In this document: piece by piece, positions 1 to 42,447 of the stretch | Position numbering within the stretch: position 1 is the first letter of the stretch | Layout: every line of letters starts with the position of its first letter | From: a virus | DNA: 42,447 nt | Reading direction: 5' to 3' (one strand) | IMG/VR virus record: IMGVR_UViG_3300045988_116402 | Notes under the pieces: model-generated | What the model was told of the DNA's origin: nothing | The model's database searches: none | What the model saw: the letters and a program-made list of their open reading frames with translations, nothing else | Position numbers and translations under genes: made by a program

Positions 1-76
1 AAATGCTATTTTTGCAAATTCTTTTTCTGCCTCTGTCATTCCTCCGACAATTCTTTTTATATCTTCCGGCTTTAAA
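1..76. repeat. Terminal direct repeat (copy 1), identical to 42372-42447; circular-assembly overlap
   Basis: Base-by-base comparison: aaatgctatttttgcaaattctttttctgcctctgtcattcctccgacaattctttttatatcttccggctttaaa occurs at both ends. Confidence 0.95.
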
Positions 77-3000
77 ATCACAGGTTGCACATCACGATAT
101 AAATTCTTATAATCGTTTTTTCTTAATGCGTTCAAGTTCATAAATGTGTATCCGGCATTCTCCATTGAAGCTTTATTGTTTTCGTTTAACGAATTAAGGT
201 ATATGTCAATGCGTTCGCCGGGTGTCATATAAATTTTTTCGCCTTTATTATCAACTAACCCTGTATCTATTCTCTCCGCTTTTTTACCACCCCAGCTTTT
301 TAATTCTTTTGAATATTCGCTGTTGTTTAAAAATTCATCAAATAGTTGCGTTGCTTCTTTTACATATTTGGTTGCTTTACGCTGGCCGTCAATAAATTCT
401 TCTCTTATCTGTGACATTGCACCGCCCTCATTAAAATTGCCAAGAACATTAAATACAGTAGACATATTGAGGCTTTCGACATTGTAAATCTTATTAAAGA
501 AGTTATTCTTTTTAGCTTTTGCTTCTTTTACTTCAACCTGTGCCTTTGCAGACATATCTTTTGCAAACTCATGTTGAACAGTACCTAAAGTTTTGTTATA
601 GGTAGCAAATTCATGCTGTAAACCTTTTAAAGTATCATCAAGCTCTTTTAAATCGCCATAGCTCATATCCGATACTCTAATTTTATTCAACCTATCTATC
701 TTTTCTTGCAAATCTTTAGAAACAACAAAGTCAGGGTCTTTCGATTGCATTAATTCAACATAAGCTTTTACTTCTATTGCTTCCTTTATAGATTTGCCAC
801 TTATACTTTTAGCTTTAGTGTCAATATTTTTTATTGTATTGCGTACTTTTTCCTGCATTTCCGGAGGCATATACTTTATCTTGCTGTTAAGCTTTCGTGT
901 GTTTTTTAACACTTTGTCACCGAGTTTTGACATTTCTCTTTTCTTTGCCGCACGTTCATTTGCTTCGGCGTGCTTCACATTTATGTCTGTTATTTTGTTC
1001 TCATACTTTCTTTTTGTTTCGGCTTTCGCTCTACCAACCGCCATTCTTGCGGCTAAATCCTGTCTGTCAAGTTTTTCTTTGTTCTCTGCCTTTAATGTCT
1101 TGAGTTTTTCTTTATTATTGGCTTTTATGTCTGTTATTTTGTTCTTGTACCGCTCTTTGGTTTTAGCTAACCTTGCGTTATATTTTTCTATAAGCTTCTT
1201 TTCGGCATCTGTCCTCAGTGTAAACCTCATCACACTACTGCTGTTATTGCCCTTAGCCATTGGTAATGTACGTTTACTTTCGTTTATATGTGCATTGATA
1301 ATGCCTTGATCATGTGGCGTAAAGTCAGTCATTGCTTCTTTTATTTCATTCTCGGTATAGTCTGAATAATTTACATCTACACCTTGCTCGTCATTGGCTG
1401 TTGGTAAGGCATTGTTGTTATCACTTATTGTTATCGGAGAAAGTTCACTTTGTGCCGCTGTCGGTAAAATGGCTATATTTTTTTCTAAATTAGTGTTGTA
1501 ATTTTGGTTTGTATCAGATATACTATTATTAAGCAACGGAATATTGTTATCTCTTAGAGACGCGGTCTTGAAACCGGTTGCGGAGTTATCAATTAAACTT
1601 CCGTTGCTTTTTCTTTTTGTATAAATCACATCACCGTATCTGTCCACAACTTCATGTAAATAATATCTATTTGAAGTGCCAGATTTCTTTACTACTGCGG
1701 CAACATAATTTATCTCTGTTTCACCTGTACCTGTTTTTATCTCAACAGGTGCAGCAAAAATATAGGTATCATATTTTCTGTCTTTCCAATTTGTTTCAAA
1801 GTCAATCTGTTTTCCATTTTCCAAGACAGCAGGAACGGATTTAAACGTTGCGGCTTTTCGTTTTCCAAGACCATGTGCTACACTATCCTTTACTCCAGCC
1901 ACATCTACAACAATATCTCCAAACCCTTTTCTTACAACCTTATTCCCCAGAGAAGCAAAGAACTCACCTACTGTTTCAGTAATTTTTTTGCCGCCTTTTT
2001 GAAATTCTGTGCCTGTTATTGTTGATACAGGCTTCATATCTGATAGCTCTGGTATACTGTCTTTCAGTTTTGTTATAACAGAACGAGTATCATTTGTTCT
2101 TTCTGCTTTGCTGACAGGCATTGAAATATCAGAATTTGACTTCGTATTACCATTCGAATAATTCACCGCTGACATACCATCATTATTGATGTTCACATTC
2201 GCTGTATTCACAGGATACTGTGAACCATACGGCAACATTCCCATATTCGGAATATTTGCATACTGATTGTTTGCCACTGTCGGCAATGTCGTTCCCGATG
2301 TTGCATTTTCTGTTGTATTCCCTCTTACAGATGATTTTATTCCGTTTCCGATATACTCTACTCCGCTATTTAAAACGCTGAATAAGGCATCTGAAATAGC
2401 ATTTTGTACCACTTCATTCCAATTAATCTTGCTGTCCTTATCATATACTGTATCGGCTAAACTATCGGCTACCGTTCGTGCCGCGCCGGCTAAGCCTGAA
2501 CGCACAGCATCCCATGTCAATGCACCGAGAGTTGACGGAGAATAATATTTATAGCCTATGTCTTTTAAGCCGAATATGATAGCATTTTTAGCGTTGCTAT
2601 CTAACGAATTTAACGCCGACATAAGTTCTCCTTGCGTTCCGTTTTTAGCAAGGTTAAAGAAATCCTCGTACCCTATCTTTTTAGCGGCATAATCAAGAGT
2701 ACCGGATACCAAGCCACGACCCAAAGCTTCTGTTGCTGTTTTGCCCTGTTTTGCAAGGTTATATGCTTTACTTCCGGCTGTGTTTGTTGCCATTATTGCA
2801 GTTGGTAACATCGGATTGATAACCGCTGTCGGCAATGTTAATGCCATACTGCTAAGAGATATTCCTATGTCACTTGCTGTTTGTAATGGTTTTGGTAAAC
2901 CTGCTTTCGCTCTATTCTGATTTTCTTCAGCTTCTTGATATAACCTATAACCTAATGTATTTTTACTTGTAGTGTTTCCAAATGAATACTGTGGATTATC

Positions 3001-3585
3001 AAGATTATATGTATAATCGTCAAGTGCAGATCTAATTCCTTGAGTTTTTACTTTGTCTTGCCAATCAGTTAGTGATTGTTTTGCTGTGCCTGCCAACATA
3101 GCACCACCTGCAATAGTTTTGCCGATTGCCGCCGCCGCTCCATAGTCAAGTCTTTTATTCGTCACTGGCTGTGCATCTGCTGCTTTTTTCGCATAAGTGT
3201 TGCTTGCGTTTATATTAGCTATATTTATTTTATCTGCTAAGCTTGCTTTTGGTAATGCCGATAAAGTTGTGGTACCACCATTCCAAGGTTGCGGTCTGAC
3301 TGTTGATGTTGGTTTTACTGTTGTCGCAACAGCACTTTTAGCAAACGAGTTATTCGCTCTGTCGTTTGCAAGCTTAACCCTTTCCATGAGTGATAACTTT
3401 GGTGTTGTTTCTGAAGCTTTGGGTAATACAGACGTTGTTTCGGTTTTAGAAGTTTTGGAAACGGAAGGCGTACCCGAAGATACGCCATTTGTTTTTTTAT
3501 TTACAAAATAATTAGAATTTTTAGTAATTGCCTTATTAGCTTTTTTCTGCTCTTTTCTTAACTCATAATCACTTTTCCAACCCAT
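1..3585 (-). CDS. Giant virion-associated / polyvalent-type protein, N-terminal 1195 codons of a 1904-aa ORF that continues across the circular junction into 42371..40242
   Basis: Manual minus-strand translation from ATG 3585-3583 (GAGGTGA RBS upstream) is stop-free to base 1 (MGWKSDYELRKEQKK...). The last residues, MTEAEKEFAKIAF, lie in the terminal repeat and are the first residues of track ORF 40242..42410. The ORF is absent from the track because it has no stop inside the window. Confidence 0.85.
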   Translation of the reverse strand, partial: MGWKSDYELRKEQKKANKAITKNSNYFVNKKTNGVSSGTPSVSKTSKTETTSVLPKASETTPKLSLMERVKLANDRANNSFAKSAVATTVKPTSTVRPQPWNGGTTTLSALPKASLADKINIANINASNTYAKKAADAQPVTNKRLDYGAAAAIGKTIAGGAMLAGTAKQSLTDWQDKVKTQGIRSALDDYTYNLDNPQYSFGNTTSKNTLGYRLYQEAEENQNRAKAGLPKPLQTASDIGISLSSMALTLPTAVINPMLPTAIMATNTAGSKAYNLAKQGKTATEALGRGLVSGTLDYAAKKIGYEDFFNLAKNGTQGELMSALNSLDSNAKNAIIFGLKDIGYKYYSPSTLGALTWDAVRSGLAGAARTVADSLADTVYDKDSKINWNEVVQNAISDALFSVLNSGVEYIGNGIKSSVRGNTTENATSGTTLPTVANNQYANIPNMGMLPYGSQYPVNTANVNINNDGMSAVNYSNGNTKSNSDISMPVSKAERTNDTRSVITKLKDSIPELSDMKPVSTITGTEFQKGGKKITETVGEFFASLGNKVVRKGFGDIVVDVAGVKDSVAHGLGKRKAATFKSVPAVLENGKQIDFETNWKDRKYDTYIFAAPVEIKTGTGETEINYVAAVVKKSGTSNRYYLHEVVDRYGDVIYTKRKSNGSLIDNSATGFKTASLRDNNIPLLNNSISDTNQNYNTNLEKNIAILPTAAQSELSPITISDNNNALPTANDEQGVDVNYSDYTENEIKEAMTDFTPHDQGIINAHINESKRTLPMAKGNNSSSVMRFTLRTDAEKKLIEKYNARLAKTKERYKNKITDIKANNKEKLKTLKAENKEKLDRQDLAARMAVGRAKAETKRKYENKITDINVKHAEANERAAKKREMSKLGDKVLKNTRKLNSKIKYMPPEMQEKVRNTIKNIDTKAKSISGKSIKEAIEVKAYVELMQSKDPDFVVSKDLQEKIDRLNKIRVSDMSYGDLKELDDTLKGLQHEFATYNKTLGTVQHEFAKDMSAKAQVEVKEAKAKKNNFFNKIYNVESLNMSTVFNVLGNFNEGGAMSQIREEFIDGQRKATKYVKEATQLFDEFLNNSEYSKELKSWGGKKAERIDTGLVDNKGEKIYMTPGERIDIYLNSLNENNKASMENAGYTFMNLNALRKNDYKNLYRDVQPVILKPEDIKRIVGGMTEAEKEFAKIAF

Positions 3586-3602
3586 TTAATCACCTCGTAC
3601 TC

Positions 3603-5573
3603 TTACTTCTTATACGACCTTACTTCGCTTGAAGTATCGTATGTAGGCATATACCAGTATTTATTGTTTGCTTTTACATAATCCCAAGCATTATCTATAT
3701 AACTTTCGCCATAGCCTGCTGCTTCCCATAATGACATCATTTTATAAGCAGCATCTTCACCACTTTTGTTATAAGCCTTTTCTAATTTTTCTATCATTGA
3801 AGTGGTAACCTTAGAGCCTTTTTTAGAACTGCCTGAAGAACTTGATCTTCTTCCAGAGCTGCCGTTAGCTTTTTTTGAGTTTGTAAGACTTCTTCCCTGA
3901 TTTGTAAGTAACTGACCTTCATATTTAGCCTGATTATATTTTGCTTCTAAATCTCTCTGCTGTTTTAAGTATGTCATATCCATTCCTGTTAATTCACCGA
4001 GTAAATCATAATCACCATATTTATATGCCATTTCGATTTGCTGGTTCATTGCTTCGTTCTGTGCTTGGTCGATAGCCGCTAATCGATTAGCTTCGTCCTG
4101 TGCTTTCTGATAGGCAAATTGCTGATCCCACTGATTTTTAGCAAGGGTAAACTCCGCAAGCCATTTATTATAGCTGTTCTGTGCATCTGCCGCCTGCATC
4201 TGTAATGACAGTGAGTTTTGAGCAAGCTGCGAATACATATTAGCTTTTTCCATATTGCCCTCTGCAAGTGCATTAGCTTCTGAAATCTTAAGCTGATTAA
4301 CCGCATTGGTAAACGTATTTTCCGCACTGTTATAGTTTGACATATAATCACTCTTAAGTCCTGCGAGTGTGCTTTCTGCAACACCACCATTAATGCCCAT
4401 TGCTTGCATTTGTGACGGTGCATTATTTAATGACAGCATATAATTGATATAGTTTGCTCTCTGCTGCTTCTCGTTATCGTTTTCGAGTAATCTCTGCTGT
4501 TCTCTGTACTGTGATGATAACGCCGCATTTCGTTCCGCTACTGCATCTTCATAGTTCGCATATATATCGTCCATCTGGTTTCGTATATCGTCCTTTGTAA
4601 GACCGACATAACCATTTGTATTTGCTCCATACTGTGAGTAAATATCATTTAAATTAGGTGTGGTAGGGTTATTAGGGTCTGCACTACCGCCCATTAACTC
4701 ACCCTGTCCTGCAAACTGTAAGCCCTTGTTATAAGCGTTCTGCATTCCGTTTCCGTTATATGCTATATCTGCATATGGATTTTTATAATCCATACCATCA
4801 CGACCGCTTAAAAAGCCTAACTGCATATTAGTCTGATCGTACATATTACCAAACTGATTATCTGCTGTGTATCGTCCACCATCTGTGCCGTCACCAAAGC
4901 CGGAATATAAACCATCACCTGTCGAAGTACGTCCATAGTTATAACCGTTTCCGGTAAGCGAACCGGTGCCGTAGGTTGACGAATGAGCGAGCTGTGAGTT
5001 AGGTGCTACCTGTCCACTTGCTATTGCATCATGTAAAGCCTGATTATAGTTCGTTGCGTTTGAATATGTGGTCTTATAAGTACCGTCCGGCTGTTCCCAT
5101 GTGAAAGCTGTCTGACGGGTTGTATAATAGCCTGTCGGGTCTGCATAGCCTTTTGTGCCATCATAATCTATACTCTGCTGTAAATTCCTTATCTGTGAAT
5201 CAGAAGGATTATATGAGAACCTATTGATTGCATTTCCACCGTCCTGACCTATTACATAATTATCCTGTGAAATATTACTCTTTGTGCCATTAAAATTTCC
5301 TGTGTTCTTGTAATTAGAGAAATCGTTATCGGTTAAACCTCTATAATTAAGGTTTTCGCCTTTTATCTTTGCATTACGTTCTGCATTAAGCTGGTTTATT
5401 ACGTCCTGACTTGCTCCACTGGATATTGCTTTCTGTATCTCGGAAGCATAGTCTTTGTTTTTGTCATATGTCGGAATATTTGATATTCCGCTACTGTTCG
5501 ATCTGCCGGAACTTGTATTTGTAGTTCTATTTTTACGCTGGTCAGCCGTTACTGTAACAGTTTGTCCTGCCAT
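3603..5573 (-). CDS. Large structural/internal virion protein candidate (G/N/Y/S-rich N-terminal half, Q/A-rich coiled-coil C-terminal half)
   Basis: 656-aa ORF with an AAGGGGGTG RBS, tightly coupled downstream of the endolysin and upstream of the giant ORF. No family recognised. Confidence 0.5.
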   Translation of the reverse strand: MAGQTVTVTADQRKNRTTNTSSGRSNSSGISNIPTYDKNKDYASEIQKAISSGASQDVINQLNAERNAKIKGENLNYRGLTDNDFSNYKNTGNFNGTKSNISQDNYVIGQDGGNAINRFSYNPSDSQIRNLQQSIDYDGTKGYADPTGYYTTRQTAFTWEQPDGTYKTTYSNATNYNQALHDAIASGQVAPNSQLAHSSTYGTGSLTGNGYNYGRTSTGDGLYSGFGDGTDGGRYTADNQFGNMYDQTNMQLGFLSGRDGMDYKNPYADIAYNGNGMQNAYNKGLQFAGQGELMGGSADPNNPTTPNLNDIYSQYGANTNGYVGLTKDDIRNQMDDIYANYEDAVAERNAALSSQYREQQRLLENDNEKQQRANYINYMLSLNNAPSQMQAMGINGGVAESTLAGLKSDYMSNYNSAENTFTNAVNQLKISEANALAEGNMEKANMYSQLAQNSLSLQMQAADAQNSYNKWLAEFTLAKNQWDQQFAYQKAQDEANRLAAIDQAQNEAMNQQIEMAYKYGDYDLLGELTGMDMTYLKQQRDLEAKYNQAKYEGQLLTNQGRSLTNSKKANGSSGRRSSSSGSSKKGSKVTTSMIEKLEKAYNKSGEDAAYKMMSLWEAAGYGESYIDNAWDYVKANNKYWYMPTYDTSSEVRSYKK

Positions 5574-5585
5574 AAAAACACCCCC

Positions 5586-6182
5586 TTACTTAAGTGCTCT
5601 AACAATCATTGCTGTCACCTGTTCCCTTGTTGCAAATGACTGTGGCTGTGTGCCGTCTGTTATGCCCAATTCTTTGGCTTTTTCTACTTCCGATTTAGCC
5701 CAATTACTACACGCTTTTTTTGAGCGTTCTGCCAAATAGTTATCCATCATTTTATTAAATTCCGCCTGTGTCATTTCCTCAACCTCCTTTACTGGTGCTT
5801 TCCAATTCTGCGATACTTCAAAGTGTGGATAGTCCGGCGAGCTTTCCCAAGTACCGCCCCACGTTATCCCCAATTTTGCGGCTATTTCTCCACATTTTCT
5901 TAATACTGACATATTGTAAAGGTCTTTTCCTTTACAAGCTATATCCCACGCCCTTCGGCTGGTGTGACGGCTGTGCTTAGTCCATGTCACTACGTTTAAT
6001 CTTTTGCCGTTGCTATCCCAGAGCTTTGTTCTGCCCTGCTCATATAGTTCGTTTTGTCGCTCCTGCGAACGGTATGTTTCAGTTATGAATATATCAAGCC
6101 CAGACTTTTTACATTCATTTAAAAAAAGCCTACAAGCCGCCTGTGCGACGGCTGTAAGCTCGTTGATGTCCCTGCAAGTCAT
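5586..6182 (-). CDS. Endolysin: peptidase M15 (VanY / L-alanyl-D-glutamate peptidase-like) with one C-terminal SLH-like repeat
   Basis: Motifs FITETYRSQERQNELY, SRHTSRRAWDI and DYPHFEV are typical of M15 zinc peptidases. The C-terminus WAKSEVEKAKELGITDG...FATREQVTAMIVRA resembles an S-layer-homology repeat. The gene is adjacent to holin-like genes. Confidence 0.8.
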   Translation of the reverse strand: MTCRDINELTAVAQAACRLFLNECKKSGLDIFITETYRSQERQNELYEQGRTKLWDSNGKRLNVVTWTKHSRHTSRRAWDIACKGKDLYNMSVLRKCGEIAAKLGITWGGTWESSPDYPHFEVSQNWKAPVKEVEEMTQAEFNKMMDNYLAERSKKACSNWAKSEVEKAKELGITDGTQPQSFATREQVTAMIVRALK

Positions 6183-6186
6183 ATAA

Positions 6187-6447
6187 TCACTCCTTGTTTA
6201 TCAAATTTCTAAACATTTCATAAAGTCCTGTGCTTGCAAGACCGCTAAAAAGTCCGCCTAAAAGGATTTCAGCGGTGAAAACTTTGTTTACCCATACATT
6301 TATTAATACGCCGACAATTCCCATGACAAGCGGAATAAAGCGGTTAATATTGTCATTGGGTACAATGTTTTTGATTATGTAACCAAGGCATAAACAAATG
6401 CCAACAATAAGCGGTATAGCAAAGTTAGTTAAAAATGTAATATCCAT
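6187..6447 (-). CDS. Holin (small multi-TM protein)
   Basis: 86 aa with 2-3 hydrophobic helices and a charged C-terminus, immediately upstream of the endolysin. Confidence 0.7.
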   Translation of the reverse strand: MDITFLTNFAIPLIVGICLCLGYIIKNIVPNDNINRFIPLVMGIVGVLINVWVNKVFTAEILLGGLFSGLASTGLYEMFRNLINKE

Positions 6448-6450
6448 ACT

Positions 6451-6693
6451 TCATCTTCCTTTCTGCTGTTCAAGTTTTTCCAAATCGTCAATTCTATGAT
6501 TAGCTACTTTCATCTGTTCCTCAAGAACCGGCACACGTTTTGCAAAATTATTATGCTCTCTTACCTCTCTTGTAAGTTCTTTCAGTTTTGTGTCTGTTAC
6601 CGCTTGTGACTTACTATTGGCAATCAGTACGCCAAACAGTGTTATTGCCCCTGTTATAAGTGCCACTATTATATTTTCCATACAACCCTCCAC
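6451..6693 (-). CDS. BhlA/XhlA-like holin-associated protein (N-terminal TM helix plus coiled coil)
   Basis: 80 aa; TM segment IIVALITGAITLFGVLIA followed by a charged coiled coil. Located in the lysis cassette. Confidence 0.5.
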   Translation of the reverse strand: MEGCMENIIVALITGAITLFGVLIANSKSQAVTDTKLKELTREVREHNNFAKRVPVLEEQMKVANHRIDDLEKLEQQKGR

Positions 6694-6713
6694 TTATTTT
6701 CACCTCTTGTCAT

Positions 6714-7496
6714 TTAGTATTCCTTCAATTTAACTTTCAAGTCTGCCGCACTTTCTATGCGTGTATAATGCGGATATGACTTAATCGCCTTGTAAGCGGC
6801 AAGCTCTGCGGCTGTAAGCGGTGTTTCAATGGGTGTGGCGAGAACTCCACATACTTCAAATGGCAATAACGGTGTTAGATATGATTTAAGTGTATCTACT
6901 GTGTAATCAGTATTTTGGGGCGGTGATATGTATAATCCTGTGGTGTTGACTGCACCTACCCATTTTAATGGTTGTGGCTTTCCCCAAGCAAAATAAGATG
7001 CAATAGCGATTATACTTTTCACGTTTCCGGAACCATAACCAGAAAGAATAGTCCAGTCCACATATCTTCCTTTCAATTCTGTTTCCTGAAGTCTATCAAG
7101 AGTTTTAACAGTACTTTTCTTAACTCTCTGTACATATACCCCACGTTCAAAATCTACCTCATCACATATCCATTGCTGCCCCGTACTATCTGTATAATTA
7201 CCGCCGGTGTCAACAGGTATGCCGCAAAGTCCATTAGGTGTATTGATTGTAAGCGTTTGGCTATTGCCGTTATTGTCTGATACCACCACATCTACACTCC
7301 CACCGTCACCTATGCTATTGATAGGAATAGGATTTTCTGGACTTGGGACACCATTCTGCGTACTTTTTCCATATACCTTAAGTCCCAACTCTGCACGATA
7401 TGTATTTTCTGCCACTATATCTGTGCCTTGATATTCATGCTCTTTTGCATGGTAGCGATTGTTGCCATGCAGCAATAACATATTATCACTTATCAC
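6714..7496 (-). CDS. Tail fibre / receptor-binding protein candidate
   Basis: 260 aa, start overlaps the upstream fibre gene. N-terminal motif GKSTQNGVPSPENPIPI is common in Firmicutes phage distal tail proteins (recalled from memory). Last structural gene before lysis. Confidence 0.45.
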   Translation of the reverse strand: MISDNMLLLHGNNRYHAKEHEYQGTDIVAENTYRAELGLKVYGKSTQNGVPSPENPIPINSIGDGGSVDVVVSDNNGNSQTLTINTPNGLCGIPVDTGGNYTDSTGQQWICDEVDFERGVYVQRVKKSTVKTLDRLQETELKGRYVDWTILSGYGSGNVKSIIAIASYFAWGKPQPLKWVGAVNTTGLYISPPQNTDYTVDTLKSYLTPLLPFEVCGVLATPIETPLTAAELAAYKAIKSYPHYTRIESAADLKVKLKEY

Positions 7497-9019
7497 GCAA
7501 TCACCGTCCTTGACCAGTTGTAATAACTGCCATCATACAAAAACGTATACTGATACATACCACCTGTTGGTAAGTCCATATAGTCATAGTCGTAAGCTTT
7601 CTTGCTGTTTTCCGGCAGTGTTATATCTAAGTCTGTCTGTATAAGCCCGACCGCTCCGTTATACACGTTACTGATACTTACAAGGTCAGCAGTAAGCTTG
7701 ATTTTGTCAGCCGCCGAATAATCCCACACACCATCATCAACAATCACAAAACTTTCATATCGTTTAGGCTTATTAATTAAGTCGGTATAACTTCCCGTTG
7801 TTGCGACAGTGGCAAGCTGCAAGATGTTAAGCAGGTAATCCTTAGACGGAGCAACAAGCTGTATGTCAGTCAGCCATACCCAAGTAGGATTACTTAACGC
7901 CGTACCATCTATTGCCGTTGTATAGTACATATAAGCAGATTGTACATCACCCAGCACAAAACAAATGTCCTTTTCTTTGGGATTTGCGATAGCTCGCATC
8001 TCATCAATAGTCTGTGCAATGTATATTGTTGGCATTAAGCCTATAAGCTTACGTTGCTCTTCGAGGATAGCCCGGCTTTCCACAATCATTTCCGACACCT
8101 CTGTTTTATCTGTGCCGACCTGTACGGCGAGTTGTTTTGTCGTAGTTACGTTAGTGTCGGTCTTATCCTTGTTGAGTGAGGCTGAATTGGCTTGTTCCAC
8201 AGCAGTGTCTTTTGCTATTATTGCATCGTTTTTGGCTGCAACAGCTTCATTTTTTGCAGTGATTGTATCTTGCTTCGCAATCAAAATATCACTTTTAGCA
8301 TTTAATACAATTTCTTTATCCGCCGAAACTTGATTAGCAGTATCTACCACTGTATTTTTTGCGTTTTCAGCTGTTGTAGCTGACTCTATTGCTTTATTTG
8401 ACAAGTTGGTAGCTGTCGCAATCTGTCCCTCGACGCTATCCTTAGCTTTACTCGTTTCAACTGCAAGAGCTTTTGTTTGAGATAAAAACTCATAGGTTTG
8501 CTGTTTATTGTTTTCAGCGTATTTTGCGTGTTCTAACGCCTCTTGCTCTGACTTTTCTGCGTTTAATGAGTATGTCTGAGCAAGGTCAACATACCCCTTT
8601 ATCTGCTCGGTTGATACATTAAGATACTGTGCTGTATCTGTCTGCATAACATAATAGTTATCATCTTGATTAATATTCGGAGCATTGCCGGTAATTATCT
8701 CGGTCGCAACTGTTTTTCTTATGGGAATTTTTGTATAGATTGTTTTTGATACACTTTTATCTTTAAAATTTAACTGCGCTTCATACAATATGTTTTTATT
8801 TCCATCAAACGATAGTGTGTCCTGTTGTGTACATGGGACTATAAACGCTCCATCCAGATATTTAACTGCACCGCTGTTATCCGCTTGGTACTTTTTCTGC
8901 ACTAATGGTGTTTCGTCGATACCGATACTAAACGAAAATATAGCATTATCAATAAGAGTAATATCCATATCCTTTACACTGGTTTTGATTACGCAAGTGC
9001 TACCCGGTATAATTGCCAT
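7493..9019 (-). CDS. Tail fibre/spike protein with long Ala/Lys/Thr-rich coiled-coil shaft
   Basis: 508 aa. The central segment AKDSVEGQIATATNLSNKAIESATTAENAKNTVVDTANQ... is a fibre-type coiled coil. GGAGGTGAT RBS. Confidence 0.55.
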   Translation of the reverse strand: MAIIPGSTCVIKTSVKDMDITLIDNAIFSFSIGIDETPLVQKKYQADNSGAVKYLDGAFIVPCTQQDTLSFDGNKNILYEAQLNFKDKSVSKTIYTKIPIRKTVATEIITGNAPNINQDDNYYVMQTDTAQYLNVSTEQIKGYVDLAQTYSLNAEKSEQEALEHAKYAENNKQQTYEFLSQTKALAVETSKAKDSVEGQIATATNLSNKAIESATTAENAKNTVVDTANQVSADKEIVLNAKSDILIAKQDTITAKNEAVAAKNDAIIAKDTAVEQANSASLNKDKTDTNVTTTKQLAVQVGTDKTEVSEMIVESRAILEEQRKLIGLMPTIYIAQTIDEMRAIANPKEKDICFVLGDVQSAYMYYTTAIDGTALSNPTWVWLTDIQLVAPSKDYLLNILQLATVATTGSYTDLINKPKRYESFVIVDDGVWDYSAADKIKLTADLVSISNVYNGAVGLIQTDLDITLPENSKKAYDYDYMDLPTGGMYQYTFLYDGSYYNWSRTVIA

Positions 9020-9033
9020 ATCATCACCTCCAT

Positions 9034-9057
9034 AAAAAAGGGCGGATTGCTCCGCCC
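9034..9057 (-). terminator. Intrinsic terminator (minus strand) between the 133-aa gene and the fibre gene
   Basis: GGGCGGA-ttgc-TCCGCCC hairpin (9040-9057), followed on the minus strand by TTTTTT (9039-9034). Confidence 0.7.
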
Positions 9058-9066
9058 TAAATCATC

Positions 9067-9468
9067 TTACTTAAGCATTGAATATATCTCATGTAAAAGA
9101 GTATAAGCAAAATAATCGCTTCTCTGATTTGGGTGGTCTACCTTTGAACCGTCTTTGTTCGCAGAAATATAGAACTTATCGCCCTTGTTAGATACTAATA
9201 CATAGTTCTCACCGATACCCCAAATATCATAAGCCTTGCCGCCGATACAAGGCTTGCCAATCTTTGATGTAACCTCGTCTGTTACAACAAACTTGCCGTA
9301 TACGCTACCTGCAATATCGGGATATTCCGATACCTTAAGCATACCCGACTTTGAGAGATAGCAGAATACAACTCCGTCATCAGGGATAGCTGCCTTTTTG
9401 CCGTCTTTATAAATAAAATCGTGATGTCCGTCTGCCTGTGTTGTTTTCATTTTAATAAGTTTTTTCAT
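9067..9468 (-). CDS. Hypothetical protein, terminator-insulated gene inside the tail module
   Basis: 133-aa ORF with an AGGAGGAAA RBS, flanked by hairpin plus T-run terminators on both sides. Confidence 0.6.
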   Translation of the reverse strand: MKKLIKMKTTQADGHHDFIYKDGKKAAIPDDGVVFCYLSKSGMLKVSEYPDIAGSVYGKFVVTDEVTSKIGKPCIGGKAYDIWGIGENYVLVSNKGDKFYISANKDGSKVDHPNQRSDYFAYTLLHEIYSMLK

Positions 9469-9485
9469 ATAAATTTCCTCCTAAT

Positions 9486-9504
9486 AAAAAAGAGCTTCTG
9501 CTCT
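9486..9504 (-). terminator. Intrinsic terminator (minus strand) downstream of 9521..10072
   Basis: AGAGC-ttct-GCTCT hairpin followed on the minus strand by TTTTTT. The stem is short, so probably only a partial terminator. Confidence 0.45.
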
Positions 9505-9520
9505 GTGGTATTGTTTTAAT

Positions 9521-10072
9521 TTAATATGTTTCGATAACTTGATATTCTACATGTGCTATATAATTTGTGGTAGCAGTTTCAACACGTAATTCTGTAGTTG
9601 ATGCTATAGTTGCCCAAGGATTGTGATAATCTCCACTACCTCTATAAATATAACCACTTACTAATACAAACATTTTATCAAGATTCGTAAAGCCTACTAA
9701 TGATACGGTTTTAACTCCGGTTTTATCATTATCTTCAACCGTTCCTCGCTGTATGTGTCTTATTACTCCGGTCTGTGCAGACATTAAATTTAGTATCTGA
9801 TTGAGCATTTCAAGAACAGTAGGGTCCGAAGCAGCTGACGAACCTAATATGTTATGAATAATAGATAGTCCATCTATACAGTCACCAGTTCTTGATACTA
9901 CTGTCGTTAGCTGCTCTATCAGCTTGTTTAGCTTCGCAAATACTGTACCCTCTGTTGCTGAGCCGCCAGTTTCGTTTGATTGATCACCTATTCTGTTAGC
10001 CGTATTATAACCTATGGCTCTAATCTCCTGCGAAGTTGCCTCCAAAGCTATGTATTTCTTTTCACCTGCCAT
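9521..10072 (-). CDS. Tail-associated structural protein (unknown family)
   Basis: 183-aa ORF translationally coupled to the upstream fibre-repeat protein (shared base 10072). Confidence 0.4.
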   Translation of the reverse strand: MAGEKKYIALEATSQEIRAIGYNTANRIGDQSNETGGSATEGTVFAKLNKLIEQLTTVVSRTGDCIDGLSIIHNILGSSAASDPTVLEMLNQILNLMSAQTGVIRHIQRGTVEDNDKTGVKTVSLVGFTNLDKMFVLVSGYIYRGSGDYHNPWATIASTTELRVETATTNYIAHVEYQVIETY

Positions 10073-10920
10073 TATGAAATTACCTCCTTATAATAAAGCC
10101 CACCATTATCAACGCCTAAAATGAATACCTTGCTTGTAGTGTCATCAATGAACTTAATATCGTTGCCATGTAAATTAACGTCATTTTCAAGTGTATAACC
10201 ATTAATTCTTCTCGATGATGGAACACCACCACTTATAACATTGTCGTCAACATATTTCTTTGTTGCAGGGTTATAGGGATTTGTTGGGGTATATGGGATT
10301 GTATTTGTTTTAGACAATACATCAGATGCACTAACAACATCGTCAAGCTTTGCTTTATCTTCATTTGTGTAATCATTAGTTGATAATTGTTTGCCATTAG
10401 ATAAATCTGTCGCCAAATTTGTAACTACACGTTTATCTTCATCTGCATAATCATTTGTTGTAAGCGTTTTACCCATATTAAGCTCATCTTTGATAAGTGT
10501 TACAGTACTTTTTTCGACTGTGGTGTAATTGTTATCAGTCAGTACTTTTCCGGCTCTTAATGCTGTTTTTAAATCTTCAACGGCTTCTTTATCAGCTGAT
10601 ATATAATCAAAAGTTGATAACTGTTTACCCTGTACCTTGTCCACCTTAGTGTTTAAATCATTAGGTAAATTATCAAGCTGTGCTTTATACGCATTATTAA
10701 AGTCATTCTCTGACAGTCCCTTACCTGTTTCTTTCAGCTGGAATGTTTTATTAACTGCGTCCTGTGCTTCTGCTATCTCGTTTACCTTAGGAATTACCAC
10801 ATCAAGCGAAAGTTCGTCAAACGCTCGCTGTGCATCACTGACAGATAGACCTAATGGGTTTGGTTTAACACGAATACCTTTATTGGCATAATCTGTCGGC
10901 TGTATTTTAGGCAATGCCAT
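10072..10920 (-). CDS. Tail fibre protein with five ~20-aa G-K-x-L-S/T-x-N-D-Y/F repeats
   Basis: Repeats GKGLSENDFNNAYKAQLDNL, GKQLSTFDYISADKEAVEDL, GKVLTDNNYTTVEKSTVTLI, GKTLTTNDYADEDKRVVTNL and GKQLSTNDYTNEDKAKLDDV, a repeat type common in phage tail fibres. Confidence 0.6.
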   Translation of the reverse strand: MALPKIQPTDYANKGIRVKPNPLGLSVSDAQRAFDELSLDVVIPKVNEIAEAQDAVNKTFQLKETGKGLSENDFNNAYKAQLDNLPNDLNTKVDKVQGKQLSTFDYISADKEAVEDLKTALRAGKVLTDNNYTTVEKSTVTLIKDELNMGKTLTTNDYADEDKRVVTNLATDLSNGKQLSTNDYTNEDKAKLDDVVSASDVLSKTNTIPYTPTNPYNPATKKYVDDNVISGGVPSSRRINGYTLENDVNLHGNDIKFIDDTTSKVFILGVDNGGLYYKEVIS

Positions 10921-10926
10921 TATTTA

Positions 10927-12849
10927 TCACCCCTTATAATTTCCGTTTTCCGTAAACTCTGTGCCGATTGCATATAAACCAAACGGCTCGTTAAGTTCTT
11001 CGTTTCTGAATGAAAAACGCACTTTGTCTATCTTCTTAATTCGTATTTTTGTGCCTATTGTTCTCGGTGTGGCATCGGATGAGAAGTTTATCTTACCGAA
11101 ATCAACATATGAGAAGTCAAAGTATCTTGCTTTAGCTCCACTGTTGAATAATCTCTTCCACATGCCTTTTACCTCTGCCCACGCTTCATAGCTTGTATTG
11201 ATAGCCGGTGCTATCTGTGCCGATAGGTAACGGAAGTTTTTCTTTTTATAGAATATCTTTCCGTCAATAGCGTTTGTGTCCCAACGTGCTTTTATAGCTT
11301 TTCCGTTATCGTTATAAGCCGTTTGCTTTGTTTTATCCGTATAAAACTTCATTATTTTTCCGTCATATGTACCAAAGCATAATGCCTCATCTTCTACAAA
11401 CAAATAACTTATATTGGGTATATCCCAGTAATAACACTCGTACTGAAACGAAGAAAGCGGACTGTTTTTTTCATAGACCTTTTGCAAGCCGTCTAACAGA
11501 TATACTCGGAGTGGTGTAGCAAGTACATAAAAATCCTTGTAAACAACCGCACATGAATGTTCAAGGTCTTCATCGGCTAATGCACCATTGATATAAAAAG
11601 AACGGTTCTGTGTGTATTTCTCGCCTGTTATATCCTGTGCTGTTATAGCGTATATCCCCTGTCCGGTTGCGAATAAGCTTTCATTAAGATATGCGAAATT
11701 ATCTTTTCCGACAGCTCCTACACCCTGAATAACATTAACAATACGGAATGACGGTCTTATAACTCCATTAAGCGTTGTATACTCACCGTATCGCATAATA
11801 ACGTTACGTCCGTCTTCGCCTACTGATTTATGCGTTGCAAGGTAGTTACCAACAAGGGAATACCCAACTATCTCATTGGTATCAAGCCCGATTGTTGAAT
11901 AGCTCAAGTCGCCGAAGAATGTAAAATCTTCAAAAGATGCCATTTCCGGTCTATCGTCACTGTCATATGATATAGTGCTTTTATATCCGCTGAACCAATC
12001 TCTATTCGGGTAATCCGGATTACCGCCGACAAACAAACGGTCTGTTGCACCGTTTACACCATATACAATAGATATTGTGCATTTGTTAATCATATCGGCA
12101 TAACCGGCAATAACCTTTGAAGCCGTTATTCTGATGTTATCTCTACTCTTTACTGTCGGTGCTTCCGGTGCTGTTCTGAATGTTACTGTGCCAAGCTCTA
12201 AATTAGTTGTATATTTAGATGCCGCAACAGTTACCCAGTCACCATCACTGTTCATTTGCTCTACAAGGTCAACCGACTGTATGCTATCCGATGATAACTG
12301 ATATATCTTTGTTGTTCCGTCAGCAATGAACATATTGATAAACTTAGGCTGTATTAAGTTATATTCCTGATACTGTTGTCCTTCGCCGTTTGGTGTTCGT
12401 GCGATAGACACAATAGGCACTGTTGCTATCTCGCTTACCTTCTTAGCTGTATAGTTTGTTTCGCTGTTAAATTTACCGACTACAAGATATGTTTTACCAT
12501 CAAGTATATATAACCTACCGCCTATCTCCCATGCTTTTGAACGGTTAAAACCGACATCTTGCATATCTGAATACAATACAGTAGTACCCATATAAAGTTT
12601 TGATCCGGCATGAACTATACGGTCTCCGTTTAAATGAAAAACGCCGTGTATAAAATCATCATACTCGGTATCCAAGTAATAGCCCATTCGCTTTCTTACC
12701 TTGCCGGGAACATCTCTTATCATATTAGGTGCTTCAGGTGAACGGCTAATATCAACATTAGAGGCGGCATTTGTAAGGTCTACACCCTTAAAGCTTTCTA
12801 TTTTTGTTACAGTTCTTGCAACCTGCGATGGCACACTTAACTGTCGCAT
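10927..12849 (-). CDS. Large tail/nozzle-type structural protein (unknown family)
   Basis: 640-aa ORF between the head-completion-sized gene and the fibre genes. Beta-rich composition; assignment is by position only. Confidence 0.4.
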   Translation of the reverse strand: MRQLSVPSQVARTVTKIESFKGVDLTNAASNVDISRSPEAPNMIRDVPGKVRKRMGYYLDTEYDDFIHGVFHLNGDRIVHAGSKLYMGTTVLYSDMQDVGFNRSKAWEIGGRLYILDGKTYLVVGKFNSETNYTAKKVSEIATVPIVSIARTPNGEGQQYQEYNLIQPKFINMFIADGTTKIYQLSSDSIQSVDLVEQMNSDGDWVTVAASKYTTNLELGTVTFRTAPEAPTVKSRDNIRITASKVIAGYADMINKCTISIVYGVNGATDRLFVGGNPDYPNRDWFSGYKSTISYDSDDRPEMASFEDFTFFGDLSYSTIGLDTNEIVGYSLVGNYLATHKSVGEDGRNVIMRYGEYTTLNGVIRPSFRIVNVIQGVGAVGKDNFAYLNESLFATGQGIYAITAQDITGEKYTQNRSFYINGALADEDLEHSCAVVYKDFYVLATPLRVYLLDGLQKVYEKNSPLSSFQYECYYWDIPNISYLFVEDEALCFGTYDGKIMKFYTDKTKQTAYNDNGKAIKARWDTNAIDGKIFYKKKNFRYLSAQIAPAINTSYEAWAEVKGMWKRLFNSGAKARYFDFSYVDFGKINFSSDATPRTIGTKIRIKKIDKVRFSFRNEELNEPFGLYAIGTEFTENGNYKG

Positions 12850-13467
12850 TTAATACCACCCCTTTGTGTTGATAAACTCGTCATAGCCTGTCCCTTTAAG
12901 CCTGTTTGCTGTTGCTTTTGCATCTTCAAGCAGTGCCACGAACTCATTCCAGTAAACAGTCGAAGTAGATATATCATCATCTTTATATAACTGAGAAGCC
13001 ATAAACCATGGCAATAAAATAGCCACCTCCGGGTATAAAGGTAGCTCATAATTATCTTTTGTATTTTCTGTTATCTCATCGGGATAGGCATTATAATACA
13101 CTGTCCATTTTCCTTTGATAGCACCGTCTATAAGCAAAACGTTATTGTGTTCGACATTATAATTTCCCGCTTTGCCGTAGTTTCCGTATTCGTCTTCAAA
13201 ATATACTTCTATATTTTCAAATGAATAAAAATCATACGCAAGCTCTTTAAAGTCATAACGCTGTATTCCTGTTTTTGTCCCGTCCTGCTCAAGCTGGTAC
13301 GACATATCAATATGCCGTACCGCTGTCGCAATATAGTTTAAACAAGCATTAGCCGCACCCGGCATAGCTGCTATATACGGTGCTGTATTATCATCAACGA
13401 CAATGCTTGATGTATCGTTGGAAAACATCTTTTGCAATGTGATTAGTTTTACGTCATACCAACGCAT
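12850..13467 (-). CDS. Head-tail adaptor/connector candidate
   Basis: 205-aa ORF directly downstream of the major capsid gene, abutting the next gene. Assignment is by position only. Confidence 0.35.
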   Translation of the reverse strand: MRWYDVKLITLQKMFSNDTSSIVVDDNTAPYIAAMPGAANACLNYIATAVRHIDMSYQLEQDGTKTGIQRYDFKELAYDFYSFENIEVYFEDEYGNYGKAGNYNVEHNNVLLIDGAIKGKWTVYYNAYPDEITENTKDNYELPLYPEVAILLPWFMASQLYKDDDISTSTVYWNEFVALLEDAKATANRLKGTGYDEFINTKGWY

Positions 13468-13479
13468 ACTACCACCGCC

Positions 13480-14487
13480 TTATGCTAATGCTGTACCTGT
13501 AAGACCTTCGCCGCAAATAGCAATACCTCTCCAGTTGTTGAAACCTGCACCGAATCTTGCTCTGCCTTTCCATACGTTAGCATCTGTATTAGGGTCAATA
13601 TCTGATTTAACAGTAAGTCCAAGTCTGTCTACCCAAGGTAAAGCCATATAGTCCTGATTAAACTTACTGTCAAGCATAATGAAATAAGGTTTATCACTTG
13701 TGCCAAGTCCTTTAGGGAGATAAGGCCATACAAGCACATTCCAAAGTCCTACCTGAAAGTTAATCGCATTGTTAGATGATGTTGCGTCAAGCTCTGAACC
13801 GATAGCCGCAAATACAGCTCTCTTTAATGCACCGTTATTAGGGATAATGATTGTATCAGGTGCAACATTAAGAAGATTGCCGTCATCGTCTGTAAACATC
13901 TGCATTTTCTCCTGCATAGTGTCCATAACAGACTGTGAGAATGCACCGGTAAAGATGTTACTCTGTGCTTTTGTACCCTTAGTAATTGAAGGGTGCGACT
14001 GTGAGAAAAGTGCTACACCGTCAGCTGTTGTTGTGTCGTATTTCTTGCCTGAAATAGTTGTTGTTGTACCGATACCACCGGCAAGCATTGAAGCTGCGAA
14101 CTTTTCTCTCGTTCTGTTAAACGATGTTGCGAAGATGTTAGCCTTTGACTTAATCTTGCCATACTTAGCATCTTCAAGCATTTCCGCAGTTACTTCGAAT
14201 TTGTTCTTCCATGTAGTAGGTGTAATGGTCTTTTCATAACCTTCCTGCATTGATGTAACAGGATATGCACCGTTTTCTCCTACATCTTTAAAGTCTCCGA
14301 GTGATGTTTCCTGTGAATACTTCTCGGCAAAATTAGATGACTTGTCCATATAAAAAATCTTATCAATCATGGACATTTCCTTGAATGCTTCTACGTTTTC
14401 TTCGATAACTGCTTTGATGGGATCCTGTGAACGACCAAAAACGCTATCGTTTACACCGGAACCTTCCGAAAAAATAATTCCTGCCAT
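13480..14487 (-). CDS. Major capsid protein
   Basis: 335-aa ORF following the scaffold and decoration-like genes, with a strong RBS. Size and position are typical of an HK97-fold MCP. Confidence 0.65.
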   Translation of the reverse strand: MAGIIFSEGSGVNDSVFGRSQDPIKAVIEENVEAFKEMSMIDKIFYMDKSSNFAEKYSQETSLGDFKDVGENGAYPVTSMQEGYEKTITPTTWKNKFEVTAEMLEDAKYGKIKSKANIFATSFNRTREKFAASMLAGGIGTTTTISGKKYDTTTADGVALFSQSHPSITKGTKAQSNIFTGAFSQSVMDTMQEKMQMFTDDDGNLLNVAPDTIIIPNNGALKRAVFAAIGSELDATSSNNAINFQVGLWNVLVWPYLPKGLGTSDKPYFIMLDSKFNQDYMALPWVDRLGLTVKSDIDPNTDANVWKGRARFGAGFNNWRGIAICGEGLTGTALA

Positions 14488-14501
14488 TGTTTATCTCCTC
14501 C

Positions 14502-14903
14502 TTACGCTGCCACTGTTGCCGGTTTTGTGAAGTGTCCGACAACCGTTGAATTAGTTGTTGCTCCGTCTGTTTCATCAATTACAAATGGGCCGCCTACCGT
14601 TGCTGTGACTGTAAGTCCGTCTGTATGTAATTTAACTGCTGTGCCTACTGCTGTTGCCGCTACTGTTGCAGTTGATGTTGTTTCAAAATACATATAAGGC
14701 TGTACAGCAATAACAGGGAATAATCCTCTGTCATTCTTTACACCCATACAAATATGAGTTACTTCATCTGCCGCACCTGCTTTTGTAAGCTTTCCGCTTG
14801 ATACTTTTAATGCTTCGCCGAGTGCTATTGTTTCGCCTGCTGTACCTTCCATGTATTCGACAGGTGCAACATCGGCTACGCCTCTTTTTGCTATTTTAAA
14901 CAT
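14502..14903 (-). CDS. Head decoration / accessory capsid protein candidate (DUF2190-like)
   Basis: 133 aa, Ala/Thr/Gly/Val-rich beta protein between scaffold and MCP. Confidence 0.4.
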   Translation of the reverse strand: MFKIAKRGVADVAPVEYMEGTAGETIALGEALKVSSGKLTKAGAADEVTHICMGVKNDRGLFPVIAVQPYMYFETTSTATVAATAVGTAVKLHTDGLTVTATVGGPFVIDETDGATTNSTVVGHFTKPATVAA

Positions 14904-15811
14904 TAGTTCTTACCTCCATTTCTCTTTTTATAGTCATCTGCTATCATCTTGTCTGTCCAGTCAGGAAAGAAATTGCGATACTCTTTTGCAATATCGTCCG
15001 GAACTATTACATCTCCGCTTGTACCGCCTGAAACACTCTTTAAATGGCCTTTGCCGTTCGCCTGATTAATTGTAGCTTGTCGTACTCCTGCCATCTGTGC
15101 CTGTGCTATACTTTCTCTGTTCGTAAGATAGTAAGCATCGGCAACAGAAAGTCCCATTCGCATATAATCAGCCATTTTTCCGTTTATTTCGTCTGCTTTT
15201 TTAAATTTGCAATTTGAATATTCTTTATTAAGCGCATCAAGGTCTTTTTGTACTCGTTCCTTACCGCGTTCACTCCTTGCTCGTTGTTCTTCCTGCTGTA
15301 TTCTTAACGCTGCTTCTCTTGCCGCCCTAATATAAGGATTATCACGCAAGCTGTTAACAATCTGTTCTTTGATGTATTTATCAAACTGTGCCCTTGAAGC
15401 TGTACCGTTTTGTATTGCCTCATATATATCATTGTAGGCATTATACTGCTGCTGTCGTTCATGTCTCTGCTGTTCTTCGGCAAACTGGCGTTTATATTCA
15501 AAAAAATCCTGTGGCGACTGAATAACTCTGCCGTTATATGGATTAATGCGATTTACAGCCTGTTGATACTCCTGTTCAAGACGTTCTCTATATGCCTGCT
15601 GTACAGCTGTTGGCTGTACACCCTGCGGCTGTGCAGGTTCGTCATTACTCTGTGTGGTATCATTATCGCCATCATCGGTATCGGTTTCTTCAACTTCCGG
15701 CTCATCCACATTATCAATGACTTCTTCGGTATTTCCTTCCTCGACAGTCTGTACATCTTCTGATTCATCATCAACGGTTCCGCCCAATCCCATAAATTCT
15801 TCTTCAGTCAT
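14903..15811 (-). CDS. Scaffolding protein
   Basis: 302 aa with a highly acidic N-terminus (DDESEDVQTVEEGNTEEVIDNVDEPEVEETDTDDGDND) followed by Q/E/R-rich helices. Lies between portal and capsid. Confidence 0.55.
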   Translation of the reverse strand: MTEEEFMGLGGTVDDESEDVQTVEEGNTEEVIDNVDEPEVEETDTDDGDNDTTQSNDEPAQPQGVQPTAVQQAYRERLEQEYQQAVNRINPYNGRVIQSPQDFFEYKRQFAEEQQRHERQQQYNAYNDIYEAIQNGTASRAQFDKYIKEQIVNSLRDNPYIRAAREAALRIQQEEQRARSERGKERVQKDLDALNKEYSNCKFKKADEINGKMADYMRMGLSVADAYYLTNRESIAQAQMAGVRQATINQANGKGHLKSVSGGTSGDVIVPDDIAKEYRNFFPDWTDKMIADDYKKRNGGKN

Positions 15812-15813
15812 TA

Positions 15814-15951
15814 TTATTTATCCCCCTTTGCTCTAAGGTCGCCGCCTTTCTTTACAGTTGGCTTTTTGCTTGTGCTTTTAACGTCTGCCGAAACATACAT
15901 AGCACTCTTATTTGTTACCTTGCCTTTGAGTGTATTTTCACCTTTACCCAT
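15814..15951 (-). CDS. Small lysine-rich protein (45 aa)
   Basis: Manual translation MGKGENTLKGKVTNKSAMYVSADVKSTSKKPTVKKGGDLRAKGDK with an AAGGAGGTG RBS. Below the track size cut-off. Confidence 0.4.
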   Translation of the reverse strand: MGKGENTLKGKVTNKSAMYVSADVKSTSKKPTVKKGGDLRAKGDK

Positions 15952-16104
15952 ATTCTCACCTCCTTTGCATAAAAATAAGGCATGTTTTACATCTTGCCTT
16001 AAAGATGAGATATGTATGGAGCACCGCCTTTCTACGCCATATCGGCGTCGGACTGTATGCTAACATCTCTTTCTATATTTTTGTTGTATTCGGGACACTG
16101 TTCA

Positions 16105-18096
16105 TTACGGCATCTGTATATCATTTTGTACAGGCTGTCCGTTATTAACTGCCCCTTGTATACCTGCATTTCCATATTGCATTGACTGCATTTCATTAGG
16201 CATTCCCCCCATTTGCTGTTGTGCTTGTATCTGCTGTTCCTGTTGCTCCTTCATCTCTTGTAGCTGCTTTTTGATGTTTCCGGCATTGGGATAGTGGTAT
16301 TTTTCGAGTGTTGACCAGTAGAGAATGCGTGTATTAATATCTGCCGCATCTCCAAAAGCACCGCTTTGATATGCCTCTTTCGTTGTATTCCAAAGCGATT
16401 CCCTATTCTGTGCAAGGTTATTGCTTGTATCAACTGAAAACAGAAAATCATCATTCCAATACAGTTCACCTGCTGCATCTCTTTCGAGAAACGCATAACG
16501 GTCAAATATTCCATACTCAATATCACCTATTGAGTTCTGATAATTAGTTGCTCTCGGCTCATCGGCATATGCAAGCATAAATTTAAACATTAGCTGGAAT
16601 ATATCCTGATATGCTGCTTGCTTCATTACTCGCTTGCTTTCTAATCGTCCGGCTGTTTGTGCCGCCGCAAACTGTTTAGCTGTTCCGGATTCTGCCGTCT
16701 TATCATTCCTGCCCTGAAAGCTATCCGTAATACCGATTGTTTCTCTTGCCGCCTGATATGCAATGTCCATAAATGTTAGGTCATTAGACACATTCGGCTG
16801 CATATTAAGAACGTCTATCATGCTCTTCTGTGCGGCATCTTCAAGCTCTATCACCTTAAGCTCTTCATCCGTTTTTCGCACATTGACTTCTCTCGGCAGT
16901 GTGACATATGAACCGCCTTTAAACAATTTCTCCTGTATCTTATCGCCCATCTTTTTAATGACTTCTTGCTGGTCACGAATACTGTCAACATCCGATGAAC
17001 CTAATAGCGTACCGTTCTTAGAGATATTACGTCTTAATATGATTGGGTACTGCTTAAGCTTATACGCCGGTACTTCGTTAGGTCTTTCAGGCTCTATCAA
17101 TACATTATCCATCATAGTCTCGCCATAATCACCTATTAACAGTTGTCCGTTATCGCCATACATCGGCATATCTTGATATACCGGCTCTTTCATCTGCGGA
17201 ATTGTCTCTAATGCACCATCAGCCGTTAATATATCTATACTCCTATCAAGAGGAGTGCTATCCTGTGTTCGGTGCTCAAATGACTTACTATGACAGTGTG
17301 GACACTCTGCAACTTCTTCTGGAACTGTCGAGCCGCATTTTTTACAATACTTTAGGCGGCGTGCAAAGTAGTCTTCTAAGGCTTGTACCTCTGTATCTCC
17401 TACCCAACGATATACACCGATATTGCCGTTTTTATTTTTGTAGTATGCTGTAATCAACGTAACTAAGTCACTTGAGTTACTATCTGTCATACCGCCGTTG
17501 CTTCGGACTTCCGGGAACTCTTCTTCTTCCGTATATACATCAACATTATATACTCGCTTGATTTCTTTTTTTGTTGTACCTGTCAGGATAAAAATATAAT
17601 CCATATCCTGTATTTCGTTTACTCCGGCTTGTGGTATTACCTGTCTTGGATGTAATAGCGTAACCTTAATACCGCCTATCGTCCGATGCGAATTACGCTC
17701 ATTATCCCATTCGACAAGAAAGAAATCACCGCCCTGAATCGGTGTTGTTCTCTCGTCCATGTCGTTTATTACCTCGAACGGTAAATAATCAAGCTCATTT
17801 CTTAAAAACGCTTCTATTGTTGCCGCTCGTTCTTCATCTTCCTGTCGTTTTGCTGTTACCTTAGGGAGCGGAATAGAGCTGTCAACCTCCGCTTCTATGA
17901 TTTCTCCGACTGCATTACGGACATAATTACTCTTTTTTGCTGCTTTGCCGTTAATGCCTGCTACCTGCCGAGTACCGTTATATAATGCGTCTCTTTCGTC
18001 CATTAACTGCAACTCTTTCAGGTATTCACTCCTGTTTTTTTGTAGCCTGTCTTGCCATTTCTGCAAGTCATTTGTGTTATTATTTTCTTCCGGCAC
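16105..18096 (-). CDS. Portal protein (with inserted CxxC...CxxC zinc-ribbon and Q-rich C-terminal tail)
   Basis: 663-aa ORF immediately downstream of terL. Contains CKKCGSTVPEEVAECPHC. Confidence 0.7.
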   Translation of the reverse strand: MPEENNNTNDLQKWQDRLQKNRSEYLKELQLMDERDALYNGTRQVAGINGKAAKKSNYVRNAVGEIIEAEVDSSIPLPKVTAKRQEDEERAATIEAFLRNELDYLPFEVINDMDERTTPIQGGDFFLVEWDNERNSHRTIGGIKVTLLHPRQVIPQAGVNEIQDMDYIFILTGTTKKEIKRVYNVDVYTEEEEFPEVRSNGGMTDSNSSDLVTLITAYYKNKNGNIGVYRWVGDTEVQALEDYFARRLKYCKKCGSTVPEEVAECPHCHSKSFEHRTQDSTPLDRSIDILTADGALETIPQMKEPVYQDMPMYGDNGQLLIGDYGETMMDNVLIEPERPNEVPAYKLKQYPIILRRNISKNGTLLGSSDVDSIRDQQEVIKKMGDKIQEKLFKGGSYVTLPREVNVRKTDEELKVIELEDAAQKSMIDVLNMQPNVSNDLTFMDIAYQAARETIGITDSFQGRNDKTAESGTAKQFAAAQTAGRLESKRVMKQAAYQDIFQLMFKFMLAYADEPRATNYQNSIGDIEYGIFDRYAFLERDAAGELYWNDDFLFSVDTSNNLAQNRESLWNTTKEAYQSGAFGDAADINTRILYWSTLEKYHYPNAGNIKKQLQEMKEQQEQQIQAQQQMGGMPNEMQSMQYGNAGIQGAVNNGQPVQNDIQMP

Positions 18097-18110
18097 TTAA
18101 TCGCCTCCCA

Positions 18111-19796
18111 TCAAAACGGATTGCCCCAACGCTTAATTAATTCTTTTTTCTGCTCCGGTGTAGCTGCGTAGTAATCGTCATACTGGTCTGCTTCCCAGCG
18201 TGTTTTCTTCTGTGTCTTTCGTGTTTCTGTCATACTCTGCTGCTCTCTGATGCCGTATGTTATAGCAAGCCCCATAACAAGGTCGTCGTGTTCGCCTTCT
18301 TCCGCTTGCGGCTTACCTTTTATGCGGACAAATGATAGCATTTCGCGCAAAGTATCAACGTCATTAATAAGCTGTATCTCGTCCCTTGCTATCTGTACCA
18401 GATTAGCGATTATAACAGGTCTTGTTGCTGATGTAGTGCGGAAACCATACGATTTCTTAATCGCTCCCGTGAACGTGTCCGGCTGCTCTCTTACATACTG
18501 GCGATTATATCCCAATCTCGCTACCTCTCTAATCGGATATGTTGAGAAGTTAGCCTCTAAGCCTACAAGAGCAGTATTATAGTATTGTCCTAAGCAATAT
18601 ACTTGCCTTGAATACTCGTCCTCGTCGATATTATCATCATGTAATACTGCTACTTGCTCACCGGTTACATTATCTATTACATGAGCCGTAAAATAGTCGC
18701 TACCTTCTCCGGCTGTATCTCCACCCAGAACATACGGTCTTGACTTCTCCGGCTCTCGGAATATCTTGATATTGCCTCTGTCGTTGTCAATCCAACGGGC
18801 ATTAGTTATATATTGCCCGTCATAATCATATGCAAAATAACCACGTTTCAGCGGCTTACAGCCCTGTAAATCATTAATACGCTTAATAATAATAGCTGTA
18901 TCAAATACACAAGCTCCTGTTGCAATAAAGGCTTCTTCCGGTGTCGATGGATACTCTTGCTTGAATAAATTGATGTCGCCACCACAGTTATTTTTTATGC
19001 ACCATCTACGCCATGACAACTGCTCATTAGTAAGGTTATGTCTTGCCTTAAGCTCTTCTTCTTCCGGCGTAAGCTGGAAACCATCATAAAATCGGCTATA
19101 TTCCGCAAGCTCAAACCATGGGAAGAATACCGGAACAAAATCATTCTCACCGGCGACCGCAGAATCCCACAAACGCTTGAAATCATCATATCCGTTAGCT
19201 GTACTCTCTATAATAACCATTGTTCCGGGCTGTGCAGGTACAGACTGTAAAAGACCGTTAAGTGTTGCCATCTTATCCCCAGTCCAGAACGCGAACTCAG
19301 ATATATGTACATTACTGAGAGTATCAGAACGTCCTACACCGTCACCGCCTGCCGTTGCACATTTGATACGGCTATTAAGTCCAATGCCGCCCTCACTCTT
19401 AGCTGGGCTGTCAAATATAATCTCTCTTGCATTGCTCGCTTTTCTTGCCGGTTTAAGCATATCCGGCAGGTAAGAATAGAACAGCTTGGACATATTAAAC
19501 AAGTTAGTTGTGGCATCGTCTTTATGCGCTATTATCATACTGCTGATGTTAGGTTTGACCGCCGTCCTGTGAAATATTAATGCCTCCGTCAGCGTCGAGA
19601 ATCCCATCTGTCGAGCCTTAAGAATGATTAATCGTATCGGTTTACCTTGTCGTGCCTCATTACCAATTATCTTATATAATCGCTCTTGTGGCTCGTTGAG
19701 CCGGAGCGGAACAATCCTATTATCCTTAGTCCTAATGTGCAAAAATCGGCTTATATACTCTCTTGCATTGTATATATTAATCATGTTATCAGTCAT
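18111..19796 (-). CDS. terL: Terminase large subunit
   Basis: 561 aa. The ATPase-type segment ILKARQMGFSTLTEALIF and the nuclease-half acidic motifs are typical of Terminase_6-like TerL. Overlaps terS. Confidence 0.8.
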   Translation of the reverse strand: MTDNMINIYNAREYISRFLHIRTKDNRIVPLRLNEPQERLYKIIGNEARQGKPIRLIILKARQMGFSTLTEALIFHRTAVKPNISSMIIAHKDDATTNLFNMSKLFYSYLPDMLKPARKASNAREIIFDSPAKSEGGIGLNSRIKCATAGGDGVGRSDTLSNVHISEFAFWTGDKMATLNGLLQSVPAQPGTMVIIESTANGYDDFKRLWDSAVAGENDFVPVFFPWFELAEYSRFYDGFQLTPEEEELKARHNLTNEQLSWRRWCIKNNCGGDINLFKQEYPSTPEEAFIATGACVFDTAIIIKRINDLQGCKPLKRGYFAYDYDGQYITNARWIDNDRGNIKIFREPEKSRPYVLGGDTAGEGSDYFTAHVIDNVTGEQVAVLHDDNIDEDEYSRQVYCLGQYYNTALVGLEANFSTYPIREVARLGYNRQYVREQPDTFTGAIKKSYGFRTTSATRPVIIANLVQIARDEIQLINDVDTLREMLSFVRIKGKPQAEEGEHDDLVMGLAITYGIREQQSMTETRKTQKKTRWEADQYDDYYAATPEQKKELIKRWGNPF

Positions 19797-20307
19797 AATT
19801 ATAATCGCCGTCCTGCTTGCTTAAGAACTGCTCATATGTAACCGTTGCCGTAATCTCCTGCTTATCAGTAAGCCAACCGGCTATTTTTGCATATGTTTCC
19901 AACGCCTTAAGCTTATCATGCAGCCTTATAGTCATGCCGTACTTGTCTTGCCTAATGGACATGATAGCCGCCTGCTTGCTCGGATCTATCTCTGACGTGG
20001 GTATATACTTAAGCTTACCGTTCTCGTCGACATCTGCATAATCACAAATGTTAGAAAAACCGACCGCCGCCAGCTCTCTCAATACATCGTCTTGCGTTAT
20101 CTGTAGCCGCTTGTTTCGCTCCGTTTGCAACTCCTTGATGTAGTCTTGTATGTCCTTACGTTTGAGCAAGTTACGGGCATTACTGTTGCACCTGCCTTTG
20201 TCTTCCTCGCCATATGCGGCACCGTATGCCCTCGTTCCGTTATAGTCAATTATGTATTCTTGACAGAACAACCGTTCTTTTATTGCTTTCTTTTCTGACG
20301 TTCTCAT
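19789..20307 (-). CDS. terS: Terminase small subunit
   Basis: 172 aa. N-terminus KERLFCQEYIIDYNGTRAYGAAYG matches the Terminase_2 pattern F-x-x-E-Y-x-x-D-x-N-x-T-x-A. Directly upstream of terL. Confidence 0.7.
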   Translation of the reverse strand: MRTSEKKAIKERLFCQEYIIDYNGTRAYGAAYGEEDKGRCNSNARNLLKRKDIQDYIKELQTERNKRLQITQDDVLRELAAVGFSNICDYADVDENGKLKYIPTSEIDPSKQAAIMSIRQDKYGMTIRLHDKLKALETYAKIAGWLTDKQEITATVTYEQFLSKQDGDYNYD

Positions 20308-20325
20308 GTTCTCACCTCCTGCAAT

Positions 20326-20352
20326 AAAAAAGCCCGGCTTACCAGTCCGGGC
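20326..20352 (-). terminator. Strong intrinsic terminator in the late-operon leader, 20 nt upstream of the terS start
   Basis: GCCCGG-cttaccagt-CCGGGC hairpin followed on the minus strand by TTTTTTATT, then the AGGAGGTGA RBS and ATG 20307. Confidence 0.7.
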
Positions 20353-20417
20353 AAAGAAAAGAATTAAAAATGAAAGGGAAATGCATTTTATACGCCTATA
20401 TATTACATTAATATAGT

Positions 20418-20467
20418 ATCATATCACGATGTTAGATTGTGTTATTATTGTGTTAGATTTTGTTAGG
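20418..20467 (-). promoter_or_regulatory. Candidate activator-dependent late promoter: extended -10 (TGaTATGAT) preceded by three phased CTAACA boxes
   Basis: Minus strand reads ...CCTAACAaaATCTAACAcaataataacacAATCTAACAtcgTGaTATGAT. The boxes (plus-strand TGTTAGATT at 20430-38 and 20451-59, TGTTAGG at 20461-67) are spaced 21 and 10 bp apart. There is no good -35. Confidence 0.4.
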
Positions 20468-20657
20468 TCTTTTTTGCGTTATTTGTCAGGCACTCAAAAA
20501 AATAAAAAGCTGGCAAAATAACACCTTAAACGCTCGAGCTGCAAAAAGATATACAAAAGATATACAACGCCACCGGAAAACCCCGAATTTACGGCATCCG
20601 TTGGACGTTATATATTAATACTGTCTTAATTATTGCTACATTATAACGCATAACTGC

Positions 20658-20682
20658 AAAAAATAAGCGGCATCTCTGCCGC
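20658..20682 (-). terminator. Intrinsic terminator of the RHH regulator gene
   Basis: GCGGCA-tctc-TGCCGC hairpin followed on the minus strand by TTATTTTTT, 9 nt after the stop at 20691. Confidence 0.65.
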
Positions 20683-20690
20683 CTACCTAA

Positions 20691-20909
20691 TTAATTATTA
20701 ATATTTTGTAATAGCTCTATCGCCTCCGTCAATCGCTCCCGGTCATCGTCCATTAACTTAATAATGTAAGCGTTAAGGCTCATGCCTGCCGCCGCCGCCT
20801 GAAGATTATACTTGTCTCGCTCTCCCTTGGGTACTCTTACCGTTATATTATCTAACTTGCTCTGGTGTCTCTTAATTGCTTCTGCTTGTGCCTTTGTATA
20901 TTTGCTCAT
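20691..20909 (-). CDS. Ribbon-helix-helix (CopG/Arc-like) regulator, divergent from the accessory cassette
   Basis: 72 aa. ITVRVPKGERDKYNLQAAAAGMSLNAYIIKLM fits a beta-strand-helix-helix RHH layout. AGGAGGTGA RBS. Confidence 0.6.
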   Translation of the reverse strand: MSKYTKAQAEAIKRHQSKLDNITVRVPKGERDKYNLQAAAAGMSLNAYIIKLMDDDRERLTEAIELLQNINN

Positions 20910-20951
20910 TCTGTCACCTCCTAATCATATTACTATTATATATCGCTACGC

Positions 20952-21033
20952 TCTATGCTTACATAGACACATTGTACAAATCTATGCTTGCATATTTAGT
21001 AATTGTGTCTATTGCAATCTATGAAAGCATAGA
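20952..21033. promoter_or_regulatory. Three operator-like palindromes TCTATG-N4-CATAGA
   Basis: Perfect copies at 20952-20967 (tctatgcttacataga) and 21018-21033 (tctatgaaagcataga), an imperfect copy at 20981-20996, and an extra half-site CATAGA at 21087-21092. Confidence 0.6.
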
Positions 21034-21040
21034 TTATAAT
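21012..21040 (+). promoter_or_regulatory. Sigma-A-type promoter of the accessory cassette (TTGCAA-17 bp-TATAAT)
   Basis: TTGCAA at 21012-21017, a 17-nt spacer containing operator 21018-21033, and TATAAT at 21035-21040. Confidence 0.6.
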
Positions 21041-21141
21041 AGGCTCATAAGTTAAGGAAAGTTGAAAAAACGAGAGAAAAAGAAAGCATAGAAGAGAAAA
21101 TAAGAGAAAACATCAAAAATCAAAAGAAAGGAAGAAAAAAC

Positions 21142-21309
21142 ATGAAAAACTACAAAGAACATCACACATCATTAACAAGAGGCTACATCAGAGTTAATCA
21201 GGAAGTTAAAGAAGAGTATAACGGCAGATTCGGCAAGGGCTACATAATCAAAAGACACAATTCTAACAGCACACAGTATTGTTACATTACTTATTACGTA
21301 GAAGCTTGA
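21142..21309 (+). CDS. Small protein (55 aa), first gene of the accessory cassette
   Basis: Manual translation MKNYKEHHTSLTRGYIRVNQEVKEEYNGRFGKGYIIKRHNSNSTQYCYITYYVEA. Below the track cut-off; the RBS is weak and purine-rich. Confidence 0.35.
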   Translation: MKNYKEHHTSLTRGYIRVNQEVKEEYNGRFGKGYIIKRHNSNSTQYCYITYYVEA

Positions 21310-21323
21310 GAGGAGGAATAATC

Positions 21324-21809
21324 ATGAAATATTTTGAAGGAATTACAACGATCGATGAACTTAAGAAAGTTTATAGAAAGCTCTGCCAGCTTAACCACCC
21401 GGACAACGGCGGCAACGTAACTATCATGGCAGAAATCAATAACGAGTACACAAAACTTTTTAACATCTTAAAAAATCAGCACAACACAAAAGCGGAAGCA
21501 GACACAACAGGCAACACAAGACCTATAAACGAATGTCCGGAAGAATACATCAACATCATATCGGAGCTTGTAACACTTAAGGGCTTAACCGTTGAGCTGT
21601 GCGGCTCTTGGATATGGATAAGCGGAGACACAAGAGAGCATAAAGACAAACTTAAATCAATCGGCTGCCGCTGGGCGAGCAAGAAAAAGATGTGGTATTG
21701 GAGAAGTGAAGCAGATGCAGTTAAAAGCCGTAAAACCAAATCAATGGATTATATCCGCAATAAATACGGCTCAACATCTTACAGCACATCAGATTTATTA
21801 CTTGCATAA
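21324..21809 (+). CDS. J-domain (DnaJ-like) protein with a C-terminal W-rich domain
   Basis: Start moved to the ATG after the GAGAGGAGGA RBS. ELKKVYRKLCQLNHPDNGG carries the HPD signature. C-terminus reads GSWIWISGDTREHKDKLKSIGCRWASKKKMWYW. Confidence 0.8.
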   Translation: MKYFEGITTIDELKKVYRKLCQLNHPDNGGNVTIMAEINNEYTKLFNILKNQHNTKAEADTTGNTRPINECPEEYINIISELVTLKGLTVELCGSWIWISGDTREHKDKLKSIGCRWASKKKMWYWRSEADAVKSRKTKSMDYIRNKYGSTSYSTSDLLLA

Positions 21810-21813
21810 TATA

Positions 21814-21869
21814 ATAGCCGCACTGATGAGCCGTAATGACGGCGAAACCCCTCCGGGGTCTGCGGATAG
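21814..21869 (+). ncRNA. Type I hammerhead self-cleaving ribozyme
   Basis: Stem I CCGCA (21818-22) pairs with UGCGG (21861-65). Core CUGAUGA (21823-29). Stem II GCCGU-AAUG-ACGGC (21830-43). GAA (21844-46). Stem III A-CCCC-UCC-GGGG-U (21847-59). Cleavage-site C at 21860. All invariant core positions are present. Confidence 0.85.
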
Positions 21870-21880
21870 GAGGCGAAGCA

Positions 21881-22303
21881 ATGAAAGAGGAATGTATAAG
21901 AATATACGCTAATATGTACAATTATGAGGCTGTAGCAGACATTGACACTATTAAAAAGTATGACGACTACGCCAAAAATGATATAATACATTTGCAGACA
22001 GCTATCAACCGTATGCAGGAATACCGCTCTAAACTGTACGAGCACGCTCAAAAATTAGCAACGGCAGAATATACGCTGCAAGTATCAATTAAGCGTGAGA
22101 AGCGTTATTACCGAGATAATAAGGTATACTACTATATCAATATTGCAAAGGTCTTTCCGGGTATCGGAACAGAAACAATATTAGCGGAAACCTATCCCGG
22201 AACAGAACGCAACAAAGCAATAGTAAGATACAACGAATTATGTAAGCAATACCCAAAAGCGGAACACATCAAAAGTATTGACAAGGCACGCTGGGAGAAA
22301 TAA
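21881..22303 (+). CDS. Hypothetical protein (140 aa) downstream of the ribozyme
   Basis: Start at the ATG after the AGGAGG RBS (21868-73). Helical N-terminus; no family recognised. Confidence 0.6.
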   Translation: MKEECIRIYANMYNYEAVADIDTIKKYDDYAKNDIIHLQTAINRMQEYRSKLYEHAQKLATAEYTLQVSIKREKRYYRDNKVYYYINIAKVFPGIGTETILAETYPGTERNKAIVRYNELCKQYPKAEHIKSIDKARWEK

Positions 22304-22344
22304 TATTAAGATTAAGGAATAACAATAAAAAAGGAGACGATTAA

Positions 22345-22578
22345 ATGAAAGATTGGCAATTTGAAAACGGCATTGAAGTATACGAAAAACACTGGGATAA
22401 AGACTTGCATTGCTTAGAAGTGTACAACAGGACCGAATACCTCGGCACTGTATATCCCGGGGATATTGAGAATATGCAATATTGTTTTAAACTATTAGAT
22501 AGCGGCAAAGACCCCATTAGTGATGGCTGGGAAGATGGTTGCGGAAACGCTTGTACATTAGATGGCTGGGGAGAATAA
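22345..22578 (+). CDS. Small acidic protein (77 aa) with C-terminal DGWEDGCGNACTLDGWGE motif
   Basis: ORF with an AAAGGAGA RBS. No family recognised. Confidence 0.55.
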   Translation: MKDWQFENGIEVYEKHWDKDLHCLEVYNRTEYLGTVYPGDIENMQYCFKLLDSGKDPISDGWEDGCGNACTLDGWGE

Positions 22579-22584
22579 CCTTAA

Positions 22585-22611
22585 GGGGGGCAATATCGCC
22601 CCCTATTTTTT
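22585..22611 (+). terminator. Intrinsic terminator between the 77-aa gene and the Cas8c-like gene
   Basis: GGGGGC-aatatc-GCCCCC hairpin followed by TATTTTTT. Confidence 0.65.
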
Positions 22612-22626
22612 GGAGGAATAAGTAAA

Positions 22627-23403
22627 ATGAATTTCGATAAAGTTTTAGATTTACACGATTTGCTTAACCTTGAAGAGATTATCCCTGTTGCTCACACTCG
22701 CATACTTCCGCACATCGGTGTATTATTATCCGATAACGGAAATTTTATCGGTGCAATGATTATCAACAATGAGCGTTGTTCTATTCCTTGTACAATCGAA
22801 TCAGAAAGCCGAACAAGCGGCATTGCACCACACATAATACATGATAAGATGTTATATATATGCGGCAATTACCCAAAATACGAACAACACCACAACACCT
22901 ATATGCAACAGCTATCCAATTATATAAGCAATGTTGACGATAAGCTCGCAAAAGCAGTTTTTATTTACCTGCAAAAAGGTACTTTAAATTTTGATATAAA
23001 AAATTTATTGTCACAACTGCATGTGAAAGAAGAGAAAGCGAATATAATATTTTTAACGCCTAACATTGACGATACAATAAACAAAAAATGGACTGAATAC
23101 TATGTTAATTCGCTTCCTAAGAACGGCATTTGCAGTTTAACAGGTGTACCTGATTACATACCATCGACATACCCGAGATACATTCGCAGTCATATTGACT
23201 TAGCAAGATTATTTGTAGGCAAACAAAACGATCTTGATTCGATGCCCGCATTGCTTCCCGGATATATAGCATCACAAAAAATAATCCATACTTTACAATT
23301 TGTTTGCTTTGAGGGTGAAAACTGGGCTTATAATGTAATGCGTAATCATTACAACGAATTACCCGACGATTTGAAAACAAAGGTTGATAATTATTTTAAC
23401 TGA
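22627..23403 (+). CDS. Cas8c/Csd1 N-terminal-domain-like protein (truncated type I-C large-subunit homologue)
   Basis: 258 aa. Motifs IIPVAHT, IPCTIESESRTSGIAPHIIHDKMLYICGNY, IYLQKGTL, CSLTGVP...YPRYIRSHIDLARLF and ASQKIIHTLQF appear in the order I recall for the first ~300 aa of Firmicutes Cas8c/Csd1 proteins (about 600 aa in full). Not verified by any search. Confidence 0.55.
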   Translation: MNFDKVLDLHDLLNLEEIIPVAHTRILPHIGVLLSDNGNFIGAMIINNERCSIPCTIESESRTSGIAPHIIHDKMLYICGNYPKYEQHHNTYMQQLSNYISNVDDKLAKAVFIYLQKGTLNFDIKNLLSQLHVKEEKANIIFLTPNIDDTINKKWTEYYVNSLPKNGICSLTGVPDYIPSTYPRYIRSHIDLARLFVGKQNDLDSMPALLPGYIASQKIIHTLQFVCFEGENWAYNVMRNHYNELPDDLKTKVDNYFN

Positions 23404-23414
23404 AAATTAAATAA

Positions 23415-23440
23415 GCCCCGGTTTCCCGGGGCATTTTTTA
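23415..23440. terminator. Bidirectional intrinsic terminator between convergent genes
   Basis: GCCCCGG-tttc-CCGGGGC hairpin with a T-run on the plus strand (ATTTTTTAT) and a T-rich tract on the minus strand. Confidence 0.75.
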
Positions 23441-23830
23441 TAGTAAATTTAACGCTTTTGAATGTAGTTGGCGTACATATGACACATTATATTTAAGCTC
23501 TGCGGCAATCTCTTTGTAGCTCTTATACTCGACATGGCGTTTATATAATATCTCAACCAGTATAGGATTTTTAAGCTCATGTATTTTATCAATTACAATG
23601 TGTCTTGTAATTATCAATTCCGCTTTTTTTCTGCTGATTTCTGTTTCTATGTCTACAACATTTGCGACATCCTCAGCCAATTTATCACTTGTTGATGCCT
23701 GTACTCTTTCGCCGACTTTCGCCGTTATGCTTTCCGCATCTTCTCTAAGCCTAACGAGTTCTTTTTCCTTCTGCTGTATTTGCACATCTAATAGCCGGAG
23801 CTGATTAAGATAAGTATTCGCATTCTTCAT
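23438..23830 (-). CDS. Late-gene transcriptional regulator candidate (DUF1492 / sigma-70 region-4-like)
   Basis: The track ORF begins at a TTG; the ATG at 23830 follows a GGTAGGTGA RBS. The C-terminus ILYKRHVEYKSYKEIAAELKYNVSYVRQLHSKAL is a region-4-type HTH. Last gene of the early operon. Confidence 0.55.
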   Translation of the reverse strand: MKNANTYLNQLRLLDVQIQQKEKELVRLREDAESITAKVGERVQASTSDKLAEDVANVVDIETEISRKKAELIITRHIVIDKIHELKNPILVEILYKRHVEYKSYKEIAAELKYNVSYVRQLHSKALNLL

Positions 23831-23834
23831 GTTA

Positions 23835-24038
23835 TCACCTACCCTCAATCATTTTTAACAGTTTTGTCATGTCATAAAAATTACATGGGTCTAATCCGGT
23901 GCTTTCCTTTATCTTTTTTCTGTGCCATGCAACAGCGTTATAGCTATAAGATATGCTTTTAGCCGCTTTTGTCATGTTTAAATTACTTTCGGCTAATGCT
24001 CTTATAAATACAATATCATCTGTTCTTATTCCCGGCAT
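23835..24038 (-). CDS. Small HTH DNA-binding protein
   Basis: 67 aa. NMTKAAKSISYSYNAVAWHRKKIKESTG is HTH-like. Confidence 0.45.
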   Translation of the reverse strand: MPGIRTDDIVFIRALAESNLNMTKAAKSISYSYNAVAWHRKKIKESTGLDPCNFYDMTKLLKMIEGR

Positions 24039-24078
24039 TAAACAGTCCCCCTTCGTTTTCTTCGTGTGCAGCCGTTAT

Positions 24079-24378
24079 TTACTCGTTCTTTTTACTCACC
24101 AACTCGCCAGCACAAGCCGCATATCCGGCAATATCAATATAATTATCGGCTTTTTCGCTGCCGCCTGCAATCCTCGCCGTTTTAAGCAAAATCATCATAG
24201 CCCCAACATCGGCAGGGCTTATATTAACATCTGTTCCGGGACTGACGCATTTTGTTTTTACATAGGTTGTCCAAAATTCCGCTATTGTGGCAAAATTATC
24301 TTCCGGTGCTCCATACTGTTCTTCCCTATCTTTCGTTACTATTTCTTTTGCACTGTCTAATATCTCCGCTCTTTTCAT
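24079..24378 (-). CDS. Conserved phage protein, DUF6378-like
   Basis: 99 aa. The pattern REEQYGAPEDNFATIAEFW...SPADVGAMMILLKTARI...DNYIDIAGYAACAGE matches my recollection of this phage family. Confidence 0.45.
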   Translation of the reverse strand: MKRAEILDSAKEIVTKDREEQYGAPEDNFATIAEFWTTYVKTKCVSPGTDVNISPADVGAMMILLKTARIAGGSEKADNYIDIAGYAACAGELVSKKNE

Positions 24379-24668
24379 TCCAACGCCATCCTTCCCAACT
24401 GTCTTTCAACCTTATATTTTTTATACTCGTCAACTTCGTTTTCGGCTTTTAACATCATTGTGATTTGTGTAATCATAATCCAAACGTCGGCTATTTCCTC
24501 AATAACGTGGCCTTTTAAGCTGTCCGAGTAACCAGAAACTATGTATAAATTAATTGCTTCTATAAGCTCCTGTAATTCCTCTAAACATTTTGTAAACTGA
24601 TGCTTGCCGTAGTGCTCATAAATCATTTGTAATTTTGCTTTTAACTCCGCTTTTTCGATGTCCGTCAT
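24375..24668 (-). CDS. MazG-like all-alpha nucleotide pyrophosphohydrolase
   Basis: 97 aa. Carries the EExxE...E-x-x-D pattern (CLEELQELIEAI ... IEEIADVWIMI). Confidence 0.55.
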   Translation of the reverse strand: MTDIEKAELKAKLQMIYEHYGKHQFTKCLEELQELIEAINLYIVSGYSDSLKGHVIEEIADVWIMITQITMMLKAENEVDEYKKYKVERQLGRMALE

Positions 24669-24681
24669 AATTCTACCCCTT

Positions 24682-25041
24682 TTATAATAAGCTTGCCTGT
24701 TCGCCGTTGTACTTTGTTTTTTTATGTGTTAGGTGTTCCCCTTGCTCCTCAAGTCGTTTGCTTCGTTCCTTGTAATACTTATTCTTTTTTACAATGTAGT
24801 TATCAGCGACTTCGGGCGGTGTCGGCATATAATATTCTTCCGGTATTTTCTCGCCTTTTTCCGCAAGCTGTAAAATCTGATTTTTTGCATAAACAATGTG
24901 GTTTCTGACCAAATTCATGTTTACGCCATCAGCCCAGAACGGGTCTTGACAGCCGTTTTCGTTTATGTAATTCCAGATTCCCAATTCTTTGATTATATCT
25001 TTTGCATAATAAGCCGTTGTTTTTTCTTTCAGCTTCGACAT
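24682..25041 (-). CDS. Hypothetical protein
   Basis: 119-aa ORF in the operon; no family recognised. Confidence 0.5.
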   Translation of the reverse strand: MSKLKEKTTAYYAKDIIKELGIWNYINENGCQDPFWADGVNMNLVRNHIVYAKNQILQLAEKGEKIPEEYYMPTPPEVADNYIVKKNKYYKERSKRLEEQGEHLTHKKTKYNGEQASLL

Positions 25042-25046
25042 CTATA

Positions 25047-25682
25047 TCACTCCATCGGTTCAATGCAAATTTCTTTAAAATACGGCAATTTTTCGACTTC
25101 TTCACAAAATGTATGCCATTCATCGAGTTTATGGGTTCTTCGGGCAAAATACATATTTTTTAAGACCTGATAATTTAACTGGATTGTTCTTTTTTGATTA
25201 TAGCTTGACGGTAAAAGCTGTATCATCTGCCACCACCAATCTTTGCACCCACTGTCTAAAAAACAAAGTCTGGCCTCATTTAGACAATCTATGATTTGTT
25301 CAGCACATTTATCAAAAACATCAGTTGATATTTTATTACCAATATGGTCAAAGCTAAAATCATCAAGCGTAAATTCCTTTGCGTGTATTTTGTGCATTGT
25401 GCTGCATGAGTTGGCAACAGTGCCAACCTTATACGTATCGTATTCTTTCCACCAATAAAGTGGTGCTGTAATATCCATCGTAACTACAATCATTCTTAAG
25501 AATTTTGCGTCGTCATCTCCTGCCGCTGACAACTGCTGCATAAGTTTTAAATCGTTATTACCTAAACACCACTTGTCACCATCAAAAATCGTGTCAGATT
25601 TATCCCAACTGTTCATTGAGTTTCTCATACCTCTAATAGCTGGTCCCCAGCCATAAACATCAATATCCTCTATTTTAATCAT
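25047..25682 (-). CDS. ThyX-fold protein lacking the RHR-x7-S signature
   Basis: Start moved to the ATG after the AAGGAGGA RBS (ATGA overlap with the upstream stop). AGDDDAKFLRMIVVTMDITAPLYWWKEYDTYKVGTVANSCSTMH aligns by eye to ThyX HGHxxPFEHxxFTFxIxxxxxxxxQxxRHRxxSxxxxSxRY, but RHR is replaced by TYK. Confidence 0.5.
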   Translation of the reverse strand: MIKIEDIDVYGWGPAIRGMRNSMNSWDKSDTIFDGDKWCLGNNDLKLMQQLSAAGDDDAKFLRMIVVTMDITAPLYWWKEYDTYKVGTVANSCSTMHKIHAKEFTLDDFSFDHIGNKISTDVFDKCAEQIIDCLNEARLCFLDSGCKDWWWQMIQLLPSSYNQKRTIQLNYQVLKNMYFARRTHKLDEWHTFCEEVEKLPYFKEICIEPME

Positions 25683-26374
25683 TCTTCGTCCTCCTTGTAC
25701 AATTTGATATATTTCCATGGCATCGTAGAGCGATTTGCCCAGCTGGTAGCACCATCAGCCCAAGCTAAACGCTCATTAGTACATTTATCAATACCGGCAA
25801 AATATCTCCTATACCAATCTATCTCATTGTCGCTCACAAGAACCTTTGTATCAATCGGAACTTTAGACCAATCAACTTCTTCTTTTTCAGGTTCTACATA
25901 TTCAGAATCTAACCAATTTTGTATACTTTCACGAGGACAGTTACCGTATTCATCTATACTCAAACCACAGTTTTTTTCACATATTAAATCATCACAACGG
26001 GTAATTTTATGATTTTCTTTACTTAACCCAACATTACCAATAACAAATAAAGCTTTAAGTATTTCGTCTTTATATTTCTCATAATTAGTCATTTTCTCTT
26101 CCTCCCAATCAATCCTCTGTCCGCACTCATCACAATAATACAGGCATCTGCGTTTATTACCTTCTTGAAGCACCAAACCACAAGAACAGGCTTTACACCC
26201 ATCTAATGTTGTTCTCGGTTTCTTCGGTATCTGTTTTTCGACTGCCTTTATCGCTATCCTCAACGCCTCTATGTCTTTTTCCCAAATATCGCCTTCGTCC
26301 TGGTGGAATAATTGGCTGTTAATAATAAGGCTTGCTAACTGCTTTATTGCTTCTCTTGCTTCGGCTGATGTCAT
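25679..26374 (-). CDS. Cys-rich hypothetical protein (putative zinc ribbon)
   Basis: 231 aa. Contains CKACSC...CLYYCDECGQ. Confidence 0.5.
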   Translation of the reverse strand: MTSAEAREAIKQLASLIINSQLFHQDEGDIWEKDIEALRIAIKAVEKQIPKKPRTTLDGCKACSCGLVLQEGNKRRCLYYCDECGQRIDWEEEKMTNYEKYKDEILKALFVIGNVGLSKENHKITRCDDLICEKNCGLSIDEYGNCPRESIQNWLDSEYVEPEKEEVDWSKVPIDTKVLVSDNEIDWYRRYFAGIDKCTNERLAWADGATSWANRSTMPWKYIKLYKEDEE

Positions 26375-26641
26375 TTACTTTAATCCCTCCGTTGCTTTCG
26401 CCAACTCTTCTGCTATCTGTTTAAAGGCTGTTACAGCTTCATACAGCTCTATATTTTCTTTAGCTGTTAATTCCCTACACTTTATTTTTCTTACTGCTTC
26501 AACGCAATTAGCGATATTAGAATAATATCCAAGTGGTTTATAGATGGTATTTCCTTTCTTGTCTACGCTGTTTGTTTTTTTAAGTAGTGTAAAATCATAA
26601 TTTCCGCCATCAACATAAAATTTATCTATTATGTGTATCAT
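26375..26641 (-). CDS. Hypothetical protein
   Basis: 88-aa ORF abutting neighbouring genes. Confidence 0.5.
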   Translation of the reverse strand: MIHIIDKFYVDGGNYDFTLLKKTNSVDKKGNTIYKPLGYYSNIANCVEAVRKIKCRELTAKENIELYEAVTAFKQIAEELAKATEGLK

Positions 26642-26667
26642 TCATTTTCCTCCATCCTTAGAGAGTT

Positions 26668-27663
26668 TTACTCAACCTCAATTCCTGTAATAGCCATGAA
26701 TATTTCTGCATTAAATTCAGGCAAGCTCTTGAAATACTCAATCAGTTTTTCCGGCATATCTTTATATGCCGCCTTATCATCTACGCCCTCAATTCTCGAT
26801 GCAGGAACACATTCCCATTTCTTTTCTTTCTTGTAGTAATCAAAAGCATTTGTAAATTTCGGATACCACCCATCCGCACATTCTCTTATATTTTCTTCAA
26901 CTTCATCGAATCGTTCCTTATCAATATTTAAGTTAAACAATTTATATCTGCCAGTCTCGTTAATGCACATAATAGAATATGCAAGACCTTCGCATTTTTT
27001 GATGTAATAGCAATTAAATATGCCGTCGCTGTTGCGTATGCCGTAGCTGTTGCTTATGCCGTAGCCGTTGCTTATGCCGTAGCCGTTGCTTATGCCGTCG
27101 CTGTTGCTTATGCCGTAGCCGTTGCTTATGCCGGAGCTGTTGCGTATGCCGTAGCCGTTGCTTATGCCGTAGCTGTTGCTTATGCCGGAGCTGTAGCGTA
27201 TGCCGTAGCCGTTGCTTATGCCGAAGCTGTTGCTTATGCCGGAGCTGTAGCGTATGCCGTAGCCGTTGCGTATGCCGTAGCTGTTGATATTTGTAGTATA
27301 ACTCTTAATTTCCTCCACAAATTCTTCAAAACTTAAAACTTTTACTATTTCGAGTATTTCAACAGCAACTTTGCTATCTTTATCATCCCTCGAAACAGCC
27401 CCATATCCTTTGACTTTTGCAAATTTATTCCATTGCACAAAGGGGTAATAACTAAAACAATCTAACGGATTTTCACAAAAATGTAAGCCGTTGTGGCACT
27501 TGTCCGGAAATCCCTCTTGTCTATGTACAACACCTTCCACATTGCCGTCTTTATTGGCATAGCAATAGTTATCTCCGTAATTTGCTGTCCAATCATAATT
27601 AAAAATCTTGTAACCCTCTGCAACAACCTGTAATCCGTTTAATACACTTCTATCCACTATCAT
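26668..27663 (-). CDS. Two-domain protein: conserved N-terminal phage domain (GLHFCENPLDCFSYYP motif, DUF7666-like), 15 hexapeptide repeats, and a C-terminal domain
   Basis: Start moved to the ATG after the ACAGGAGGAAG RBS (Met18 of the track ORF). The repeats read (S/R/I)(N/Y)(G/S)(Y/S/F/D)GI x15. Confidence 0.65.
   Translation of the reverse strand: MIVDRSVLNGLQVVAEGYKIFNYDWTANYGDNYCYANKDGNVEGVVHRQEGFPDKCHNGLHFCENPLDCFSYYPFVQWNKFAKVKGYGAVSRDDKDSKVAVEILEIVKVLSFEEFVEEIKSYTTNINSYGIRNGYGIRYSSGISNSFGISNGYGIRYSSGISNSYGISNGYGIRNSSGISNGYGISNSDGISNGYGISNGYGISNSYGIRNSDGIFNCYYIKKCEGLAYSIMCINETGRYKLFNLNIDKERFDEVEENIRECADGWYPKFTNAFDYYKKEKKWECVPASRIEGVDDKAAYKDMPEKLIEYFKSLPEFNAEIFMAITGIEVE
27019..27288. 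repeat. 15 tandem copies of an 18-bp unit (tatgccgtagccgttgct consensus), in frame within CDS 26668..27663
   Basis: Counted directly: 15 units x 18 bp, with variation confined to a few positions per unit. Confidence 0.95.
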
Positions 27664-27679
27664 TCTATTCTTCCTCCTG

Positions 27680-28099
27680 TCAGAACGGCAAATCATCGTC
27701 TTTAACGTCATCATCTATCGGATAAAAACCTTCCCCGATGCCGTCATTCTCACGTTTCCGGCCATTTTCCGCATTGCTTTTCTTGCTTTCGGCAAAGTAC
27801 TGTTCCTCTGCGACAACCTCAATCGTAGTCCTCTTGTTTCCGTAGTTGTCGTCCCAATTCCGGACCTGCAAACGTCCTACAACCGAAATCATCTGACCTT
27901 TTGTTAAATACTTTTCTGCAAACTCGCCCTGCTTACCGAAGGCAACGCACGGAATAAAATCCGCATCCGGTTCACCCTGACGTTTAAATCGTCTATTGAC
28001 CGCAAGTGAATATCTGGCAATCGCCAAAGGTTCTGCCCCCTGCGAGTATCTGACCTCCGGGTCTTTTGTTAGCCGGCCCATTAAAATCGATTTATTCAT
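27680..28099 (-). CDS. ssb: Single-stranded DNA-binding protein
   Basis: MNKSILMGRLTKDPEVRYS...OB-fold pattern and the acidic C-terminal tip DDDLPF. Confidence 0.9.
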   Translation of the reverse strand: MNKSILMGRLTKDPEVRYSQGAEPLAIARYSLAVNRRFKRQGEPDADFIPCVAFGKQGEFAEKYLTKGQMISVVGRLQVRNWDDNYGNKRTTIEVVAEEQYFAESKKSNAENGRKRENDGIGEGFYPIDDDVKDDDLPF

Positions 28100-28160
28100 A
28101 CTGTCACTCCCATCATTTTTCTTATGTGATTATCGTTTATTAGTTGTTCCTGTTCCGCTG

Positions 28161-28877
28161 TCATACAACCACTTTCAGCCTATAATTTCGATCTCTGACC
28201 TTAGCTATGTTTAAAACAAACTTGCCGCACATTTGTTTTATCCGGCTGCCGATTGCTTCGTCAATAGCCATAACCTCGTTAAGCATTAACTCACTCGATA
28301 TAATTGTGGTTTTTTGTGAGGTATAACGTGAATTTATCAGTCTGAAAAAGTGTTTTATATCTGCCTCAGATGTTCCGCCTTTAAACATATCGTCAATGTA
28401 AAGGATTTTTACTTGACAAAGCCTATTTATAAGCCTGTTATAATCCTCCGCATCGTTGACCAATGCTTTAAGCTCTCTTATCATTTCACCATATATGACA
28501 TATCTAAAAGGCTTGCCTTGCTTATAAAATTCATTGCATATTGCAGTACATAGGTGCGTTTTTCCGCAGCCAACCTGACCGCCGATGTAAAAGCCTTTTA
28601 CTTCGGCCTGCTGGCTGAATTGATACGCTGTGCTTTTTGCCCTTTGCTGAAAGTCCTCAACTGCTTCATATCGGTCAAAGCTCATTCGCTCAAGCATTTT
28701 ATCATCAAGTCCCGAACGCCTTAAATCCGCCTTTAAATCGGCTTGAATTTTGCATTTGCAAGGCTTTGCATATTCATAACCGTTTATTGTTTCAAGTACA
28801 AAGCCCTTATCCTTGCAGACCTCGCAGTTATAATGTGTCACCGCAGACACCTTCAAATTCGGTATTGTAAACTGCAT
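28161..28877 (-). CDS. DnaC/IstB-like AAA+ helicase loader with an N-terminal Cys cluster
   Basis: Walker A GGQVGCGKTH, Walker B ILYIDDM, and N-terminal CEVCKDKG...CKC. Confidence 0.75.
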   Translation of the reverse strand: MQFTIPNLKVSAVTHYNCEVCKDKGFVLETINGYEYAKPCKCKIQADLKADLRRSGLDDKMLERMSFDRYEAVEDFQQRAKSTAYQFSQQAEVKGFYIGGQVGCGKTHLCTAICNEFYKQGKPFRYVIYGEMIRELKALVNDAEDYNRLINRLCQVKILYIDDMFKGGTSEADIKHFFRLINSRYTSQKTTIISSELMLNEVMAIDEAIGSRIKQMCGKFVLNIAKVRDRNYRLKVVV

Positions 28878-29523
28878 TTCGCCTTCCCCCTTTATCCTGC
28901 TCTTTTGCCAACCATCCGTTTATAAACCGATTAATACCCTTTCGTGTTTTTCGTCGGCTTTCATTGGCGTTCAACCACCCCCTCATGGCTTTTAACTGCT
29001 GTATCACGTCGACAGCAGGGTACAGTTCCGCCCATTCTTGAACTGCTCCGTCATATATGGGATATTGGCTCTTATCGTTCAACGGTAATGTTATTATCGG
29101 CGGCTCGGAAGCTTGCTCCGAGCAGATGTCTTTATAATCATTAACATTATCATTATCATTTACATTATCATTATCATTTACATTAACATTATCATTAGGT
29201 TCTGTATTTTTCGTGTTTGGTTCGTGTTTGGTTCGTGTTTGGTTCGTGTTTGGTTCGTGTTCGGTTGCGTTTTGGTTTGTGTTTGGTTCGTCTCGGAACG
29301 CTGTTTTACCACCTTTTTTACCATTTGCATACCTTTGGTTATTCTTATCGATTTGTGGTTTAGCCATTAAAAAGATAGATTTTGCAATTCCACTTGTTTC
29401 TGGCACTTTGCCTTCGAAGCCGTATTCCATTAAAGCGGTCATACAGTTTTTAAAATCTTCCGGCGGCAGTTCTTTTATTGCATCAAAAAAACTTTTGTAG
29501 AATACTATGCTGTCCCTTTCCAT
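28828..29523 (-). CDS. Replisome organiser / DnaD-like replication initiator, with low-complexity repeats encoded by internal iterons
   Basis: N-terminus FYKSFFDAIKELPPEDFKNCMTALMEYGF and C-terminus RKTRKGINRFINGWLAKEQDKGG are typical of Firmicutes phage replisome organisers. It lies upstream of the loader gene. Confidence 0.55.
   Translation of the reverse strand: MERDSIVFYKSFFDAIKELPPEDFKNCMTALMEYGFEGKVPETSGIAKSIFLMAKPQIDKNNQRYANGKKGGKTAFRDEPNTNQNATEHEPNTNQTRTKHEPNTKNTEPNDNVNVNDNDNVNDNDNVNDYKDICSEQASEPPIITLPLNDKSQYPIYDGAVQEWAELYPAVDVIQQLKAMRGWLNANESRRKTRKGINRFINGWLAKEQDKGGRRNAVYNTEFEGVCGDTL
29137..29297. repeat. Putative origin of replication: AT-rich 18-bp repeats followed by 7-8 tandem 11-bp iterons (ttcgtgtttgg)
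   Basis: Four perfect 11-mers at 29210-29253, then degenerate copies to 29297. Just upstream, acattatcattatcattt-type repeats at about 29137-29200. Confidence 0.55.
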
Positions 29524-29934
29524 TTACTCCACCTCTTTTATCCATACTTCTGTCTTACCAACTACCGCCCAACGCTTTACTACGCTAAGAGTTCCAATCT
29601 GTTTATCATCCTTGTAAGCTACTCCGTTTAACCCGTCCAATACTGCCTTTACAAGATTATCAATATCAGGTTTATTGGTATGAAGCCGTCCTTTATATTC
29701 CTCTGTTTTTCGCTTAGTCCAACTTTTCCCCATTGGCATATAAAATACTATGTACACTTCTAAAGGTTGCTCTGACGGCTGAATAGCACCGTATTTTGAC
29801 ACCCAACACGATTTGACGTATTCCTCATATTCCTGTGTCTTTTTCGGTGTGTATGTGCCGTATCTGCTTAACCTCGGTCTGCCCTTCGCCACTGGTGTTC
29901 CGTCTATCGTTAATTGCTTCATGTTTGACCTCAT
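29524..29934 (-). CDS. rusA: RusA-family Holliday junction resolvase
   Basis: GTPVAKGRPR...PDIDNLVKAVLDGLNGVAYKDDKQI is the RusA signature region. Confidence 0.8.
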   Translation of the reverse strand: MRSNMKQLTIDGTPVAKGRPRLSRYGTYTPKKTQEYEEYVKSCWVSKYGAIQPSEQPLEVYIVFYMPMGKSWTKRKTEEYKGRLHTNKPDIDNLVKAVLDGLNGVAYKDDKQIGTLSVVKRWAVVGKTEVWIKEVE

Positions 29935-30233
29935 AAATAGTTTTTGCCTATAAGCTGTATAAACTCTTGTCTTGTATGTCCTGCTTCTTCATAAGCTGTT
30001 TGGCAAGCCTGTTTCAGCTCCATATCTAACTCATGACCATTCTTTCCATGTACTCCGTTTGTACCTCTATGATATTCGGGTATCAACCAAACCCAAAAGC
30101 CGTATTTATCGGAAATAGCACGCCCCTTAACACCATAGTAACAATGGTGCTTTTCTAAGTTGTCGGTTCTGCCGGTTATGTAACATTCTTTTTCTATGCC
30201 CTGCAAAACAGATACTTTATGACTTCCTTTCAC
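29931..30233 (-). CDS. Conserved phage protein with a Cys/His motif (possible NinG/HNH-like)
   Basis: 100 aa. CYITG...EKHHCYYG...EYHRGTNGVHG. The assignment is tentative. Confidence 0.35.
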   Translation of the reverse strand: MKGSHKVSVLQGIEKECYITGRTDNLEKHHCYYGVKGRAISDKYGFWVWLIPEYHRGTNGVHGKNGHELDMELKQACQTAYEEAGHTRQEFIQLIGKNYL

Positions 30234-30789
30234 TGTCCCACGCCCTTTTCATTTCTTCTAACTCTGCCGGCTTCAATGTTTCTATGCCTTGTTCTTTACA
30301 ATCGTTTACAACAGCATCTATCAGCCTTGACATTTGTTTTGTATTGTAACAGCTACTTCCGTAATAAAAGTTGACTAATACAAATCCTTTATGCTGTCCA
30401 TGGTCTAATCTGTCCGCTATCCAGCCTAAACCATGTGACTTCCACATATATATCATTGTATCGACCGCTTTTTCGTCAATCTCGACCGTTCGATAGATAC
30501 CGAGGTCTTTTATGTACTCCCAGTAGATTTCTTCTTTCTTTCGGTTCAGCTTCAACGCAAGCTCTCCAACCAATGTCCAGAAGTAGCTGTTGGCATTAAG
30601 GCTTCTTTTTTTGCGGTATTTGCTTATCTTTATTGTAAGTGCTTCTCCCGCTTGCTCCAAAGCCGCCTTAATGGAGTTTCTATTTTGTATGGATAATCTA
30701 TCAACGACAAAAGAAACTTCGGTCTTGCCGCTCTCAAGCGTCTTAAACTGTATTCTGTTTTCGGCTTTAAGAGTAGCAAGACCGTCCAT
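30217..30789 (-). CDS. NinB/Orf-family recombination mediator
   Basis: KKRSLNANSYFWTLVGELA and GSSCYNTKQMSRLIDAVVNDCKEQGIE resemble lambda NinB ERNRSLDQNRKLWACLGDVS and GQSTSRMRVGEFAELLELIQAFGTERGV (recalled from memory). Confidence 0.55.
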   Translation of the reverse strand: MDGLATLKAENRIQFKTLESGKTEVSFVVDRLSIQNRNSIKAALEQAGEALTIKISKYRKKRSLNANSYFWTLVGELALKLNRKKEEIYWEYIKDLGIYRTVEIDEKAVDTMIYMWKSHGLGWIADRLDHGQHKGFVLVNFYYGSSCYNTKQMSRLIDAVVNDCKEQGIETLKPAELEEMKRAWDSERKS

Positions 30790-30792
30790 TTT

Positions 30793-31443
30793 TTATGCCT
30801 CCTGCATTTTTAATTGCATTTCGATTTTGTTTATTGTTTCCTGTGCTTTCGTTTTCGGTAAATATATAAGGTTTTTTACATTATTATTTTTTAAGTAAAG
30901 CGAAAGCTTGTCCGGCTTACCGGAATAATATTTATTGAGCTTTGCTATCTGTTCTTCTGTCGCATACTCAATTTTAGGCTTGCTTTCTTTCGGCTTTTCC
31001 GCCTGATTGTCATAGGCATTATACTTTGTTCTGTCCTTTTCGTAGTAGACATCCGCAGCCATTCCCAGTGCCTTACAAGCTACCGAGAGTGCATCAGTAT
31101 AAGCCATTTTGAACGCTTCATCTGACGTGTCAGGACTGCCTTTAAAGATATTTACAAACATTGAACCGCCAATTCCGACAATAGGCTTGCTCCATTCCTC
31201 GCCCTGTTTTACATATAGATTAATTTCTACGAAAGCAGCTTCTTTTCCGTCTTTTCCTTTTTCTATCCATTTGTTTGATATTTCAGTGTACCAACCGAAG
31301 CCGCAAACTCCAAATTCTTCGGTGAGCTTCTTAATTCGCCACATCGGATTAATATCCGTAAAGCCTGCAAGCTTTCCTGCACCGATAATCTTTTTTGCAG
31401 TCTCGGGCACTTCCTTAACTCTGTTGTATAAATCTAAATTCAT
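30793..31443 (-). CDS. Rad52/Sak-like single-strand annealing protein
   Basis: Start at the ATGA overlap with the upstream stop. LTEEFGVCGFGW and SDEAFKMAYTDALSVACKALGMAADVYY match Rad52-type SSAP motifs. Confidence 0.55.
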   Translation of the reverse strand: MNLDLYNRVKEVPETAKKIIGAGKLAGFTDINPMWRIKKLTEEFGVCGFGWYTEISNKWIEKGKDGKEAAFVEINLYVKQGEEWSKPIVGIGGSMFVNIFKGSPDTSDEAFKMAYTDALSVACKALGMAADVYYEKDRTKYNAYDNQAEKPKESKPKIEYATEEQIAKLNKYYSGKPDKLSLYLKNNNVKNLIYLPKTKAQETINKIEMQLKMQEA

Positions 31444-32216
31444 AACTTTTCTTCCTTCCATTCAAGACCTAAAGTGCGGATAAATAACCTTACTTTTTTC
31501 GCTATGCTTTCCGGTACATCTACTGTAAATCTTATGCTATTTTCGTTAAGTCTGTCCAAAATATCATCAAGCGTCATTTTTTCTTCTGGTTCTACATCAG
31601 CACTTTCCTTTACTCCCCTTAAAGCCTTTCTTCGCTCGGTAACAAGTGCTATTGTTTCAGGTAAATTCAAAGTCTTTTTGTATTCATACAAAAATTCTTC
31701 GGGGTTATCTTGTAAGTTTATAGCATTAAGTGCTACAACCACATCATCAACAAAATTTTTAGCCTGTTCCTTGAGTTTTTTCTCTGTTGCCGTTAAAGTT
31801 ATGTTTATATTAGCTCTATCATATTCAAGCCAGTCAACTTTCCCTGCCTTGTATTCATCAAAAAACCTTCTTACTTCTGATTCTTTCTGGGATTTTAATT
31901 CATCTTCTACAGATGCAATTCTATTTTTAAGTGTTTCATCAGCTTTTTTAAACTTATCCGATACACATTCCTTATAAACTTTTTCAAAGTTGTTATACGG
32001 GTCTAAAACAGCTTTTTTTACCGCTTTTCTTTCCGTTTCAAGCGAACCGAAAAGCTTGTTTAGTTCGCTTCTTTCTGCTTTGACTGTTTTAACGGTTTCT
32101 TCTGTACAAACAAGACTTAATGCAAGTTGTACCCTTTCGTCAATATAAGAAGAAACACTTTTAAGATTTTCTTCTATGGCAGGTATCTGTGTAACTTTTA
32201 TGATCGTGTCCATCAA
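31440..32216 (-). CDS. DUF1351-like protein (commonly paired with phage SSAPs)
   Basis: 258 aa. N-terminus IPAIEENLKSVSSYIDERV...KAERSELNKL...ERKAVKKAVLDPYNNFE fits the DUF1351 pattern. Confidence 0.45.
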   Translation of the reverse strand: MMDTIIKVTQIPAIEENLKSVSSYIDERVQLALSLVCTEETVKTVKAERSELNKLFGSLETERKAVKKAVLDPYNNFEKVYKECVSDKFKKADETLKNRIASVEDELKSQKESEVRRFFDEYKAGKVDWLEYDRANINITLTATEKKLKEQAKNFVDDVVVALNAINLQDNPEEFLYEYKKTLNLPETIALVTERRKALRGVKESADVEPEEKMTLDDILDRLNENSIRFTVDVPESIAKKVRLFIRTLGLEWKEEKL

Positions 32217-32401
32217 AACTCCTCCTCCGGTACTGTCGTTGCCAATAACGCATTGTATTTATCTTCAAGCATTTTGTATTCCCCCTCAAGCTTTAACATT
32301 TCATCTTTTATTTCGTAGTAACTGTCGCGCCACATGTCTGCTTCAGTGCTCATGCTTGAAAGCTCATCTATCAAGGTTTTTTCGAGTTTTGTTAATCCCA
32401 T
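32213..32401 (-). CDS. Small coiled-coil protein
   Basis: 62-aa ORF with an AAAGGAGGAA RBS. Confidence 0.5.
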   Translation of the reverse strand: MGLTKLEKTLIDELSSMSTEADMWRDSYYEIKDEMLKLEGEYKMLEDKYNALLATTVPEEEF

Positions 32402-32620
32402 TATAATTCCTCCTTTAACTCCGCAAATAATTGTGCTATACTATAAGTGCGTTTTTGTGTCTGCCGCTCACTGGGATTGCCGTCCCGGAGCGGCTTTTCT
32501 TCTTTCATACTCTTGTTCCGACCGACGCATAAATTCGTCTTTGTGTTCTTCGTAGTACTTCTTTTTGTATTCCTTAATCCTTTCTTTGTTTTTGATTGCG
32601 TATTGACGTTTATACTCTTT

Positions 32621-32803
32621 CTACTTTTCTGTATACGGTCTTGCTTTCGTTTTTCCTTTAGGTTCTTTTGCTTTAAGCTCTTTATCTGTAGGACAACCTG
32701 CGTTCCTTAACATAAGACCTTCTTTTGCTGTCTGTGAACCATCGTATTTACAATCATCAAATATACAGTTGAAGCAGTCCATATCACAAATTTTCTTAGG
32801 CAT
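32621..32803 (-). CDS. Small Cys-rich protein ending at an in-frame TAG that is followed by a 50-codon open extension
   Basis: 60-aa track ORF (CDMDCFNCIFDDCKYDG). See the finding on 32468-32803. Confidence 0.55.
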   Translation of the reverse strand: MPKKICDMDCFNCIFDDCKYDGSQTAKEGLMLRNAGCPTDKELKAKEPKGKTKARPYTEK

Positions 32804-32813
32804 TTTGATAACC

Positions 32814-32927
32814 TCAATCCGTTTTTTTAAACTGTGTACACGCTACCCCTCGCCCTCTTTCGTAACAAAGTACTGCATAATAGCACTTTTTACAGTCGTT
32901 TGATAGTTTCTTTTTCTTCTTTTTCAT
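32814..32927 (-). CDS. Small basic Cys-containing peptide (37 aa)
   Basis: Manual translation MKKKKKKLSNDCKKCYYAVLCYERGRGVACTQFKKTD. ATGA-coupled to the upstream small ORF. Confidence 0.3.
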   Translation of the reverse strand: MKKKKKKLSNDCKKCYYAVLCYERGRGVACTQFKKTD

Positions 32928-33088
32928 TTTCTTCGCTTTAACACTCCCTCGTAGCTCCCTAAACTGGCAGCTCCCCATAAAAACTCGTCTAATATTTGCT
33001 CGTGTTTTTTCTTTTTCTTAATTTCGATTTTCTTCAACTCCTTGATTAGTTCTTTTTCTTCCGGTGTTATGTCCCGAAGCTTGTCCAT
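32924..33088 (-). CDS. Small protein (54 aa)
   Basis: Manual translation MDKLRDITPEEKELIKELKKIEIKKKKKHEQILDEFLWGAASLGSYEGVLKRRK. TGATG-coupled to the upstream gene. Confidence 0.35.
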   Translation of the reverse strand: MDKLRDITPEEKELIKELKKIEIKKKKKHEQILDEFLWGAASLGSYEGVLKRRK

Positions 33089-33327
33089 CACTCACCCACC
33101 TTTACAATAATGTTGTTGTGCTGTTTACGCTCTCTGCTTAACTCTCGTTTAAGTCTTTCACAAGCCCATTTTTCAGACACAAGCTCCATCAGAAGGAGCA
33201 ACACACCAAAGCCTATGTACGCTATGCCGCCGTTATCATCGCTATATATAAGTCCTGCACCTATCGCCATCCAGAAAGCTGCATTACCGATAATAAACAA
33301 CAGCTCATTATCCTTTTTGAGTTTCAT
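33088..33327 (-). CDS. Small membrane protein (2 TM helices)
   Basis: 79 aa with hydrophobic segments LLFIIGNAAFWMAIGAGLIY and IAYIGFGVLLLLMELV. Confidence 0.5.
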   Translation of the reverse strand: MKLKKDNELLFIIGNAAFWMAIGAGLIYSDDNGGIAYIGFGVLLLLMELVSEKWACERLKRELSRERKQHNNIIVKVGE

Positions 33328-33505
33328 ATATCTTCACCTCTTCCACCTCACCATCAAGGGCCGCATTTGCCAGTATGACGATTTTTATTTTCAGCGAATC
33401 TGGCAGCTCTCTATCCGATATGCTGTCAAGCACTGCCATACAAAAGCAGGCTATAACACCTGCCGCATCTTCTTTGCTTTTTAACATTGCTTCATAAGCT
33501 GTCAT
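33308..33505 (-). CDS. Hypothetical protein (65 aa)
   Basis: Start moved to the ATG after the GAGGAGGAAAAACA RBS (MTAYEAMLKSKED...). Confidence 0.45.
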   Translation of the reverse strand: MTAYEAMLKSKEDAAGVIACFCMAVLDSISDRELPDSLKIKIVILANAALDGEVEEVKIYETQKG

Positions 33506-33698
33506 TGTTTTTCCTCCTCTCAAAATCATTACAACTATCATCTGGTTTTCTTCTCTTAAGCTTTGGGTAATCACAATGCCCTTCACCTATCGCCATGAAC
33601 ACCTTATCATGGTTTACTAATACATAATGCTGATGATAATGTGTGCAGTTGACACATGATGTTGCTGTGGTCATTAGTAGGTATCTTTGCCAGTCCAT
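33492..33698 (-). CDS. Small Cys/His-rich protein, first gene after the second switch promoter
   Basis: 68 aa (CVNCTHYHQH...GEGHCDYP...C) with an AAAGGAGG RBS. Confidence 0.5.
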   Translation of the reverse strand: MDWQRYLLMTTATSCVNCTHYHQHYVLVNHDKVFMAIGEGHCDYPKLKRRKPDDSCNDFERRKNNDSL

Positions 33699-33722
33699 GT
33701 TTCAGCCTCCTTTGTTATCTAT

Positions 33723-33768
33723 ATGCTAACATTCGTTAGTAGATATGTCAATAACAAAATGATACAAT
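33723..33768. promoter_or_regulatory. Back-to-back divergent promoters with CTAAC-N4-GTTAG operator
   Basis: Minus strand: TTGACA (33751-33746), 17 nt, TAGCAT (33728-33723), with the palindrome ctaacattcgttag inside the spacer. Plus strand: extended -10 TGaTACAAT (33760-33768). A second half-site CTAACGAAT lies just downstream. Confidence 0.5.
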
Positions 33769-33801
33769 GTGCTAACGAATATTATTAATGGAGGTATCAC
33801 T

Positions 33802-33981
33802 ATGGCAGTTATCAAAATTCAAACTGGATTAAGGCTTGATGAAACTACTTATACCAAACTCAAATACTTAGCATCTAAAGAAAACCGTTCTATAAATAAT
33901 CTTGCCGAATATGTATTGAAGAAATATATCGAAGATTATGAGATGCTTAATGGTTCTATTCCTTATAGTCTTGAGGAATAA
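33802..33981 (+). CDS. Arc/Mnt-like ribbon-helix-helix protein (59 aa), lysogeny-direction strand
   Basis: Start at the ATG after the GGAGGT RBS. MAVIKIQTGLRLDETTYTKLKYLASKENRSINNLAEYVLKKYI fits an RHH layout. Confidence 0.6.
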   Translation: MAVIKIQTGLRLDETTYTKLKYLASKENRSINNLAEYVLKKYIEDYEMLNGSIPYSLEE

Positions 33982-34135
33982 CACCTTTTTCAATAAGCTT
34001 GATGCCGATGTATATAAGCATTAGAATAAGCTGATTTACAGATACACCAATTTCCTTTGCTCTCTCTTGCAGGTCTGCATGTAGTTCTTCTGGCACTCGC
34101 AGACCTGTTTGTATTTTATATTCTTTAGGGTTCAT
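33956..34135 (-). CDS. Arc/Mnt-like ribbon-helix-helix protein (59 aa), convergent with and overlapping 33802..33981 by 26 bp
   Basis: Manual translation MNPKEYKIQTGLRVPEELHADLQERAKEIGVSVNQLILMLIYIGIKLIEKGVIPQDYKE. Shares the IQTGLR strand motif with the plus-strand paralogue. One residue below the track cut-off. Confidence 0.55.
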   Translation of the reverse strand: MNPKEYKIQTGLRVPEELHADLQERAKEIGVSVNQLILMLIYIGIKLIEKGVIPQDYKE

Positions 34136-34163
34136 TCCTTCACTTCCTCATATACTTTCATTT

Positions 34164-34265
34164 TTATCCTCCTATTAACTTTATTACGCTGCCTATCACG
34201 TAGCCGATGAACCATGCTACTACTGCCCACAGCATAAGGAGTATTATTATTGCTGTCTTTTTCAA
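34164..34265 (-). CDS. Possible 33-aa hydrophobic peptide (TTG start)
   Basis: Manual translation (L/M)KKTAIIILLMLWAVVAWFIGYVIGSVIKLIGG. An AGGAAAGGAA sequence lies upstream. Speculative. Confidence 0.2.
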   Translation of the reverse strand: MKKTAIIILLMLWAVVAWFIGYVIGSVIKLIGG

Positions 34266-34531
34266 TGCTGTTCCTTTCCTGCAAACCTGCTCGCCAGTTC
34301 TCCGGCAACATCTGTTACAAGCTTGCTATAATCAATATTTACTGTCGGTGGTGGCTCATAGCCATCAATCTTAATGCCTAAGTATTCATATACTTTAGGC
34401 GGTAACAGGCAATAACTTTTCTTGTCTGTGCCGAGTGTTACGGCTATTGGTAACTTTCCGCTTTTTATTAAGTTCCTTAAATTCTCTGCCGAGTAGCCTG
34501 TTATTTTTGCTAATTCGGGTATACTTGTCAT
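34262..34531 (-). CDS. HTH DNA-binding protein (excisionase/AlpA-like)
   Basis: 89 aa. IPELAKITGYSAENLRNLIKSGKLP is HTH_17-like. Confidence 0.45.
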   Translation of the reverse strand: MTSIPELAKITGYSAENLRNLIKSGKLPIAVTLGTDKKSYCLLPPKVYEYLGIKIDGYEPPPTVNIDYSKLVTDVAGELASRFAGKEQH

Positions 34532-34545
34532 TCAATCACTCCCTT

Positions 34546-34749
34546 TTAACACCCCAGATGATTTACAATATCCCTTATCATTGCCGTTCCGCTGTCCATA
34601 GCTACGTTAATTTTTCTTTTGCCACCTGCAAAAACGGCTGTTACAACTTCAAGCGTTGGGTCGTAGTCCAGACTTACTAAATCGTAAGCATCTCTTGTAA
34701 GCTGTAATACTTTGCAAAGCTCGTTACAAATTTCGGTTTTGTTTTCCAT
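34546..34749 (-). CDS. Hypothetical protein
   Basis: 67-aa ORF with a GGGAGGGAAAACAA RBS. Confidence 0.5.
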   Translation of the reverse strand: MENKTEICNELCKVLQLTRDAYDLVSLDYDPTLEVVTAVFAGGKRKINVAMDSGTAMIRDIVNHLGC

Positions 34750-34764
34750 TTGTTTTCCCTCCCA

Positions 34765-34793
34765 TTGTGCTTACCTTCTTCCTTGTGTATACT
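34765..34793 (+). promoter_or_regulatory. Promoter for plus-strand gene 34842..35063 (TTGTGC-17 bp-TATACT)
   Basis: Hexamers at 34765-70 and 34788-93 with a 17-nt spacer. Confidence 0.45.
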
Positions 34794-34841
34794 TAATTAG
34801 CAGGTGTCCATACGCCGAGTAACCAAGAAAGGAGGATATAT

Positions 34842-35063
34842 ATGAAAAAATTGAATTTAAGTCGTGAACAAATTGTCACCGAGTTTGCTAAAATACAGTA
34901 TCAAAACTATTTATCTAATCTGCCATTTGATATAGATAGTGCTTTCGATAACAGCAATGCACTTTTTGATGTGTATTTAAAATTCTTAAATCAAGCAAAT
35001 ACTCTATATGACAGCTATAAGCCTTACTTAGAGGACTTTGTTTCCGATACTATCATCAACTAA
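34842..35063 (+). CDS. Hypothetical protein on the lysogeny-direction strand, embedded antisense in the early region
   Basis: 73-aa ORF with an AAGGAGGA RBS. Its 3' end overlaps the convergent gene 35028..35219 by 36 bp. Confidence 0.55.
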   Translation: MKKLNLSREQIVTEFAKIQYQNYLSNLPFDIDSAFDNSNALFDVYLKFLNQANTLYDSYKPYLEDFVSDTIIN

Positions 35064-35219
35064 TTTTTTTAACTTACTTATAACAACGCCCATTTCGTTA
35101 TAAGTAAGCCCTGCCGATACTGCCATTTCATACATTGCTTTGACAGTATCGGTTATTTTTTCAGTTGGATTAATCGTTAGACTTAATATAGTTTCTCTTT
35201 CCAACCCTTCCACCTCCAT
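35028..35219 (-). CDS. Hypothetical early protein
   Basis: 63-aa ORF, TGATG-coupled to the upstream small ORF. Confidence 0.5.
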   Translation of the reverse strand: MEVEGLERETILSLTINPTEKITDTVKAMYEMAVSAGLTYNEMGVVISKLKKLVDDSIGNKVL

Positions 35220-35362
35220 CAGCTCGCCTCCTTATTTTCGTTCGCTCTTGCTATGTACAACATTCCCTGAGCAAACGCTAAAAATCTTTCCTTTTCGGAT
35301 TTTGATAATAACGGTAATGTTTCTTTAACTGTTGCCATTACTTCTTTTTCATCTTTCTTCAT
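35219..35362 (-). CDS. Small early protein (47 aa)
   Basis: Manual translation MKKDEKEVMATVKETLPLLSKSEKERFLAFAQGMLYIARANENKEAS. GGTGAAAATAA lies upstream. Confidence 0.35.
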   Translation of the reverse strand: MKKDEKEVMATVKETLPLLSKSEKERFLAFAQGMLYIARANENKEAS

Positions 35363-35378
35363 TTATTTTCACCTCGCT

Positions 35379-35591
35379 TTACATTAGCAGTAAGCATATA
35401 TTCGCTATGTTCACAGCACAACTTAGAGTTAAAACTATCCGAAGTTCAAACAGCTGTTTTTCTAAAAGATTGTTCTTGTGTTCAAGCTCCTCTATTTCCT
35501 TATTGGTGTGATTGAGAACTCTTTCAACAATAGGAATTTTAAGTGCTTCTACATCTTCTTCTAACTGCTGATAAAAGAAGTCTTTACTCAT
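35379..35591 (-). CDS. First early gene: coiled-coil protein with a hydrophobic C-terminus
   Basis: 70-aa ORF with a GAGGTGAAAAGA RBS, directly downstream of the consensus early promoter. Confidence 0.5.
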   Translation of the reverse strand: MSKDFFYQQLEEDVEALKIPIVERVLNHTNKEIEELEHKNNLLEKQLFELRIVLTLSCAVNIANICLLLM

Positions 35592-35623
35592 CTTTTCACC
35601 TCGTTTCTGTTGTTTATATGGCT

Positions 35624-35652
35624 ATTATATACTCTTTAATAGCATTTGTCAA
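35624..35652 (-). promoter_or_regulatory. Early lytic promoter, perfect consensus TTGACA-17 bp-TATAAT
   Basis: Minus strand has TTGACA (35652-35647), a 17-nt spacer and TATAAT (35629-35624). Confidence 0.75.
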
Positions 35653-35683
35653 TATGTTTTGTTGTTTTAATGGCAATTATCTA

Positions 35684-35712
35684 TTGATTTTTGTTTCATG
35701 ATGATATACAAT
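35684..35712 (+). promoter_or_regulatory. Repressor (maintenance) promoter TTGATT-17 bp-TACAAT
   Basis: Hexamers at 35684-89 and 35707-12. The promoter sits inside the 5' part of the track ORF, which argues for the downstream TTG start. Confidence 0.55.
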
Positions 35713-35739
35713 ATAAATAAGAAAAGAGGTGATGCTAAA

Positions 35740-36123
35740 TTGAAGGACAGATTAAAACAATTAAGAAAAACATTAGGCTTAACTCAACAGGCATTTGCTG
35801 ATAAATTGGGAGTAAAACGTAATACAGTCGGACAATGGGAATGTGGTATAAATCCCTTAACTGATCAGACAATTTTCTCTATTTGTCGTGAATTTGATGT
35901 AAACAAAGAGTGGCTTTGCACCGGAGAGGGCGAAATGTTTGTTATTAGAAGCGATGAGGAGGAGATAGCTGCATTTTTAGGTGATGTACTTTCCGAGGAA
36001 GGCGAAACATACAAAAAACAGCTTATTCTGGCTCTTGCAAATTTAAGTGATGAAGGTTGGAGAGGTATAAAAGAGTTTCTTGATGCACTTATTGCAGAAA
36101 AAAAGGAAAGAGGAGAGCTTTAA
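35740..36123 (+). CDS. CI-like repressor (XRE-family HTH)
   Basis: A TTG start at 35740 follows an AAAGAGGTGA RBS and gives (M)KDRLKQLRKTLGLTQQAFADKLGVKRNTVGQWECG, a canonical XRE HTH. Divergent from the early promoter. Confidence 0.8.
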   Translation: MKDRLKQLRKTLGLTQQAFADKLGVKRNTVGQWECGINPLTDQTIFSICREFDVNKEWLCTGEGEMFVIRSDEEEIAAFLGDVLSEEGETYKKQLILALANLSDEGWRGIKEFLDALIAEKKERGEL

Positions 36124-36230
36124 CGCTCCCCTCTTACAATATTTAAGTGAATTATAAATATGTACACAATTCGTAATTGTTTTTCGCTAAGGTCTTTTAG
36201 TTGCTTCTTAATCATTTGCTTGTAATCCAT
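36120..36230 (-). CDS. Possible 36-aa peptide convergent with the repressor gene
   Basis: Manual translation MDYKQMIKKQLKDLSEKQLRIVYIFIIHLNIVRGER with a GGGGAG RBS. Speculative. Confidence 0.2.
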   Translation of the reverse strand: MDYKQMIKKQLKDLSEKQLRIVYIFIIHLNIVRGER

Positions 36231-36499
36231 AATCAACTCCCCTTTGCATTTTTAGTAATATTTAGGCGTTTTTAGGTACTATTACTATTGACAACTTTTT
36301 GTGTTGTTCGTACTATTAATTTATAAAATCTTTACTTATTTAATGGGTTTGTATTGACTTTGTACTGTATTGGATTTACAATCTATTTATAGAAAATATT
36401 GGTAAGTTGATTACATTATATTACCTTATTTTTACATTGTCAACTATTATGAGATTTTAAATGTCGTTTATATTATTATTTTGTTTGAAGAGGTATTTT

Positions 36500-36952
36500 A
36501 TGGCTAATAAAAAACTTAACATTAAAAGTGTACTTATATCTATTTTAATCAGTTTATTATTAACATTCCTTTATCAGTTTATATTTGGTTTAATATGGGG
36601 CGTTTTGATTTTTCCGGTTTTTATGATGATTATTACTTATCATATTCCGTTAATTTTTTACTTTTTGATAGTACCTTTATTATCATTTTTGGTGTTAAAA
36701 GTTGGAGTGTTTTTACCTATAAAACTAATTTATCATATAACATATTCAATAGTAGAGAATATGGATAATACTCTTGGAACTTTACATAAAATAAATATAT
36801 TTAACATTATACTGTCAGCAATTTTGATTATATGGCAACTGTTTTTATTATATATAGTATCATTAAATCCTTTTGTTATTAGTTGCCTTATTGCTGCATT
36901 ATTCGAATTTGTAATTGCAATAATATCTTTACGCACAAACCGTATACAGTAA
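36500..36952 (+). CDS. Polytopic membrane protein in the lysogeny module (superinfection-exclusion/abortive-infection candidate)
   Basis: About 150 aa with 4-5 hydrophobic helices, visibly AT-rich, located between the repressor and integrase. The ATG at 36500 follows GAAGAGGT. Confidence 0.55.
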   Translation: MANKKLNIKSVLISILISLLLTFLYQFIFGLIWGVLIFPVFMMIITYHIPLIFYFLIVPLLSFLVLKVGVFLPIKLIYHITYSIVENMDNTLGTLHKINIFNIILSAILIIWQLFLLYIVSLNPFVISCLIAALFEFVIAIISLRTNRIQ

Positions 36953-37135
36953 CATTAACCATACTGCCAACCTCGGCAATATGGTCACAAAATAAAAAAA
37001 TCCTCCTGTATTAGCAGTACAGAAGGATTAAGGAATAGCGGTTATGTGAAACCACTACTACAAAGAACACATTTAGTATATCACATGACCGCTTTAATTT
37101 CTACTCTTTTTTTAGAATTAAGGAGGTCTTTTTTT

Positions 37136-38155
37136 ATGAAGCGATTACCTAACGGAATGGGTGCTGTTGTAAACCTTGGAAACGGCAGACGTAAACCATA
37201 TGCCGCTCGTATTAGAGCCGGAATAAGTGCGAAAGGAGGAACTATATATAAATACCTCGGATATTATTCGACCAAACAGGAGGCTTTACAGGCTTTAACG
37301 GACTATAACAAAAATCCGTATGATGTTACAGCCGCAGAAGCTACCGTTGCGGATATGTGGGAAGTATTTAAACAAAGAAGATTTAAGGAAATATCAAAGA
37401 GCGGATGCAATATATATACTGCTGCGTATAAGCATTTAAAGCCGTTGCATAACACTCCTATAAAGGACATAAAAACATATCAGATACAAAGCCTGATTGA
37501 CAACTTAGATAGAAGCTGGCAGTCAAAGAGCCATGTTCAAACCTTGATGAACCAACTCTTCAACATTGCAATGGAACTTGATATTGCAACAAAAAACTAT
37601 GCAACATTTGTCAAGATTGGAGAGAAACCGCAATCAACTAAACATAAGATGTTTACACAGGAAGAAATAGACAGGCTGTTTAAAGCTGTGTTTGCGGAAG
37701 AGTTTGCTGATACGGTGTTAATACTTATTTATACCGGAATGCGACCTTCTGAATTGCTTAACGTGCGTATATCTGATGTTCATATTGAGGACAGATACAT
37801 GGTCGGAGGAATGAAAACCAAAGCCGGCAAAGATAGAGTAATACCGATCAACGACAAGGTATATCCTTTTATTCTTAAGAGATACAATACCGACAACAAT
37901 TTTTTGATTGAGCATAACGGTCTTGGTGTTTCTTATCCACAATATAAAAAGGCTTTTTTAGAGCTTATGGCAAGACTGGAAATGGAACATTTTCCCCATG
38001 ATGGCAGACATACGTTTGCTTCACTCGCCAATACCGCAGGAGTAAATGAAACCGCCGTCAAGCTAATAATGGGACATACTTCACAGGATATTACCGAGAG
38101 AGTATACACTCACAAAGCAATCTCCGAATTGTTGACAGCGGTTAATCAAATTTAA
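37136..38155 (+). CDS. int: Tyrosine recombinase (phage integrase)
   Basis: Start at the ATG after the AAGGAGG RBS. Catalytic-region motifs YTGMRPSEL, HDGRHTFAS and GHTSQDITERVYTH (R...HxxR...H...Y). The N-terminus is arm-binding-type. Confidence 0.9.
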   Translation: MKRLPNGMGAVVNLGNGRRKPYAARIRAGISAKGGTIYKYLGYYSTKQEALQALTDYNKNPYDVTAAEATVADMWEVFKQRRFKEISKSGCNIYTAAYKHLKPLHNTPIKDIKTYQIQSLIDNLDRSWQSKSHVQTLMNQLFNIAMELDIATKNYATFVKIGEKPQSTKHKMFTQEEIDRLFKAVFAEEFADTVLILIYTGMRPSELLNVRISDVHIEDRYMVGGMKTKAGKDRVIPINDKVYPFILKRYNTDNNFLIEHNGLGVSYPQYKKAFLELMARLEMEHFPHDGRHTFASLANTAGVNETAVKLIMGHTSQDITERVYTHKAISELLTAVNQI

Positions 38156-38181
38156 TATTTCAAACTTTTTGTTTTATGATG

Positions 38182-38394
38182 TGTATATTGTTTGTATATA
38201 TTTTAAGCCGTTTTAAACCGTTTAAAAGATTGCTGCGACCTTATGAAATGTGTATTCCATAAGGTTCGTTGTTGTATAGTACAATAGTTTCCTTAATAAA
38301 AATTTAATAAATTAAATTTTCACAAATCTCGAAAAACCTTGATTTTACTGGCTTTCACGTTTTGTAAAATTAATTTTGTATATTATTTGTATAT
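38182..38394. other. attP region: two 18-bp arm-type direct repeats flanking an 8-bp-stem inverted repeat (candidate core)
   Basis: tgtatattgtttgtatat (38182-38199) and tgtatattatttgtatat (38377-38394) differ at one base. Between them lies ACCTTATG-13 nt-CATAAGGT at about 38233-38263. The region is noncoding, AT-rich and directly downstream of int. Confidence 0.5.
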
Positions 38395-38459
38395 CTTTTT
38401 TCAATTTTAAGTTTTTGAAAAAATGATATTTTATTTATTAATTGCGGTCATGTGATATT

Positions 38460-38487
38460 AAAACAGCCCCCGAAGGAGCTGTTTTTT
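38460..38487 (-). terminator. Terminator ending the late operon (UUCG-tetraloop hairpin on the minus strand; also T-run on the plus strand)
   Basis: Minus-strand RNA CAGCUCC-UUCG-GGGGCUG followed by UUUU. The plus strand has the same hairpin with one C.A mismatch followed by TTTTTT. Confidence 0.65.
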
Positions 38488-38926
38488 ATTTACACACTAT
38501 ATATTCATAATATAGTGATGTTTTATTTTTAACTGCATCTTTATCATATAACCATGCTTCTGTCATGTCCGCCCATGCGTTCGGTGTATCACCTACACCG
38601 TATTTCTCTAATGCCGCTGAATAATCAGAATACAGCATATTCATTACCGCATAATATAACGCAGTAGATACATCTGTTATTCCTCTTGCGTTTTTGACAT
38701 TTTCGATTTCGTCCATGCTCCAATGCTCTCCGGTTGTGCCATCTGAGTTCTTCATGTGATGAACCCACTTTTCGGCAAGTTCCGGTGTCATTTTAATATA
38801 ATGGTCTGTTTTTTCGTCTTTCAGATTTTTATAAATCTCCGATAAATAAAACAGTTCTTCAATATCTTTTAAACAAAAGTGGTCTTTTTCTAAAATCTCA
38901 TTGATTTCGTGTTTAATTCTGTTCAT
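38486..38926 (-). CDS. Hypothetical cargo protein (146 aa), last gene before attP
   Basis: The ORF carries WVHHMKNSDGTTGEHWSMDEI and MNMLYSDY motifs that I recall from uncharacterised Clostridia proteins. No function known. Confidence 0.5.
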   Translation of the reverse strand: MNRIKHEINEILEKDHFCLKDIEELFYLSEIYKNLKDEKTDHYIKMTPELAEKWVHHMKNSDGTTGEHWSMDEIENVKNARGITDVSTALYYAVMNMLYSDYSAALEKYGVGDTPNAWADMTEAWLYDKDAVKNKTSLYYEYIVCK

Positions 38927-39278
38927 CAGTTACAGCCCCCTTTATTATATAATCATGCAATAAATCAATATCATTTTTGTTAAATGCGACATTGCCGATT
39001 ATAGGTATCTTAGCCTTAAAGCCTTCTTCCGGCATCTTCTCTTTCATTATATCGAGTAACATTTCTATTTCTACGTTATCACCGTCTATGATACCCAGCA
39101 TATTTATAAATGCGTTATCTTCTGCTTTTTTAATGGTGTTTGATAATAATTTTATTGCACACGCACTAACTACTGATACACCATATTTTTTTACTTGTGT
39201 TTCGTCCTTTAGCTGTGGAAATATTTCGTTATCAATATATAATGCTATTCCTTGTTCTACCTGCTTAATTTTTACCAT
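38913..39278 (-). CDS. Hypothetical cargo protein (121 aa)
   Basis: ORF with a GGAGGTATAA RBS. It overlaps the next gene by 14 nt. Confidence 0.5.
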   Translation of the reverse strand: MVKIKQVEQGIALYIDNEIFPQLKDETQVKKYGVSVVSACAIKLLSNTIKKAEDNAFINMLGIIDGDNVEIEMLLDIMKEKMPEEGFKAKIPIIGNVAFNKNDIDLLHDYIIKGAVTDEQN

Positions 39279-39329
39279 GATTATACCTCCTAAAAAAGAG
39301 GGGCTAAATGCCCCTCTTTAGTGTAGACC

Positions 39330-39890
39330 TCAACAGCAACATTCAGCTGGAAGAGGGTTATATGTTTTCTGTGCAGTTGTTGTTGTGCCTGTTGTAACAT
39401 CTGCAACCATCTTAGGATAAAATGTTGCATTGACGTATGTAACAATCGAATTATCCGCACACTGTCTTTCCTTCTTTTCGCAAGCAAGTCTTTCAGAAAG
39501 CATTGAAAAACTATCCTTTGTAGCCTGATTCTGTACAGCCTGCTGACAAATAGCTGAATTGATTGATTTAACCTGTCCATCAAAATACTGGTACATTTCA
39601 AGCAGTTTCTTGTCTGTGTAGGTATTTGCATCTCTAAGCTTTACTTCATTGTTTAGAGCCGCAATTTCAAGGTCTTTCTGCTGGATCTGCTTTGCGTTTT
39701 CAAGCTGTAAATCAAACTCATAACGGTTTACAAAATGATCTTCACTACAACACGCCTGTGCCGGAGCTACTCCGCCGCCAAGTCTACTAAGTATGTCAAG
39801 ACCTGCAAGCGATAAACCTGTTATGCCTGTTGCTAAGCCTGCCTTTGCTACTCCAGAACTTCTTTTTGTTGTTTCCTCTACAAGTGCCAT
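39330..39890 (-). CDS. Membrane-anchored coiled-coil protein with Cys-rich ends (CC...CCC)
   Basis: 186 aa. Hydrophobic AGLATGITGLSLAGLDIL, then ACCSEDHFVNRYE, a coiled coil, and the C-terminus PAECCC. AAAGGAGGAA RBS. Confidence 0.55.
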   Translation of the reverse strand: MALVEETTKRSSGVAKAGLATGITGLSLAGLDILSRLGGGVAPAQACCSEDHFVNRYEFDLQLENAKQIQQKDLEIAALNNEVKLRDANTYTDKKLLEMYQYFDGQVKSINSAICQQAVQNQATKDSFSMLSERLACEKKERQCADNSIVTYVNATFYPKMVADVTTGTTTTAQKTYNPLPAECCC

Positions 39891-39989
39891 ACTACATTCC
39901 TCCTTTAAGATTAATAGCAGAAACCAAGTAATTGATACAACACTCGGTTTCCATTTACTGGTTACTTACAGTATAGAATACTATCTACC

Positions 39990-40226
39990 TTAAAGTGTGC
40001 CATGTATATGACATTGTTTAACCTCTAAAACATAATGCACGATTTTATTAACTATTGATGTATACCGCCTTGCTACCGTGCGGCGACTGGTGTGTAATTC
40101 TGCCGCAATATCCTCTTGATACCAACCCTTACGGGCTAAATTAATTATCGCTAATTCTTCGTCAGTAAAATCTATATTGTCTATAAACTCTTGCCATTGT
40201 TCCTTGTAGTAGTCCAAACGTTTCAT
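39990..40226 (-). CDS. Small sigma-70 region-4 / LuxR-type HTH protein
   Basis: 78 aa. LARKGWYQEDIAAELHTSRRTVARRYTSIVNKI. Confidence 0.55.
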   Translation of the reverse strand: MKRLDYYKEQWQEFIDNIDFTDEELAIINLARKGWYQEDIAAELHTSRRTVARRYTSIVNKIVHYVLEVKQCHIHGTL

Positions 40227-40241
40227 TTACTCACCCTTCCG

Positions 40242-42447
40242 TTATTCAATTACGCCTTGTTTTTTATTTTCCTCACTTTTCTTTTTGTTGTTTATATAGT
40301 TTTTATAATCATTCACCGTAAGGTTATTTATATTATAAGTATCTGAAATTCTGTATTCCTTAACTATATCTTTACTTGCGTGCTTATCAGCATAACCGTA
40401 TAAAAAGTTAAGTGTTGCTATCTTTTCGTCATCGGAAAGATTTTTCCAATATGAAGATTTAACGAGCTCCGGCATTTCTTCTTCAAGTATTTTTGAATAC
40501 GATGACATATATTTAGATTTATCTTTTGCACTCATTTCATGCTTAATGGCTTTATATTCTTTTGTGGCATTCTGTGAGATTGTTTCAGGTGCTTCATATT
40601 TCGGTAGTATTTTACTGTCTTCAGTTGAATTATAAATGTTTTGTATCGCTTTTATAGTGGCATCATCAAGATTACCGGCTCGATCTTCAAGTGCTAATCT
40701 CAAATATTCATCACGCTGTTTACCACTTGCTTTCTTGATATTCTGATTTGACATATCTTTATACAATGCTTCATATTCTGTTTTAAGTTTCGGTGAAACA
40801 AAACCGATTATTCCGACTGTATACTTTTCAGCATTTGACAATGGAACACCTGTCATTTTTGATATAGCAATAGCAAAATCATGTGCCGATTTAAAAGCCT
40901 TGCTTTTTTCTTTTGACATATATTCAGGTAATACTCCCTGTTGTCTTGCATCTGCCGCACCCTTTATATAATCTGTGAGATTTTTAGTAAAATCTACACT
41001 TGTTTCTACAATGTCATTAATCATATCAAGCGTAACTTCTTCTGTGCCATAGTATGTATCTCCGTTTACAATCGAATTGAATATATTATATATCTGAGTG
41101 CCTAAATAAATATTTCCAACCGCAGCTTCTAAATAAGCTCTTTTATAATAGTTCATTACACTTCGTACCGTTATATTACCGTTTTCATCACGTAATTTTT
41201 TATCATTAGTTACAGCTTGAGCCAATGATGTCATTGCCACAACAACAGCATTTGCAGTAGCCAACGAAAGTATAGTTGACCTAAGTTTTTTTGCAGCTTT
41301 CTTCTTTTCGTTGCTGTTACCTTTTTTGCTCTCGGCTTTATAGGCGCTGTAAGCACTGTACATCATGTTGTAATTCTGGTTTCGCTGTGTAGCAAACATA
41401 TTAAATGCTTTAGCCACTGAGCTTTTGCTACGCGATATACCTGTGCGTTGCATTATATTATACATAGGCTGCGTATTTTCCAATGTTGTTTCGTAAAGAT
41501 GTGTAACTGCGTTCCAAAAATCTTCGCTGCCTACTTCATATTTATTTTTATTTAATATATTAAAATATGCCGCACACGCAATTTCATCAGTTGCCCATAA
41601 ATCCATGTTACGAATCCACTTCATTGGATTGGCAAAGTCTTTAACGTTTTGATATTTTGATACCGCTTTAAAACCACCTGTGTTTAATGCATTAAGCTCT
41701 GCTGTTGAGTTGCCTCTATATGCTCTATCCCACCTATATCCGGTTCTCTTGTCAATTTGACTGAGTATTGATTTACGCAACTTAGGAGATGTACCAAATA
41801 ATCCTTTTATTATATTTGCTCCGCCGACTTCAGGAGCCGCTGTTACAATCGAGGCCGTCTGCTGTAATGACACTTTAGGATTTGCACTTAATACGGACGC
41901 TGCGTAATTACTCATAAGTTTTCCGGCAAAAACATCGATAAAATAATTATCGGAGCCAACACTATTAAGGTCTTTTACAAACTTATTTACATAATCAATC
42001 ATATCATTACCATAAGTGTCCAAAACAGCTTTCTTCAAAGTTGTCCCACTATCATTCTTTGTATTCCAAATCATACTAAAATCACGCATTGGAACGCCAT
42101 ATCCGACAAGCTTTGATACATCATTTATAGCGTCTATTACAACATCGACAGCATTTCTTCCTTTTATTGCTACTCCGGTTGTTCCGGTTCTTTCTTTCAG
42201 AAATCCGGCGTTATTTATATTTCCTTCCGTTTTATTAAGATTAAACTCTGTTACAATAGTATCTTTATCAACAGCTTTAGGATAATAATTTTTTTCTTGT
42301 GCTCTTTCATATCCATGTGTAATCATAGATACTTCATTAATTGCATTGGTTGACATAGTGTTAAAATACTTAAATGCTATTTTTGCAAATTCTTTTTCTG
42401 CCTCTGTCATTCCTCCGACAATTCTTTTTATATCTTCCGGCTTTAAA
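40242..42447 (-). CDS. Giant virion-associated / polyvalent-type protein, C-terminal part (same gene as 1..3585)
   Basis: The track ORF 40242..42410 starts at an internal Met. The frame stays open upstream to the window end and joins 1..3585 in frame through the 76-bp overlap. Confidence 0.85.
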   Translation of the reverse strand, partial: LKPEDIKRIVGGMTEAEKEFAKIAFKYFNTMSTNAINEVSMITHGYERAQEKNYYPKAVDKDTIVTEFNLNKTEGNINNAGFLKERTGTTGVAIKGRNAVDVVIDAINDVSKLVGYGVPMRDFSMIWNTKNDSGTTLKKAVLDTYGNDMIDYVNKFVKDLNSVGSDNYFIDVFAGKLMSNYAASVLSANPKVSLQQTASIVTAAPEVGGANIIKGLFGTSPKLRKSILSQIDKRTGYRWDRAYRGNSTAELNALNTGGFKAVSKYQNVKDFANPMKWIRNMDLWATDEIACAAYFNILNKNKYEVGSEDFWNAVTHLYETTLENTQPMYNIMQRTGISRSKSSVAKAFNMFATQRNQNYNMMYSAYSAYKAESKKGNSNEKKKAAKKLRSTILSLATANAVVVAMTSLAQAVTNDKKLRDENGNITVRSVMNYYKRAYLEAAVGNIYLGTQIYNIFNSIVNGDTYYGTEEVTLDMINDIVETSVDFTKNLTDYIKGAADARQQGVLPEYMSKEKSKAFKSAHDFAIAISKMTGVPLSNAEKYTVGIIGFVSPKLKTEYEALYKDMSNQNIKKASGKQRDEYLRLALEDRAGNLDDATIKAIQNIYNSTEDSKILPKYEAPETISQNATKEYKAIKHEMSAKDKSKYMSSYSKILEEEMPELVKSSYWKNLSDDEKIATLNFLYGYADKHASKDIVKEYRISDTYNINNLTVNDYKNYINNKKKSEENKKQGVIE
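42372..42447. repeat. Terminal direct repeat (copy 2), identical to 1-76
   Basis: Same 76-mer as window start. Confidence 0.95.

Follow-up and report, generated by a model that had tools for sequence, protein, structure and literature searches.

A 1904-aa gene across the ends of a circular phage contig probably encodes a large polyvalent protein with an exchangeable cassette

Introduction

The left end of the window (the whole stretch of viral DNA analysed here, 42,447 nt) raises the question whether a very large gene runs on the minus strand across the ends of the contig and, if so, what kind of protein it encodes. An earlier note, made from the letters of the DNA, had proposed a "hidden" ORF of 1904 aa, whose product would be a multi-domain polyvalent protein packaged into the capsid and injected into the host. 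Genes of this kind, those for phage polyvalent proteins, are already known, and the present one had been predicted before in other assemblies. Polyvalent proteins carry 2-15 distinct effector-type domains each, and a zincin-like self-processing metallopeptidase is frequent, not universal, among them; for those encoded among virion genes, packaging and injection were inferred (Iyer et al. 2017, PMC5512222).

Continuity of the gene across the contig ends

An exact direct repeat of 76 bases stands at both ends of the window, and the genome is therefore a circle of 42,371 bp. Translation of the reverse complement of positions 1-3585 gave 1195 codons with no stop, and in the rotated genome the frame continued from its first ATG to an in-phase stop, yielding the 1904 aa that had been proposed (Table 1). 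The gene is 5,715 nt long, accounts for 13.5% of the genome and is the largest one present, as previously stated, the runner-up being the portal gene (663 aa). It is found unbroken in the interior of six further public contigs from other samples; the protein is identical in four of the six, and these four contigs are ~42.3 kb each. Two IMG/VR contigs have versions of 98% and 87% identity in mid-contig, and the alignment of the window DNA with L005 is continuous through the junction. The dN/dS of the gene was 0.07-0.21. It is one continuous gene under purifying selection.

"Hidden" is correct for this linearisation and not elsewhere, since public gene calls already list the product as "hypothetical protein"; given its interior position in other assemblies and the purifying selection, it was concealed only through the cut point of this contig. 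With the cut inside the largest gene, the annotation of a circular contig such as this one loses 13% of coding capacity, and rotating the contig ahead of gene calling restores the lost gene.

Table 1. Features of the giant gene, its surroundings and its protein modules in the window
Feature	Position	Strand	Basis
Terminal overlap of the circular assembly, exact copy of bases 1-76	42372..42447		End comparison
ORF codons 1-1195 (ATG 3585-3583, down to base 1)	1..3585	-	Stop-free translation; identical public protein P0001
Last 709 codons and stop (40242-40244), in frame across the junction	40242..42371	-	Rotated-genome translation; alignment to L005
Strong Shine-Dalgarno GAGGTG, 5 nt before the ATG	3591-3596	-	Upstream sequence
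656-aa gene upstream of the giant gene, close-coupled translationally	3603..5573	-	Family searches, residue counts
aa 1-140: Lys/Ser/Thr/Asn-rich low-complexity N-terminal tail, LPKA motifs at aa 54 and 111	3166..3585	-	Composition, motifs
aa 141-465: N module, predicted helical, weakly hydrophobic Gly/Ala segments	2191..3165	-	jackhmmer, alignment, AF2, hydropathy
aa 466-707: exchangeable effector cassette and linkers	1465..2190	-	Sliding identity, blastn breakpoints, Pfam typing
aa 537-642: LPD3 domain (PF18798), alpha+beta fold	1660..1977	-	Pfam, tblastn, AF2
aa 708-999: linker, then Lys-rich coiled coil (aa ~790-1000)	589..1464	-	Motif and composition analysis
aa 1000-1195: first part of the C-core	1..588	-	Alignment, AF2, PHROGs 22978 and 28077
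aa 1196-1720: rest of the C-core, all-alpha	40797..42371	-	Family and PDB searches, AF2
aa 1561-1579, TILSLATANAVVVAMTSLA: hydrophobic peak of the whole protein, KD19 1.69	41220..41276	-	Hydropathy
aa 1721-1904 and stop: charged C-terminal tail	40242..40796	-	jackhmmer

Gene neighbourhood and type of phage

The giant gene shares strand and operon with the terminase, portal, capsid, tail fibre-like and lysis genes and forms the distal end of this late (structural and lysis) operon, following, as the earlier note had described, the lysis genes and the gene for a 656-aa protein. Intergenic gaps around it are 12-17 nt, with 17 nt separating the stop of the 656-aa gene (3603-3605) from the giant-gene ATG, and the integrase lies four small genes away. 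Promoter and terminator motifs near the giant gene were no commoner than in shuffled sequence. In distant relatives it is likewise the last late gene, adjoining the integrase or the prophage end. The 656-aa protein gave no family matches and is possibly a partner virion or ejection protein.

Family searches of the genome returned no tail tube, sheath or tape-measure genes, in agreement with the first reading of the sequence; most tail genes of the phage had no family match, and the interval from the capsid gene to the lysis genes holds only seven ORFs. Structural proteins of 640 and 205 aa match gp15 and gp12 of the Bacillus podophage Page. The phage is temperate, of human gut origin and podovirus-like, a short-tail morphology being predicted from its genes.

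Module organisation of the protein

Homology and AF2 modelling distinguished at least five conserved modules, only one of which maps to a catalogued domain; ~75% of the protein length (N module, coiled coil, C-core and tail) lies outside catalogued domains. The N module was common to 100 of 120 homologues retrieved with jackhmmer, LPD38-type proteins without the C-core included, and its AF2 model was helical, with low confidence. The charged C-terminal tail was conserved in 37 homologues (jackhmmer). Three LPxA motifs are present in the linker, at aa 707, 727 and 774. The Lys-rich coiled coil reported earlier does contain an internal duplication, a 20-aa repeat (aa ~806-825 versus ~854-873) scoring 60 against 33.5 +/- 6.2 in shuffles, and the motifs quoted in the earlier note were located at aa 148, 245, 812 and 860. 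Its statement on hydrophobic N-terminal Gly/Ala segments stood only in part: they are weakly hydrophobic, with KD19 values of 1.17 and 1.33 falling below the transmembrane-helix threshold of 1.6, and the strongest hydrophobic helix is instead found at aa 1561-1579. As for a zincin processing peptidase, neither an HExxH motif nor a peptidase family match was detected in the giant protein.

The exchangeable cassette

The protein has one cassette slot of ~240 aa, exchanged between near-identical phages. Its LPD3 domain was matched by Pfam with E 7.2e-6 and 26.6 bits, 0.4 bit under the cut-off of 27; the LPD3 allele of the 94%-identical orthologue P0006 reached 54.6 bits, and the region is 31% identical over 131 aa to the LPD3 of Pseudomonas phage H66 gp60 (tblastn). 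The AF2 model of the domain (pLDDT > 90) has helices first and then an antiparallel sheet of 4-5 strands. Cassette alleles of sister phages were typed by Pfam as PBECR3 (54 bits), MuF_C (77 bits) and a second LPD3 type (45 bits), and LPD3, PBECR3, MuF_C, LPD38, PBECR5 and ART-PolyVal all occur among homologues and sister alleles, which bears out the multi-domain polyvalent type that had been suggested.

The "nuclease-like module" of the earlier note, a description that stood only in part, corresponds to LPD3. Foldseek of the LPD3 model against PDB gave nothing below E 0.7, and hhalign of LPD3 against the PBECR3 and MuF_C cassettes was not significant, in a test of low power because PBECR3 against MuF_C was not significant either; a fold or profile link to nucleases, BECR-fold RNases such as Barnase, EndoU, colicin E5/D or RelE domains among them, was not significant. 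In sister phages the slot does hold predicted BECR-type RNases, PBECR3 being one of them.

In comparison with L006, the replaced DNA corresponds to aa ~477-685 (blastn breakpoints), and between different alleles the cassette flanks are 97.6% identical downstream and 93% upstream at the DNA level. Flanking genes are constant across alleles, and no immunity gene co-varying with the cassette was found. A homologue search, as had been proposed, revealed that related gut phages differ in their cassette domains. Gut phages that are otherwise 93-98% identical here exchange effector cassettes at one fixed position, a clean natural case that is useful for the study of what phages inject alongside DNA. 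The mosaic domain exchange resembles that of Helicobacter prophage polyvalent proteins (PMC5512222).

MuF toxins of temperate phages also combine a conserved phage scaffold with interchangeable toxin-type domains (Jamet et al. 2017, PMC5576092); they differ in that the giant protein has no MuF N-terminal domain and that its variable module is internal, not C-terminal. Membership in the MuF polymorphic toxins was rejected, as no Phage_Mu_F match was obtained, the variable module is internal and the neighbouring genes stay the same from allele to allele.

The C-terminal core

The C-core (aa 1000-1720, ~720 aa) was modelled by AF2 as all-alpha, with pLDDT 73 and pTM 0.73. It matched no curated family in Pfam or NCBIfam and no PDB fold, and its family comprises 10,584 clusters at 50% identity; the earlier description of about 1000 aa without a family is therefore right for curated families and wrong in that a very large uncurated one exists. 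The hydrophobic maximum occupies the position of aa 1561-1579 in 141 of 156 C-core sequences. Structure-based matches were fragments of viral proteins, among whose names were PolyVal ADP-ribosyltransferase, MuF C-terminal, "Large polyvalent protein-associated domain" and "Nuclease". The C-core was absent from the 72,556 plasmids searched, and no cultured-phage representative of the module was found.

Membership in the PLxRFG / "tail-700" proteins was rejected: NF032893, the model of their C-terminal domain (681 positions), gave no NCBIfam match with any segment at E up to 10, and when the C-core profile was compared by hhalign with an alignment of 46 PLxRFG sequences, the probability was 0.6-1%. 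What can be aligned between the two is limited to a short ETQ..Y...R...F.T motif.

Tentatively, the C-core can be regarded as a very large family, as yet unnamed, whose fold lies outside PDB and which might act as a delivery chassis with a plug-and-play effector slot and LPxA release sites, a view we hold to be possible and rather doubtful. The C-core would then be common to giant phage polyvalent proteins and would mediate capsid loading and, through the conserved hydrophobic helix, envelope crossing, the single linker-flanked slot would accept LPD3, PBECR3 or MuF_C, and LPxA motifs could be cleavage sites releasing the cassettes. The ~720-aa C-core occurs in >10,000 protein clusters, and a family model combined with virion proteomics or cryo-EM would annotate thousands of giant phage genes.

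Comparison with known systems

As in the class of Iyer et al. 2017 (PMC5512222), we see a giant multi-module protein among virion genes with the signature domain LPD3; features of the class found here are this signature domain and the location next to structural genes. Unlike in that class, each protein holds a single catalogued polyvalent domain, and the giant protein has no zincin-like peptidase, methylase-helicase dyad or ART domain.

The temperate Pseudomonas podophage H66 (Hollowayvirus, F116-like) encodes gp60, a "PLxRFG domain-containing protein" of 3787 aa with LPD23, LPD3, methyltransferase and PLxRFG domains, annotated as "verified by mass spectrometry as part of the virion". LPD3 is shared with the giant protein, and the gene likewise closes the structural module, not far from lysis genes and integrase, albeit before the lysis genes in H66 and after them here. 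H66 gp60 also resembles the giant protein in having a conserved C-terminal module, of ~680 aa; this module (NF032893), however, showed no detectable kinship to the C-core, and gp60 differs further in being twice as long and in the added LPD23 and methyltransferase.

In the Stx phage phi24B, virion proteomics detected gp47 (2811 aa; LPD5, LPD1, LPD38, MuF-C), for which a role as ejection protein has been proposed; it is abundant by mass spectrometry and missing from the external cryo-EM density (bioRxiv 10.64898/2026.04.10.717836). Likened here by description, phi24B is also a temperate podovirus with a giant polyvalent protein, and MuF_C is a cassette allele in the present phage group; its host is Gram-negative and its domain set is another one.

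Prophages phi1 and phi4 of C. clostridioforme LM41 are ~41-kb elements of a gut Lachnospiraceae for which podovirus morphology was predicted and TEM showed podovirus-like particles; their unusually large ORF of ~8 kb, similar to LPD3 and located at the 3' end of the prophage, covers ~20% of the genome (PMC11318856). This likeness is again by description, with ~8 kb against 5.7 kb here. In the ~40-kb Bacillus megaterium podovirus Page, which unlike the present phage has no integrase, the structural module ends in the gene for gp20 (1679 aa), which adjoins the holin gene; gp20 carries LPD38, the domain of a sister group sharing the N module of the giant protein; Page gp20 itself showed no detectable similarity to the N module, cassette or C-core.

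N4 gp50 vRNAP and T7 gp16 are products of the largest gene of a short-tailed phage too, with the same proposed packaging and ejection, whereas the giant protein lacks an RNA polymerase or lytic transglycosylase domain. Against PDB, solved phage structures included, it gave no fold matches.

Packaging, injection and alternative explanations

We consider it probable (roughly 0.65) that the giant ORF encodes a phage-type large polyvalent protein, packaged and injected with its cassette as payload. The case for capsid packaging and injection is one of analogy: mass spectrometry identified H66 gp60 and phi24B gp47 as components of virions, precedents that have the gene position and, of the domains, only LPD3 or LPD38 in common with the giant protein and have neither N module nor C-core, and Page and the LM41 prophages carry positional analogues. 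A few copies would be packaged inside the capsid and ejected via the portal and short tail, before or together with the DNA. The conserved C-terminal half (the coiled coil together with the C-core and its hydrophobic helix) may serve virion incorporation and/or envelope passage, the cassette would act in the newly infected cell on nucleic acids or defences of the host or of rival elements, and the recurring LPxA motifs of the linkers may be processing sites freeing modules.

The position after a lysis cassette and near an integrase is also the classic one of lysogenic-conversion genes, which counts against a packaged effector. Rather unlikely in our estimate, a prophage-borne polymorphic toxin or lysogenic-conversion factor, made by the lysogen or released at lysis against competitors with no virion delivery, would fit this placement beyond the lysis genes and four small genes off the integrase, as well as a cassette polymorphism with predicted RNase alleles resembling that of MuF toxins. 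Opposed to it are the lack of co-varying immunity genes between flanks of 97.6% and 93% identity, the lack of a MuF N-terminal or secretion-system domain, the tight late-operon coupling with promoter and terminator signals at chance level, and the virions that contain proteins sharing domains with this one.

Large size, the coiled coil, the structural-operon position and neighbours that are undefined tail proteins would also suit an external part of the short tail (tail needle, central fibre or cell-wall-penetrating device) in place of an internal ejected protein. We judge this improbable, since the central slot holds effector domains of intracellular type (PBECR3, MuF_C), the all-alpha core has no beta-helix, fibre or receptor-binding fold, and phi24B gp47 escapes the external density despite its abundance.

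A siphovirus tape-measure protein, its accompanying tail genes having gone unrecognised, is very improbable; the earlier note itself had raised this objection. The protein is long, mostly helical and has Gly/Ala-rich segments, and the majority of tail genes had no family match; however, Pfam, PHROGs and NCBIfam gave no tape-measure match, tail tube, chaperone pair and distal tail genes are missing from the genome, and there are just seven ORFs from capsid to lysis genes. The giant gene moreover follows the lysis cassette, outside any tail module, two structural proteins have their nearest cultured relatives in podoviruses, and an exchangeable RNase-type cassette is no feature of tape measures. 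An assembly artefact from wrongly joined contig ends, conceivable as the ORF has to be read through the 76-bp terminal overlap, is refuted to near certainty by the uninterrupted interior gene in six contigs of other samples, with an identical protein in four, and by its dN/dS.

Finally, the 1904-aa protein contains a single Cys and its 656-aa neighbour none; these counts, like the absence of the C-core from plasmids, are circumstantial support for a packaged polyvalent protein.

Identification of the junction-spanning gene

The window opens and closes with the same 76 bases, and therefore represents a circular genome of 42,371 bp written with a terminal overlap. Translation of the reverse complement of positions 1..3585 produced 1195 codons with zero stops and, in the rotated genome, this frame stays open through the junction and runs on to a stop at 40242-40244; counted from the first ATG (position 3585), the product has 1904 aa. 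The resulting giant gene takes up 13.5% of the genome and is its largest ORF, followed by that of the portal (663 aa). A ribosome-binding site (GAGGTG) is located 5 nt upstream of the ATG, and 17 nt separate the latter from the stop codon of the preceding 656-aa gene.

An identical protein (P0001) was called within four further contigs of approx. 42.3 kb from other samples, and versions of 98% and 87% identity are situated mid-contig in two IMG/VR contigs, with the DNA alignment crossing the junction of the window. An assembly artefact is refuted by these uninterrupted copies. The dN/dS ratio was 0.21 in comparison with the 98% relative; with the 87% relative, the N part gave 0.13 and the C part 0.07. 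Unbroken copies and dN/dS values together indicate that the giant gene is real and under selection. The junction-spanning ORF and its rank as the largest gene, both claimed in the earlier note, are thus borne out; the gene was also said to be hidden, which is correct insofar as the opening point of the window contig conceals it, but overstated, since public gene calls already include the product as 'hypothetical protein'.

Genome context

Genes on the minus strand follow the order of small terminase, large terminase, portal and capsid protein, then seven genes either unassigned or tail-fibre-like, two holin-like genes with an endolysin, the 656-aa gene and the giant gene, past which the gene of the 78-aa HTH protein is found, followed by three small genes (see the table). 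Gaps between the genes flanking the giant gene are of 12-17 nt, and counts of promoter and terminator motifs around it equalled the expectation from shuffled sequences, the simplest interpretation being that the giant gene is co-transcribed with the late operon. Families of tail tube, sheath or tape-measure proteins were not detected in the genome with PHROGs and Pfam. Among the queried virion-structure genes, matches to cultured phages were restricted to two, both to podophage Page of Bacillus megaterium at 25-26% identity: the 640-aa protein is homologous to gp15 ('virion structural protein') and the 205-aa protein to gp12. Portal matches were limited to unannotated phage fragments from human faeces. 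No relatives were found among 185,579 GTDB species-representative genomes in two scans.

The slot between integrase and repressor differs among close relatives: the window phage has a 163-aa protein there, contig L001 (13343-14260) a 305-aa protein with a Cu_amine_oxidN1 domain, and contigs L007 (19004-19447) and L008 proteins of 147-150 aa. The early region is variable too, with e.g. a PAPS reductase in L007, and these differences look like moron-type variable slots. In L001 (ENA ERZ18707879 NODE_47, 107,663 bp) the close phage occupies bases 1-20057, its giant protein being 86% identical, and the gene order beyond the integrase matches the circular form; a concatemer, a misassembly and a larger element are all conceivable explanations of this contig.

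Features of the giant gene, its product and its surroundings
Feature	Amino acids	Window position	Strand	Remarks
Giant gene	1-1904	1-3585 + 40242-42371	-	Crosses the circular junction
Low-complexity tail	1-140			Lys/Ser/Thr/Asn-rich
N module	~140-465			Helical by prediction, low confidence
Exchangeable cassette	~465-707			LPD3 core at aa 537-642
Lys-rich coiled-coil region	~790-1000			20-aa internal repeat
C-core	1000-1720	1-588 + 40797-42371		All-alpha; AF2 pLDDT 73, pTM 0.73
Most hydrophobic helix	1561-1579	41220-41276		KD19 1.69
Charged C-terminal tail	1721-1904
LPxA-type motif copies	54, 111, 251, 260, 434, 707, 727, 774	1456-1467 (aa 707-710)	-
656-aa gene		3603-5573	-	Directly upstream of the giant gene
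640-aa protein		10927-12849	-
205-aa protein		12850-13467	-
163-aa protein		36461-36952	+	Between integrase and repressor
Integrase		37046-38155	Opposite to late genes
78-aa HTH or sigma-factor region-4-like protein		39990-40226	-	15 nt past the giant gene; relatives have it

Domain architecture and the exchangeable cassette

Segment borders were drawn from hydropathy and composition, segment-wise iterative searches (120 homologues), sliding identity and two AlphaFold models. The N module occurs in 100 of the 120 homologues, including a sister group in which an LPD38-type C-terminal half replaces the C-core. The Gly/Ala segments of this module, highlighted previously as hydrophobic, do exist, but their KD19 values are just 1.17 and 1.33, and the top hydrophobic helix sits in the C-core.

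Searches with the whole protein against Pfam and PDB sequences gave no match, and LPD3 surfaced only in a chunked Pfam scan (E 7.2e-6, 26.6 bits vs the Pfam cut-off of 27). In the AlphaFold model (pLDDT >90), the LPD3 core consists of helices with an antiparallel sheet after them. Conserved residues of LPD3 include His, Arg and YLHE. Sliding identity showed that relatives, 94-98% identical elsewhere, are unrelated across the cassette. At the DNA level, its flanks in the window and in contig L006 are 93.2% and 97.6% identical, and 625 nt (aa ~477-685) without similarity are replaced by 667 nt. Alleles recognised with Pfam comprise, in addition to that of the window phage, LPD3 in the P0006 variant (54.6 bits), a second type of LPD3 in P0008 (44.8 bits), MuF_C in P0007 (77.4 bits) and PBECR3, a predicted Barnase/EndoU/colicin/RelE-type RNase, in P0012 (54.2 bits). 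DNA comparison of alleles revealed no immunity gene next to the cassette; flanking genes are constant whatever the allele, and the cassette thus has no adjacent cognate immunity gene.

The LPD3 model had nothing under E 0.7 in the PDB (Foldseek), with insignificant NTF2-like or cystatin-like matches only. Alignment of the LPD3 profile with PBECR3 and MuF_C cassettes (hhalign) was not significant either, in a test of low power, as PBECR3 vs MuF_C was likewise non-significant. The label of a 'nuclease-like module' applied to this region in the earlier note is accordingly overstated for LPD3, even if the slot does harbour a predicted RNase in P0012.

A large family defined by the C-core

The C-core did not match Pfam, NCBIfam or PDB sequences, Pfam scans of 18 core sequences yielded scattered single-member noise only, and neither its profile nor its fold had a credible match in the PDB (best Foldseek E 0.2, TM about 0.1). 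In BFVD, the fold matched fragments of viral giant proteins (E down to 4e-32, TM 0.6-0.76) named PolyVal ADP-ribosyltransferase, MuF C-terminal domain protein, 'Large polyvalent protein-associated domain' and 'Nuclease'. A further BFVD match, to the 'structural protein' of Tenacibaculum phage Gundel_1, had a TM of 0.32. Three comparisons with PLxRFG ('tail-700'), based on one sequence, on an alignment of 46 sequences and on a core profile of 156, gave probabilities of ≤1%, and homology to it is therefore not claimed.

A profile search with alignment A1 in a word-indexed database returned one protein, which was a prefilter artefact, and a full HMMER scan was required. Across 1.84 billion cluster representatives (50%-identity clusters), it identified 10,584 proteins at E ≤1e-3 and 5,340 at E ≤1e-30; judged from these searches, the C-core is a large family lacking curation. 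In the best 138 hits, it lies near the C-terminus of proteins of 890-4296 aa, with a median of 1,876 aa ahead and 232 aa behind. It was absent from 72,556 plasmids at BLAST sensitivity, and 50,697 GenBank phage records contained it in two faecal fragments only and in no cultured phage. Of 156 family members, 141 have their hydrophobic maximum at the alignment position of this most hydrophobic helix (aa 1561-1579). Two distant members likewise have the giant gene at the end of the late genes, adjoining the integrase or the prophage end. Fusions in P0121, a further homologue, and in BFVD matches involve a Maf domain, an N-acetyltransferase, a 'UDP-N-acetylglucosamine kinase' and beta/gamma-crystallin motifs, pointing at a payload repertoire beyond the catalogued polyvalent domains.

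Predicted function

By its domain content, the giant protein belongs to the phage-type polyvalent proteins: LPD3, together with alleles carrying PBECR3 or MuF_C, places it in the class to which it had been assigned previously. Polyvalent proteins encoded among virion genes were inferred to be packaged and injected (Iyer et al. 2017, PMC5512222). H66 gp60, an LPD3 carrier like the giant protein, has an annotation stating that mass spectrometry verified its presence in virions, and phi24B gp47 (LPD38 and MuF-C; bioRxiv 10.64898/2026.04.10.717836), abundant in virion proteomics and unseen in external density, was proposed to be an ejection protein. Positional analogues are gp20 of Page, with LPD38, and an 8-kb ORF with LPD3 similarity in podovirus-like prophages of C. 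clostridioforme LM41 (PMC11318856). C-core and N-module profiles had no match in H66 gp60 and Page gp20. Class membership and virion precedents sharing domains and gene position favour, by analogy, a capsid-packaged and ejected protein, with a probability of about 0.65, so the packaging and injection put forward in the earlier note are plausible. Cysteine depletion (one residue in the giant protein and none in its 656-aa neighbour, against 1.44% across other ORFs and 0.3-0.6% in other large structural proteins) is weak circumstantial support for it.

Proximity to the integrase and cassette polymorphism would also suit a prophage toxin or conversion factor, which is nevertheless unlikely for a gene with no immunity gene, secretion domain or expression signals of its own. 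An external tail structure is still more doubtful, as intracellular-type cassettes and an all-alpha core are hard to fit to it, and a tape-measure protein is highly improbable, none of the membership features tested being present. Under packaging and ejection, the conserved C-terminal half would be a chassis for loading and translocation, and the cassette its payload; we infer these steps, and likewise what the hydrophobic helix and the payload would do. Two points are noteworthy, namely the swapping of cassettes at a fixed slot and the very large unannotated C-terminal module.

LPxA-type linker motif

The motif [T/V/A/I]-[L/M]-P-[K/T/R/M]-[A/V] is present in eight copies in the giant protein, vs 0.35 expected, and is nearly missing from the rest of the proteome (one match in 11.5k aa of other ORFs). 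Six of the eight are in linkers, i.e. in the N-terminal tail and on either side of the cassette, and the motif returns at like positions in distant homologues despite differing surrounding sequence. A shared prohead-protease site is unsupported, the motif being absent from capsid and scaffold candidates; a sortase signal was rejected because position 4 has no Thr, and no zincin motif was found in the giant protein. The motif copies may represent processing sites, an appealing interpretation, or docking sites.

Follow-up and report, generated by a model that had tools for sequence, protein, structure and literature searches.

What is the role of an accessory operon that runs against the flow of a phage genome and answers to a repressor of its own? 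The question is raised by positions 20,691-23,440 of IMG/VR record IMGVR_UViG_3300045988_116402 (the window, here the whole analysed stretch of 42,447 nt), which derives from a temperate phage of gut-bacterial Lachnospirales encoding a CI-like repressor and an integrase. The operon lies between the late-regulator gene and the DNA-packaging genes, and had been predicted to be a self-contained anti-defence island of a combination not described before. The reading that we favour, and to which we give about an even chance of being right, is of an accessory operon of immediate-early, self-limiting expression, one product of which is probably an anti-CRISPR that mimics Cas8c.

Organization of the locus

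All ten elements of the predicted layout were located, with small corrections only, and the flanking genes are those anticipated, namely terS (19,789-20,307, minus strand; PF03592) and the late regulator (23,438-23,848, minus strand; sigma-70 region 4 domain). The cassette is self-contained as proposed, with its own promoter, a divergent regulator and terminators at both ends. At the right end, a bidirectional intrinsic terminator (23,415-23,432, both strands; terminator scan) is shared with the converging late-regulator gene. At the left end, an intrinsic terminator directly follows the regulator gene (20,658-20,683, minus strand; GGCGGCA-GAGA-TGCCGCT and a T run), which is absent from the terminator-scan output and was found by reading the minus strand. 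An equivalent layout, in which terL, terS and a small regulator gene are read leftward and a J-domain operon rightward, recurs in many divergent phages.

Repressor, operators and promoter

The divergently encoded regulator is a ribbon-helix-helix (RHH) repressor (72 aa, pI 9.05; 20,691-20,909, minus strand), with Pfam matches to HicB (21.7 bits, against a cut-off of 21), a NikA-like family (24.9 bits) and Arc (15.7 bits), and PHROG matches to phrog_13890 (E 2.2e-8) and further Arc-like families. Its promoter has a probable -10 box, TATAAT, at 20,935-20,940 (minus strand), and an inferred -35 region that falls within the first of three predicted operators. These operators, found by palindrome analysis and sister-phage comparison, are O1 (TCTATGCTTACATAGA; 20,952-20,967), a perfect palindrome, O2 (TCTATGCTTGCATATT; 20,981-20,996), with two mismatches, and O3 (TCTATGAAAGCATAGA; 21,018-21,033), again perfect. 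The consensus TCTATG-N4-CATAGA is matched exactly at 20,952 and 21,018 and with two mismatches at 20,981; two exact matches of 12 bases at a distance of 66 bp are far beyond chance. O3 occupies the spacer of the rightward promoter TTGCAA-17-TATAAT (21,012-21,040, plus strand; -10 box at 21,035-21,040), which agrees with the consensus at 10 of 12 positions and is followed by a purine-rich leader (about 21,047-21,141, plus strand; 84% purine) of degenerate 10-nt periodicity, kept across regulator variants.

Repressor control of the cassette is borne out by sister phages, among which each RHH variant goes with an operator sequence of its own. Phages with an identical RHH protein have identical operators, those with an 85-87% identical protein carry TCTATAC..GTATAGA at all three positions, and those with a 71-73% identical protein carry unrelated repeats there, while neither the promoter boxes (-35 and -10) nor the leader changes from variant to variant. 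More distant phages are organized in the same way around an HTH_26 regulator, and palindromes of their own overlie the -10 box. Judged from sequence comparison, the repressor and its predicted operators are the best-supported portion of the cassette. Through the three palindromes, the RHH protein would shut off the rightward promoter, which is of the host type. On entry into a naive cell the incoming DNA would meet no repressor, and the operon is therefore expected to fire at once; as the RHH protein accumulates the operon would be shut down, and it would be silent in the prophage.

The same arrangement could also form a second immunity or anti-repressor switch. The immI region of phage P22 (mnt/arc-ant) consists of a divergent RHH repressor with operators and a counter-oriented operon among the late genes. 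The present cassette matches it in its divergent RHH repressor, multiple operators and counter-oriented operon in the late region, so that the RHH protein would be a Mnt-like maintenance repressor, and one of the proteins made from the operon, perhaps the J-domain protein with the help of DnaK, would disable the prophage repressor or otherwise settle the choice of lysis or lysogeny. The recurrence of the regulator/J-domain layout in divergent phages agrees with such a switch. However, the cargo is unrelated to that of immI, Pfam and PHROG searches revealing no relative of Ant, KilAC, Bro-N or any other antirepressor, the J-domain family extends to virulent phages, where there is no lysogeny switch, and regulator and promoter persist in sister phages devoid of the J-domain gene; we consider a switch of this kind quite unlikely.

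Cargo genes and mosaicism

The leader is followed by a basic 55-aa ORF (21,142-21,309, plus strand; pI 9.3), which has no match in Pfam, PHROG or PADLOC and is conserved solely in sister phages, with 84-94% identity and, in L016, an ATA start codon. The J-domain protein (161 aa; 21,324-21,809, plus strand, its start corrected to 21,324; phrog_15863, E 5.7e-52) combines an N-terminal J domain, with the HPD motif at residues 25-27, and a conserved alpha/beta C-terminal domain (CGSWxW...WYW), which is weakly DUF5710-like and gave no match in a PDB fold comparison. Its AF2 model has a pLDDT of 90, and among PDB sequences it matches SV40 T-antigen J domains best (E 2e-7). The family comprises at least 369 homologue clusters and is invariant for HPD in its alignment; PF00226 is matched by all 31 scanned members and DUF5710 by nine of them. 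Because the HPD motif is intact, the protein most likely recruits host DnaK, to a client that the C-terminal domain would bind.

Two further ORFs precede the Cas8c-like gene. The 140-aa ORF (21,881-22,303, plus strand; pI 9.0), its start confirmed by family alignment, has neither a Pfam nor a PDB match, and its homologues are found near J-domain genes in distant phages. At its end lies TTGACA-17-TAATAT (22,278-22,306, plus strand), found by consensus match alone, which is a possible internal promoter for the next ORF and belongs to a segment that L014 and L016 keep despite their deletions. This next ORF encodes an acidic 77-aa protein (22,345-22,578, plus strand; pI 4.26, 17 D/E vs 6 K/R), with no family match in Pfam, PHROG or PADLOC, and is seen only adjoining the Cas8c-like gene, in sister phages.

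The composition of the cassette varies among these relatives. In L014 and L016 the J-domain gene and the hammerhead are missing, as is most of the 140-aa ORF, and ORFans replace the 77-aa ORF and the Cas8c-like gene in L094 and L096. Neither half is essential, since sister phages lack or swap either, and the dispensability that had been claimed is thus upheld by natural variants. A conserved functional unit, by contrast, is not what the comparison reveals: the cassette is mosaic, and in most of the 92 viral loci with a short Cas8c-like gene the rest of it does not accompany that gene. The cargo would accordingly divide into one module of the 55-aa ORF, J-domain protein, hammerhead and 140-aa ORF, and another of the acidic 77-aa ORF and the Cas8c homologue. 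The J-domain/hammerhead/140-aa part is a separate, independent module, present also in virulent phages.

Swappable cargo, in a temperate phage, is also what a lysogenic-conversion (‘moron’) or prophage exclusion/defence cassette would show, expressed from the prophage for the lysogen's benefit, with the Cas8c fragment either modulating the CRISPR system of the host or preventing self-targeting of the integrated prophage. Counter-orientation, an own promoter and terminators at both sides are typical of morons, and the possible promoter at 22,278 would allow repressor-independent expression of the 77-aa ORF. The main promoter, however, is argued to be off at steady state, because the operator of a dedicated repressor fills its spacer; PADLOC gives no defence match except Cas8c itself, and J-domain homologues are found among the early genes of large virulent phages. 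Expression for the benefit of the lysogen is, on this evidence, unlikely.

A hammerhead between two cistrons

The intergenic gap behind the J-domain gene contains, on the coding strand, a type I hammerhead with a complete core (21,818-21,865, plus strand), recognized by Rfam covariance scores, descriptor and fold. Its stems are CCGCA/UGCGG (I), GCCGU-AAUG-ACGGC (II) and CCCC-UCC-GGGG (III), and its core has CUGAUGA, GAAA between stems II and III, and U-C after stem III, with predicted cleavage between C21860 and U21861; a candidate additional 5' hairpin, RAGATH-1-like, starts at 21,796. In Rfam it scores 23.8 bits with HH9 (E 0.0096) and 27.4 bits with the RAGATH-1 hammerhead (E 0.12), and it stays below every gathering threshold. 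The descriptor gave one match in the window vs one in 300 random windows (about 0.003 per window), and the minimum-energy fold is a three-way junction (fold z-score -0.86). The motif is kept in three to four sister genomes, including L015, L094 and L096; in L096 the loop and stem III are changed with pairing preserved, although covariation support from only three distinct sequences is thin, and in L097 the J-domain gene is present and the hammerhead precisely missing.

Cleavage at the predicted site would cut the mRNA 20 nt upstream of the start codon of the 140-aa ORF and uncouple the two cistrons. The upstream RNA would carry a 2',3'-cyclic phosphate behind a compact terminal ribozyme, the downstream RNA would begin with a 5'-OH just before the ribosome-binding site (AGGAGG, 7 nt past the cleavage site and 8 nt upstream of the start), and the two could differ in stability and translation. 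Since stem I has just 5 bp and no tertiary contact is obvious, the hammerhead could be slow in cleavage. For hammerheads of prophages, cleavage of polycistronic RNAs has been demonstrated (Perreault et al. 2011, PMC3088659).

Self-cleaving ribozymes also occur at other J-domain loci. In L113 a twister starts 16 nt past the stop codon of the J-domain homologue, in L129 a type II hammerhead ends 40 nt ahead of its start codon, and about 12 of roughly 50 J-domain loci have a recognizable ribozyme, the classes including twister, type II hammerhead and pistol. Ribozyme density is similar in Cas8c-like loci without a J-domain gene, so that a J-domain-specific link is not demonstrated, and none was found in the literature searched. 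The co-occurrence is an instance of the known, unexplained association of ribozymes with phage genes.

The Cas8c-like gene

The last gene of the cassette encodes a stand-alone protein of 258 aa (22,627-23,403, plus strand; profile and fold matches), which is a genuine homologue of the PAM-recognition N-terminal domain of type I-C Cas8c (PF09709, E 7.5e-16; PADLOC Cas8c, E 1.2e-25). Its profile aligns to residues ~5-290 of Cas8c proteins of 580-670 aa (E ~1e-33), one of which lies in a cas3-cas5-cas8c-cas7-cas4-cas1-cas2 operon, and its AF2 model (pLDDT 88) retrieves only Cas8c chains in Foldseek (probability 1.0, TM 0.45-0.66). The aligned stretch takes in the N-terminal domain (Nla residues 1-259) and reaches no further than the beginning of the wedge domain; the protein has little or nothing of the wedge domain, to which the Cas3-recruiting loop belongs, and is without the adaptor and C-terminal (Cas11-like) domains. 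The window contains neither CRISPR repeats or spacers nor a further cas element by which the protein could be linked to the system of a particular host.

Structural work on Cas8c has assigned to the N-terminal part the docking onto Cascade at its Cas5 end. The most likely role of the phage protein is that of a type I-C anti-CRISPR which imitates a subunit: a Cascade that incorporates it would become non-productive, and so would any Cas3 or PAM site occupied by it. Because the PAM-interaction-loop motif S-R62-T-S-G is retained, the protein may have a DNA-related activity and not be a dead decoy. Its expression from the cassette promoter is uncertain, since a strong intrinsic terminator (22,585-22,612, plus strand; hairpin 22,585-22,604 in the terminator scan), with a 7-bp stem of six G-C pairs and a T run, stands 15 nt ahead of the start codon, and a promoter scan found no promoter between the two.

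This terminator, the sub-threshold hammerhead and the variable composition of the cassette would fit a junkyard of unrelated ORFans, holding an inert captured cas8c remnant and a chance or decayed hammerhead. Against this, clustering of the short Cas8c family gives at least 59 groups at 90% identity and about 30 or more at 50%, and its members share a uniform length and 27 invariant columns, which points to purifying selection; the family is present in the 92 viral loci mentioned above. The perfect hammerhead core, rarely expected by chance, and its pairing-preserving changes in sister genomes argue in the same direction, making decay a very improbable account.

The anti-CRISPR reading accords with the work of Katz et al. 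(bioRxiv 10.1101/2023.06.24.545427; Nature 2024), who catalogued 358 orphan viral cas genes and proposed that such homologues act as anti-CRISPRs, only AcrIB3, AcrIB4 and AcrVIA2(.1) being experimentally supported. The Cas-subunit look-alike of the original prediction is thus real and fits a published paradigm. A 99%-identical copy from the sister contig IMGVR_UViG_3300045988_088686 is an orphan viral cas8c, and as such a candidate anti-CRISPR, in their Table S3, which lists, also as cas8c, members of the short family on six further contigs. In a rough NJ tree the short family forms a monophyletic clade of its own, and one of its members is fused to an HTH domain, in the style of Acr-Aca fusions. 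Searches of the ORFs for defence or anti-defence models in PADLOC, Pfam and PHROG gave no match beyond the Cas8c-like ORF. The ‘anti-defence island’ label is only partly supported: the Cas8c look-alike and the repressor control speak for it, the other ORFs without defence match, the mosaic cassette, the divergent RHH regulator and the terminator ahead of the Cas8c-like gene against it. Likewise, the combination is only in part undescribed, given the Table S3 entry and a 2011 report of prophage hammerheads on either side of ardA, an anti-restriction gene, and of further short gene blocks (PMC3088659), and the cassette is a largely anticipated kind of accessory island.

Comparison with known systems

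Full-length Cas8c/Csd1 (PF09709; PDB 8DEJ, 8G9U) resembles the phage protein in the sequence and fold of its N-terminal ~260-290 residues, and the PAM-reading loop R-S/T-S-G (Nla R69-S70-G71-S72) is common to both. The phage protein is less than half as long, shares 25-32% identity with true Cas8c and lacks the ISAND..RGRF motif, and its gene does not adjoin cas5 or cas7. AcrIB3, a Cas5 mimic without one interaction element, and AcrIB4, a homologue of the Cas8b C-terminus (Katz et al.), are likewise stand-alone, diverged phage homologues of type I Cascade subunits, encoded outside any cas operon and bereft of an element for downstream function, and the short Cas8c family similarly stands apart from true Cas proteins. 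In this case, however, the source is the Cas8c N-terminal PAM-recognition domain, and the identity to the Cas counterpart is below the 38% of AcrIB3 and AcrIB4.

Rki of the T4-like phage RB43 is a proven phage J-domain protein that works through DnaK (Perrody et al. 2012, PMC3486835). Like Rki and the polyomavirus T-antigens, the J-domain protein of the cassette is small and viral, and its J domain, with HPD intact, is N-terminal. T-antigen J domains are the closest solved sequences (HPDKGGD vs HPDNGG), and the C-terminal domain is unrelated to those of Rki and the T-antigens. Like known prophage ribozymes (PMC3088659; Weinberg, Weinberg & Hammann 2019, PMC6765202; RF03152), the hammerhead lies between genes that a phage transcribes as one polycistronic unit, and different classes stand at equivalent positions in related loci. 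Unlike these, it is a minimal type I copy failing the Rfam gathering scores, and, unlike the published flanking pairs, it is single. The regulator of the cassette is divergent rather than co-transcribed downstream as in acr-aca operons, with an RHH instead of the usual HTH fold, and the operon holds genes without a CRISPR link; as in acr-aca operons, a strong promoter, inverted-repeat operators and a small dedicated repressor govern a cargo of small, fast-swapping ORFan genes.

Genomic setting and mosaicism of the cassette

The window is the genome of a temperate tailed phage, read mostly from the minus strand, which encodes a CI-like HTH repressor (35698-36123, plus strand), an integrase (37046-38155, plus strand), the small (terS, 19789-20307, minus strand; PF03592 match) and large (18111-19796, minus strand) terminase subunits, and a late regulator with sigma-70 region 4 (23438-23848, minus strand; phrog_36 match). 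The accessory cassette (20691-23440) occupies the interval that separates terS from the late regulator, on the strand opposite to both. All of the elements named in the original prediction are present, and its J-domain ORF was found with a corrected start, the ATG at 21324 in place of the upstream TTG. Near-identical viral contigs occur in IMG/VR (L014-L016 and L094-L096), one of them with Metalachnospira (family Anaerotignaceae, order Lachnospirales) as its predicted host. Near and distant DNA searches of 20600-23500 against 50,697 GenBank phages gave zero matches.

As had been proposed, the cassette genes are not needed for replication, packaging or morphogenesis: because sister phages lose or replace parts of it, the cassette is mosaic and dispensable rather than a fixed system. 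A clean deletion in L016 starts where the 55-aa ORF ends and extends into the 140-aa ORF, while L014 has a 111-aa ORFan at the place of the J-domain gene, hammerhead and 5' portion of the 140-aa ORF. The J-domain/hammerhead/140-aa module is retained in L094 and L096, where a 166-aa ORFan and a truncated HTH of 47-50 aa replace the 77-aa ORF and the Cas8c-like gene. L097 contains a J-domain gene (73% identical), two other ORFans and then a 140-aa homologue, and lacks the hammerhead as a precise indel. The replacement cargo genes of the sister phages gave zero family matches and are all ORFans. The searches against protein families and anti-defence databases that had been called for matched the Cas8c-like gene, and yielded nothing useful for the 55-, 140- and 77-aa ORFs in PADLOC, NCBIfam, Pfam or PHROGs. 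A second, distant lineage (L063/L117) has the J-domain, 140-aa-like and Cas8c-like families (43%, 27% and 48% identity, respectively) together in one co-oriented cluster; outside this lineage the three travel separately. A distant J-domain gene is also preceded by a 55-aa ORF; equating this ORF with that of the window was rejected, the two having zero similarity. L016 is also a natural mutant in which ATA replaces the ATG of the 55-aa ORF (L016 5384-5386) and the deletion region (5530-5600) joins the end of this ORF to the middle of the 140-aa ORF, retaining only the 77-aa ORF and the Cas8c-like gene.

Several other features of the genome were recorded. In the region 20326-20466 (minus strand), three ATCTAACA repeats lie directly upstream of terS (TGTTAGATTG x3.6 at 20430-20466 by TRF), and a terminator-like hairpin with a 9-nt loop and a U run (20352-20326, minus strand) lies ~60 nt downstream of these repeats, stopping ~5 nt ahead of the terS ribosome-binding site. 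This arrangement resembles a late promoter with a downstream terminator requiring read-through, comparable to lambda Q-type control, and the late regulator weakly matches the Q-like phrog_79 (E 0.038). Two adjoining tandem arrays at 29137-29291 (an ATCATT-type 18-nt unit x3.4 and the 11-nt TTCGTGTTTGG x7.5) are iteron-like and probably mark a replication origin in the early region. Within a 348-aa DUF7666 ORF (26668-27714, minus strand), 14.9 copies of an 18-nt unit (88% matches; 27019-27286) would specify a 6-residue protein repeat.

Repressor, operators and promoter

The divergent regulator has a ribbon-helix-helix (RHH) signature that is marginal for HicB (21.7 bits against a cut-off of 21), with NikA-like, RHH_10 and Arc scores under their cut-offs and weak matches to several Arc-like PHROGs. 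Its gene has its own intrinsic terminator (20683-20658, minus strand). Three 16-bp palindromes, TCTATG-N4-CATAGA, are located at 20952, 20981 and 21018; the last occupies the spacer of the cassette promoter TTGCAA-17-TATAAT, and the first, as read from the sequence, overlies the presumed -35 region of the leftward RHH promoter. A further promoter-like site precedes the 77-aa ORF (22278-22306).

The operators occupy the same three places in all of the sister phages compared (five to six), across which the -35 box, the -10 box and a 95-nt purine-rich leader are constant. The RHH protein of L096 is 100% identical to that of the window and its operators are identical too. In L014 and L094 (RHH 85-87%) the operator reads TCTATAC..GTATAGA, with both half-sites changed symmetrically, and different repeats are present in L015 (71%), L016 (73%) and L097 (41%). 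Since the operators vary with the RHH variant while promoter and leader stay constant, the two appear to be swapped as a single specificity unit, providing a clean example of specificity swapping. Such co-variation is expected if the RHH protein binds the palindromes, as predicted, and the repressor/operator pair is the best-supported functional inference for the cassette. In distant phages an HTH_26 gene is divergent from the J-domain operon, with palindromes over the -10 box, and so the same regulatory logic is followed with a different fold.

The leader contains an 8.5-copy repeat with a 10-nt period (21067-21150; AAAACAAGAG, 65% matches). Of its two GGA motifs, one is found at its 5' end and the other forms part of the ribosome-binding site that serves the 55-aa ORF. 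The leader gave zero Rfam matches, is kept even in phages with a swapped regulator and operators, and is possibly a site for an RNA-binding protein.

The Cas8c-like protein

[quoted passage not shown] Residues 16-182 match Pfam Cas_Csd1 (PF09709; 58.3 bits against a cut-off of 27, E 7.5e-16), the PADLOC Cas8c model also matches (E 1.2e-25), and the NCBIfam equivalog TIGR01863 scores 28.1 bits against a cut-off of 218.65. For its AF2 model (pLDDT 88), the Foldseek matches in the PDB are Cas8c chains only (probability 1.0, TM 0.45-0.66). In Neisseria lactamica Cas8c, the NTD (1-259) is followed by a wedge (260-348, with the Cas3 recruitment loop at 276-297), an adaptor (349-457) and a C-terminal domain (458-582), and the PAM-interaction loop is R69-S70-G71-S72, equivalent to GNG in D. 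vulgaris. The phage protein is equivalent to the NTD, and its S-R62-T-S-G aligns with the PAM loop.

A word-indexed search found 59 relatives, all of 153-333 aa, and an exhaustive profile search of 1.8 billion representatives gave 1,351 matches, the best ~30 of which, with scores of 146 bits or more, belong to short proteins. Full-length Cas8c proteins of 580-670 aa follow (E ~1e-33), in which profile positions 5-234 match residues ~5-290; one of them (P0219) is a member of a canonical cas3-cas5-cas8c-cas7-cas4-cas1-cas2 operon. In a rough neighbour-joining tree of N-terminal regions, 76 of the 86 short proteins form one split without any full-length protein, taking in all 58 family members of the word-indexed search. 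The gene is thus an orphan, virus-encoded cas homologue from a clade apart from true Cas proteins, and cas neighbours are absent from the window and from the related viral loci inspected. The short family is present in 92 IMG/VR loci, usually directly upstream of terS and among unrelated neighbours, and in two species-representative genomes only, both Lachnospiraceae MAGs. Because tblastn against 50,697 GenBank phage records gave zero matches, the family is known only from uncultured viral contigs.

Other members of the family were noted. P0002 (L009-L013, e.g. L009 3856-4845) is a short member of 329 aa with an N-terminal HTH_3 domain, encoded beside two integrase genes. The P0008 gene belongs to a widespread phage (>200 contigs; L001-L008), in which it is translationally coupled to 127-aa and 211-aa neighbours, and which also encodes a Pfam Tad4 (anti-Thoeris) match in its early region (e.g. 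L001 37-381). The Cas8c-like gene of a Lachnospiraceae MAG (L139) is followed ~5 kb downstream by a GA-cis RNA (RF02987, 14001-14087), which exceeds the gathering score with 41.6 bits.

The original prediction of an anti-defence island holds best for this gene, for which homology and precedent justify the label of candidate anti-CRISPR. For the acidic 77-aa ORF the label is plausible by analogy, and for the rest of the cassette it found no support. The precedent comes from Katz et al. (10.1101/2023.06.24.545427), who reported anti-CRISPR activity, resulting in defective Cascade, for phage-encoded homologues of Cas5 and the C-terminus of Cas8b, and listed 358 orphan viral cas genes as candidates. 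Their Table S3 includes the contigs of six related loci (L019, L025, L067, L084, L089 and L090) and the sister contig L014, with Fusicatenibacter, Blautia_A, Enterocloster and Metalachnospira as hosts for the contigs with Cas8c-like genes. The most likely mechanism for the candidate is subunit mimicry, an idea that is not new. The protein might occupy the position of Cas8c at the Cas5 end of the complex, present Cas3 with a free copy of its anchor groove, or sit on PAM sites. A reading in which the cassette instead provides an RNA anti-CRISPR or mini-array was rejected because a search of the window for type I-C-like repeats, arrays and tRNAs found none.

A simple operon reading conflicts with the strong intrinsic terminator (22585-22612) ahead of the gene: 15 nt, containing no promoter, separate the end of this terminator from the start codon. 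Other phages have no terminator at this place, and translation of their homologue is coupled to that of the upstream gene.

The J-domain protein and the 140-aa ORF

The 161-aa J-domain protein (21324-21809, plus strand) belongs to a family of at least 369 clusters, with members of ~160 aa. All 31 family members analyzed match PF00226 (best E 6.1e-9) and have an invariant H25-P26-D27, while the window protein alone scores under the Pfam cut-off (19.8 against 27.8 bits). A PDB profile search with the family matched J domains (E 2e-7), in keeping with a J-domain fold. The C-terminal domain is conserved (ELCGSWxWxSGxT...WAxKKKMWYW) with weak similarity to DUF5710, and Foldseek searches of the model against PDB and BFVD gave it no informative match beyond weak DUF5710 neighbours. 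The nearest solved sequences to the J domain (residues 10-54) are polyomavirus large-T/small-t antigens (E 2e-7), ahead of bacterial DnaJ, with the motif HPDKGGD in the T antigens and HPDNGG in the phage.

Relatives in cultured phages include gp120 of the large virulent Cellulophaga phage phi4:1 and gp080 of Fusobacterium phage Fnu1, both located in runs of small early-type genes. The placement of relatives among early-type genes of virulent phages favours a function in lytic development or takeover of the host over one in lysogeny. The one characterized phage J-domain protein, Rki of RB43, acts through DnaK (PMC3486835). A homologue of the 140-aa ORF (21881-22303, plus strand) and the J-domain gene are no more than a few kb apart in at least 16 of 47 loci, and a PDB profile search with the 140-aa family gave noise only.

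The hammerhead and other ribozymes

The predicted hammerhead ribozyme (21818-21865, plus strand) contains the core CUGAUGA and GAAA, the A15.1-U16.1 closing pair and C17. It misses the Rfam gathering thresholds (HH9, 23.8 bits against 52; RAGATH-1 hammerhead, 27.4 against 56.3), and is judged to be real despite these scores because the core is perfect, all three stems are paired adjacent to the core without a mispair, the fold is recovered by minimum-energy folding, and such elements are rare in random sequence (a simple descriptor found one in the window versus one match in 300 random windows of matched dinucleotide-transition composition). Only three distinct sequences bear on covariation of the stems; in L096, stem III and its loop differ and the pairing is preserved. 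A cut after C21860 would yield two RNAs, the downstream one beginning 5'-UGCGGAUAGGAGG, 20 nt ahead of the AUG of the 140-aa ORF, and the upstream one ending in the folded ribozyme; such products would fit the uncoupling of cistrons that is usually proposed. Cleavage of polycistronic RNAs by prophage hammerheads has been demonstrated, and those of Agrobacterium and Legionella flank the anti-restriction gene ardA (PMC3088659).

Among ~50 loci examined with a J-domain homologue, nine contain an Rfam-level self-cleaving ribozyme, and three sister loci share the type I hammerhead of the window. Twister-P5 occurs in L113 (16 nt after the stop codon) and L109, type II hammerheads occur in L129 (ending 40 nt before the start codon), L124, L125, L105, L108 and L111, and a pistol (63.9 bits) lies in L133 (3114-3184, minus strand). 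The pistol is ~800 nt upstream of the J-domain gene and, being on the opposite strand, belongs to a divergent transcript rather than to the J-domain operon. That the same genes have ribozymes of different classes at equivalent nearby positions is a published, still unexplained association, which was the basis for discovering twister, pistol and hatchet. Ribozyme density is ~1 per 36 kb in J-domain loci versus ~1 per 69 kb in Cas8c-like loci. An enrichment specific to the J-domain gene was considered and not demonstrated, since type II hammerheads are also present in 2 of 12 Cas8c-like loci without a J-domain match, and none were seen in cultured phages with a J-domain gene.

Significance

The features can be joined in a reading that we consider improbable as a whole, in which the divergent small repressor and counter-oriented J-domain operon next to the terminase genes would be a conserved immediate-early switch in many Firmicutes phages, the ribozymes would set the relative dosage of neighbouring host-takeover or anti-defence proteins, and the J-domain protein would work with the Cas8c decoy and, through host DnaK, remodel or take apart a host complex that might be Cascade. 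If true, this would give a first functional handle on the clustering of hammerhead, twister and pistol ribozymes around particular phage genes. Inhibition of type I-C interference by the 258-aa protein, if confirmed, would make this protein the first anti-CRISPR derived from the PAM-reading domain of the large subunit, the fourth experimentally relevant case of a viral cas gene turned inhibitor, and a candidate off-switch for type I-C editing tools. The cassette is also a small natural system in which to address the long-standing question of what self-cleaving ribozymes do in bacteria and phages, offering a single promoter, a single known repressor and a single ribozyme flanked by two genes, with natural sister genomes available with and without the ribozyme and each module.

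Comparison with known systems

Current views are not overturned, and published work anticipated most of the pieces. The combination had been put forward as undescribed; its individual kinds (orphan viral cas homologue, prophage hammerhead, phage J-domain protein, repressor-gated accessory operon) are known and its key gene is in a published candidate list. Three aspects were not found described in the literature searched: the conserved architecture of a small divergent repressor and J-domain operon beside the terminase genes, the series of operator/repressor co-variation, and the short Cas8c family as an NTD-only form retaining the PAM loop.

Characterized Cas-homologue inhibitors comprise AcrIB3, AcrIB4 and AcrVIA2 only, according to a 2026 review. 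Cas8c/Csd1 proteins have a full architecture of ~580-670 aa (NTD, wedge, adaptor and C-terminal/Cas11 region) with an ISAND..RGRF motif, and are normally encoded beside cas5 and cas7 in a cas operon, whereas the phage protein has only the NTD and lacks both the motif and this genomic context. The HTH_3 fusion of P0002 is reminiscent of Acr-Aca fusion proteins.

The proposed acr-aca-like control stands in part. In acr-aca operons the autorepressor is co-transcribed downstream of acr, whereas here the regulator is upstream, divergent and separately terminated; the placement of inverted-repeat operators over the promoter is the same in both. The near-consensus host-type promoter would fire on entry, in the absence of pre-made repressor, giving a burst of expression, and the dedicated repressor would later shut it off. 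On this inferred timing, the promoter, entry burst and later shut-off would suit an immediate-early anti-defence or host-takeover operon. The same burst-then-shut-off logic operates in immI of phage P22.

Follow-up and report, generated by a model that had tools for sequence, protein, structure and literature searches.

The window, that is, the whole 42,447-nt stretch of DNA that was analysed (IMG/VR record IMGVR_UViG_3300045988_116402), is a temperate tailed phage genome of roughly 42 kb from gut Clostridia. It carries genes for a tyrosine integrase, an HTH repressor-like protein, a small terminase and a capsid protein (Table 1), and nearly all of its genes lie on the minus strand. A 2.3-kb island on the plus strand is flanked by the terminase genes and a sigma-like gene; in it, ORF55, a J-domain gene, a hammerhead ribozyme sequence, ORF140 and ORF77 follow one another in this order. 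A truncated Cas8c homologue is found in the same island, two genes downstream.

The J-domain protein matched the Pfam DnaJ family with E=8.5e-4 (19.8 bits against a curated cutoff of 27.8) and its PHROG family with 3.6e-52, and the HPD motif was invariant in a 16-member alignment of the family. The gene ends with a TAA stop codon at 21807-09. ORF140 showed no match in Pfam, PHROG or PADLOC. A promoter-like site upstream could drive the plus-strand cassette, and a scan for plus-strand terminator-like sites between 21040 and 22585 found none. Since the first terminator-like hairpin downstream of the hammerhead follows the ORF at 22345-22578, the J-domain gene and ORF140 are probably co-transcribed.

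The island is hypervariable. Neither the J-domain gene, nor the hammerhead, nor the first half of ORF140 is present in four related phages (L004-L007), which have other cargo. The distant phage MW202738 has the same layout, with the terminases followed by a divergent J-domain cluster. A blastn search of GenBank phages with positions 21100-22400 gave no match.

Table 1. Features of the phage genome and of the hammerhead element; positions are those of the full 42,447-nt window IMGVR_UViG_3300045988_116402, whose plus strand carries the element.
Feature	Position	Strand	Description and basis
Capsid gene	13480-14487		
Small terminase gene	19789-20307		
Promoter-like site	21012..21040	+	TTGCAA-17-TATAAT; could drive the plus-strand cassette; consensus scan only
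J-domain gene (upstream gene)	21324..21809	+	161-aa protein with HPD motif and conserved C-terminal ELCGSWIW... domain; phrog_15863
Whole type I hammerhead, including distal stem I extension	21814..21869	+	Direct read, MFE fold, score against model R1
Stem I extension, 5' half	21815..21817	+	U-A-G; G21817.A21866, A21816-U21867, U21815-A21868
Stem I, 5' strand	21818..21822	+	CCGCA; pairs with UGCGG 21861-65; 5 bp
Catalytic core C3-U4-G5-A6-U7-G8-A9	21823..21829	+	CUGAUGA; fits the consensus of Perreault 2011
Stem II	21830..21843	+	GCCGU/ACGGC, 5 bp, G10.1-C11.1; loop AAUG at 21835-38; read and fold
Core G12-A13-A14	21844..21846	+	Direct read
Stem III	21847..21859	+	A15.1-U16.1 and CCCC/GGGG, 5 bp; loop UCC; read and fold
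Predicted cleavage site	21860..21861	+	C17 = 21860, scissile bond 21860/21861; hammerhead consensus (H17 after U16.1)
Stem I, 3' strand	21861..21865	+	UGCGG; the 3' product would begin with these 5 nt
Stem I extension, 3' half	21866..21873	+	A-U-A; overlaps AGGAGG (21868-73); direct read
ORF140 (downstream gene)	21881..22303	+	140-aa ORF; ORF list
Terminator-like hairpin	22585..22604	+	After ORF 22345-22578; first downstream of the hammerhead
Bidirectional terminator-like hairpin	23415-32		
HTH repressor-like gene	35698-36123		
Tyrosine integrase gene	37046-38155		

The hammerhead proper is a 48-nt three-way junction (21818-21865), read on the plus strand as CCGCA, CUGAUGA, GCCGU-AAUG-ACGGC, GAA, A-CCCC-UCC-GGGG-U, C and UGCGG. 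The 13 invariant positions of the core are complete and so are the three pairs next to it (A21822-U21861, G21830-C21843 and A21847-U21859), as the criteria of Perreault 2011 require. Stems I, II and III have 5 perfect pairs each and there is no mispair beside the core. Stem I is open and stems II and III are closed by loops, in the order 5' strand of stem I, core, stem II hairpin, GAA, stem III hairpin, C17 and 3' strand of stem I, which is the type I topology.

A preliminary description had reported a complete canonical type I hammerhead, and a direct reading of the sequence reproduced all of its coordinates to the base; the comparative evidence given below further strengthened that assignment. 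The reading also bore out its proposal that stem I can be extended by a G.A mismatch and two further base pairs, and the geometry that it gave for the intercistronic region, namely a 71-nt spacer with an AGGAGG ribosome-binding site at 21868-73, an ATG at 21881 and 20 nt between position 21860 and that ATG.

When folded as an isolated 66-nt RNA, the minimum free energy (MFE) structure and the centroid were both exactly the hammerhead three-way junction, with a fold-energy z-score of -0.8. The z-scores obtained (-0.8 and -0.3) were discarded as evidence, since a G+C-rich motif of 48 nt yields no informative value. When a 131-nt segment was folded, the MFE structure paired the CUGAUG of the core with CAUCAG at 21788-93, displacing the hammerhead; this structure had an ensemble frequency of only 0.006 and the hammerhead was retained in the centroid.

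The expected frequency of such a motif was determined analytically and with 400 Markov-random windows of the same dinucleotide statistics, 34 Mb being scanned altogether. The analytic expectation for a hammerhead with 5/5/5-bp stems was 2.2e-5 per window. In the random sequence there were 4 hammerhead-like matches whose stems all reached 3 bp or more, and no 5/5/5-bp match. The preliminary judgement that a chance occurrence is very unlikely was thus borne out by both figures. The motif is the only one of its kind in the window, both strands having been searched, and Rfam and pattern searches of the window did not reveal a second ribozyme of any class or a RAGATH RNA.

The same description had named a covariance-model score below the gathering threshold as grounds for refuting the element. 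Formally this was the outcome, as no family of Rfam 15 reached its gathering score when the whole window was searched in gathering mode. The Rfam hammerhead families considered were RF02275, RF03152 and clan CL00010, including Hammerhead_1 and Hammerhead_II. Under permissive thresholds the element scored 23.8 bits with Hammerhead_HH9 (RF02275; gathering score 52) and 27.4 bits with RAGATH-1-hammerhead (RF03152; gathering score 56.3). Its core and helix order aligned correctly to positions 13-60 of the HH9 model and to the whole of the RAGATH-1-hammerhead model. Absent from the element are the features that HH9 has in its distal stem I and loop, as well as the 5' hairpin and very short stem II of RAGATH-1-hammerhead.

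The gathering score was nevertheless rejected as arbiter, because the Rfam hammerhead models, used at the gathering threshold, detected 0/20 of the clear sister type I hammerheads from other phages; a sub-threshold score is therefore not a valid refutation. The type I hammerheads of three further loci (L050, L125 and L214) were likewise missed. These results show that the Rfam hammerhead models fail to cover this phage type I clade, which is large, and phage annotation pipelines therefore undercount ribozymes. Since all 20 sister elements failed as well, assignment of the element to a particular Rfam family is not warranted.

A covariance model (R1) was then built from 12 members in other phages, the window's own group being left out. 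The window element scored 69.6 bits against R1 (E ~2e-15, model positions 1-69), in a test that is partly circular because the seeds were retrieved with a pattern derived from the window and share stem I and core by construction; the score is therefore supportive and not independent. R1 was also considered as a general detector and proved too narrow, as the type B hammerheads in L125 and L050 scored only 15-19 bits.

The same cassette was found in three IMG/VR contigs of 22-43 kb (L001/L008, L002/L009 and L003/L010). L003, the most divergent of them, shows 14/70 differences from the window over the final 70 nt of the J-domain gene, 3/48 within the hammerhead and 0/23 in its flanks. The first of the three changes replaces U21837 of loop II with G. 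The other two, a C-to-U substitution and a 1-nt deletion, convert CCCC-UCC-GGGG into CCC-UUCG-GGG, so that the apical pair of stem III is lost and the helix is kept as CCC/GGG around a UUCG loop. L002 shows a change in the stem III loop only, and the core CUGAUGA is invariant in L001-L003. The non-coding hammerhead is thus better conserved than the adjacent coding sequence, and its changes respect the structure. As the changes in L001-L003 affect loops and one base of the apical stem III pair, the evidence for covariation comes from the family level.

Two candidate features of the spacer were dropped after this comparison. An ATG at 21836 had been considered as the start of ORF140; it sits in loop II and is AAG in L003, and the loss of this codon places the start of the downstream gene at 21881. 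The second was masking of AGGAGG, until cleavage, by CCUCC of stem III and its loop (21850-54), a sequence which is lost in L002 (CCUCA) and L003 (CCUUCG).

The wider family was collected from IMG/VR with three patterns. Two of them fixed nothing beyond the core, a CCGC/GCGG stem I and the first two pairs of stem III, and retrieved 47 loci and at least 120 loci, with 122 distinct sequences. The segments left unconstrained in this stem-I-anchored set were nearly always perfect hairpins of unrelated sequence. Pairing was counted in 92 distinct sequences of stem II and 99 of stem III: canonical pairs made up 81-98% of the positions, compared with 39-63% when the partners were shuffled, and at least 4 pair types occurred at each position. 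The third pattern left stem I unconstrained. Among the matches listed for it, 43 had good stems II and III, and 42 of these 43 were of type I. Stem I in this anchor-free set is 4-7 bp long and different in every sequence; its pairs 1-4 were canonical in 42/42 cases, again with at least 4 pair types. Altogether the three scans, although restrictive, gave more than 200 phage type I hammerheads of this build, and all three stems covary strongly across the family. In some relatives (L251 and L224) 3-4 hammerheads were found within a few kb.

These results bear on the possibility that the spacer merely happens to hold a hammerhead consensus and has no function at the RNA level. A best Rfam E-value of only 0.12 at whole-window scale and the fold-energy z-score of -0.8 would fit such a chance resemblance. 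Against it are the expectation of ~2e-5 per window with nothing comparable in 34 Mb of random sequence, the conservation of the element above that of neighbouring coding sequence, and a large covarying family in equivalent positions. Chance is effectively already refuted by the covariation, random-window and conservation results, and we give it practically no weight. Judged by its sequence, the element is a real, conserved member of a large and already described group of phage hammerheads.

The group in question is that of the prophage hammerheads of Perreault 2011 (PLoS Comput Biol 7:e1002031), with which the window element shares an identical catalytic core and three covarying helices. Intercistronic hammerheads of all three types have been documented in prophages since 2011, including the processing of polycistronic RNA in vitro (PMC3088659). 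The setting is also the same, between co-oriented (pro)phage genes and in some cases beside anti-restriction genes: ardA is flanked by hammerheads in Perreault 2011, and Lar, ArdC and SAM lyase genes adjoin sister elements here. A pseudoknot between loop II and the 3' tail is a common tertiary contact in the prophage hammerheads (Perreault 2011, PMC3088659), and many of the relatives found here use it. Of the members whose loop II is long, 66% can pair it with the 14 nt after stem I over at least 4 consecutive Watson-Crick pairs, compared with 21% when the flanks were permuted.

The window element, with its 4-nt loop II, lacks this pseudoknot. It belongs to a sub-family of the form AG-CCGCA ... 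UGCGG-AU, with a short loop II (AAUG, AAGG, UAAA or GGAA) and without the pseudoknot, which differs from the elements of Perreault 2011 in having instead a 5-bp stem I extended by G.A and A-U. The AG directly 5' and the AU directly 3' of stem I recur in at least 7 independent short-loop-II lineages with unrelated neighbouring genes, and an A at +1 after stem I is nearly universal among 136 phage type I hammerheads. A tertiary contact between stems I and II allows a hammerhead to cleave fast at low Mg2+, and from this conservation we infer that G(-1).A(+1) and A(-2)-U(+2) may provide such a contact in the sub-family. A GCGG-loop-CCGC hairpin in the 3' product was also considered and rejected; for most members the CCGC, which is frequent a short distance past stem I, is better explained by the pseudoknot, and the hairpin is absent in the window.

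Activity of the element at physiological Mg2+ is not assured, because stem I has only 5 bp and the loop II-tail pseudoknot is absent. It could be an inactive or very slow hammerhead-shaped element that does not cut itself at cellular Mg2+, serving as a structured 3' end or RNase-processing module, or a recently inherited relic. Its minimal appearance (5-bp open stem I, 4-nt loop II, no pseudoknot) and the sub-threshold Rfam scores are compatible with such a role, and some of the hammerheads predicted by Perreault 2011 were inactive in vitro (PMC3088659). A stabilising hairpin, however, has no need of 13 invariant unpaired core nucleotides, yet every relative and more than 200 family members preserve them. 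A dedicated tertiary contact is also suggested by G(-1)/A(+1) and the A-U flanks, which are invariant in at least 7 lineages. An inactive element therefore seems to us quite unlikely.

The position of the sister hammerheads relative to genes is stereotyped. Over 177 family members, the upstream ORF either stops 0-5 nt short of the hammerhead or takes its stop codon from the UGA of the core CUGAUGA (28/154 cases), and the next start codon is mostly 28-45 nt after the hammerhead. In the window the stop codon lies 8 nt before stem I and the start codon 15 nt after it, which fits the pattern with an unusually short leader.

With a stop codon this close to the hammerhead, a terminating ribosome must, at least transiently, unfold the ribozyme. 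A real hammerhead could thus be conditional, its cleavage being modulated by terminating ribosomes, which would melt stem I and the core, or by the competing CAUCAG/CUGAUG helix; in that case cutting would serve as a readout of Mg2+ levels or of whether the J-domain cistron is being translated. Such control would agree with the placement of stop codons 8 nt before stem I in the window and 0-5 nt before the hammerhead or inside its core in the family, and with the alternative helix being the MFE structure in the 131-nt context; regulated cleavage has been raised as a possibility for phage hammerheads (Perreault 2011, PMC3088659). On the other hand, the ensemble frequency of the alternative helix is 0.006, a U in place of G21792 weakens this helix in L003, and the tight packing by stop codons may merely reflect genome compaction. 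The occurrence of five unrelated folds at the same boundary (see below) also favours plain constitutive cutting (PMC6765202). We regard modulation by ribosomes or by the competing helix as unlikely, and a role of the cut as a sensor of translation or Mg2+ as correspondingly doubtful.

Relatives of the J-domain gene were gathered from 45 IMG/VR and 80 GTDB loci, most of them from metagenome-assembled genomes of gut Clostridia, and several carry a different ribozyme at the gene boundary. The following scored above the Rfam gathering score: a Twister-P5 that starts 1 nt after the J-domain stop codon in L025, another Twister-P5 in L023, a Pistol beside the J-domain gene in L047, a Hammerhead_II just upstream of it in L038 and L043, and three Twister-sister ribozymes flanking it in L063. 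Type I hammerheads directly follow the J-domain stop codon in L050, L125 and L214; the L050 contig has three of them, one of which is in this position. The boundary of the J-domain gene thus hosts five alternating ribozyme classes, an enrichment to be taken as qualitative.

The sharing of gene neighbourhoods by different ribozyme classes is a published phenomenon (PMC6765202, PMC10085705). The interchange of classes at phrog_15863 is the same as that in the ribozyme-associated neighbourhoods of Roth 2014 and Weinberg 2015/2017 (per PMC6765202, PMC10085705). The strongest published associations are with Mu-like phage genes (PMC10085705), whereas here the gene is that of a J-domain protein. The presence of five ribozyme classes at one boundary in relatives makes it appear that the cut itself, and not this RNA fold, is under selection. 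As a compact and widespread gene family, phrog_15863 offers a clean comparative system for asking why phages self-cleave at such boundaries.

The association is not exclusive to the J-domain gene, as the upstream proteins of 122 sister hammerheads fell into 75 clusters. Annotated upstream genes include Lar restriction alleviation (6) and amidoligase (5), together with ArdC-N, an ArdC-type zincin peptidase, SAM lyase, DNA methylase and antitoxins. Downstream of the sister hammerheads are YodL (11), DUF932 (5) and many HTH proteins. Specificity for the downstream gene was also rejected, since the genes after J-domain-linked ribozymes are mutually unrelated. The neighbour genes are the repertoire of early and accessory regions of phages and other mobile elements. 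The locus had earlier been labelled a putative anti-defence operon; the truncated Cas8c homologue in the island and the anti-restriction genes beside sister hammerheads lend some support to this label. The presence of Cas8c in the same hypervariable island links the question of the ribozyme to the expression of anti-defence genes.

Taken together, the fold, conservation and family evidence makes it probable that the element is a genuine, selectively maintained type I hammerhead in an intercistronic spacer, which cuts the cassette RNA at 21860/21861. It most likely cleaves a polycistronic mRNA after position 21860. Prophage hammerheads cleave polycistronic RNAs of about 2 kb in vitro (PMC3088659), and type II hammerheads adjoining phage-like genes are active in vivo (PMC8782182).

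In the mechanism that we propose, the cassette would be transcribed as one RNA from the promoter-like site at 21012-40, and the 48-nt junction is predicted to fold when the RNA polymerase has moved beyond 21865. To judge by its conservation, the extension of stem I by G.A and A-U, working against the short loop II, probably aids this folding. The 2'-OH of C21860 would then attack the 21860/21861 phosphodiester. In-line attack by the 2'-OH of C17, leaving 2',3'-cyclic phosphate and 5'-OH ends, is the established chemistry of hammerheads, from which the predicted position of the cut, both products and an intact AGGAGG site follow. The upstream product would be the J-domain cistron, which would close with the ribozyme's two G+C-rich hairpins and bear a terminal 2',3'-cyclic phosphate; given the type I topology, the whole body of the ribozyme would stay on this message as a structured 3' end. 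The downstream product would begin with a 5'-OH at U21861; from there it would be 7 nt to AGGAGG, a perfect ribosome-binding site, and 20 nt to the start codon of ORF140, in a leader predicted to be unstructured around AGGAGG. Both messages would then decay and be translated independently.

RNase J1 of Firmicutes can target 5'-OH ends, for which glmS is the precedent, so that cleavage might destabilise the ORF140 mRNA and not protect it. A message can also be protected by a ribosome-binding site near its 5' end, and the cut may thus raise or lower the expression of ORF140. The uncoupling of the two halves of a polycistronic message is the role that the preliminary description had proposed, and the same hypothesis is found in Perreault 2011 (PMC3088659) and in Weinberg, Weinberg and Hammann 2019 (PMC6765202).

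Ends of this type might instead serve RNA circularisation or trans-ligation, as they do in retrozymes and viroid-like RNAs. The type I topology, which keeps the catalytic body with the cyclic-phosphate end (PMC3088659), and the 3-4 hammerheads within a few kb of L251 and L224 would suit such a process. The window holds a single ribozyme and so no excisable unit, and a search by Perreault 2011 for circular or spliced RNAs arising from clustered prophage hammerheads was negative (PMC3088659). Ligation is thus a highly improbable fate of the products, and independent decay and translation of two separate messages is the outcome that we favour.

A broader and more tentative proposal is that the hammerhead is one form of an interchangeable 'cut here' module at the junctions of early, accessory and anti-defence cassettes, where it would act as a natural insulator; at present we find this generalisation doubtful, if conceivable. 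The cassettes that it might possibly serve include those of the J-domain protein, Lar, ArdC, SAM lyase, YodL and DUF932, and of the neighbouring truncated Cas8c. If the proposal were true, each cistron would be cut off from the RNA upstream of it, so that the ribosome-binding region and the decay of each cassette would be independent of whichever neighbour gene recombination has placed beside it. Such insulation would explain the substitution of five unrelated ribozyme folds at the same boundary, their placement exactly between a stop codon and the next ribosome-binding site, and their concentration in hypervariable islands.

A man-made counterpart is RiboJ, attributed to Lou et al. in 2012 and reportedly an engineered type III sTRSV hammerhead with an added hairpin, located at the 5' end of a transcript. 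The placement just upstream of a ribosome-binding site is the same, and in both cases cleavage would trim upstream RNA to leave a short, defined 5'-OH leader. The window element differs in being a natural type I hammerhead between cistrons, with nearly the whole ribozyme remaining on the upstream fragment.

The stem II of the window element and its loop, GCCGU-AAUG-ACGGC, recur identically in hammerheads of unrelated 65-125 kb phages, in which stem III is 8 bp long. Published ribozyme-associated neighbourhoods comprise twister, twister-sister, pistol, hatchet and RAGATH motifs; in agreement with these, RAGATH-4, -16 and -36 RNAs adjoin sister hammerheads here, lying within about 1-2 kb of those of the 65-125 kb phages.

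The plus-strand island that carries the hammerhead (21142-23403) was hypervariable when the window was compared with the corresponding stretch of a related phage (L004, 2838-4100), and is bounded by the small terminase gene and a sigma-70 region 4 gene. Related phages of about 42 kb (L004-L007) retain the 55-aa first ORF of the island but have neither the J-domain gene nor the hammerhead, and of ORF140 they have a C-terminal remnant without the N-terminal half; their island cargo differs from that of the window. The local layout of the window was also seen in a distant genome, MW202738.1, where the large and small terminase genes lie on one strand and are followed by a divergent cluster whose first gene belongs to the J-domain family found in the window. 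No ribozyme was found in this region (L415) at the Rfam gathering score.

The CUGAUG of the hammerhead core (21823-21828) is complementary to CAUCAG at 21788-21793, near the 3' end of the J-domain coding sequence, and the resulting helix is the predicted minimum-free-energy structure in a 131-nt context. Since this complementarity is partly lost through G21792U in L003, the most divergent of the close relatives sharing the cassette, it is probably incidental.

Other structured RNAs were located near J-domain genes or sister hammerheads. On L063, a 3-kb Clostridia contig, the J-domain gene (871-1302) is bracketed by two of three twister-sister ribozymes. RAGATH-4, RAGATH-16 and RAGATH-36 RNAs (86-152 bits) occur in loci L133, L134, L143, L154, L155 and L165, about 1-2 kb or less from type I hammerheads with the exact stem II and loop of the window, in phages of 65-125 kb; none of these three motifs was found in the window itself. 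In L083, a contig of an Acetatifactor metagenome-assembled genome, a J-domain-family gene is flanked by two SAM riboswitch aptamers, a pair unrelated to the hammerhead finding.

Groups of three or four paralogous type I hammerheads, each immediately 3' of a stop codon, occur inside 3-4 kb on some phage contigs. On one such contig (L050), a terminator hairpin overlapping a TTGACA...TATAGT promoter is repeated upstream of every transcription unit.

Features of the island and of comparison loci
Feature	Source	Coordinates	Strand	Remarks
Sigma-70 region 4 gene	window	23438-23848	-	borders island opposite small terminase gene
Cas8c/Csd1-like protein	window	22627-23403	+	258 aa; Pfam and PADLOC profile matches
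Twister-sister ribozymes (three)	L063	727-810, 1354-1438, 2539-2623	+	75-80 bits; gathering score 34
SAM riboswitch aptamers (two)	L083	1253-1342, 4295-4382	-	
Type I hammerheads	L251	780-839, 3157-3215, 4084-4142		same contig as L050
Paralogous type I hammerhead cluster	L224	695-3341		
L415	MW202738.1	1833-7264		distant environmental podovirus-like genome

The Cas8c-like gene of this phage accessory island is flanked by its own terminator-like hairpins. Its product matched Cas8c/Csd1 at the N-terminal end, over ~190 residues (Pfam PF09709, 7.5e-16), and positions 14-198 of the 537 in the PADLOC Cas8c profile (1.2e-25); tblastn of GenBank phages gave no match. AcrIB4, an anti-CRISPR homologous to the C-terminal domain of Cas8b (bioRxiv 10.1101/2023.06.24.545427), offers an analogy that makes the window protein a candidate anti-CRISPR of Cas origin, directed at type I-C.

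Follow-up and report, generated by a model that had tools for sequence, protein, structure and literature searches.

What could a phage gain from one part of a CRISPR effector complex when it carries nothing else of a CRISPR-Cas system? The question is raised by a gene in IMG/VR record IMGVR_UViG_3300045988_116402, a stretch of viral DNA of 42,447 nucleotides (hereafter the window) that, with a 76-nt terminal repeat and an integrase, constitutes a complete temperate phage genome. A preliminary description of this DNA had noted that the product of the gene, which we call mini-Cas8c, looks like a truncated Cas8c (Csd1), the large subunit of type I-C Cascade, and had suggested that it may be a decoy that still binds Cas5c/Cas7c or the PAM and so poisons the host's complex or competes with it for targets. 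The gene and its surroundings are as follows, in positions of the window.

[quoted passage not shown]
22612 to 22617, plus strand: Shine-Dalgarno-like GGAGGA, 9 nt 5' of the ATG, read from the sequence
22585 to 22611, plus strand: terminator-like hairpin (GGGGGGCAATATCGCCCCCT) and T-run between the 77-aa ORF and mini-cas8c; pattern match only (consensus scan)
23415 to 23432, either strand: bidirectional terminator-like hairpin (GCCCCGGTTTCCCGGGGC) between mini-cas8c and the convergent regulator gene; consensus scan of both strands
23438 to 23848, minus strand: sigma-70-region-4-like regulator gene, convergent with mini-cas8c; matches Sigma70_r4 and phrog_36
22345 to 22578, plus strand: gene for an acidic 77-aa protein (pI 4.26), directly upstream of mini-cas8c
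21142 to 23403, plus strand: accessory cassette of a 55-aa ORF, a J-domain-like 176-aa ORF, a 155-aa ORF, the acidic 77-aa ORF and mini-cas8c
19789 to 20307, minus strand: terminase small subunit
21012 to 21040 and 22278 to 22306: promoter-like sites, pattern matches only

On the ORF map, the accessory cassette sits between the minus-strand packaging and replication modules. Among the 65 ORFs covering the genome, PADLOC and Pfam gave a Cas-family match for mini-Cas8c alone, and scans of the phage genome found no CRISPR array and no solitary repeat, including no solitary type I-C repeat with up to seven substitutions; the gene is indeed as isolated from other CRISPR components as had been stated. 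The "terminator-delimited slot" that had been assigned to it can likewise be recognized, as consensus hairpins at 22585-22604 (followed by the T-run) and at 23415-23432. The acidic 77-aa protein has no Pfam or PHROG match. Its gene is the immediate upstream neighbour in five loci and is co-conserved with mini-cas8c in the window's sub-clade, and the protein is a candidate partner or second inhibitor.

Is the resemblance to Cas8c real? The open reading frame and its translation contain all five motifs quoted in the preliminary description, in the order given there. Pfam PF09709 (Cas_Csd1) matches mini-Cas8c at E 7.5e-16 and 58.3 bits (gathering cutoff 27), with residues 16-182 aligned to profile positions 12-197 of 559; the PADLOC Cas8c profile matches at 1.2e-25, and plain tblastn finds plasmid genes annotated as cas8c, 25-28% identical, at E-values as low as 1e-16. 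The NCBIfam equivalog model TIGR01863 gives 28.1 bits, below its cutoff of 218.65, so that of the two profile checks proposed earlier the Pfam search upheld the assignment and the TIGRFAM search did not. Because the Pfam match extends over only positions 12-197 and the TIGR01863 cutoff is missed, mini-Cas8c is, on the evidence of its sequence, a domain homologue of Cas8c and not an equivalog. The distance is considerable: even the closest Cas8c of full length shares no more than about 25-28% identity, and a single-sequence phmmer search of the PDB found no match, Cas8c being reached only with profiles. PHROGs holds no family for mini-Cas8c, the BFVD viral structures gave no match, and no relative was found by megablast or tblastn in 50,697 GenBank phage records.

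A combined alignment was made of 83 full-length Cas8c sequences and 76 sequences from the clade of short relatives to which mini-Cas8c belongs (the short clade). The residues conserved in both groups are P20, H23, G38, P54, T56, S59, R62, P68, H69, D73, Y77, Y92, L96, C169, T172, G173, P183, D191, L195, G212, Y213, S216, Q217, K218 and L223. The quoted motifs are genuine Cas8c landmarks, with the exception of "KLIS-ND", which is not conserved in the short clade.

The predicted structure points to the same family. An AlphaFold (AF2) model of mini-Cas8c is confident and compact (pLDDT 87.7, pTM 0.82), and a Foldseek search of the PDB places five Cas8c chains from type I-C Cascade at the top, at E-values of 2e-7 to 1.6e-4 and with query-normalised TM-scores of up to 0.66. 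The sixth match has an E-value of 2.7, so the five Cas8c chains are the only significant fold matches in the PDB. With the Pfam, PADLOC and tblastn matches, this bears out the reading of the protein as a truncated Cas8c look-alike: mini-Cas8c is a true, truncated Cas8c homologue, with a similarity far beyond chance.

How much of Cas8c is left? The family profile of the short clade aligns only to residues ~2-290 of Cas8c proteins that are 580-690 aa long. In the domain map of the Neisseria lactamica protein (Hu et al.), the NTD occupies residues 1-259, the wedge 260-348, the adaptor 349-457 and the C-terminal domain 458-582. Mini-Cas8c therefore consists of the NTD only and ends at the NTD boundary, without the wedge, adaptor and Cas11-like C-terminal domains, which in Cas8c are involved in DNA unwinding, R-loop locking and, through the recruit loop, engagement of Cas3. 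The earlier statement that the protein stops before the Cas11-like bundle was correct in that the bundle is absent, but understated the loss, which also takes in the adaptor and the wedge with its Cas3 "recruit loop". Within the NTD, two segments have had very different fates.

22786 to 22845, plus strand: segment homologous to the Cas8c PAM-interaction loop, codons 54-73 (PCTIESESRTSGIAPHIIHD), from the profile alignment
23176 to 23259, plus strand: degenerate segment in place of the "KLISxND...GRF" wedge-region signature, codons 184-211; low confidence, pLDDT ~58 (residues 181-210)

In the former, residues R62-T63-S64-G65 of mini-Cas8c align opposite K70-G71-N72-G73 of D. vulgaris Cas8c, the PAM-reading glycine loop, and the P...D loop of N. 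lactamica is equal in length to that of mini-Cas8c and carries R69-S70-G71-S72. S59 and R62 are conserved in 97% of the short clade and 100% of full-length Cas8c, and the PAM-interaction-loop profiles of the two groups are the same. In the latter segment, the equivalents of S197, N199 and D200 are conserved at 0.86-0.99 in full-length Cas8c and variable in the short clade, and the D. vulgaris wedge residue Q212 corresponds to I190 of mini-Cas8c. The window does read "RLFVGKQND" here, but since "KLIS-ND" is not conserved in the short clade, this likeness to the full-length motif is superficial. The surrounding segment (166-233) averages 69 residues in the short clade and 86 in full-length proteins, with net charges of +1.2 and +4.2, respectively; only this segment differs, the net charge of the whole NTD showing no significant difference between the groups (p = 0.21). 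As judged from these alignments, mini-Cas8c keeps the PAM-interaction-loop signature and has lost the conserved wedge-region signature.

Such a protein could be a functional product or the debris of a larger gene. The short clade is spread over at least 94 IMG/VR viral contigs, mostly from human-gut Lachnospirales phages, and comprises 59 protein clusters of 153-333 aa; one family member by itself is indexed in 343 data blocks of a public collection. None of the 27 representatives at 50% identity is full-length, and the clade is monophyletic. In a search with the family profile, its members score above 180 bits and full-length Cas8c below 152, and its alignment contains about 48 near-invariant columns. 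Median dN/dS is 0.156 over 266 pairs (0.135 for the window gene against its relative L001). The preliminary description had asked whether homologues are phage-restricted and always truncated. The clade is always short, and all 93 loci examined lie in a phage or prophage, have a single homologue and show no cas gene nearby; every context examined is a phage accessory region. The true Cas8c relatives P0097, P0106 and P0099, on the other hand, sit in cas3-cas5-cas8c-cas7(-cas4-cas1-cas2) operons beside CRISPR arrays. A few other short Cas8c-like matches, outside the clade, may be fragments.

The short clade is under purifying selection, and its members are conserved short proteins, not decaying fragments. 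The notion that mini-cas8c is what is left of a decaying type I-C system once carried by a phage, or that it arose through an error of assembly or annotation, can draw on the occurrence of whole CRISPR-Cas systems in some phages and on the possible fragments just mentioned. It is effectively refuted by the low dN/dS (~0.16) and monophyly of the clade, the confident and compact model, the consistency of length and of start and stop positions over the at least 94 contigs and 59 clusters, and the completeness of a genome that contains no other cas remnants.

Which hosts would be affected? Clade phages have Lachnospirales as their predicted hosts, and members of this order carry active type I-C systems, a point on which the preliminary description had wanted evidence. 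The large terminase of the window phage is at most 33% identical to that of any cultured phage, and no host can therefore be inferred by that route. A comparison of type I-C spacers with the window and the 93 phage loci gave only chance matches of 13-18 nt; the 65 spacers came from two arbitrary arrays, each in a complete type I-C locus that encodes one of the nearest full-length Cas8c proteins, a sample too small for the negative outcome to carry much weight.

Indirect evidence on function comes from the company that the gene keeps in related phages. A 65-aa AcrIC5-like gene lies directly upstream of mini-cas8c in 15 related loci, separated by 12-17 nt, and its product scores 37.9 bits against Pfam AcrIC5 (cutoff 27). 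In 19 related loci, a 59-aa HTH_3 gene, small and Aca-like, follows mini-cas8c with an 11-nt overlap, and the complete three-gene operon (AcrIC5-like, mini-cas8c, HTH) occurs in 13 loci from four distinct sequence clusters. In one clade member, P0002, HTH_3 and mini-Cas8c are fused (HTH_3::mini-Cas8c), which recalls Acr-Aca fusions. Downstream of mini-cas8c in 20 loci is a gene for a CapR-type protein (CxCxC, 18 residues, CxC, twice) with an AP2-like part, which fits the architecture described for CasPR. CasPR was also considered as the identity of mini-Cas8c itself and rejected, CasPRs being CapR/AP2 DNA binders and not Cas homologues. Related mini-cas8c phages also carry Tad4 and Tad2-like anti-Thoeris genes. 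Other neighbours stand out as Acr candidates, namely the acidic proteins of 77 and 209 aa, the acidic phrog_18666 family and the CapR/AP2 proteins. In the window itself, mini-cas8c lacks neighbours of the AcrIC5-like, HTH and CasPR-like kinds and is accompanied just by the gene for the acidic 77-aa protein.

Because of this acr-type operon context in its relatives, the anti-CRISPR reading is well supported, and mini-Cas8c is probably a type I-C anti-CRISPR of some kind. The best explanation of the data as a whole, towards which we lean, is that a stand-alone Cas8c NTD is used by a temperate Lachnospirales phage as an anti-CRISPR against the type I-C system of its host. How might this work? Tentatively, and by analogy, we propose a dominant-negative stand-in, a choice of mechanism that may well prove wrong. 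Mini-Cas8c made in excess during infection or lysogeny would occupy the native NTD docking site on Cascade, at the Cas5c/Cas7/crRNA 5'-handle end, or else would take the position of full-length Cas8c during assembly. Complexes of this kind might keep contact with a PAM, but would neither open the DNA nor recruit Cas3. AcrIB3 offers a parallel: this Cas5 homologue is incorporated into type I-B Cascade, yielding a defective complex. Displacement of the native NTD by mini-Cas8c is plausible because that domain moves on Cascade, being unresolved in the apo complex of D. vulgaris and displaced by AcrIC8 in N. lactamica. Counting against the explanation that we favour are the identity of ~25-28% to Cas8c, below the 38% of AcrIB3 to Cas5, and the lack of AcrIC5-like, HTH or CasPR-like neighbours in the window. 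Moreover, since AcrIC5 is predicted to bind the PAM site of Cas8c, co-expression of an AcrIC5-like protein would be awkward if the PAM loop of mini-Cas8c is still functional. A search of the literature found no published functional assay of the mini-Cas8c family.

An alternative that is just as concrete is a different inhibitor built from the same domain. The anchor loop of N. lactamica Cas3 (F437) fits into a groove on the Cas8c NTD, one that becomes accessible only once the R-loop is complete; a free NTD might expose this groove constantly and so sequester Cas3 or block its recruitment, making mini-Cas8c an anti-CRISPR that acts on the nuclease and not on Cascade. The length and fold of mini-Cas8c correspond to the NTD that the Cas3 helicase domain contacts, with its conserved hydrophobic pocket for the anchor loop; AcrIF3, a mimic of the Cas8f helical bundle, provides a precedent, and the acr-locus context applies equally. 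Even so, we consider such a trap unlikely, as the recruit loop that binds the Cas3 HD domain (aa 276-297, in the wedge) is missing, leaving only half of the "handshake", and the strict conservation of the PAM-interaction loop would go unexplained. That same loop, kept at 97-100% with its Cas8c-specific signature, is difficult to reconcile with the view that the phages have co-opted the fold as a DNA-binding or regulatory accessory protein unrelated to CRISPR, its Cas similarity being ancestry only. Identity of only 25-28% to any full-length Cas8c does point to long independent evolution, AcrVIA2 demonstrates that Cas homologues can switch target completely, the window's neighbourhood contains no recognised acr marker, and the HTH, Zn-ribbon and AP2 neighbours could be phage regulators or relics of homing endonucleases. 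We nevertheless regard co-option as quite improbable, given the repeated, tight operon linkage with a gene of the type I-C-specific AcrIC5 family in four distinct sequence clusters and the location in a phage accessory region in every context.

Perhaps, then, the conserved loop is a bait. Acrs known to act on type I-C attach to those elements of the Cas8c NTD that recognize the PAM, and the phage is temperate and has an integrase; a prophage-encoded NTD could soak up the PAM-mimicking Acrs of competitors (AcrIC5, AcrIC9 and AcrIF2 types) and protect the CRISPR immunity of the lysogen, a form of superinfection exclusion. Such a sponge has no precedent and would be self-defeating in one operon with AcrIC5-like and Aca-like HTH genes, and we think it scarcely credible. 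A broader version, in which the PAM surface serves either as such a sponge or as half of an obligate two-part device with the acidic operon partner (an "anti-anti-CRISPR" or Acr modulator), is compatible with the strict loop conservation and with the repeated occurrence of small, very acidic proteins as partners of mini-Cas8c. We judge it highly improbable as well, and its simple sponge form meets the same objection of the co-transcribed AcrIC5-like gene.

How new is any of this? Katz et al. (bioRxiv 10.1101/2023.06.24.545427; Nature 2024) showed that Cas homologues act as Acrs, namely AcrIB3, AcrIB4 and AcrVIA2, and the preprint (10.1101/2023.06.24.545427) includes no Cas8c homologue among those tested. 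Their Table S3 lists 358 orphan viral cas genes from IMG/VR, and seven of its contigs, catalogued as orphan viral cas8c, encode members of the short clade (3300045988_008992, 3300029739_000022, 3300029729_000184, 3300029660_000034, 3300030432_000005, 3300029101_000235 and 3300045988_088686). The last of these, IMGVR_UViG_3300045988_088686, is a sister phage of the window, with ~93% nucleotide identity over 82% of the 12.8-kb stretch compared; its mini-Cas8c is 99% identical, and the Table S3 match (7010-7501) falls inside the gene (6785-7558). Cas-derived Acrs as a kind are thus already published, and to specialists familiar with Katz et al. the concept would come as no surprise. The novelty implied by the preliminary description was overstated, given both the three published Acrs and the listing of the sister-phage orthologue. 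The Table S3 entry is, however, a BLAST match line only; it says nothing of the NTD-only architecture, of the clade or its AcrIC5/Aca/CasPR-like context, or of the structure.

If the anti-CRISPR reading is correct, no earlier Cas-derived inhibitor of type I-C, and no earlier Acr copying the PAM-reading N-terminal domain of a type I large subunit, would be on record in the literature searched. Type I-C ranks with the most frequent CRISPR subtypes of gut Firmicutes and also serves as an editing tool for making large genomic deletions. The principle of the "viral cas gene" would then hold for abundant Lachnospirales phages of the human gut as well as for type I-B in Listeria, and the protein would be Cas8c dissected by nature, its PAM reading set apart from DNA unwinding and Cas3 recruitment; possibly, it would also provide a new off-switch for type I-C editors.

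Among known systems, the parent itself is the obvious point of reference. Mini-Cas8c has in common with Cas8c/Csd1 (PDB 8DEJ, 8G9U and 7KHA) the NTD fold, many conserved residues and the PAM-loop signature, but is 258 aa long instead of ~580-690 and lacks the wedge, adaptor, C-terminal domain and internal Cas11 ORF; Cas8c/Csd1 belongs to a cas3-cas5-cas8c-cas7(-cas4-cas1-cas2) operon beside a CRISPR array, and mini-cas8c does not. With type I-C Acrs such as AcrIC5, AcrIC4, AcrIC8, AcrIC9 and AcrIF2 it would share the target system, and little else: these are proteins of ~50-130 aa, mostly acidic PAM/DNA mimics or allosteric binders, unrelated to Cas proteins, whereas mini-Cas8c is a Cas-derived domain of 30 kDa with a pI of ~6. 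AcrIF3, which binds Cas2/3, is likewise an Acr that mimics one portion of such a subunit, in its case the helical bundle of Cas8f; yet no sequence homology between AcrIF3 and Cas8f can be detected, and the domain mimicked is another, while mini-Cas8c is explicitly homologous to the NTD. AcrIB3 (a Cas5 homologue) and AcrIB4 (a homologue of the last 90 aa of Cas8b, Cas11-like), from Listeria phages and plasmids, resemble mini-Cas8c in being mobile-element proteins with detectable homology to a Cascade subunit, encoded outside cas operons. They are found in anti-defence loci, as are the relatives of mini-cas8c in their acr-type operons, although the window copy has no acr markers; and action as a faulty subunit, shown for AcrIB3, has been proposed for both and is proposed by analogy for mini-Cas8c. 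The differences lie in the presumed target (I-C instead of I-B), in the lower identity of mini-Cas8c to its Cas parent (~25-28% against 38% for AcrIB3 to Cas5), and in the part copied, which is the N-terminal PAM-reading domain in mini-Cas8c and the C-terminal Cas11-like bundle in AcrIB4.

The gene termed mini-cas8c closes a plus-strand cassette of the window, and the terminator-delimited slot ascribed to it in the preliminary description is borne out by a terminator-like hairpin on either side:
21142-23403, plus strand: cassette ending in mini-cas8c, flanked by the packaging and replication modules, both on the minus strand
22585-22604: terminator-like hairpin upstream of mini-cas8c
9 nt upstream of the mini-cas8c ATG, plus strand: Shine-Dalgarno sequence GGAGGA
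22627-23403, plus strand: mini-cas8c ORF, ATG start, 258 aa
23415-23432: terminator-like hairpin downstream of mini-cas8c

All five motifs quoted in that description occur in the translation, and the resemblance to Cas8c/Csd1 proved both correct and strong in Pfam, PADLOC and tblastn searches. Residues 16-182 pair with positions 12-197 of the 559-position Pfam Cas_Csd1 profile (58.3 bits, gathering cutoff 27, E 7.5e-16), and three PADLOC Cas8c models match over the first ~195 of ~530 positions (1e-25 to 2e-18). When plasmids were searched by tblastn, the sole matches were annotated full-length cas8c genes (25-28% identity, E down to 1e-16), with no plasmid carrying the short form. The NCBIfam equivalog model scores 28 bits, far under its cutoff of 219, which is what a single domain out of four should give.

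The predicted structure leads to the same protein. An AlphaFold2 model built from a family alignment of 60 sequences is confident (pLDDT 87.7, pTM 0.82) and is weak only at residues ~181-210. Its only significant Foldseek matches in the PDB are five Cas8c chains from type I-C Cascade structures (8GAF_G, 8DFS_I, 8G9U_H, 8DEJ_I and 8G9T_K), with E-values of 2e-7 to 1.6e-4 and query-normalised TM-scores up to 0.66; the sixth match has an E-value of 2.7. A search of the viral predicted structures in BFVD returned no match.

Which part of Cas8c has been kept? An exhaustive HMMER search of 1.84 billion representatives with the mini-Cas8c family profile gave 1353 matches, in which short proteins (about 110-308 aa) score at least 177 bits and full-length Cas8c (580-690 aa) at most 148 bits, and in which residues ~2-290 of full-length Cas8c always pair with profile positions ~3-235. 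The domain map of Hu et al. for N. lactamica Cas8c assigns aa 1-259 to the N-terminal domain (NTD), 260-348 to a wedge domain bearing the Cas3 'recruit loop' (276-297), 349-457 to an adaptor domain and 458-582 to the Cas11-like C-terminal domain (CTD). From the extent of the profile matches and this map, mini-Cas8c is therefore the Cas8c NTD alone. The suggestion of a truncated Cas8c lacking the Cas11-like part thus holds as to truncation and falls short as to the extent of the loss, since wedge and adaptor are missing too; the protein has no recruit loop, no adaptor and no CTD.

Profile alignment to solved chains places mini-Cas8c R62-T63-S64-G65 opposite K70-G71-N72-G73 of D. vulgaris Cas8c, the PAM-reading glycine loop, and the P...D loop of N. 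lactamica Cas8c, which contains the PAM-interaction loop R69-S70-G71-S72, has the same length as that of mini-Cas8c. The short clade and full-length Cas8c share the loop profile P-[CV]-T-x-x-S-x-x-R-[TS]-S-[GN]-x-A-P-H, with S59 and R62 each present in 97% of the former and 100% of the latter. The 'KLISxND...GRF' signature after the D. vulgaris Q212 wedge position, however, is conserved (0.86-0.99) in full-length Cas8c and not in the short clade, where this segment is, on average, shorter by 17 residues and less positive by ~3 charges, and corresponds to the low-confidence stretch of the model. With the loop profile common to both groups, the wedge signature lost and whole domains absent, mini-Cas8c has retained the PAM reader, and the unwinding and recruiting parts are missing or degenerate.

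Members of the family are always short. A search of 5.8 billion proteins yielded 59 clusters, with lengths of 153-333 aa throughout, of which only two lack a Cas_Csd1 Pfam match, and the family has about 48 near-invariant columns. On a neighbour-joining tree, full-length proteins are absent from the single clade made up of the 27 representatives around the window protein, and midpoint rooting sets this clade apart from full-length Cas8c; the nearest full-length relatives lie in canonical cas3-cas5-cas8c-cas7(-cas4-cas1-cas2)-array loci. Median dN/dS is 0.156 over 266 pairs (0.135 for the window against its relative L001). This value and the single always-short clade led us to reject the reading of mini-cas8c as a remnant; its product is a conserved, functional and always-short protein under selection. 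It is encoded on at least 94 IMG/VR viral contigs and in two Lachnospiraceae MAGs; GenBank phage records contained no carrier.

A second orphan Cas8c-like kind, the 481-aa P0208 (L096 8001-9446, L097 4412-5857), matches the family profile over its first ~274 residues. Its gene lies in a prophage next to integrase and Ku/LigD genes and has no cas neighbours. The length would fit Cas8c minus only the Cas11-like CTD, so P0208 is possibly an independent Cas8c-derived inhibitor.

The window (38.2% GC) represents an entire phage genome, circularly assembled and about 42.37 kb long, since bases 1-76 are repeated exactly as 42372-42447. It is a temperate tailed phage, with genes for integrase, RusA, SSB, small and large terminase, capsid protein, holin and endolysin. 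The reported lack of other cas genes was upheld by a PADLOC and Pfam scan of 65 ORFs (96% of the sequence), in which mini-cas8c alone matches any Cas family; likewise, no CRISPR array, type I-C-like repeat, Rfam family or tRNA was found in the window.

Several other features of this genome were recorded. The cassette encodes a 176-aa protein (21279-21809, plus strand) with a J-domain-like N-terminus and HPD motif (Pfam DnaJ 19.8 bits, under cutoff; phrog_15863, function unknown, 1.5e-52). Two small adjoining minus-strand genes (24079-24378 and 24375-24668) match phrog_474 ('phosphofructokinase', a doubtful annotation) and phrog_2245 (MazG-like NTP pyrophosphohydrolase), respectively. An 18-nt tandem repeat (27019-27286, about 15 copies, 88% matches) within a DUF7666 protein gene (26668-27714, minus strand) encodes a hexapeptide repeat, and the coding region of ORF 28828-29523 (minus strand) holds about 7.5 copies of the 11-nt repeat TTCGTGTTTGG (29210-29291), whose period is no multiple of three, adjoined by an 18-nt repeat at 29137-29197. 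One of the 65 proteins matches the PADLOC model CARF3--CARF (E 3.7e-7) and others match RmrA (1e-8), HTH_VI, mad1 and DrmD models; generic domains probably account for these matches.

The survey of mini-cas8c neighbourhoods covered 93 loci, which at 90% identity fall into 14 distinct clusters; each locus has exactly one homologue, and none has a cas neighbour. In 15 loci, a gene 12-17 nt upstream encodes a 65-aa acidic protein that matches Pfam AcrIC5 (37.9 bits, cutoff 27); AcrIC5 has been validated as an inhibitor of type I-C and has Firmicutes orthologues. In 19 loci, a 59-aa XRE-type HTH_3 gene shares 11 nt with the 3' end of mini-cas8c and is Aca-like, this being the classic aca position; all three genes form an operon in 13 loci of four sequence clusters. 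The homologue P0002 carries the same HTH fused to its N-terminus, like Acr-Aca fusions. In 20 loci (e.g. L049 6948-7856), mini-cas8c is directly followed downstream by a gene whose basic product of 302 aa combines a pair of CxCxC-(18 residues)-CxC modules with an AP2-like domain at the C-terminus. In the PDB this product best matches an AP2/ERF protein (E 0.15, weak), Pfam AP2 was not detected, and the only PHROGs matches are to HNH homing endonucleases, in their DNA-binding portion. The architecture fits the CapR + AP2 arrangement described for CasPR transcription-silencing anti-CRISPRs, and we tentatively call the protein CasPR-like. The commonest immediate upstream partner (37 loci) is a very acidic phrog_18666 protein of about 128 aa (pI 4.05) with no Pfam match, a candidate anti-defence protein, with a 113-aa relative in three more loci:
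L002-L007 9605-9988; L090 7278-7664: acidic phrog_18666 protein, present in 45 of the 93 loci

The abundant ~50-kb gut phages with the homologue P0008 (L002-L007) appear to be multi-anti-defence phages, since they carry Tad4 (PF25186) and Tad2-like (PF11195) anti-Thoeris genes alongside mini-cas8c. Beside the window's own mini-cas8c, no recognised acr-type marker was found; the gene directly upstream encodes an uncharacterised acidic 77-aa protein (pI 4.26).

Members of the clade are encoded on seven contigs of Table S3 of Katz et al., among them IMGVR_UViG_3300045988_088686, a sister phage of the window (~93% nucleotide identity over 82% of the 12.8-kb region compared; mini-Cas8c 99% identical), in which the tabulated hit 7010-7501 falls within mini-cas8c. 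IMG/VR host predictions in that table are Metalachnospira (Anaerotignaceae, Lachnospirales) for the sister phage and Fusicatenibacter, Blautia_A, Enterocloster and unclassified Lachnospiraceae for the clade. Type I-C systems are documented in Enterocloster clostridioformis and in Ruminococcus gnavus, there with phage-matching spacers. A type I-C spacer test gave no supporting match, from 65 spacers of two arrays only, too few to inform.

We consider it probable that mini-Cas8c is a type I-C anti-CRISPR. How might a lone NTD act on Cascade? In the mechanism that we prefer, it would take the place of the native NTD, or of the whole large subunit, in a dominant-negative manner, occupying the Cas5c/Cas7/5'-handle end, and the resulting complexes would be unable to unwind DNA or recruit Cas3. 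Displacement of the native NTD is plausible because that domain is known to be mobile: AcrIC8 displaces it, and in apo D. vulgaris Cascade it is not resolved. We regard this faulty-subunit mechanism as a possibility short of an even chance. Its main rival is a Cas3 trap, in which the NTD groove of mini-Cas8c would capture the Cas3 anchor loop; in Cas8c, the groove that receives this loop normally stays concealed until R-loop formation has finished. Weak points are the low identity to full-length Cas8c, about 25-28%, and the awkward co-expression of a domain that bears a PAM loop with a PAM-site-binding AcrIC5-like protein.

Mini-Cas8c is uncharacterised but already flagged as a candidate: the concept was anticipated, and the gene family catalogued, among 358 orphan viral cas genes by Katz et al. 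(bioRxiv 2023; Nature 2024), who proposed that acr genes arise by cas gene co-option. No paper was found on the NTD-only architecture, the clade, its context or any test of it, and a 2024 review held that Cas proteins are apparently not broadly recruited as inhibitors. With its good structural rationale and wide spread in gut phages, mini-Cas8c is a solid, testable lead; if an Acr, it would be, within the literature searched, the first that is Cas-derived and directed at type I-C, as well as the first to mimic a large-subunit NTD. Cas homologues have been shown to act as Acrs, namely the Cas3-like AcrVIA2, AcrIB4, which resembles the Cas8b C-terminus or Cas11, and the Cas5-like AcrIB3 (Katz et al.), the last of which offers a parallel to the dominant-negative model.
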